The notes under the pieces are model-generated. The model ran no database searches and was not told where the DNA came from. It saw only the letters and a program-made list of their open reading frames with translations. A DNA stretch of 64,000 nt from Diadema antillarum. Taxonomy: Eukaryota. The DNA is taken from the NCBI RefSeq assembly GCF_040938485.1, contig NW_027272894.1:248001-312000 (forward strand), written 5' to 3'. Shown in pieces: positions 1 to 64,000 of this stretch. Made by a program: the position numbers and the translations under genes. Each line of letters starts with the position of its first letter. Position 1 is the stretch's first letter.

Positions 1-13676: not shown

Positions 13677-14686
13677 TCTACACGTGATGAAATGATAAAG
13701 TTGTATGGGATTTCAAGGTATTGCAAGTTTTTGGGAAACAACAATATCTCTTGGGGGAAAGTATCACTGTATCACTGATAACAATTACACAGTGTATGCA
13801 AATTCGCCGTCACAGCTTATCTCCACTTCATATATGGTTTGTGCCTAAATTTACATCACAAAAATTGTTCTCTTTCAAAACACGATCAAAATACAACCCC
13901 TCAATTTTATAAATCAAGTCGTCATTGCCAAATTATAACTATCCCTTAGAACAGGATTTAGATATTGCTTGATAAACAAGAAAACTTATGGAAATTATTT
14001 TGTGTGTGTGTCCAAGAGAACACGAGACCTGAAAAGCCACAACACGTCATTGCCTTGTCCTATTTGCTTTGTTGCACGTGTCCCCGATATCATCACTGAT
14101 AAAATCTCTGATAAAACACGTAAAATCAAGAAATCAAATTATTTTCTTGCATTCTTTTTCTTTTGTATATATTCTGCTGCAAACCTTGGTGAGCCTATAC
14201 ATCCCTTTTCATGTTACTTTAATTGAGTAGTTTATTATAGTCAAATGGAAAATGGTGGGTGTTTTTACTTTCCCTAATAACAGTGCAATTTTTCTTATCC
14301 GCATCTAAAGTATTTTTATTCCGAATATCGGGAGTAAAGGGAAGTTGATACAAATAAAAACACCGAACACCACATGGTGACCTGTACTTTATCGAAAGAA
14401 GAAGAAATGCGAGGTGCGTGAAGCTACATGAATGAAATGCGATGCACATGTCCGTTATGTATACGGATGTAATCATTTCGACAGACTTAGTTTTATTACA
14501 GAAAACCATTTCCTTCCAAGCATAAATATTATTATCCAAGGATTTTTGCGTATCTCGTGATTTGGGTGATGAAAGCCCTGAGAGCTGTTCAATAGGCCTA
14601 CACCATGGCACACACGCATGCAACGCACACACACAAACATGAACAAACAAGGAACAGACCATCGCTTATTCCAAAGAACAGACGCT

Positions 14687-14912
14687 NNNNNNNNNNNNNN
14701 NNNNNNNNNNNNNNNNNNNNNNNNNNNNNNNNNNNNNNNNNNNNNNNNNNNNNNNNNNNNNNNNNNNNNNNNNNNNNNNNNNNNNNNNNNNNNNNNNNNN
14801 NNNNNNNNNNNNNNNNNNNNNNNNNNNNNNNNNNNNNNNNNNNNNNNNNNNNNNNNNNNNNNNNNNNNNNNNNNNNNNNNNNNNNNNNNNNNNNNNNNNN
14901 NNNNNNNNNNNN
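14687..14912. other. Assembly gap (N run)
   Basis: 226 N. Confidence 1.
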
Positions 14913-15330
14913 ATATCAAAATATTACACCGTGGTGTCACCACGTAACTGACGCCACGAAACCACTCCGCACCGGCCGCATTCACATTGCGCAGCAGTTG
15001 CGCCATTAGGGTCGTCACGTGAAAGCGAATGGCGTTAATCCAACGTTGCGGCTTGTGTAAGTAATACTAGTAACCTACGGGTTGGCCTGATCAACCTCCT
15101 TGGCCTGATATTGGGCAAAAGGTTGCAATTGCGCAACACCAGTAATCCGAGTGAATCGGCTTATCTGGCGATCAATGTCCGCGATTTATGTCACGTCATC
15201 ATGGCCCGATTATGTGGACTACCAGTAACTATCCAATCACAATTTGAGTACAGACTTGTGGAAGTCATCGTTTATAGGGCCTAATCATTTCACATTATAA
15301 ATGGCGCCGACGTCGAAAACTAATCGTTAG
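14913..15330. promoter_or_regulatory. CpG-rich putative distal enhancer upstream of Tribbles
   Basis: CG-rich non-coding block with ATTGCGCAAC (15128-15137), GTCACGTG and CCAATCA; shares two exact motifs with 1247-1376. Confidence 0.4.
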
Positions 15331-16427
15331 TGTATACTAAACACTGACAATGGATCCGAGTTTTGGGACATCCACAGAACTTGTAGTCACAAGATATTCT
15401 ATTCGAATCGTTCTTTTGATTTTACGACACGACGCAGCATTGCTATCCATGACTATAACAGGATTCCCTATATGTGCTATACGATATACCTTTGCATATT
15501 ATCTTTGATAAAATTTACGGTACACATTACATTGGTGCATTAGAATGCAATATACAACAGGTTGTTGAAAGAAATAATAAAATCAATAATAGGGTCTATG
15601 CGTTATGTACTAAGCGTTCTGATATTCATTTATTGTAGCTTCTTAAGAAAGTATCTATAATTTACAAATACGACGATTTAACAGAATCTCTGTGCTCTTA
15701 AAAAGTTAAATTCGTTATTTGACGGAGTCATTTACACATTAAAAAAAAAAAAATGAAGAAGACATTCGCAGTCCTTCAAATCATGTTCATGCATGGGAAT
15801 GGAAAGGAATCCCAGCAATGTATTTCGAATTGTGAATACACGGTCGAAGTCGATACTATCATAATCATAATCCTCCGCAAAATGTTTCACAAAATAATGA
15901 TAACAGCTATACAGATTGCATAAAGAATTTCTTTTGTGGAATGGGGGAAGGAAACTCATCTAGGCTTAATCGTTGAAACATTACAAAATCGTTCAACTGA
16001 TCCATAAATCACACACACCGAAGAAAATAATAACCGGGCATGCCGGGGGAAAGTGCATGATTTTGTAACGTATTGAAAGGCTGCACATTCATAACAGGCT
16101 CTTACATATTATTACGATTTACAGTTATTTCTGCGTTGGTATAATGAACCTTGCATAATGTCAAGTAAATGTAAGAATTTTCTATTTTCGGAGTAAGAGG
16201 GTATAATATATTATTATATAAATATAATGTTGCTTTCCTGTCCTCCCCTCTCTCTTGGATCTGTAAGTAGAGTTGATATACAGTAGGATGTAGGATTGGG
16301 AGTTACATGTACACATATAATAGGCTAATGGATTGAAGAATAATATCTTTCAGCTATATACGGGCGGTTCAGCTGGCCAGTACAGAATGAATCGCGTATA
16401 TTTTGTGTTCTGCAGAAGCTCGGTATA

Positions 16428-16620
16428 TTATAGTCTAGTGGACATGACGCATGTCCACACCAGTTATAAGGTCGTGGAATCAAATCCCACCCAGGTAAGT
16501 GTCCATGATTTGTTATTATTATTGTTATTATTACTATTATTATCATCATCATCATCATCATCATCATCATCGATGTTATTGTTGTTCATCTTCTTCTTGT
16601 TATTGTTATTATCAATCATT
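16428..16620 (+). mobile_element. tRNA-derived SINE head followed by (TTA)n/(TCA)n tract
   Basis: TAGTCTAGTGG A box, GGAATCAAATCCC degenerate B box, then a microsatellite tail. Confidence 0.55.
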
Positions 16621-16724
16621 GTAAGAAGGGCCTGAGGGCTAATGGGGTAATGGGGGGGGGGGGGGGAGGGAGGGTCAAGAACAATGTACACCCCCCACAT
16701 GTGCGATGTATATTTTATCTATTT

Positions 16725-16742
16725 ATCTATTTATTTAATTAT

Positions 16743-16778
<36 letters not shown>

Positions 16779-16800
16779 ATATCTATCTATTTATGTATAT
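16725..16800. repeat. (TATC)n/(TATT)n microsatellite
   Basis: Tetranucleotide run. Confidence 0.9.
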
Positions 16801-19800
16801 ATATGGTATGATAACACGTTTTGCGCTGTGTGATGTGTGAAAAGATGTGCAAAAATTACAGGTAAATAATTTTTAGATGTCTCTAAAACATGACAACAAA
16901 ATGTTTTCTCGATATGGATGAGAACAAGAAATGGAAATAGTAGCTTTTGGTTTCTGAGGACAAATTTTACACTGATATTCTTGTAATCATATACGCACGA
17001 CACACAAACACACACGCATTCTCACACTCAACATTCTACACATCTGCCACGGATATCTTCTGACTTTCTTTATCCCACAGATCGAACTTCGAGTTGTTGC
17101 GTTTTTAATGAATTTTATACATAAAATGTACATGTTCACATAGTAAAATATCAAATTAACTGTATCAGATAAAACACCTTCCTTGTCAACCCCACTCAGC
17201 AGTCTCAACGTACTATTTTCATAATCATCTATTTGTCTAGATTTTTTTTTTTTTTTGTTCAACAGGATTAGCGACTTATAAATACGAATGCATCAACTTA
17301 ACATGTGGTTCAGAATCAAAATAGTTGGGCTGTTAATGTTACTATAAAGGAAGCATGTAAAAACGATGTTTGCTCAATTGAAGTCTGATAATGTTGGCAT
17401 CATACTCTTCATTGCAATTCGAAAAGACGAATATTGTGACAAAGATGCAAGTAATTACATAATAACTACCACCATACCGAAGATAGATGAATTGGAAAAT
17501 ATACATCCACAATTAGACATAAATTGACGAAATGAAAACATAAATCAACAAAAGAAATATAGCTAGTTCACAGTTAGCAATGGTGTTCAATGAGCTCTGA
17601 ACAAAATACTTTTTTAAAAAACACGGGTTGGTCTTTTAATCAGGAGAGCATGCATGATTGAAAACAGCCAGGCAGAAAATGGTAATCTACTTGAAGTAAG
17701 TGCTGCATGAATGGCCCTGGGTACTTCGGTTGAAATGAATACACTTTCACCTCATATGCACCTAATAAGCTAATTCATTTGATATTTATAACATACACGT
17801 AGTTTTCATGAAGACCTAGCCAATTTTTCAAATACTTCAGTTAAAAGTCAGGTTCAAGAAAAGTTTGCAATGACCTTTATCCGCACATGCACAAAATGTA
17901 ATTGTGAACTGGCTAATTTTATTGTAAACTGGTATCGTTTGACAGCTGTAATGTGGTCATACATGTACATAAAACTGCAGTATGGGAAAAAAAATCCTTG
18001 ACGGGTGAACTGAATTCCACCAACAAGTACGCAATTCTCTTTCGGATGAACATTTCTAAAGACTTCTGACTAATGAAACGGTAACATATAAATGCTTAAA
18101 ATGATGACGCAATGGGCAGTTTTACCCAAATAATGAAAATGTTTGGCTTTGTTTGGAGCAGAAACGAAATTGAATAAAGGAAGAATGCTGCATAATCTAA
18201 AATATGAAAACAGTGACAAAGAGAAATGGAAAGGTAAAACAGATATATGCATTATAAAATATTCAAGCAACTAATATACACTCTGAAAGATTAATTTGAA
18301 TATAGAAATCGTTTCAAAAGGGGAGGTACAAGATTTCTGCTCAAATTTTAGTTAGATTCCATTCAAATATCGCAGAATCTATAGATAGACATGAAAAGAA
18401 TCCATTTTTTTTCATTGTAAACAAAAGCCTTGTAATTCTCCATCTAAAATGATTCCTCTTCAAAACTGCTTTTACAGTGTACAATGTCTCCGCATCCGCC
18501 CTAAAAACAAAACGAAACGAAACGGAACATCATTTCTTTGTTTTTGTTCCTGCTGATGATATCGGAATGTCGTCAATTTCATGAGCAATCATTTGCGATA
18601 GTGTATTTGCCAATTATTAAACGAATCGTATTTTCCATGATTTTCAAGCTGCCATATACTTTACGTTCGCATGAGACTCGATTTGCGATACAAGTAGGTA
18701 GCACTTGGTCAAAGTTTAGTTTGGTACAATTGTAGTACAGATTTCGTGCGACGAACACATTTACATTTACATTTATCCAATTTCATCAACCCTTTCACTT
18801 TTTTTTTCATCAACCCTTTCACTTTTTTTCATCGATTTTCTTTTGTAACTTGTTCAGTGCTTGTCATTTATTGTGTAACATTGTATAATTATGTTTGCAT
18901 TTTCGCCGTGTGTATGTACGTTTTGTTATTCGATGTAAAACACGGCCTTCCTGAAAAACAGCTGTCCAGCTGAAAGCAGGCTTTTATTTCCGTGTATACT
19001 AGTAAATAAAATAAACTCAACTCAACTCAAACTTCAGCCACTTTAGTATCCTTCGTTTCGGTCAAGGTTGTAGAACAGTCTTCACATGGTTAACTGATGT
19101 TAAAACTTAAATATTGTTCGGAGATACATTTGTGTACACTATTCAATTACAGTGCCGGCATAACCATGATGGAATAAGCAAAAGTTATTCATAATTCTTA
19201 GGATGAAGGTTACTTCCAAGAGGTATATTTATAATCATGGTAACATTATTTTCTTTGACAATGTGTTCTGCTAAGATAACCAGCTGACTGGGCAGAACCT
19301 CCTCATTTTGGTGAATGTCAGCATGGTAACACGTCCCCTTTTTTCCGGCGGCATGCACCTTTTGCCGCTAATGAACAACTTTCCCCGTACTGTTACGAGA
19401 AGATGCGATTGTCGATATGCACTAATGTAAGTCATGTTGCATTTCTTATATTATGGCATGCATTATGTTAATTACAATGTCCCCCCTTCATTACGTTGAC
19501 AATAATTAGCATCATCTACTCTTTCCATAATCAGCTACCATGGCTATCTTAACAAATCCATCCAAAATGTGATTTCACGAGCAGCAGTTGCGAACTTCGT
19601 CGCCACAAAAACATGCAAATACCAGCAATATAATTATGACGCTGGTCCTTGTGCCCGACAGCATATTTGCTCAGTTAGGAAAAAAAAATCAATCAATCAA
19701 TAAGAAAATATACAAAAAAGGGATCGTTCATGTAGATTCTAGTACCATCAGCACAGGTCTTTCAGATCATATTGCACTTCCTTCGTTAAACATTTCAAAC

Positions 19801-20385
19801 CAATTAAATACTACTAGTACACTAAGTTGTATAAATTTTGACATTATGTTATCATGCAGGTAGCCTATGCGTAACACTTTCGCAGTTATTCCTTTATAAG
19901 AACTGTATCGCGTTGAATGACGCGAAAAGAACCTACAACAAGCAGGCACATCACTTTATACGATATCATTGGTAGATTCAGTAAAAATTTACTGTTCGTA
20001 CACAAACAGTAACTTTCAAACTACGGTCAATCTCGCGCCTAAAGTCGACCTAGCACGAGTTAACAAATTGGCAAAAGCGAAGAAAAAAAATTTACCTCGG
20101 ATGGATGTAAACATGACTATTGAGATGATCTATTCTGTAAGTCGAAATTCAAGTAAGTCGAAGGATTTTCTCACGCTTCTTTGAACTAGACAAAAACAAA
20201 TTTGACTGTACACCTTGACTATCACATACCTTCAAAAGCAACACGCCTACTATGTTCGGGGAAAGAGCAAGGTAGCGTATAGGTGGAGCAAACGTTCGAC
20301 TAATTCATTTATTTTTGTTTCACCCTCTCTCAAGAACATCATCCTTGAGTGTCGCCGAGATTATACATGAGCCATACAATCGCCG

Positions 20386-21136
20386 GTGATACTAAAAGAC
20401 TTGGACAACCTCACCTACGTCGATGTCACACAAGTCGAGAAACTCAATAAGTCGAAGAACACCTTTACGCCGAACGGATATAAACATGACGATTGTGTTC
20501 ATCTAATCTGTAAGTCGAGATGCACGCAACATGTCGAAGAATTTCAACAGTTCACTTGGGATTCGACTTAGGCGAGGCTGATGTATTGCAATATACACTG
20601 TGAACTCAGACACATTTTGATACGTTTTCCTTACGATACCCCCTTTGGGTGTCAAGTTTAAAATATTGCAACAAACACTACCGAAGCAGTAACTTTTATG
20701 ACCAAGCAGGAATTCGCAACACAGTTACGCCTCTCTACAGACCTCCCTAGAACCCACAAAACTGAATTTTAAACTGACTTGGCTCTGATATTCTAAAAGT
20801 AACAACGTAATCAAGCCTATGGAAGAAGCATATAATCTTTAACCAAATAATACCTACATTACAAGAAAGTTCACTATTTCAGAACAAGTACTTCTAAATG
20901 ACAAAACCGACACCATTATTATCGTAATCATAACCAATGCACATGTAATTGTTCTTACGATGGGACTTTACCACTGAAAGAGAACCTCGACCAGATGCAC
21001 GGCCACTCCCTGTGGACACGTCAACTGCTCACAGAACCGCATACATTTGGAAAGGCATTCGATTCCACTCGACGAACTCAAGAAGATGAGTGAACGTGAC
21101 GCTTGGCGTGACGTCACAATAAGAACGCCGTTCTAG
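20386..21136 (+). mobile_element. Highly decayed LINE ORF2 remnant (RTE-like)
   Basis: Frameshifted fragments in the expected order: ILKDLDNLTYVD (like LTDLDFADD), VEEF..HLG (like VEDFKYLG), LWTRQLL, and IPLDELKKMSERDAWR* (RTE-type DR..WR end). Confidence 0.4.
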
Positions 21137-21787
21137 ATCTTAGCACGACGAACGGGTGGAGTTCAAGATGGACGCGTGCTAGAGAAACGATGTGGCCCAC
21201 GCGCAGAGCTGCAGTATTGATGACCATCCGCAAAGTCGGCGTGCGAATTGGAACGTTTTCATACTCAAAAAGTACCTTCACCCTTACATAAAAAAGAAAA
21301 GATACAAAACTGACCAGCAAAACTGATCCATACGATGTGCTACTAGTAACATAATAGGCCTACTATATTGACATATCCTCGATTGCCTAAAAAAAATAAT
21401 TTCTGTCTAATTCTAAGTCAGGCACTATATCGTGAGCAACCAGAAGGTTTGATTTGATTTTTTTTTTGATTGTTTTTGTTTTTTCATCCAAAACATCAGT
21501 CGTTGAGTTGGATTATGCTCGTAGTGGCTCCTTATCGCCACATTTTCATGATTCTAACGCTAAAACAGTTAAAAAGTAGAAAACTACAGCTCTACGTGCG
21601 ACACTCTTTGACCTTTTTTTTAGCAACCTCTTGCCTCCTTCAAATCTAAAGAGACACCGTTCTAACCCTATAATAAAGAATCAGTAGCTATGCACATTCA
21701 TGGGGAAAAAAAGATGATAATGTAAATCCTTAAATGTGCATTTATAATTAACATTTCATATAAAAAAAAATGTGAAGACAACGTGCG

Positions 21788-21867
21788 TTATAAGGCCTTT
21801 CCGAGATCTATCTTCTTTTGTATTGCCCTCGCTGAATGGTAGATCATCGAATCAATGAGTCCCGCCA
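21788..21867 (-). CDS. ERGIC3: ERGIC3 exon 11 (last coding exon, 80 nt)
   Basis: tttgcAG| (V)AGLIDSMIYHSARAIQKKIDLGKAL*; TAA at 21790-21788; lysine-containing cytosolic tail as in ERGIC3/Erv46. Confidence 0.96.
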
Positions 21868-22859
21868 CTGCAAAGAGAGATGAAACAAATATATATTATA
21901 TAGGTAGAAGCTTTCATGTGCTTTCATATGTCATGATAACAACAAAGAATTAATAATGATAATACAAATTCAAAGAGAATGATTACGAAACGCAAAACGA
22001 ACATCCGAAACAATTCACGAAAATTGAATCAAAGAAGGAAATAATAAATAATTCAAGATTGGTATGATTATTCCACTTTTTACGTTAGTTGGCGTCACGT
22101 CATTTCATGACATATATTTTTGAACCATTTCATGAGATGATGATTTCATTTATTAATTTCATGGAGGACCGAAGTAAAGAAACAGAGCAGAAAAGTTTGA
22201 TCCAATCGAAATAGAGAATGATATAGATATCAAATGATGTTTTACGCGCTCTTGCGAAACAGTGACAACGCCCACATCCACATGATTATTACGCAAATTA
22301 AGCATGGTGATGATATCATATCATAAATGTCCAGCAGGTTTTCAAAACAAATCTTACTAGTACGCATTATTCTTTTGGTCAATGATATAGCACACAAGAT
22401 CCTTTCTGTAGAGGTACAATGTATAACATTGCACTGTCATTCAATACTATCGAAAATATCCACGCAAAGGCTTTATTTTTTTCAGTCAGAATTCATGTCA
22501 GATTGGGAAAGGAAGTGGAAATTTATTTGCAAGCGAATTGGATACTTGTGCAACCAATTTATCTCCTTTACATTTTCGTAACTTTTCCCCATTTCAGTCT
22601 AACTTCAATGCATCACATTTCTGTTTGCCCGATTTTTATTCTCTCTGTCCGTGTCATTTCGTCTTGAAATGCTAGATACGTCAGAAATAAGAGCGATGGA
22701 CGGACTGAACTTTGAATCGGGAGTGCGAGGAAAGACTACCTCATTAATTACCACCGCCAACTCATCTACGTACAAATCAGTGGTATTTTGAGCTGGCAGT
22801 CCAGAGGGTTTAGGGGTAAACACACACACACACAAACACAAATGCAACAAATAATTTAC

Positions 22860-22915
22860 CTGTAAAAACTCCTCCAATTATTGCGCATACGCCAGTCAGG
22901 AAATGCATGAAAGAT
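22860..22915 (-). CDS. ERGIC3: ERGIC3 exon 10 (56 nt)
   Basis: ctgcAG| (R)SFMHFLTGVCAIIGGVFT(V) |GTAAAT. Confidence 0.95.
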
Positions 22916-23610
22916 CTGCAGGGATACGAGGAAAGCTAGAATTAGAGGGCGTCCAGATCCATCACAGTGCATGTATAATCTCGTAATTATGATGTCAACT
23001 TTGAGGTGCTGTTTCAACGTAGTTCATAGAAAAATCGCAAGATTATGTAAAGAGATCACAAAGTGGTAAACTGTGCTTTGAGTATTTACGATGTATAGTG
23101 AATTCTGTACACGCATATAAATTACATACCACTATTAAGTAGGGCCCTATTTACATTTTGTGTCAAGATGTAAAACTTTGCTAAATAGCAACCAGTCATA
23201 CGCAGTGTACTACATGCGTCAATGTACAAAATCATCATTCCTTTCAGCTACTTCACTGAAATTGTTCAACGAAAACAAACACAACGATAAGTGAAGCGTG
23301 CTTTTTTTTTTTGCTTTTTTTTTCTGTTATGTTGACTTCTTACTCATTTGAATTCCAAAGACAAAATGGCATTATAATCAAAATTGGTAAGCCTTTGTTT
23401 TGCCCTCGCGAGAACGACATAAAGCCCGATCATTTGTAGTGTAGGCTATTTCATTGTTTGTACTTTGTTTTAATGTTCATGACATATTTATCTGTACATA
23501 ATGTAAGCAGGGCCCCTTGGTAGAACAGTTAACCAACTGAAAGGGCTACCTTGCTAAAAGAATATTGAAATAAATAAAGCAAACAAATAAATGCCATGCG
23601 TTGCACTCAC

Positions 23611-23818
23611 CTTTGTTTTTCTGTAAATCTGACCATCAAAGGTGATAGCTCGTAGAGCACGAAAATTCCTGGCAGCCCGTGTTCGCCGGCCGAGAAGGTT
23701 GTTGTTACTTGCTTCTCGTGTCTTGTCACTGAATATTGGTTGGTTCGTGTCACCGTCTTATCGAGCTTGGTATAAGTCGTCGGAACAATTTTAACGAAAT
23801 ATTGAAACATCGACGATC
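23611..23818 (-). CDS. ERGIC3: ERGIC3 exon 9 (208 nt)
   Basis: ttcAG| (G)SSMFQYFVKIVPTTYTKLDKTVTRTNQYSVTRHEKQVTTTFSAGEHGLPGIFVLYELSPLMVRFTEKQ(R) |GTGAGT. Confidence 0.96.
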
Positions 23819-24245
23819 CTGAAGGAATAAAAGAAAATAAGAGAAATAAAATAGATAACGTGACAAATAATTATGACAATGCAGGAGAGACTGCAGGCTA
23901 AAAGACTGTGGTGTGAATTTGAAGAATGAGCGGCCTTGTTTTCATGCTTGTATACGTAAACGCTGACATCACAACCAGATCAGATTATTGTTGGCGGAAC
24001 AAGACGTTAGTAATTATGCCTCTTTTTTTCATGGGTCCATCGATCGTTTTGTTGTTTGATGGGTGTGGTGTTATTTGTTTGTTTGTTCACTATTTCTTGA
24101 TGCAGGAAAACGTATTGAGGGCCGGCATGCGAAGCGGCATTATGATGTGATGTCCGATGCATGTATTCAGACATACTCTTCCCCCCCCCCCCCTCTCTCT
24201 CTCTCTCTCTCAAAAAAAAAAAAAAAAAGAAGAAGAAGAAAAGAA

Positions 24246-24524
24246 TGAAAACGTTCACTCACGAAGGGGTGAATTTCAGAAAAGAGTGCATTTTAGTAAA
24301 GTGAAATCGTAGTGAATCTGGAGTAAAAATACGTTGGTTTGTTGTTGTTTTTTTCTCATTTATTTTGGAGTGACCGCAGGGATCACTCAAAAACCTTTGA
24401 GTGATCCCTTTTGGTCTGCACTCCAAAATTGGTGAAAATAAAAATTTTTACTCAAAATTCATTCCAATTTCACTCTAAACTCACTCTATTCTGTTATCCA
24501 CTCCTTCAAAAGTGAAATTTTTCA
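24246..24524. mobile_element. Palindromic GAGTGA-rich foldback MITE, family D copy 1
   Basis: Inverted arms built of GAGTGA/TCACTC repeats around GGGATCACTC..GAGTGATCCC; cleaner copy at 54815-55069. Confidence 0.7.
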
Positions 24525-25015
24525 CTATTTTGGGTTTGTTTGTTTGTCTTTAGAGAGAGAGAGTAGGCCTGTGTATAATAACGTTTTCTTTGACGAAGTG
24601 ACTGATGTCCATAAGATGAATGGGGGGGGGGGATAATCTGATATAAAAATACATGAAGCTCCATCCCGGTTCACTTTGACGTAAGCGTCATCGAGATCTT
24701 TTTCTTCCGCAGCACTTGTCGGCAGGGAGGTGGGGGGAGTCTCTTTCTACCTCTCTGTAGTCAGCGAGCTGTAGATTGTAAAGTGAATCAAACTGCATTC
24801 AATTATACGCACGGACAAATAGAATGCACGGTTTCTTCGCTACAGTGAATTTGTGTGCGAGAAATCATGGTCAAAGCGCAGGACCAGCGTACTCCTCAAT
24901 ACTGAAGAGGGCCTATTATTACATTACTTATTTTCTGTAAGAGTGATTATTGACAGGTCAGAATATTGACGGCGGTACTGTAGTAGAACGAATTGGTGCC
25001 GATGCCAACAGACTG

Positions 25016-25418
25016 AAAGAGCTGGCGTAGTATTGGTTGAGGTGAAGATTCAGCCGTTAACTTTTTTGCAACTAAGAAAGCAGTCTATAAAATGCTACAG
25101 ATCATACGAGTTTAAGAGGAATTCCAAGTTCATTTGATGAAAATCGGTTTTAAAATGGTTGAGACATCTAAAAACAAAGTAAAACAAAGCAATTCTAATA
25201 AAAGGTGGGTCCCACCTTTTACTAGTAATTGGATTGCTTTGTTTTTTATATCTCAGCCATTCCAAAACCAATTTTCATCAATTAAACTTGGAATTCCCCT
25301 TAAAATTATATGCTCTTTCATATTTCATAAGAGATCTTTCATTATCTCACAAAATCATCATCAAAAAACGTTGGAAACCTGCAGCCCCATCTCAACCGAA
25401 ATTGTACCCATCCCTAAA
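25016..25418. mobile_element. TTAA-type (Kolobok-like) non-autonomous element, family C copy 1
   Basis: Aligns by eye with 27425-27852 and, inverted, with 35754-36141; internal ~190-bp foldback TTAAGAGGAATTCCAAGTT...AACTTGGAATTCCCCTTAA (25112-25303). Confidence 0.75.
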
Positions 25419-26499
25419 TCCACTGACACTCATTCGGAATTTCTAAATCGCATACTATTTGAATGAACTCGTTAACGGTGAAAAACAAAAGCTGAAAAGA
25501 AAGAAGGGAAGGATGAAGACTTTTTTGTTTTAAAGAATATTTTATTCTTCATCAATGGAAACATAACATACAAATAAATTGATACAGAAATCTCCGGACC
25601 AATTTTATAGTCCTTTTCATCAATGGATGCAAAACTGATATCAAAACTTAACATTGATTTAGCATGTTTTGATACACTCTGGTACATTTTTTTCACAATC
25701 AATATACACAATCCATATATAAACATCTCTTCTTTTCTAATTTTACATTATTAATTCCTCAATCTCTTAACAATTTTTTTCTTTCATTACATAATAAATT
25801 CTATTAACTGAATCACTTACCCCAAAAATAATTTCTTTTCAGCTTTCATACAATCCAACCTAAAATATCAATATCCATTGATTGAAGTTTTTTGTTAAAA
25901 AAACAAAACAAAACAACCCCCCTCGCCACCCCCCCCACTACTCAATACCCCCGTCCATTCTCCCTCTTACTACCCCACCCCGTCCCCCCTCCCCCTTCCA
26001 AAACCCCCATCACAACAAAACCTCAAAAGCAACTGAAACCTGTGTGTCCTGACTTACATTATAACACTTAATACGAGTGCGTGGAAAAGGCATTTCCTGG
26101 TGGATGTACGGCAGACCATACTCTGTTAAATAAACGCAAAGCAAATTCTCAATTCTTTTTCCAGTTTTCCCACTTTTGTAAATGTATTGACAACGTATTA
26201 CGTATAACTGCTAATTTTTCTTCTTCTAACCTATCCTGCTCTATAGACCTTTTAATGAAAAATTCCGTTGGGACGCAAGCGTTGATCGATAGACTGTATT
26301 TTAGCGTATAATCGATTAAAGTACTAATCGACCGCATTTACTTGCTTGGCCGCTATCCGTACACAATTACTGGCGAGTACCCGATCACATTTGGACCTCT
26401 AATAACTCCTAAAGACCTTTCAAGCTGTAAAATATCACCAGAGTTGGTGCTGAAGATATGAAGGTGTAAGATACTGAATAACGTCAACATAACGCAATT

Positions 26500-26588
26500 C
26501 CTCAGATTCGCTTTCTCAAGGGATCAGAAGAGACGAACACACCAGCCATTCACTCCCACCAGCGAATAGCAAGGTGTGGGACTAAAAG
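26500..26588 (+). other. ROMO1: Candidate non-coding first exon of ROMO1
   Basis: CG-rich block with ATCGAT motifs at about 26285-26320 and a donor AAAAG|GTAAAC at 26588/26589. A matching acceptor aacAG at 27981-27982 lies 42 nt before the ATG. Start coordinate approximate. Confidence 0.35.
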
Positions 26589-26930
26589 GTAAACCAGCAA
26601 GCACGTCACGCACGTAGGCAGCAGGGATAGCGCGTCTGCTGCGTAGCTATGTATTGTAGCTGGGTAGCGACTTGGATATGTACCGCAGCTAGCAAGCTTG
26701 CCTTTGTTGGCAGACCAATCTCTGAATCTTGGGCAAATTTTGCGGCGTAAATACCACAATATTCTGCAATAGATGTTAAAAGCTACTCCAAGAACAGCTT
26801 GCGTGTTCTTTTCAATTCCATTTTTAGATTTATTATTTATTTTTTAATTTAATATTAGATCTATTTTATATTTTTTAAAGCAAAATCCGGATTGATGAAC
26901 AGGCTCTTGACTTGAGTCCTGGGGCTTTGA

Positions 26931-27092
26931 TGGGGTGTTTCATCAATTTAGTCAGTGCTGACAATTTCAACAAAATCTTTGGTTTTGATTGGCTGAGATG
27001 CTCTTGTCACTGACTGTTATCATGGTGATTGTCAAAGTGATACAAAGACTGACAACTTGTCAGCGCTGACTAACTTAATAAAACACCCCCAG
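26931..27092. mobile_element. MITE family B copy 2
   Basis: GGGGTGTTTCATCAA ... TAAAACACCCCCAG; shares the TTTTGATTGGCT core with 10564-10725. Confidence 0.8.
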
Positions 27093-27424
27093 ACCTTTAC
27101 AGCATCGTTCCAGAAAAGTAAAATAAATGGAAGCATTCAACAACATGTTCAAGAAGTTGATTAAATCGACTGCCTGAGATGAGGTGTCTAAGGTCCTAGA
27201 CCTTTTTTTAATTTGTATAGTTTTACTATTATTAGCAGCCCAACCAGCAGTGAGCACGGCGTCTCGCAGAACACAGCGACAGGGCTGTGTATACACCTGT
27301 AGTAATATTTTCCATGACTGAGCAGCTAGTTTATTTGAAGCATAAATGGCCGGCTAGTATGTCAGAGCTCTATTTGCAACCTCAATAGTCAGATGATTAA
27401 AATGTGAAGTGCCATAAATGCTGT

Positions 27425-27852
27425 TTAAAAGGGATGGTACAGTATTGTTGGTGGAGATGAGAATTGGGCTGTTAACTTTTTGCGAGATACCAAGCAAGAA
27501 AACACTTATAAAATAGTGACAGAGCATACCATTCTAAGTATTACTAACTAGAGGAATGCAAAGTTTATTCGATGAAAATCAGTTTTGGAATGGCTGAAAC
27601 ATCCAAAAACAAAGTAAAACAAAGTGATTGTAATAAAAGGATGGGTCCTGCCTTTTATTAGAATCGCTCTGTTTTGGATATCTCAGCCATTTCAAAACCA
27701 ATTTTCTTCAAATAAATGTTAAATTCTTCATGGAATTACATACCCTTTCATATTTCATAAGAGCTAGGTTTCTTATTATCTCACACCAAAAAAAAAAAAA
27801 AAAAATGTTAGAAAACTGAAGTTAGGCCTCAACCAAAACTACAATCCCTTTA
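27425..27852. mobile_element. TTAA-type (Kolobok-like) element, family C copy 2
   Basis: TTAAAAGGGATGGTA ... TACAATCCCTTTA termini with the same internal foldback. Confidence 0.75.
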
Positions 27853-28024
27853 CAGCCATTGTGAGGTCAGTCAATCTTTGTCAAAGACAAATTGGTGGTC
27901 AGTGGTAATTGACAATCAGCAAAACAACAAACTTCTGATTTTTCTCCCCCCCCCCCCAAACAAAAAACAAAAAACAAAACAGGTTTCTGATTTGTTGGTG
28001 TCTGACACGTGACCATCCACAAAA

Positions 28025-28149
28025 ATGCCTGTTTCCATGCAACCCACCGGAGGCCCCAGCTGCTTCGACCGAGTCAAGATGGGATTCATGATTGGCTTCG
28101 CCGTGGGCATGGGATCTGGTGCCCTGTTTGGTGGCTTCTCAGCTCTTCG
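28025..28149 (+). CDS. ROMO1: Reactive oxygen species modulator 1 (ROMO1/Mgr2), coding exon 1
   Basis: [41 protein letters not shown](R) then CG|GTGAGC (phase 2); [11 protein letters not shown] is diagnostic. Confidence 0.97.
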
Positions 28150-28184
28150 GTGAGCATTATCCACAAAGCAATTATTAAGAGAAC

Positions 28185-28374
28185 TACAGTGGACTCCCGT
28201 TATAACGAAGTCTTCGGGACCAGCTGTTAAATTTCATTATATCGAAATTCCCTATAAAATCGATCAAATAAACAATAAATAACATAGAGCAAATAATGAT
28301 GCAGCATGAATTTTTACTTCATTGTAACCGGAATTTTGTTATAATCGTGTTCGTCATAACGGGAGTGCACTGTA
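28185..28374. mobile_element. Tc1/mariner-type MITE, family K copy 1 (ROMO1 intron)
   Basis: TACAGTGGACTCCCGTTAT ... ATAACGGGAGTGCACTGTA TIRs with TA ends. Confidence 0.85.
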
Positions 28375-29239
28375 GAACCATTACACAATTCGTTGTTTGC
28401 ACATTGGCAATATATCATACATACAAGTAAATACTGAGCTCCGCTCTTCATTAATTAATACTGTATAAATGGGACCATTCTCATTGCAAAAGTATTGTCA
28501 AACGGAGAGTAGCAATGTTTCAGCTTTCCACTCATATTGCAATGAAAAATCACATAGCTCGATAAAATACTACATGTGTACACATTACATAATTTGTGCA
28601 GTTGGGATGGAAGTCTGCAGCAAGCAATCTCAGCCACAAGTATGACATGGCAATAGACAGGATGCTAGCTGCACATTTTGTGTCTGGTCATGTGAAGGAA
28701 TCGAGACATCGAAGTGTAAATCAATCATTAGTGAATTTTGGGAATATAGATTTGATGTTTGTCTGGATTTGTGCAAGGTCGTATCTTAATATCAGTTGTA
28801 GAATTTCCCTTTTCCATATTTTTAAAAAATTCAGAATTATACAGATGTCAAGAGTAACAATTGGCATGTGTACATCTGAGAATGCTGAGTGCAGTAGCCT
28901 TTCTTCTTTACAAGCCTTCCAATCTGTGCAAAAATGATTCATAGGGAAATCCTGTTAGTAATGGCTTAAAAGCAATGACAATTTCCTTGTTATACAGGCA
29001 ACTCCATTATAACAAAGTTCCTCGGGACTAGCCAAACAATAATGTTGTATACAAAGATAATGCATGTATGACGATTTTTGGACCTGCATTTTTACTTTCT
29101 TCTGACAAGAGTTTTGATATGACCATGTTCATTATGATGGTAGTGCTCTGTATCAGGTTTCTTACCATATCAGGTACAAAAACAAATGTAAAATACATGT
29201 ATGGGACCTCCAACACCTTGTTGTATTAGGGTTTTATTA

Positions 29240-29401
29240 TACAGTGCACTCCCATTATAATGAACACGGTTATAACGAAATTCCGGTTACAACGAAGTAA
29301 AAATTCAGGCCGCAACATTATCCACTCTATGTATTTTTATTGTTTCTTTGTTCATTTATAACGAAAGAAAACTGCCGGTCCCGAGGACCTGTAGAACTGT
29401 A
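29240..29401. mobile_element. Family K MITE copy 2, inverted relative to copy 1
   Basis: TACAGTGCACTCCCATTATAATGAACACGGTTATAACGAAATTCCGGTTACAA matches the reverse complement of the copy 1 right arm. Confidence 0.8.
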
Positions 29402-29513
29402 TCTGACCTCATGAGAATGAGGTTTCTCTGTACTTTAAAAGAATGCTGGCTAAGAAAACAGTTACTTTGCATTGCTTTTCTCTCTTTTTATTTTTTTGTC
29501 CAAAAATATCCAG

Positions 29514-29622
29514 ATATGGATTGAGGGGAAGAGAGCTGATGAACACAGTTGGCAAGAGTATGGTGCAAGGAGGGGGAACCTTTGGACTTTTTATGTCGAT
29601 AGGAACCGGTATTCGGTGCTAA
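29514..29622 (+). CDS. ROMO1: ROMO1 coding exon 2
   Basis: Polypyrimidine tract and atccAG| (R)[35 protein letters not shown]; joined CDS 234 nt = 77 aa, with the conserved C-terminal GIRC. Confidence 0.97.
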
Positions 29623-30967
29623 GAGGTTGTAGTCTTCACCTTATGCAACATCAGTGTAATGTTGCACATGCTTCATCGACGCCGTGTCTTGGAGATGATG
29701 ACATGTTCTATCAGTGACCTTGCCTTGACGTCCTGAAGTTGGTTCTGAACGTGACGTGTCAACAACATTGTCCATGCTAATGTTAGAAATTGGGGTTACA
29801 TTCACATGATTCACGGAATCAGAAAGGATCCGGTACCCATCTCGCAAAGCCAGGCTGTGCCGACATAGAATGACTGATGTACACTCGCAAAATCTGCAGC
29901 CCAGTGATTTAGTGCCCTCTGCAGCACTGTTTAAGTGAACAATTATGTTGCAGATTCTGAAAGAATCAATGTTTCCTAAATCAGTTCTGTTATGAAAGCT
30001 GACTTCTTCTCTCTCTCTTTTTTTCAACACTTTATAATTTCACATCATTTGTTGGGAGGATGTAAACTTGACAGAAAAATAATGTGTAGAAGATGTATTT
30101 TGGGAACTTTCCAAGGGAAAATTTAAAAAGGAGATGAATAGTCTTTCTTGAAGGAATCGACATTTCAAGTTCTACTGCACTTGTGTGACATGAGTGTCCT
30201 CCCAGGATAAGAAGTCTAATTGACAAGATATCTATTATACATTGAAGTTGAAATGTCTAACTGCAATCAGATGTGTGTTTGTTTGTTTTTGTCAATGATT
30301 GCATTTATTTGTGTCTTCAAAAAGAACATTTTTACATATATTTCATGTAAAGAATACTTCGACATACTTATTCTTACTTTGAAAATGGTTTAACACATTG
30401 TCCTTCAAATGATACACTGAATTTGTTGTGGCTCTAGAAATCATATCATTTCCAGTATTGGACTGTATAGCACTGCTGAGAGATGTTATATATACAGCAT
30501 GTATGAGCTGAATTTCTTTCCTGAACAAAAAGTTGTTGAAAGGAGTATTGTCTGCAAATTATCATTATCAGAGCCACCTAGCCATCACTGGTTGAGCATT
30601 ATGAAACAGGAGATGTAACAAATAATAAGAAATAGCATGGAAGGAATGGGGGAAAAAATAATAATGTAAGGCTATTTTCCATGTAAGAAAGAAAATACAT
30701 GTATCTGTACACTGCATAATGTAATGAAATAAAGAAGTGTGATGTAGGCATGTACAATGTTTATTGGAAACATTTTCTGCAAGGATGAGCAGTTAAAGGA
30801 CAAATTAAGAAAAAAAAACCCCACCTGTTCATGTTAATCAAAATATGGTCTAAAGTGACTAATTTTCACAAACATTTAATTTGAGCATACATGCTGGAGA
30901 CAAGAAAACAAAAACTAGAACAGATTGCTTCCGAAACATCAACAAACCAGTTAGCTGTTTGTGTCTG

Positions 30968-31007
<40 letters not shown>

Positions 31008-33243
31008 AGCCTATAAACAACTGTTAACCCTTCTATCTCAACTTGCAAAGATTTAGATATTAATGAGCTTTGAAGGCCCGTGTTACATGTACTAATAAAA
31101 GCCTTAGCGTATTTGTATGGAAAAGATGGTGAAAATACACCATATGACATCAAAGATGGAATTATTTCAGTCTCTGTACAAATGTACTTAAAAGTGCTTG
31201 AAGGACATTAACTAAATTTGAACTGCTTTTGTGAATTCTGGGTAATGCTAATGACTAATTCCTGACTTTGGTTATTTTTTTGTTTGCAGAAAGTCTGAAG
31301 TCGATCTGTTTCTTCAGCCTTTAACAGTTGTATCTACTGCTCCTCTTTTAACATTTCTCTTCCTTTTTCTTCATATTTTTTTTTTGTGATATACAGTCTA
31401 GCAAGCTTGTATGCTGAGTACTCTGTCTACTGAATGACTGGAGATATACAGGGGAAAAAAAGACTATTCTTCATGCAAGTCCTTTCTTTAACTTTGGATG
31501 AGAATATTTTGTAAAGCATGCAAACTTCTCTTGTCATGAAGAATAAAGGGAACAAATTAAAATACAAAGAAATTGCAACCTTTTCTCAGTATGTATTGCT
31601 CTTCTTGTATGGGTATCGTCAAACTCATCACAGTGACAGAGTCTAGTTCAAATTGTGCACTCTAGCAGGTGGCAAAATAACAAACCATAAGCCTCCTTGA
31701 ATATCAAAACAAAAATCAATACAACCAGTCTCCCATACCTTGACATCAGATTGGCAGAATTATCCAAAAGTCCCAAAATTTCCTCGTGTATTTCTTCTTC
31801 AAGACGTGTGAGTCCTAGTAATTTACTTGGGAGGGTTACCTTGACATGGAATCCCTGGTCCCAATAAATTGAACATACCGTTTCCACCCCAGGCATTACC
31901 CGGTACTCAAAGCAAAATTCCAACATATGTAACTTGGCTATTCCCAGGCAAACAAATATGTACCAAGATTAACCTGTTGAGGACAAGTCCCGAGTATACT
32001 CGGGCAGATGTTTATGGGAAATGCGTGTTGTAGCAAAATCAGCCCATCTTCAACGGGTTGAGCAGGTGTGGGTGGCAAATCCTGGCACTGCGTGACAAAT
32101 CTTTTCACACTCAATCGCAAGTACGGCAAGGTCAGAATGAACATGCATCTATACGTGATTTGGTGTATGTAAGAAAAATACCCCTACCCCTACACACGTT
32201 TACAGTAAGCCAACACACAGCACTTTTTGCTCATGAAGCACTTTTTGCAGCATGATTAAATGTGTGAGCAAATGTAAACGTGACCAAGGGGCTCCTTGAT
32301 CCGACACACCACACACACATGCAGACACAGTTCAGCATGCATATCCTGCAACTCTTGCATTTCGATTTCTTCTTGTTTGTTAAGGTATTTAAATCTTTCA
32401 CCAGAAAATTTCCATTCCATTCAATTTATTCACATTCTAATTTATTTACAACTAAGACAAACATGCAAACAATCAGCATTAATCAACCATTTTGAACATC
32501 AATCAAAAGTTCCAACATTGGATAAGTCACAGATCCCGATGTTTGTCTTTTGAAAGTTGAACCATTTTCTTCGGTCCCGTCTGGCTCAAGGTAAGCAAGG
32601 TTGACTCTATTATGTGACATTGTTATACACTGTATTAGTTCATGGTCGCTAAATGGATGATATGGCAGAAGTAAGTTCCAATGATACAGGATTACACCAT
32701 GCTCATAGCAGCATCTCTGACATTGTCATTTCCAAGTGGTTTGTCAAGTAATTAAGAGGTCAAACTCTGAAGCAAATGGAAATGTTAGTAAACTAGCTTG
32801 GCAGGATGCAGCAATATGCATTGGCACAGCACACACAACTTCACCATCACGTCAACTTGCGTCAACTTGCACCATGTGAAAAATGGATTGCGCAATGACT
32901 CTGCCTTCAATACTGCGATTACAGCACATTCTAGCCATGACAATGACTCACAGACTCACACTACCAAAACAAAGTCATCATGCTTGAAACTTTGTTTTGG
33001 CAACGAGACACACACACACACCAAAAAAAAAAAAAAAAAAATGTACACTTCTAAAGTCAGTTGTTGGTATTTTGTGGCTCACTGTAATATAAGAGCTCTC
33101 ACCCTCTGCTTTTGTGAACAAGGTCTGTGAGTACAGGTATTGCATACAGGCGACACATGTTAATAACACAGTCCAGGACAGCCCTTTTTAATCTTAATAT
33201 CAAAATGTTGGTACATTCATAGCTGAACAGTAAACTATATTAA

Positions 33244-34014
33244 CCCTAATCAGGCTGGGCTTTTTTGGCTATGCTATATCTGGGGGGGGGATTCCGCCCC
33301 CCCTTCAGATCTCGCCTATGGAACGCGTGATCGCGCCGAAAATCGGCACACGCGACGCCCGCGACGTATAATATCAAAATGTATGGTTGCTTTCTCCGAA
33401 AAATTTTTCTTATATTTTATATATATTAATTATTGTAATTTATGCATAAAATCAGTTTTGGGCTCTAAATCACTTATTAATGCTCTAATTAAGCTAATTT
33501 CTTTTTAAAAATGTTTCTTGTACAGTTGTGTATCATTCTCCTGAGACATAGGATAAAAAAAAATCTGTATCGAAATTAATTTCTTATGTATTTGATTGTT
33601 TTTTGAATTTCTTACGTATTTCTTTGTTTTTCGACCTTTTGTTTTTGTTTGTTTTTTGGCCAAAATTTGTCACAGACATTTTTCGAAGCTTTATTATGCT
33701 AAAATAAATTAATTTCATCCATTCTAAGTCAAGATATGAATTTTTATGTGAATTAATTGAAAAAACACAATTTGCAGTGGATTTGTACACAAAATCACGT
33801 TTTGGAGCAATTTTGGGGTTGACGAATTTTTTTCGAACGGGCGTCGCGTCAAAACGGTACGCGCGGGCGCAACAATTTTGGTCTCAAAAGTTGCGCGATA
33901 CTTCAAAGAAAAAAGTCATGAAACATCGCGGCGGGAGCTTATCGCGCTGCGAAGATATTGCGCGAAACGTCGAGGGGGGGTGGATTCCGCCCCCGCCCCC
34001 CAGCCTGATTAGGG
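33244..34014. mobile_element. piggyBac-type non-autonomous element, copy 1 (771 bp)
   Basis: TTAA|CCCTAATCAGGCTGGG ... CCCAGCCTGATTAGGG|TTAA: TTAA target duplication and CCC/GGG termini. Confidence 0.9.
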
Positions 34015-34230
34015 TTAAGATATGTACAACGTAGGTGATAATTGGGTACCTGAATTTCTACTTCATTGCAACAACAATTTTTTTTTTTTTAATAACTGAG
34101 CTTGTTATAACGGAAGTGTACTGTACCATTAATCTTTTTTTTTTTTTGAAGGAAGAACCCATCATGTTAAGAGGGGTGGGGGAGGGGGGTGAACATGCAC
34201 CCATCGGGAAGGAAGGGGACGGATACTTAC

Positions 34231-34327
34231 CCTTGGTGTCTATAACTTTTGTCCTGTCCAATGGGTTCTCCATCCCTGGATACTCCATGCCAAATGACAG
34301 CGTTTTGATGTGATGGGTCATGTTGAA
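34231..34327 (-). CDS. ERGIC3: ERGIC3 exon 8 (97 nt)
   Basis: cattAG| FNMTHHIKTLSFGMEYPGMENPLDRTKVIDTK(G) |GTAAGT. Confidence 0.95.
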
Positions 34328-34855
34328 CTAATGGCAAAGAGATGATGATAGAGAAGAGTAACATGTGTGCACAGTCAAGTATGATTTACAGACCACCAGT
34401 GAACTAAGGAACACATGTACAGAGCTGCAATCTGCCAGACTATCTCCTGTATCCCAGCACCTGACGTGGTACAGACATGTGTACTGGTTAACCACGTAGA
34501 GGAATTATCCAAAACAGAGAATAGCAAATACGTAACACTTTAATACCCATCCTCTGTATTGTCTTACAAATGGATCTAACTGTAGTCATTTCACAGACAT
34601 AACTGGTTTCCCTGCACAAGGCAATGCTCTTGATATTCAATGCAGCTACACATGTAATGCTTTTGCATGCTGGCATAAACTCACTCATTTGCATGGAACT
34701 GGACTTTGATATCCGGACAGAGCATAGCAAACTGATACTTTCTCCATTCTCTGTATTGTCTCATACGCAAATCTAACTCTACTCATCGCACGAGCAAACA
34801 AAGCTGTATTGCATCGGGTAGACTGCATTAGTAAAGAACAGGGTGGATGACATGC

Positions 34856-35071
34856 AGGTTGCAATCTTCCAGTCCTGCATGTGACTGCAGCCATCCTGAC
34901 CAAACCCTGCATCATATCGTGGAAGACTGCAACCTGCAGAAGTTCCCAGGAGGGCTTGAAGAACTTGCCCAAGCGAGTGATACTGCCCTGAACTGGATCT
35001 GCAGCTTAGATATCGACCTATAAGGCTATAACCCCCCACCCACCTTGTTGTACAACAGACGATGATGATGA
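34856..35071 (+). mobile_element. 5'-truncated LINE 3' end (Ingi/Vingi-like, I group)
   Basis: Open frame RLQSSPACDCSHPDQTLHHIVEDCNLQKFPGGLEELAQASDTALNWICSLDIDL* (CCHC knuckle C-x-C-x7-H-x4-C; TAA at 35021-35023), followed by a (GAT)n tail at 35061-35071. Clade assignment from memory of the motif. Confidence 0.7.
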
Positions 35072-35753
35072 GCTAACTGAGGGAAAGCATTTTACAAGAG
35101 CTAAACCAGCCTTTAGTGCATAGGTCTACTCTTCTGTCTTCTTCCCCTGCCAATCTCTTGATTGATCGCTTCAGTTTCTTTCTTCTACCTACTCTCACAA
35201 TGCTTGCACAATACATTGTACTTTCTTCTTCTTCTTTTAAAAAACAAACAAACAAACAAACAAACAAACAAAAACAATCTTTCAGATTTGACACAGGACA
35301 TCAGCACCTCCAATACTGGAGAGCCAATGGAGTAAAATGGGCCTGAGCTTTCGATCACAAAATATCATCTCCTCCTCAATTACCAATTGTATTATTTTTC
35401 ATACTTCCATTTACCCACTAACCCAAAACTTACTAATTCCCCCTAGAGTGAAAAATTACATGCATTATTCCTGTGTTAGAAGGGTAAATCTAACGAAATT
35501 CTCATCTGCTTACCAACACATATACCATATTTTCCCTTCTCTGAACTGCAGATTTTGCATCTCACGTACTGATCTATTTGCCATTTTCACTGATGGAGAT
35601 ACATGCATATTGTGAAACACAAGGGAAGTTTAATCTGTTTTACCCATGTAGCAAACAATCTGATATTTGTTGCAACACACGTCCTGTACAGTGCCCCCAG
35701 CCTGTGGTTATCAGGAACTAGTCATAAAGTGTATAACAAGCTGTTTCATCACT

Positions 35754-36141
35754 TTAAAGGGATTGTATAGTTTTGGTTGAGATCTAATTTCAGGTTTCTA
35801 GGACATTTTTGGGTGAAATAATGAGAAACTTCTTATGATTATGAAATATGTAAGAGCATGTAATTCCATGAGGAATTCGACATTTATTTGATGAAAATTG
35901 GTTTTGAAATGGCTGAGATATCCAAAACAGAGCGATTCTAGTAAAGTGTGGGACCCACACTTTGTTACAATCGCTTTGTTTTACTTTGTGTTTGGATGTT
36001 TCAGTCATTCCAAACCCGATTTTTATCAGATAAACTTCGAATTCTGATCTGTACTATGAATAAGTATTTTCTTGGTATCTTGCAAAAACTTTTTCTCAAA
36101 AACCAATTCTCATCTCCACCAATACTTTTTCATCACTTTAA
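35754..36141. mobile_element. TTAA-type (Kolobok-like) element, family C copy 3 (inverted)
   Basis: TTAAAGGGATTGTA ... CATCACTTTAA; reverse complement of copies 1 and 2. Confidence 0.75.
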
Positions 36142-36154
36142 CATGGCATTACAT

Positions 36155-36319
36155 CAGGACCCCATTTCATAAAAGATGTTAGGATGACAACTCTTGCTGG
36201 AATGACAACTTCCCACAGCAAACAGCCAATCAGGAAGCTGTATTCTTGTCGTTACCATGACAATTGTCATTCCAGCAAAGAGTTGTCATCAAATCAACTT
36301 TTTATGAAATGGGGCCCTG
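36155..36319. mobile_element. MITE related to family B
   Basis: CAGGACCCCATTTCATAAAA ... TTTTATGAAATGGGGCCCTG TIRs; ends about 40 bp from the exon 7 donor. Confidence 0.8.
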
Positions 36320-36360
36320 ATATGTTTGAATGACTCAAGACTTGAACCTCTGAGACTCAC

Positions 36361-36450
36361 CTTTCCACCTGCATAAGGCTGTAAATCGTGAACATGCACA
36401 TGATGCTGCTGGAAACTTTTACCAGGCGCAAAGTGGAAATTGCCAGCAAC
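36361..36450 (-). CDS. ERGIC3: ERGIC3 exon 7 (90 nt)
   Basis: atgcAG| VAGNFHFAPGKSFQQHHVHVHDLQPYAGGK |GTGAGT. Confidence 0.96.
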
Positions 36451-36852
36451 CTGCATGAGAAAATACCGTAAACACAGATAAAGCATGAGACACAGCATTG
36501 AGAAATTTTCTCCGCTACGTGAGGGAGAGATCACAGTGCATAAATCATCCCTTGCCGGAAAAATAAGAAAAACGAAAGGATATAGGAAAAGCTGGCATAA
36601 TTTACCTACCAAAATGGATAACAGCTAGCAGTCTACATAATATGTAAACATGTGTATCCCTTCAATGATATGTACAAATGTGACTGGAGGTCATTGACCA
36701 TGGCCTTTGACCTCACACAATAACCTAAAAACCTTGGCAAAAGTGAATCATTTCCAAGTTTATCTCCGTCTTATTTTGTAATTTACATTCCCATCAGATT
36801 TTAAAGTTTCAAAAAGTTATGGTTTGAAAATGAGATTTTTAACAATAGTTGA

Positions 36853-38233
36853 CCTTTGACCTATGGCATTTTGTGTTGTTTTGTTTTAGTTTTGTTTTGT
36901 TTTTCCACACAATTTCACTGAAATAAGAGTTCATTTAATAGTACTGCTTCTTACTGCATGAGATTGCCAAGGATTATTCACACTTTAAAGTATAACGGAT
37001 AGATAATATTAGAACTTTTAGCCAAGAGTTCATTGACCTTTGAACTTTTGACCAATATCTCATCAACACAATTTTCTCTCATTATCATCTCACACAGTAC
37101 ACCTTGGCTGAGTATTAAATTAGAATACTAGAATAACAACAAGAACATGGTACCAATTACAAATTCCCCATAAAATCATGTTAACAAGACCTGGAGTATA
37201 TAAATGGCAGATTGATGGATAAATGGACACGAGTGGACAACAGAAATATGCACAGTCTTCCTCTAGCACCCGTCATGAACGGAAGGATGAAAATAAATAA
37301 ATATTTATACATTTACAACAAAGAAGTGTATTTAACAAAACAACATCGTATGAAAGAAAAATATACTATCTTGAAGCATAATAGGTTCAGCATAGTTCCA
37401 TCAGTCCTGAATGTGTTATAAAGCATAGAAAGTATACTAATCATGGACTGTGCAGAAAATGGTTACCATGGCAACAGAACAGTTACATCTTGACAGTATC
37501 ATAAATTTCAATGTTGAGATGTCAGCCATCAGATTTGAGAATAAAGCAACAAATTGTGATGAACAAGATATCCCTCCCCCTTCAGTAAGATTGAGCAACA
37601 GAGTGTCATAACTGTGAGGCGAGAAGTCTGTACTGAGGATATTTCCCATACATTTGACTTGCATTGAGTGAGCGATATTACCTATAAAAACTAATAAATC
37701 TATGACAAATAAAGCTAAAATCATGACAACATCATAGTTCTTGATCAAGATCCAGCCCAATGTCATGTGCATTGAACAAAAACATGCCAGATTGCCCAGC
37801 TCCTTTCTGGAGATGGGCTCTGTGGACTTGCCATGGGTGCATTGATATGCTAATTAGCTTATGAATATGCAACATGCATATGCATGAGGAAACCTGCATT
37901 ATATAGCGTTGTGTAATCCCACTATTTTCTTAATTGCATTGTGTAGATTTGTGAAGATTAATGCCATTTATAATCTAAAAATAATTGTTTAGTCATTTTA
38001 AAGTTAGGTTTTACCCTTCCAATCAATTAAGAATACCAAAGATGACTAAAACAAAATGATTACTGCTGTACTTTTTGTAACCGCGGGTAAAATTTCAGTG
38101 ATAAATATAAGATTTCATATTTTCAAACCCAGGATTATTGAGTAATATCTTTAGATTTCTTTTGAGTTTCTTAAGCAGGGTGTATTTCTGAAGTCAGAGA
38201 CAACACCCACATTAGAATGGCAAAGACAGAAAT
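36853..38233. repeat. ~1.4-kb diverged direct repeat, copy 1
   Basis: Colinear with 38951-40308 throughout (shared CCCACTTTAAAGTATAACGGATA-like, GGACACGAGTGGACAAC, CATGCCAGATTGCCCAGCTCCTTTCT, AGCAGGGTGTAT..CTGAAGTCAGAGA). Confidence 0.9.
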
Positions 38234-38697
38234 TGTTACAAAATGGATTTAAGAATGTAGCCAATTGGAAGCGCTGAAATGAGTCACGTGTGCGTGTATT
38301 AATTTCTTAGTAAATGCACGGCCGGGGCCTGACGTACGTCACAATGTTTACACTAGCAGTGCGCACTCAATCAGTTGTTACAAGTGCATCACGCGCTACT
38401 ATACGCGCTGTCAATCCTGTAAACAACTTCTAGTTCGGGCTGCCACAACAGCCGGCGGCCTTTCTTGTGCATAACACGTGGCGTACGTATACTCTTATAC
38501 GTACGTACAGTACTTATGTGCGGGATTTCCGAGTGCGACGTGCGTAAATGTTTGGGACGAACATCTTCGGACATCTTGACTTTTGAGCGAGTGCTACATG
38601 TAGCTGACTGGTATTGACCCACAAAGGTACGTGAATAATGCTGTTAGTTTTCGACCCATTTTATAAAACAAATGATGCACAGGATTATTTCGTGGCG

Positions 38698-38814
38698 TTA
38701 GTGAAGGTGCGGCTCACTCTCGAGTATTGACAACGGTTGCAAACATGCACTCGGCTGCGCCTCGTGCATGTCGCACCATTGTCAATACTCTCGAGCGCGC
38801 CGCACCTTCACTAA
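38698..38814. mobile_element. 117-bp hairpin mini-MITE
   Basis: About 50-bp near-perfect arms TTAGTGAAGGTGCGGC...CATGCAC / GTGCATG...GCCGCACCTTCACTAA with TA inside both ends. Confidence 0.7.
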
Positions 38815-38950
38815 CACACTCTATCCTGCGCATCATTTGTATAATAGCAGAGCAAAGCAAGAGACCTCCATGGCATGAAATGATCATGAAATGTTATTGG
38901 CATTCACTGCATGGGGCGCAGACAAGTGCATTTTAAAGCTAGACCAGTGG

Positions 38951-40308
38951 CCTTTGACCTAAGTTTGTGTTTCCTGTTGTTTAGTTTTGCTTATTTTTTG
39001 TTTTATTTCTGAGAAATGAGTGTTCATTCATTAGTAATGCTTCTTGCTGCACGAGGTTGCCATGGATTATTCCCACTTTAAAGTATAACGGATACGAGAA
39101 CTTTTAGCCAAAAGTTCATTGAACTTTTGACCAAAATCTCATCACCACAATCTCATTATCATTTCACGTATTACACCTTGGTTGAGTATCAAATGAGAAT
39201 AACAAGAACAAAATACCAATTACAAAATTCCCCCCTAAAATCATGTTAACAAGGCCTGTAGTAAATACATGTAAATGGTGGATGGATGGATAAGTGGACA
39301 CGAGTGGACAACCAAAATATGCAGTCTTCCTCTAGCACCTGTCATGGACGGAAGGATGAAAATAAATAAATATGCATTCACAACAAAGAGGTGTAATTAT
39401 TATAACGGCATCGTATGAAAGAAATATAACACTTTCTTCCAGCATAATAGGTGTAGCATAGTTCCATCAGTCCTGCAAGCATTATAAATCATTCAGAGAG
39501 TAAACTAGTCATGCCTTGTAGAATATGGTTACTATGGCAACAGAACAGTTACACATTGACAATATCATGAATTTCAACATAAATATAAGTTTGCCCTCAG
39601 ATTTAAAAACAGAGCAACACATTTTGATGAATCAGATATCAATCCCCCTTCGGTAAGAATAAGCACTAGAGTGTCATAACTGCAAGACGAGTAGTCTGTA
39701 CTGTGCATATTTCCCATATATTTGTCTCTCGTTGAGTTAGCAATTTTATTTATTAAAAAAAAAGAAATGCTAAATTTATGACAAAGAATGCAAGAATCAT
39801 TATAACATCACAGTTCTTGATCGAGATCCAGCCCAATGTGGTGTGCACCGAACAAAACCATGCCAGATTGCCCAGCTCCTTTCTAGATGGGCTCCGTGGC
39901 CTTTCCATGAATGTGAGCTTTGATATGCTAATTAGCTCATGAATATGCACACATGTACTAGTATATGCATGAGGAAACCTAAAGTCCCATGATTTTACTA
40001 TTTTCTTAATTGCATTGTGTATATTTGTGAAGATTAATGCCACTTATAATCTAAAAATAATTTTTTAGCCATTCTTATGTTAGGTTAGACCCTTCCAATC
40101 AATAAAGAATGCCAAAAATGACTAAAACAAAATGATTACTGCAGTATATTTTGTACCCGCGAATAGAATTTTACTGATAAATATAATATGTCACATTTCA
40201 TAACACAAAGTTATTGAGTAATATCTTTAGATTTCTTTTGAGTTTCTCAAGCAGGGTGTATCTCTGAAGTCAGAGAAAACATCCATATTGTAATGGCAAA
40301 AACAGAAT
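38951..40308. repeat. ~1.4-kb diverged direct repeat, copy 2
   Basis: See copy 1; offset about 2.1 kb. Confidence 0.9.
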
Positions 40309-40840
40309 TTGACAACAAGGCAAAGCAAGACTTTCTTGCACCATGAAATTACAGCTAACACACAATATATGTGAATTGTCAATGGTGCTCAATGCACCAT
40401 AGCGCAGACAAGACCTGTCGTATGTATTTTGATGCTATACCAGTGGCAAGCAGTGGTGGTTCTTATCTTTATACCATACAGTGGGTACTGCATAATTATT
40501 CAATTGGTACAATTCTGTTAAGTTCTGGTTATTTTTTTTCACCTTTTTTTTTTTTTTTTTGCAACTGACAAATTGCCCTAAACATGAAAAAAGCAATGAA
40601 TTGATCAGTGTTTTAGTTGTAGCCATGACAAACTAAAACATTGATTAATTCAGTGTTTTTGTTTTGTTTTGTTTGGTTTTGGTTTTGTTTTTGTTGTTTT
40701 TTTAGTTGATATAGGCAATTTGTCAATCAGTTGCAATAAAATCAACAACTCAAGGGTAGAATTTCATCAATTTGAATAATTATGCAGTATCTGCTGCATG
40801 CTATAAAGATTAGAACCAGCACTGACTGTCCGACAAAAGC

Positions 40841-40930
40841 TCAGTGATCTAATTGATAAGACGCCTGTCCGGTGATTAGGAGGTCCTAGGTTTGAATCCT
40901 GCTGGAGTATGTATGCCCGTGATTTCTTTT
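40841..40930 (+). mobile_element. tRNA-derived SINE head inside a composite inverted repeat (about 40450-41015)
   Basis: TGATCTAATTGATAAG degenerate A box and GGTTTGAATCCT B box; flanks show inverted arms (GCAACTGACAAATTGCCCTA / TAGGGCAATGTGTCAATCAGTTGC). Confidence 0.55.
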
Positions 40931-41462
40931 TGTAATGACTATTACTAAGACACTGATCAATAAAGAGCTTATTAACATCGATTGGGATATAGGGCAATGT
41001 GTCAATCAGTTGCAAAAAGGTTTGCTTATCGTGACATCGGAGTTGTGCAATGGAACAAAATCCACGAGTCGATCATGAGTTTAATTATAGGAGTCAATGG
41101 AAATTGATGACGTTAGGGGACTCAAAACAGTCACGGCACAAAGCATTTACGCATGAATCTGGAGTGAGTCTGGCCAGAGTCTGGCGTGAATGTCGTGCTA
41201 GACAGCCTAGCACGAGTCTAGCACAACCTCGAGAGGTTGCGCTGTGTTCACGCCAAACGAAGGGCCTCTAAACGGTCTCGGCGTGAACAAGGCGGGGACA
41301 TACAAGACATACTTCCGGTGACCTGTGCTGTTTGTGGCGGAGTGCGCATATACGCGCACCAGAAACTGCCACCTCTCTGGAGGAGAAATGCTCGCCTACT
41401 GGTTTCCATAGAAACGCATGCCGACCTCACTCTAGATGATGAACAAAGAAATAGTACTAGTA

Positions 41463-41727
41463 NNNNNNNNNNNNNNNNNNNNNNNNNNNNNNNNNNNNNN
41501 NNNNNNNNNNNNNNNNNNNNNNNNNNNNNNNNNNNNNNNNNNNNNNNNNNNNNNNNNNNNNNNNNNNNNNNNNNNNNNNNNNNNNNNNNNNNNNNNNNNN
41601 NNNNNNNNNNNNNNNNNNNNNNNNNNNNNNNNNNNNNNNNNNNNNNNNNNNNNNNNNNNNNNNNNNNNNNNNNNNNNNNNNNNNNNNNNNNNNNNNNNNN
41701 NNNNNNNNNNNNNNNNNNNNNNNNNNN
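41463..41727. other. Assembly gap (N run) covering the last base and donor of ERGIC3 exon 6
   Basis: 265 N directly abutting GAG GTC AAC AA on the minus strand. Confidence 1.
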
Positions 41728-41892
41728 TTGTTGACCTCCAGGTATCCATACACCTCACACCCTTCCTCCTTCTGAAGTTGAATCTTCTGGGCAAAGCCCT
41801 CCCTCTTGCACTGCTCGATGCTCTCTGGATTGCTGAAGGCCCACCCCTTCCGCCTGTACGCCTCCTGTACCTCATCGCAGGTGTTGCAGCAT
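41727..41892 (-). CDS. ERGIC3: ERGIC3 exon 6 (166 nt, last base inferred)
   Basis: ttccAG| (K)CCNTCDEVQEAYRRKGWAFSNPESIEQCKREGFAQKIQLQKEEGCEVYGYLEVN(K); one more base gives phase 0, matching exon 7. Confidence 0.94.
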
Positions 41893-41947
41893 CTGGAATG
41901 TGAGAGGTGTATTGTAGTCATGGGCTGATACTGCCGATGGTATTTGT

Positions 41948-43019
41948 AACTAGAGAAGCACTCTGAGAGCGCAGACCTCCGCCAAGCATGCAGCTCATTT
42001 CCATCACTGATCTTGTTCTTCCATAGAGATATCAGTGATTTCCACCCATACGTACTTATACTTCATGCTTGAAGTGTTTATAATAGTGTGCTGAAAGTCT
42101 CCCAATTTCCCAATATAGAAGCCCTTGTTACGTCATAAGGGCTTTTTACACTTGTAAATTTTTGCTTAGTCCCGTACCAACGGTGGGGCTAAGGGGGGGC
42201 CTTAGCCCCACCGTTGGTACGGGACTATCCTTAGCCCACTTTCTGTTTACACTCGTTTTTGCCAAAGTGGGCTAGCCCCATCGATAGTCCGGTACTATCT
42301 GGCCCTGCAAAAATAGCAGGGTTAGCACCGCAATTGCGGTGCCAAGCAAGTGAGTGTAAACAGAACGAAAAAATAATCCGGGGCTAAGCGACGGACACGA
42401 AGTCCGACCCCCACTGACCAATCAGAAACGAGGTAATCAAGTGCTGCCGGTGCGTGTGTGTACGTGTACAGTGCACAGCGTAATCATGAATATTCATGTG
42501 GTTTGGAAAGTCCGGGGCTAAGAAATACGAGTGTAAAAAAGGTCAGTTTTCTCCTTACCCCCGGACAAGAGATAGTACAGGACTAATTGGCCAGTGTAAA
42601 AAGCTGAAAAAATTGGTACGGGTCTAACGATAGTCCTGGGTCAGAGAAAGTCCAAGGTTAAGAAACACAAGTGTAAAAAGGGCTATAAACCCTCAGCTGC
42701 ACAGCGCGCCTCGCCCGAGCAGAAACTAGAGCACGCACTTTAGTGTGCGCATGCAAACCTCAAATACACGCAGCCTGAACTCCCAAGTTCATTGACCCTA
42801 CCTGCCAAAATATCAAAAATCCTTCATAAATTCCCAAAAAAATTCTCGGATCACTACCAAAAGTTAATCGTTTGTTACTTCTAAACCTTTCCTGCAAGTT
42901 TCATCCAATTCCGTTCACTACTTTTTGAGTTATTTTGCACACGGACAAACGAACGAACGAACGAACAAACAAACCAACAGTAACGAAAACATAACCTCCT
43001 CCCTTGGCGGAGGTAATAA
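41948..43019 (-). mobile_element. DINE-1/Helentron-associated (HINE-like) element, interrupted by a Harbinger-like MITE
   Basis: Subterminal inverted repeats ACCTCCGCCAAG (41975-41986) / CTTGGCGGAGGT (43003-43014), internal (AACG)n/(AAAC)n tract, short terminal stem GCACTC..GAGAGCGC; relative at 62277-62712. Confidence 0.7.
42138..42684. mobile_element. PIF/Harbinger-like MITE nested in the HINE-like element
   Basis: TIR TTTTTACACTTGT / ACAAGTGTAAAAA; internal perfect 28-bp inverted repeat (42167-42194 / 42200-42227) and 18-bp palindrome GCACCGCAATTGCGGTGC. Confidence 0.75.
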
Positions 43020-43067
43020 ATAGCAGATAACCACCTATCTCTCATTACGCAAGTGATAAATAATATA

Positions 43068-43264
43068 TACAGTGTACTCCCATTATAATGAAGTCCTCAG
43101 GCCCAGCAGTTTTCTTTCATTATACAACCTGTATCGAAATTTCGTTATAACCAAACAAATAAACAATAAAAACATTGAGCAGATAATGCTGTAGCCTGAA
43201 TTTTTACCTCATTGTAACCAGAATTTTGTTATAACTGTGTTTGTTATGACGAGAGTACACTGTA
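43068..43264. mobile_element. Family K MITE copy 3
   Basis: TACAGTGTACTCCCATTATAA ... GAGAGTACACTGTA; same orientation as copy 1. Confidence 0.85.
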
Positions 43265-43798
43265 ATAGATATTTCACCGGCTCAAAGGTGAATTCACCCA
43301 AGAGGTATACTGGGCAAGAATGAAACTTGGTGGAGGGGAGGGAGGGGGGACATTTCATGAGAAATAGGTGTCGGAAGGATGTACTCTCAGGCAAAAGTGT
43401 GCAGCGCTCTTCTGTTTTTATTTCAATGTGGGGGATTTATCAGGATTACTGACAAGTAACTCAATAACTCTGGAGCCATCTTCCTAGTCAAGCTCTGCTT
43501 ATGAAGATGGTCCCAAGCATTTCCAATTCTATATGATATTGTGTATACATGTATATTTTTTACACCCAATTTGAACTGTTCCTTATTGTACTATTTACAA
43601 TCAATTTGACATTGATGCACATTTTTCCATACATACGTTTTCTTTATACGATTGTGTTCCACAATCTGTATAAATTCGTTGGAACAATTCATATGATTTA
43701 TGACATATCATCAAATTTTGTTATGCATTGTAATGAAAACAGAATACAGAAATAAACTGAACTAAACTGAACTGAACTTTCAAATGAACATCTCTTAA

Positions 43799-44569
43799 CC
43801 CTAACTTACCTGGGAGGGGGCCATAATGGCCTCCCCCTCGACAAATTCAGCGACCATTCCGGCGCGCAAAATTTTTTGACCGCGCCGCTCACTGACTTTT
43901 TACTTTCAAGTCTCACGCAACTTTTGAGACCAAATTTGTTGCGCCCGGGCATACCGTTCCAAAGCCACGCCCCTTCAAAAAATTTTCGTCCACCCAAAAA
44001 TTGCTCAAAAACGTGATTTTGTGTACAAAGTCAATACAAATTGTGTTTTTTCAATTAATTCACATAAAAATTCATATCTTTAATTCGAATAGCTGAAATC
44101 AATTTATTTTAGTATAATAATGCTTCATAAAATGTGTATGACAAATTCTGCTGAAAAAAACAACCAAAACAAAAGTTCGAAAAAACAACGGAATACATAA
44201 AAAATTGATAAAACAATAAAAAACATTAAAAATTTAATTTGATACTGAATTTTTTTTTAAGCACAAATGTTTGGAATGTCACTAGGAATATTCACACCAA
44301 AAATCAGCATTCCATAAGCTTGTATAAGCCAATTACAGACGGAAAATGAGGTTGTTTGCATACATTTGCATAATTAATTAATTTTGAATAGAAAATGCAA
44401 ATTTTTTAAAAATTTAACTTAACAGTCTTGTAGATTACATCTGGCTTTATGTTCAAGCAAAATTTTGTGGCGATCGCCCGATCAACGGCCGAGATCTGAA
44501 GGGGGGGCCATAATGCCCCCCCCCCCCCCCAGGAATTCAAGCTCGCTAAATAGCCCAGGTAAGTTAGGG
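43799..44569. mobile_element. piggyBac-type non-autonomous element, copy 2 (771 bp, inverted relative to copy 1)
   Basis: TTAA|CCCTAACTTACCTGGG ... CCCAGGTAAGTTAGGG|TTAA; internal sequence is the reverse complement of 33244-34014 (e.g. TTTATGTGAATTAATTGAAAAAACACAATTTG shared exactly). Confidence 0.9.
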
Positions 44570-44845
44570 TTAAGGCACAGTATATTTACATACTATTACT
44601 AAATATATCTATACTATTACCCCTAGTATTTACCCTGGTATCACTGCGGACCAGTCGAGGACGAGATATATATAACAAAGTACCAACCTCTACCACTGTC
44701 ATCCTCTCTCTACCATCCTCCCTTTCCCTCTTCCCCTCCAATGCAATCCCCCCCCCCCCCCCCTCCCACCAATCCCTCCTTTCCATACGCCACAATTTTG
44801 CTCCTTCAAGCTCATTTTCAAAAGCATTTAATTCACGGCTCTCAC

Positions 44846-44934
44846 TTCAATCCCGGGGTCTCAGCGCCGTAACAACTCTCGCACCGGTCTGGATCCAGAT
44901 CTGGCTTGGTCACAACTTCTTCCTTCTGTTTCTC
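44846..44934 (-). CDS. ERGIC3: ERGIC3 exon 5 (89 nt)
   Basis: atttAG| EKQKEEVVTKPDLDPDRCESCYGAETPGL(K) |GTGAGA; RCESCYGAE is diagnostic. An in-frame alternative acceptor 9 nt inside is possible. Confidence 0.93.
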
Positions 44935-45538
44935 CTAAATACAAGATTGTTTACAAAAAGTATGCTCAACAAATGGCAGGGCATTAAAAGGACATTTCAA
45001 TTCATAAATAATGGGAACTTTAACAAAATTGCAATTTCTTTGACATACTTCCTTTTCCACCTTCCACCTCCCCCTTCACATTTGCATCCCCCATCCGATA
45101 TTAAGATTATTGTTTGTATGAAGCTAGAAATAAGAACTTTATTTCATTCACAGTAGGTTAATGGACACTTTGAGGTGTTTGCCCATTATATGCAAAAGTT
45201 AGATCAAACCAGGGAGGTGGAACCTCTCCCTGATCAAACCAAGAGCTCTGAGTACAAGTTTTATAGGCTTGTTCTACATTTGCCCAAGATTTACACCACT
45301 AACTATAGGTCACACTCAATTCAGACTTATTCAAGGCAAGGATTTACCTAAACCCTCCTTTCTTTCATTTTCCTGAAACCCCTACAGGGTATAGGTGTAG
45401 GCACCAACTTGAATTAACTTGGATCAAACACAAAACAGAGAGGTTCAGCAGACCTGGCCACTTAAAATCTAAGGGTTTTTCTTTGCGTGTTTTTGTTGTT
45501 GTTTTTTTTTAAACAGTATTATCATCTTCAGCTGTTAC

Positions 45539-45678
45539 CTCCTCTGTATTCTTCCCAATATCTTCCTTCTCCCCTTCACTTATCGCCTTCCCCGCCTTGT
45601 CCAGTCTCTTCTTGAACATGTTGTGATCCACATCCAGCTGCTGCTCTCCAGATATGTCCATCGCATCGATACTCAGGT
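45539..45678 (-). CDS. ERGIC3: ERGIC3 exon 4 (140 nt)
   Basis: tttcAG| (Y)LSIDAMDISGEQQLDVDHNMFKKRLDKAGKAISEGEKEDIGKNTEE |GTAACA; donor chosen for phase-0 compatibility with exon 5. Confidence 0.88.
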
Positions 45679-46077
45679 CTGAAACATTCCAGTGGATCAG
45701 AAGACAGTAGCAAATTGAAAAGGAGGGGGTAGGGGTAGGGGGCAAGATCTCTTGAAGAGAGGTTCCTTGTAGAATTAAATGACAACTCATTGTGTGACAA
45801 TAATCAAAACACCCATCACTCATGGAATTATTGAGTATTGGCGTAAATTTGTTGTTCATAAAGTGCAAGCATATCACAACAAACTTCAAAATTCTGATTA
45901 TTCAGATGAACTATTGGTCCCAAAGTTGTAACCTTTTTATGTGAGCATTCATTTCCTATGTAATTTTGATGAAACTTCTGGTACTCTGTTCACCCAAATA
46001 TTCTGTACTTGTTTGGGTAAACTTGAGCATGGTTTGAAAATAAGGTCATTTATTATCAGTAACATTGCGTAACTTAC

Positions 46078-46165
46078 AGGCACATGGCATTTTCGGGAAA
46101 ACAATCTCCATGTTGATTCTTAACTTCTCTCCTCTCGTTGCATCCACATACAGCTCCGGAATAAC
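46078..46165 (-). CDS. ERGIC3: ERGIC3 exon 3 (88 nt)
   Basis: ccttAG| VIPELYVDATRGEKLRINMEIVFPKMPCA(Y) |GTAAGT. Confidence 0.96.
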
Positions 46166-47272
46166 CTAAGGAAATAAAAAGTAGACATCACAGTCGACTT
46201 GATTGTGTTTTTTTTTTCTTTATGTCAACTTATTCTGATGGGAAGACGCAGCATGTAAAGTTCAGGGTTAGGTTGTTCAAAAAATCTCACCACTGAGTTA
46301 AAGTTTGACAACATATAAGGAGAACTGATAAAGTCATTCCACAAAACTTTCCACTATAATGCAAAGTTCAACTAATGACCTGCACAGCTATAAAGAACAC
46401 ATTCTTGTTGTTGTATTGTGGTTGTTATTCTTAGTTTGTGGATGGATGTATTGCTTTTGGTCTCTTTATTTTACACTGACAGAATCAATGCATAGTATAC
46501 ACACTACACCAGCCATTTTAGATTGCGACAACTGTCAGCATTACTGCAGATCCGAGGCTGGTCTAAGTGTGTAGACGAGAGCCTGTTTGAGGTAGACCTC
46601 AAAGGCAAGACAGTTATCTTCAGTAACGGGGGACAGCTACATACACGTCATGGTGAAATAGGTTTCACATTATGGTGTTGCTGCATTGTTATAAGTATCT
46701 CTAATGGGCAAGTTTACCTTGATATACATGAGGATAGAGTGAATGTCAGCAATATCAGAAGAACACATCAGTGAAAACATGAGGAAAATCAGACAATCTG
46801 CTCAATGGTTGTGAATTTTAAAGTTTCTGCGCAGTCACTTCTGAATTAGAAGACTACCACAGTTTATGATGTTACATGCTTACAACAATATTTAGTAAGG
46901 AAAACATAAAGAGAATTTCACAGTTTTTTTTTAAAAAGGATCCATTCCCTCGACTTGTTATTGATGTATATTTAGGGTACTGATATTCCCCCTACCTTCT
47001 GTAAGAGGCAAGTCAAGTGCTCTCTTATTACGTGAGAAAAATGAAAATATGTTTAATTTTCTTCGTTCTGTTCTACGCACGTGATACCACAAGATGTAGT
47101 CGTCTTTTCATCCAGCGATGGCGGCACTGAAACTTCAAAAATTCATAACTTATGAACGGATTGTCCGATTTTCCTCAAAATTTTCACTGACCTAGTGATA
47201 GGTTCTACAAAAATTGCTGCATTGTCTCAATCCTTAATATAATGTATATTAAGGTGAGCTTGTCCTTTAAAA

Positions 47273-47382
47273 ATAAAGTGCCTTGCCCATAGGCCATGGG
47301 AACAACTGTTGCTGCACGGAGAATTGAGCCAGGGACCTAAGGATTGATGGTTTGCGGTCTTAATAGCCAATGAGCCACAACA
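47273..47382 (-). mobile_element. tRNA-derived SINE fragment
   Basis: Minus strand TGGCTCATTGGCTATTAAG (A box-like), GGTCCCTGGCTCAATTC (B box-like), then ATGGGCAAGGCACTTTA, a body motif common in deuterostome SINEs. Confidence 0.5.
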
Positions 47383-47532
47383 ATTCCTTGGGCCATTAGT
47401 CACGACAGTAAGACACAAATTTATCTTTTCAGATGTATACACCTCAGGCAACTTTACAACATTTCACCAGATCATTTTTGCATTCGGCATAAATTTCACA
47501 GAGTGAAAAACTTGTCAGACATAATACCTCAC

Positions 47533-47603
47533 CTCTTTCGTCAAGTAGAAATTCAGTTCTGACACAAATAGTGTTACCATGAGAATGCTGCTGACTATAG
47601 TCA
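47533..47603 (-). CDS. ERGIC3: ERGIC3 exon 2 (71 nt), first transmembrane helix
   Basis: ccacAG| (V)TIVSSILMVTLFVSELNFYLTKE |GTGAGG. Confidence 0.95.
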
Positions 47604-48513
47604 CTGTGGAAGAGAAAATTGTAGAAATATGAGCAACTCAGTCACTATATTACTAACATAGGTGTCACAGATTATGTTTACACACTCTAGCTTAACAACA
47701 TATTGTACACACATGACATTATTATGGTGCAAAATGAATGAATGACTTGCCTTGCAAGACACAGATGCATAAAGGAATTTGACAGGTCTTGGATGGTACA
47801 TAGTAAACGTTCCAGTCAATACCTGAGAAGTGTGTAGACGTCAGCAATGCCAAGTCTCACTAACTTATGGCGAGACTCACACATCACATTTCAGACATTT
47901 TCAAGTTCTCAAGTTGATCTGAAATACAATAGTCCAGGAGGGAAAAAATGCATGATAATATAGTAAACAGATCTACTCAGGATTAATACTTAGGCTTTAC
48001 TCAGGATCCCATCCAGACATCGCTGTGCAGCATCGTCGTCCAGAGATGGTACTGCTACTGTGTGATGTGGCTAGGGTATACTTAAGAATCAGACCCTGAC
48101 GATTTTGTGCTTACAACCCTGTAAAATTTTCAAAATGTGTACCTTTCTGAGTGACTCAGTTCCTTAAAACTTTGTTTGGAAAATTGTTAGGTTCTACATA
48201 AGGTTTAGATAAAATGAATCTTAGTTACTTAAGACAAGAAAGAGTCTTCAAGTGAATGCAAAAATACTCCCTAATATAACGCATCTAATTGCACCTTATC
48301 ATGCTTATATGATGAGAAGAAACAATGATTGAAGCACCCTATTATAGCTATTTTGGTTGCTGTTTTATTGATCTTGATCTTGATGGTGTACGTTGATCAG
48401 CCCTGGTAGAGCAACACTCAACTTATTATACCCACAACTTATTATACCCACAAGAATGTGAAGCTTTACATGTATATATACTGTGTAACTTATTTCTCCT
48501 CTATCATCTATAT

Positions 48514-49143
48514 GGGTGCATTCGAGCACTCTCCTAAAGCGAACTGTACCGTACCATACCCGTGCCAGAGGAGCGCTTGAATGCTCCTAAAGTGTACCGT
48601 ATCATGCTGCACCAAGCCAAAAGTGGACCACTTCCCGATGTGCTCCAAAAGGGTACCAAAAGCATACCAAAAGTTTGCATGTGAGAATGCATGTATAACG
48701 TATACTGTAACAGTGGATATTTTTGCGCGACTAATTTTTCGCGCTTGGCCGGGCAAGCAGAGTTTCGCGCGTTTCTAATTCCGCGAAATCAAGACATCAC
48801 GCACAGGAACATATGGCAAGCAAAAATATTCGTGTGCTTTTATTTTCGCGCTAGTTTCTGGTTGCGCGAAATGCGCGAAAATTTTAACACCGCGAAAATT
48901 TTCACTTTTACTGTACGTCATAATGCAAAGAGCCTATTCTCTTTGTTCGGGACATCTGTAACTAAAGTAGGTTCAAGCGCGCAAGGTGATGACCCTCTTG
49001 CAACAAAATGCGCGACCTCTTCAAAAATTCATGAGGTACACTTTCTCAACAGAGTGCTTGAATGCTCCAAACCTGGCACAGTTCAGTACGGTACGTTTTC
49101 GTTCCATTTGCTTTGGTTCTCCTTAGAGTGATCAAACACACCC
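48514..49143. mobile_element. Older Harbinger-like MITE carrying a nested family A MITE
   Basis: Degenerate TIRs GGGTGCATTCGAGCACTCT / AGAGTGATCAAACACACCC, both flanked by TAT; subterminal GTACCGTAC / GTACGGTAC. Confidence 0.55.
48703..48915. mobile_element. Tc1/mariner-type MITE, family A copy 2
   Basis: Reverse complement of 4375-4588 with high similarity. Confidence 0.85.
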
Positions 49144-49712
49144 TATTAATACGGCTCGACAAATTTGACACTCGTGACAGCTGGCCAACTAGACAGAAAA
49201 ATCAGTCTGTTTATCCGAGTTTTTTATCCTTTTTTGTTTTTTGTTTTTTACATTTACACGTAGGAGGGGATTCCGTGATGCCAGACCTGCACATAATCTC
49301 TCAAAATATCCGCGACGAAAGGATACACTCTTTCGGTCGACAGGCCAACTGAAATATGATGATCATGACTGAACTTGAATTTTACCGATAGTAATCACTC
49401 TGTTAAGAACAAAGAAAATGGGTGAAAACAATATCAAAAAAGAATCCTGTTTGTCACTAGCTGTTCAGCGCATACTTTGTATAGTCTCCTTTGAATATTT
49501 CACACAAGTGCTAGATTTTTTTACTGAATTAGGCCTACCCATGTCAAAGTTCCAAAAGAATCGAGAGGGACAAACGGCACGTTACAGACGGTCCCACATA
49601 TTCACATTCCTGTCAGGGAGGGAATAGCTGCCTTATTGTAACTCATTTAATCCTCTCATAATGGCCTAAATACTGTATTCAGTTTAAAGGTAAAATAAAT
49701 TAGAGGACATAC

Positions 49713-49809
49713 CTGCTGCTCCTCCGAATGTCTTCACTCTGAAATCTTCTAGAGTTTTAGGATAGGCATCAAACTGCCTTAAACGGGTCCAAATATCTTG
49801 AGTAGCCAT
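49713..49809 (-). CDS. ERGIC3: ERGIC3 exon 1 coding part (97 nt)
   Basis: ATG at 49809: MATQDIWTRLRQFDAYPKTLEDFRVKTFGGAA(V) |GTATGT; FDAYPKTLEDFRVKT is diagnostic. The 11 exons sum to 1182 nt (393 aa + stop). Confidence 0.97.
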
Positions 49810-63010: not shown

Positions 63011-64000
63011 GTGTCACCAATATTGTATGTAACATAAAACATCCCTTTTTTCCAATCAAGTGCAGTTACAAATTTGTATGCAGTAAAGGTACTCTTCTTT
63101 TGTAATACTTCTTGTAGTATCACATGAGAGAGTTGATTTCTTTTTGTTGGCCACTCAATTGAACAAATGGCCACTTACCTGGTACATACATCTAGTATCT
63201 GCTTGTCCTTCAGTTGATTATGGGCTTTCATGATATTGGCAAAATAATAGTTTGTGCATTAAATTTTATTTGACTGTGTAGGATTAAAAGTGACATCAAA
63301 AGTAGCATATTGTGATGTTAATGGTTCGTTTAATTTTATGATTCCGAGATCAGAACTGCATGCATGACATGTTATTCTGTCAAATTACAACATATGTCCC
63401 TACAGTTGTATGCTGTGAAGCCTTCTGAAGCCAAAATTACAGTAGATAACCCGCTCTGAAAAGATGCACTTTGTCTAGTACACCAACAGAATACACCACA
63501 TGCAGTTCTGTCTTTTTTGGCCCAAAACGTGACTGGCCTTCGCTGCAAATGATAGATGATGAATTATTTCCTGCAAGCGTGCAACCTCTGTCTGAATGCG
63601 CATCGCAACAAAATGTATCAAGTAGTAGACTGTCAGCAAGCAGCTACAAATATTGCAGTATGGTTGACTCTGCCGAATGAAGACGCATTCAAACCTTCAA
63701 GCAACATAAAGACACATTAATTAACATGTTTTCATATAGTTTTTCAATTCCTATCATAGATACAATGTATGCTAAAGATAATGAGCGATACCAATCTGAT
63801 ACACAGTGTGCTATTTTGACAAGTAACCAGCATGCTGCACTACTCATATGTACAATTGTACCGCTATGACTACCAAATCTGACTGTAGAGTGCAAATGAT
63901 AATATCAGTCGGTCATCAACGTGGAGGTACAGAAGTTACATGTTACGCATGTGAATCTTCCTTGGCCCCTTTGTGGAAGTACAGAGTACACATGTGGTAT

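What the first reader, a model, noticed from the sequence alone, without database searches (positions are those of the whole stretch)
26500..29622. ROMO1 is nested antisense inside ERGIC3 intron 8, and the two genes are also neighbours in human
Directly seen: a complete two-coding-exon ROMO1 on the plus strand between ERGIC3 exons 8 (34231) and 9 (23818) on the minus strand. From recalled knowledge, human ERGIC3 and ROMO1 both lie in 20q11.22 within a few hundred kb but are not nested, and TRIB3 is on the same chromosome (20p13). Inference: an ancient deuterostome ERGIC3-ROMO1(-Tribbles) linkage. Either nesting is ancestral and was resolved in vertebrates, or ROMO1 moved locally into the intron. 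It couples an ER-Golgi cargo receptor and a mitochondrial TIM23-associated/ROS gene by convergent overlapping transcription. I do not know whether this has been described.
Basis: partly seen in the sequence, partly recalled or inferred. Interest (0 to 1): 0.7.

Follow-up and report, generated by a model that had tools for sequence, protein, structure and literature searches.

The report
ROMO1 nested in ERGIC3: ancient pair
In this sea urchin the small mitochondrial gene ROMO1 sits backwards inside one intron of the ER-Golgi gene ERGIC3, and ants, a wasp, a butterfly and other invertebrates keep it in or next to that same intron, so this gene-within-a-gene layout probably dates to the common ancestor of insects and sea urchins.

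Summary
ROMO1 (+ strand; coding exons 28025-28149 and 29514-29622; 77 aa) lies wholly inside the 10,412-bp phase-1 intron between ERGIC3 coding exons 8 and 9 (minus strand). My model is 100% identical to the RefSeq ROMO1-like protein of Diadema antillarum. The allelic contig C384 has the same layout, so it is not a misjoin.

A metagenome scan gave 80 ROMO1 loci. Seventeen of them, from about 11 distinct sources, carry ERGIC3 exons. In all 17, ROMO1 is antisense between the exon 8 and exon 9 equivalents, in the same phase-1 intron. One source is a myrmicine ant. Consecutive accessions or locus tags place ROMO1 beside the ERGIC3 exon 9-11 model in Danaus chrysippus, Cotesia typhae and Formica fusca.

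The nest therefore most likely predates the protostome-deuterostome split. It is absent from a dipteran-like contig and two unidentified taxa. In human and turkey the genes are un-nested but still close; Chinook salmon has both within 200 kb.

Not supported: the Tribbles link and any functional coupling. Not available: RNA reads, and neighbourhood look-ups in named genomes. I found no paper describing the pair. It is a new member of a rare known kind, like synapsin-TIMP.

The parts
28025..28149 (+). ROMO1 coding exon 1 (ATG to phase-2 donor; 41 codons plus 2 nt)
   Evidence: ORF and sequence. Pfam Romo1 positions 1-31, E 2.1e-10. Donor CG|GTGAGC sits at the same codon position as in 13 other ROMO1 loci.
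28150..29513 (+). ROMO1 intron (1,364 bp, phase 2, inside the Arg codon after ...SAL)
   Evidence: GT at 28150 and AG at 29512-13. Position and phase are shared with ant, insect-type and other metagenome loci. ROMO1 is therefore not a retrocopy.
29514..29622 (+). ROMO1 coding exon 2, including the stop TAA at 29620-29622
   Evidence: Pfam Romo1 positions 32-66, E 5.7e-14. The joined model equals D. antillarum RefSeq ROMO1-like at 77/77 residues. Identity to the allelic contig is 99.1% here, against about 92% in the surrounding intron.
26500..26747 (+). Putative ROMO1 promoter or non-coding first exon (unverified)
   Evidence: CpG-rich stretch, possible donor GCGGC|GTAAAT near 26747, and a polypyrimidine tract plus CAG acceptor near 27983 just upstream of the ATG. 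No RNA data were available.
23819..34230 (-). ERGIC3 coding intron 8, the host intron (10,412 bp, phase 1, splits a Gly codon three codons before MFQYF)
   Evidence: Donor AAG G|GTAAGT at 34231/34230 and acceptor TTCAG|GA at 23819/23818. Phase and position are the same in L025, L042, L048, L049, L050, L071, L080 and L096.
34231..34327 (-). ERGIC3 coding exon 8
   Evidence: Pfam COPIIcoated_ERV positions 98-126. Aligns to residues 243-275 of Ceratina calcarata ERGIC3.
23611..23818 (-). ERGIC3 coding exon 9
   Evidence: Pfam COPIIcoated_ERV positions 135-202, E 1.8e-20. All named hits to this exon's profile are 'ERGIC protein 3'. Aligns to Ceratina ERGIC3 residues 275-342.
21788..49809 (-). Whole ERGIC3 coding span. 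Approximate exons: E1 49714-49809, E2 47539-47628, E3 46079-46183, E4 45551-45676, E5 within 44845-44934, E6 41730-41894 (3' edge not set: it abuts the N-masked stretch 41463-41727), E7 36352-36453, E8 34231-34327, E9 23611-23818, E10 22861-22920, E11 21791-21886, then the stop.
   Evidence: Pfam ERGIC_N and COPIIcoated_ERV hits exon by exon. Motif and peptide mapping. Colinear tblastn of the 386-aa bee ERGIC3 P0287. Only the E8 and E9 boundaries were read base by base.
124..7905 (-). Tribbles-like pseudokinase gene, two exons seen (124-486 and 7576-7905). It is a neighbour, not part of the nest.
   Evidence: Pfam Pkinase, E 2.9e-11, for 124-486. The '[11 protein letters not shown]' motif is typical of Tribbles (my own knowledge). 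It is absent from the flanks of the other nested loci.

Best explanation
This is a true gene-within-a-gene. ROMO1 is the small TIM23-associated inner-membrane protein of mitochondria (yeast Mgr2). It is a separate, intact, single-copy transcription unit with its own conserved intron. It lies antisense inside coding intron 8 of ERGIC3 (yeast Erv46), an ER-Golgi cycling membrane protein. The arrangement was inherited from at least the last common ancestor of protostomes and deuterostomes: the same orientation, the same host intron and the same intron phase occur in a sea urchin and in insects. The most likely reason for its persistence is structural entrapment. ROMO1 can leave only through two breakpoints inside one intron of a host gene that is presumably under strong constraint. 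In compact genomes the intron is almost filled by ROMO1: host introns are 567-1,981 bp, the ROMO1 stop lies 16-133 nt from host exon 8, and the ATG lies about 270-380 nt from exon 9 (about 1.5 kb in the ant). Both genes are presumably broadly expressed and may share open chromatin, but neither needs the other. The nest was resolved several times: in tetrapods the genes are still within about 0.15-0.5 Mb, and it is missing from a dipteran-like lineage and at least one unidentified lineage. Shown here: the anatomy, the homology of the host intron, and the taxonomic spread. Inferred: the ancestral state and the entrapment mechanism. Untested: expression and any interference between the two transcripts.
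For: Anatomy and splice sites. Pfam on every exon. The model equals the RefSeq D. antillarum protein. ROMO1 occurs only at this locus and its allelic copy in the 1.75-Gb assembly. The allelic contig is colinear, with the coding sequence better conserved than the intron. Seventeen of 80 metagenome ROMO1 loci carry ERGIC3 exons. All 17 have ROMO1 antisense between the E08 and E09 equivalents, with no exception. Host-intron donor and acceptor share position and phase 1. The intron inside ROMO1 also shares position and phase 2. L042, L039 and L040 have ROMO1 exons 67/67 identical to myrmicine ant ROMO1. Consecutive accessions or locus tags: Danaus chrysippus CAG9566982 (ERGIC3), CAG9566984 (ROMO1), CAG9566985 (ERGIC3 C-terminal 109 aa); Cotesia typhae G9C98_000285 and G9C98_000286; Formica fusca KAM0733937 and KAM0733938. 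Vertebrate linkage comes from PMC8513692, PMC8470100 and PMC12794147.
Against: Only echinoderm and insect sources are identified with confidence. The other nested contigs (L025, L048, L049, L050, L070, L078, L096) are unidentified invertebrates. Persistence in the large introns of the urchin (10.4 kb) and the insect-type contigs (7.8 kb) is not fully explained by lack of room, so some selection cannot be excluded. There are no expression data at all. Accession adjacency is a proxy for gene order, not a coordinate.
Confidence: 0.8

Rival explanations
1. The nest is kept by selection because the two genes are functionally coupled. Head-on transcription, or overlap of the ROMO1 3' end with ERGIC3 exon 8, would tune ERGIC3 splicing or levels against ROMO1. 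Alternatively, the ROMO1 promoter inside the intron is bidirectional and also drives a short ERGIC3 C-terminal isoform.
For: The nest has been kept for over half a billion years, even in 8-10 kb introns where breakpoints are possible. In compact genomes the ROMO1 stop codon is 16-133 nt from host exon 8, so the mature transcripts must overlap antisense; in L029 an AATAAA signal lies about 25 nt before the host exon. Many annotations carry a 109-113 aa ERGIC3 product that starts exactly at the Met after the host intron. In Danaus this product sits beside a full-length 385-aa product. Soldà et al. found nested antiparallel pairs enriched among conserved overlaps (PMC2330155).
Against: The nest was lost in tetrapods, in a dipteran-like contig and in L030/L032, and both genes remain intact there. 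No expression, splicing or antisense data exist here. The short ERGIC3 models are just as easily gene-prediction artefacts caused by the nested gene. No functional link between TIM23 gating and ER-Golgi cargo cycling is known to me.
Confidence: 0.15
2. Convergence: ROMO1 inserted independently into the same ERGIC3 intron in echinoderms and arthropods.
For: None directly. In principle a long intron of a broadly expressed gene is a permissive landing site.
Against: The host intron, its phase, the orientation and the polarity (ROMO1 3' end towards exon 8) are the same in all 17 loci. ROMO1 keeps its own ancestral phase-2 intron, so it did not arrive as a retrocopy. Host introns of 567-769 bp leave no room for repeated independent insertion. 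In vertebrates the genes remain close although they are not nested.
Confidence: 0.03
3. Assembly artefact: a misjoin placed ROMO1 between ERGIC3 exons.
For: The assembly keeps both haplotypes apart (1.75 Gb; nearly every single-copy family hits two contigs) and contains N-masked stretches.
Against: The second haplotype contig C384 has the same order and orientation, colinear over more than 40 kb. There is no N run between 23.6 and 34.3 kb. The same nest occurs in unrelated assemblies.
Confidence: 0.01

Closest known systems
Synapsin-TIMP nested pair (TIMP antisense inside a synapsin intron, conserved from Drosophila to human)
   Same: A small gene lies entirely within one intron of an unrelated host gene on the opposite strand, and the arrangement is conserved between Ecdysozoa and Deuterostomia. 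Soldà et al. 2008 (PMC2330155) found only three such overlaps in a five-genome survey, all nested antiparallel.
   Different: Syn-TIMP is still nested in vertebrates and was duplicated with them. ERGIC3-ROMO1 is un-nested in human and turkey, though still nearby, so a survey centred on human, mouse, fly and worm would probably miss it. Here both partners look like broadly needed cell-biology genes rather than a neuronal host with a secreted inhibitor.
Conserved ancient microsyntenic pairs (Irimia et al. 2012, PMC3514665)
   Same: Two unrelated genes are kept adjacent across phyla.
   Different: Those blocks are explained mainly by regulatory elements of developmental genes lying in bystander genes. 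Here neither gene is a developmental regulator, and the simplest cause is physical entrapment in an intron. I could not check whether this pair is in their tables, because the supplements are not held.
TLR array nested in a CFAP337 intron of the same sea-urchin genome (earlier scan note s1-215078)
   Same: It is in the same genome, and the genes are nested antisense within one intron of a conserved host.
   Different: According to that note, the TLR nest is a lineage-specific, expanding array. ERGIC3-ROMO1 is a single-copy pair kept in a homologous intron across phyla.

Membership tests
ROMO1/Mgr2 (Pfam PF10247) | Match to the Romo1 profile above the curated cut-off, over the full profile length | tested here: met
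   Exon 1 covers profile positions 1-31 (41.3 bits) and exon 2 covers 32-66 (52.7 bits). The cut-off is 27.6 bits.
ROMO1/Mgr2 (Pfam PF10247) | Animal-type protein of about 77-81 aa ending in ...GIRC, orthologous to annotated ROMO1 | tested here: met
   The 77-aa model is 77/77 identical to RefSeq ROMO1-like of D. antillarum, 76/77 to D. setosum and 74/77 to S. purpuratus. It aligns end to end with named ROMO1 proteins.
ROMO1/Mgr2 (Pfam PF10247) | Mitochondrial inner-membrane location and association with TIM23 | not testable with these tools
   Inferred from what is known of the family.
ERGIC3/Erv46 (ERGIC_N plus COPIIcoated_ERV) | N-terminal ERGIC_N domain followed by a COPIIcoated_ERV domain | tested here: met
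   ERGIC_N on E1 and E3. COPIIcoated_ERV on E6, E7, E8 and E9, in order.
ERGIC3/Erv46 (ERGIC_N plus COPIIcoated_ERV) | Orthology to ERGIC3 rather than ERGIC1 or ERGIC2 | tested here: met
   Every named hit to the exon 9 profile is 'ERGIC protein 3'. The 386-aa Ceratina ERGIC3 aligns colinearly over residues 21-384. The other COPIIcoated_ERV/ERGIC_N matches, presumably paralogues, lie on other contig pairs. No explicit tree was built.
Anciently conserved nested antiparallel gene pair (Syn-TIMP type) | The inner gene lies entirely within one intron of the host, on the opposite strand | tested here: met
   ROMO1 CDS 28025-29622 (+) lies inside ERGIC3 intron 23819-34230 (-).
Anciently conserved nested antiparallel gene pair (Syn-TIMP type) | The same pair, orientation and orthologous host intron occur in distant phyla | tested here: met
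   Echinoderm (the window), a myrmicine ant (L042) and other invertebrate contigs share the phase-1 intron before MFQY. Adjacency is seen in Danaus, Cotesia and Formica.
Anciently conserved nested antiparallel gene pair (Syn-TIMP type) | Both genes are expressed from the nested configuration | not tested
   No sequencing run was listed and read laying was not used. Indirect evidence only: intact ORFs, a single-copy gene, and coding sequence conserved between haplotypes.

The most novel reading that the evidence does not exclude
The nest is not just trapped but used. The ROMO1 promoter inside ERGIC3 intron 8 would be bidirectional and drive a short ERGIC3 isoform of exons 9-11 (109-113 aa), which many annotations list. 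In addition or instead, the forced antisense overlap of the ROMO1 3' end with ERGIC3 exon 8 would couple the output of a mitochondrial import component to that of an ER-Golgi cargo receptor. On this reading the arrangement would also reach beyond Bilateria and still persist in teleosts.
Probability: 0.12. Interest if true: 0.75.

Novelty: new member of a known kind. Interest (0 to 1): 0.55.

Why it matters
Gene order is mostly scrambled between phyla, and overlaps between genes are rarely conserved. A five-genome survey found only three overlaps shared by Ecdysozoa and Deuterostomia, all nested antiparallel (PMC2330155). ERGIC3-ROMO1 adds a clean case. It is a single-copy pair with the same intron, phase and orientation in a sea urchin and in insects. 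Natural 'experiments' exist in which the nest was undone: tetrapods, a dipteran-like lineage and others. This makes it a good system for asking whether old nested pairs survive because they cannot be separated or because the overlap does something. It also has a practical use. Many public annotations seem to split ERGIC3 at exactly this intron, giving 109-113 aa 'ERGIC3' models. Knowing about the nested gene would explain and correct that error.

Tried and rejected
- **The look-up of encoding contigs:** The planned survey of neighbourhoods in named genomes (Holothuria, Mytilus, Anopheles and others) could not be run.
- **The look-up of sequencing runs:** listed no run. Read laying was therefore not used, and there is no RNA or long-read evidence.
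- **ROMO1 scans of genome contigs and viral contigs:** found nothing.
- **Human 20q11.22 neighbours:** Aminotran_5 (NFS1-type), RBM39linker, Copine, eIF-6, UQCC1 and AAR2 families were sought in the urchin genome. None is on C2006 or the 2.88-Mb C384, so the idea of a larger conserved block was dropped.
- **Tribbles:** sought next to ERGIC3 in the other loci, with no hit.
- **UTR mapping:** the transcript-like echinoderm contig L017 aligns only over the coding sequence, so the UTR exons remain unmapped.
- **Protein atlas on exon 9:** gave only the family, not the paralogue.
- **PDB search:** gave only yeast Erv41.
- **Paper supplements:** those of Irimia 2012 and Simakov 2022 are not held.
- **Literature:** searches for ROMO1+ERGIC3, microsynteny+ERGIC3, ROMO1+nested+intron and CG7011 found no description of the nest.
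- **Taxonomy of L025, L048, L049, L050 and L070:** best ROMO1 or ERGIC3 matches gave only weak hints of arthropod- or chelicerate-like sources.
- **Big representative search:** not used, because the word search and family scans settled both proteins.
- **Joined ROMO1 model:** translated and compared only inside my own scripts.
- **N-masked stretches:** left untouched.
Full report
**1. What is in the window**

The plus strand carries a two-exon ROMO1 coding sequence.
- Exon 1 runs from the ATG at 28025 to 28149 and is followed by GTGAGC.
- Exon 2 runs 29514-29622. It is preceded by a pyrimidine tract and CAG, and ends with TAA.
- The two exons match the first and second halves of Pfam Romo1.
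- The intron is phase 2, inside the Arg codon after '...SAL'.
- Joined in my own script only, the exons give 77 aa. This is identical at 77/77 to the RefSeq protein 'reactive oxygen species modulator 1-like [Diadema antillarum]'.
- That protein's longest contig is 2,880,795 bp, exactly the length of contig C384 of this assembly. The genome is therefore D. antillarum, as earlier scan notes said, and ROMO1 itself is already annotated.

The minus strand carries ERGIC3.
- I found eleven coding exons between 49809 (ATG) and 21788 (stop). The evidence is exon-wise Pfam hits (ERGIC_N, COPIIcoated_ERV), peptide mapping and a colinear alignment of the 386-aa ERGIC3 of the bee Ceratina calcarata.
- All named hits to the exon 9 profile are 'ERGIC protein 3'.
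- The intron between them is 10,412 bp and phase 1. It splits a Gly codon three codons before the conserved MFQYF.
- ROMO1 lies inside it, antisense, 4.2 kb from exon 9 and 4.6 kb from exon 8.
I had no RNA evidence to test this.

**2. It is not an artefact**

- The window is G000:C2006:248001-312000. ROMO1 occurs in the whole 1.75-Gb assembly only here and on C384.
- C384 carries the same ERGIC3 exons around ROMO1 in inverted orientation. It is colinear with the window over more than 40 kb at 77-99% identity.
- Most of the other single-copy families I searched also hit two contigs. UQCC1 hit one contig twice and AAR2 hit once. On balance the two contigs are haplotypes.
- The ROMO1 exons differ by one base each between haplotypes (99.1-99.2%). 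The surrounding intron is about 92% identical.

**3. The same nest elsewhere**

I therefore scanned metagenome contigs with an alignment of ROMO1 proteins and obtained 80 loci. I then searched them in the sandbox with the urchin ERGIC3 exon peptides.

- Seventeen loci carry ERGIC3 exons: L025, L029, L039, L040, L042, L048, L049, L050, L070, L071, L072, L074, L078, L080, L090, L092 and L096. They come from about 11 distinct sources.
- In every one, the ERGIC3 exons are on the strand opposite to ROMO1. The exon 8 equivalent lies downstream of ROMO1 and the exon 9 equivalent lies upstream.
- Where both splice sites are on the contig, the host intron is phase 1 and splits a codon 2-4 codons before MFQY(F/Y), just as in the urchin.
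- Host introns range from 567 bp (L050), 616 bp (L025), 769 bp (L049) and 1,981 bp (L042) to about 7.8-8.0 kb (L071, L080).
- The intron inside ROMO1 is also at the same codon and phase in all intron-bearing loci. The nested gene is therefore not a retrocopy.

**4. Who these contigs are**

- L039, L040 and L042 have ROMO1 exons 67/67 identical to ROMO1 of myrmicine ants (Temnothorax, Vollenhovia, Atta, Mycetomoellerius).
- L071-L092 are insect-like. I recall their JGI sample ids as termite-gut metagenomes, but I did not verify this.
- The rest (L025, L048, L049, L050, L070, L078, L096) are unidentified invertebrates. L050 also carries an innexin-like ORF, a family I know only from invertebrates.

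Named species give independent support through consecutive accessions or locus tags.
- Danaus chrysippus: ERGIC3 385 aa is CAG9566982, ROMO1 is CAG9566984, and a 109-aa ERGIC3 product is CAG9566985. That short product is the exact C-terminus of the long one, starting at MFQYY.
- Cotesia typhae: ERGIC3 fragment G9C98_000285 and ROMO1 G9C98_000286.
- Formica fusca: ROMO1 KAM0733937 and ERGIC3 fragment KAM0733938.
- In Ceratina calcarata and Sitodiplosis mosellana both proteins are listed with the same longest-contig length (2.62 Mb and 7.09 Mb), which suggests one scaffold.

A sea urchin (deuterostome) and insects (ecdysozoan protostomes) share the arrangement in a homologous intron. The nest therefore most likely existed in their common ancestor. 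Independent insertion into the same intron, in the same orientation and with the intron inside ROMO1 kept, is very unlikely.

**5. Where it is absent**

- L053 has a ROMO1 54/57 identical to that of a stalk-eyed fly. It has 5.3 and 7.4 kb of gene-dense flank with no ERGIC3 exon.
- L030 and L032 have an intronless ROMO1 directly downstream of an adrenodoxin-like ferredoxin ORF, with no ERGIC3 exon in 10 kb.
- The annelid-type contigs with large introns are uninformative.
- In human, both genes lie in chr20:33.86-34.34 Mb (hg19), together with CPNE1, RBM12, NFS1, RBM39 and others (PMC8513692).
- In turkey the listed order is RBM39, ROMO1, NFS1, CPNE1, RBM12, ERGIC3 (PMC8470100).
- In Chinook salmon a ±100-kb window holds only ergic3, romo1, mych and mtss1 (PMC12794147).
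- Together with split 110-aa ERGIC3 models in Perca and Coregonus, this raises the possibility that teleosts are still nested. That is a lead, not a result.

**6. What is not supported**

- No Tribbles exon lies near ERGIC3 in the other loci. TRIB3 at 20p13 shows only same-chromosome location.
- NFS1-type, RBM39, copine, eIF6, UQCC1 and AAR2 genes are not on the 2.88-Mb urchin contig. What is conserved is the pair, not a block.
- Functional coupling is untested.

**7. Mechanism**

- I favour structural entrapment (confidence about 0.8 for the whole reading, less for this step). In compact genomes ROMO1 nearly fills the intron.
- The ROMO1 stop lies 16-133 nt from host exon 8. The ATG lies about 270-380 nt from the exon 9 acceptor, and about 1.5 kb in the ant.
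- Almost any breakpoint that frees ROMO1 would therefore damage ERGIC3 or ROMO1.
- The same geometry forces an antisense overlap between the ROMO1 3' end and ERGIC3 exon 8 in those species. A regulatory use therefore cannot be excluded (rival, about 0.15).

**8. Comparison and novelty**

- The closest known case is the synapsin-TIMP nest.
- Soldà et al. 2008 found only three overlaps conserved between Ecdysozoa and Deuterostomia, all nested antiparallel (PMC2330155).
- Their design (human, mouse, zebrafish, fly, worm) would probably miss this pair, because it is un-nested in mammals and apparently in at least some Diptera.
- I found no paper describing ERGIC3-ROMO1 nesting.
- I rate it a new member of a known, rare kind.

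**9. Limits**

- Several nested contigs are taxonomically unidentified.
- Accession order is only a proxy for coordinates.
- The N-masked stretches (14687-14912, 41463-41727, 55663-55882) were left as they are. The second abuts ERGIC3 exon 6, so that exon's 3' boundary is not set.

Noticed in passing
P0183, P0195, P0202, P0208, P0222, P0230, P0237, P0242, P0292, P0349: Public annotations of many animals list a 109-113 aa 'ERGIC3' product that starts exactly at the Met of MFQY(F/Y), the first residues after the host intron. The animals include Lingula, Patella, Biomphalaria, Bulinus, Capitella, Perca, Danaus, Parnassius, Cotesia, Formica and other Hymenoptera. Where it could be checked (Danaus, Cotesia, Formica), the product sits next to ROMO1. 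It is either a systematic gene-model split caused by the nested gene or a real short isoform from an intronic promoter.
   Followed up: partly
window 25134-25466 (+), 27572-27722 (+), 35790-36008 (-): An interspersed repeat, whose read-through frames share a peptide like '...ETSKNKVKQS.CNK...ALFWISQPFQNQFSS...', occurs at least three times in ERGIC3 introns 7 and 8. One copy lies 300 bp upstream of the ROMO1 ATG.
   Followed up: no
window 124-486 and 7576-7905 (-): A Tribbles-like pseudokinase gene lies about 14 kb downstream of the ERGIC3 stop on the same strand and runs off the left end of the window.
   Followed up: partly
window 14687-14912, 41463-41727, 55663-55882: Three N-masked stretches of 220-265 bp. 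The middle one directly follows the ERGIC3 exon 6 coding sequence (...YLEVN).
   Followed up: no
G000:C144:457290-458413 and C144:2191265-2199594 (allelic C219 and C1295): eIF6 and a copine gene, whose human counterparts EIF6 and CPNE1 flank ERGIC3 in 20q11.22, lie 1.7 Mb apart on one urchin contig that is not the ERGIC3-ROMO1 contig. This is a hint of macrosynteny that chromosome-scale data could test.
   Followed up: no
G000:C61:487243-487362 and C61:2527897-2528016: The UQCC1 family exon hits twice, with identical score, on the same contig and strand, 2 Mb apart. Most of the other single-copy families instead hit two different contigs. This may be a large intra-contig duplication or a haplotype joined in tandem.
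   Followed up: no
L030:3680-4586 and L032:395-1540: In two unidentified marine-type contigs, an intronless ROMO1 follows an adrenodoxin-like 2Fe-2S ferredoxin ORF on the same strand (167 bp after it in L030), with no ERGIC3 nearby. This looks like a different, possibly operon-like neighbourhood of two mitochondrial genes.
   Followed up: partly
L029:345-460: In this compact unidentified taxon, the ROMO1 stop is followed by an AATAAA signal about 25 nt before the antisense donor site of ERGIC3 exon 8. The ROMO1 3' end must therefore abut or overlap the host exon.
   Followed up: partly
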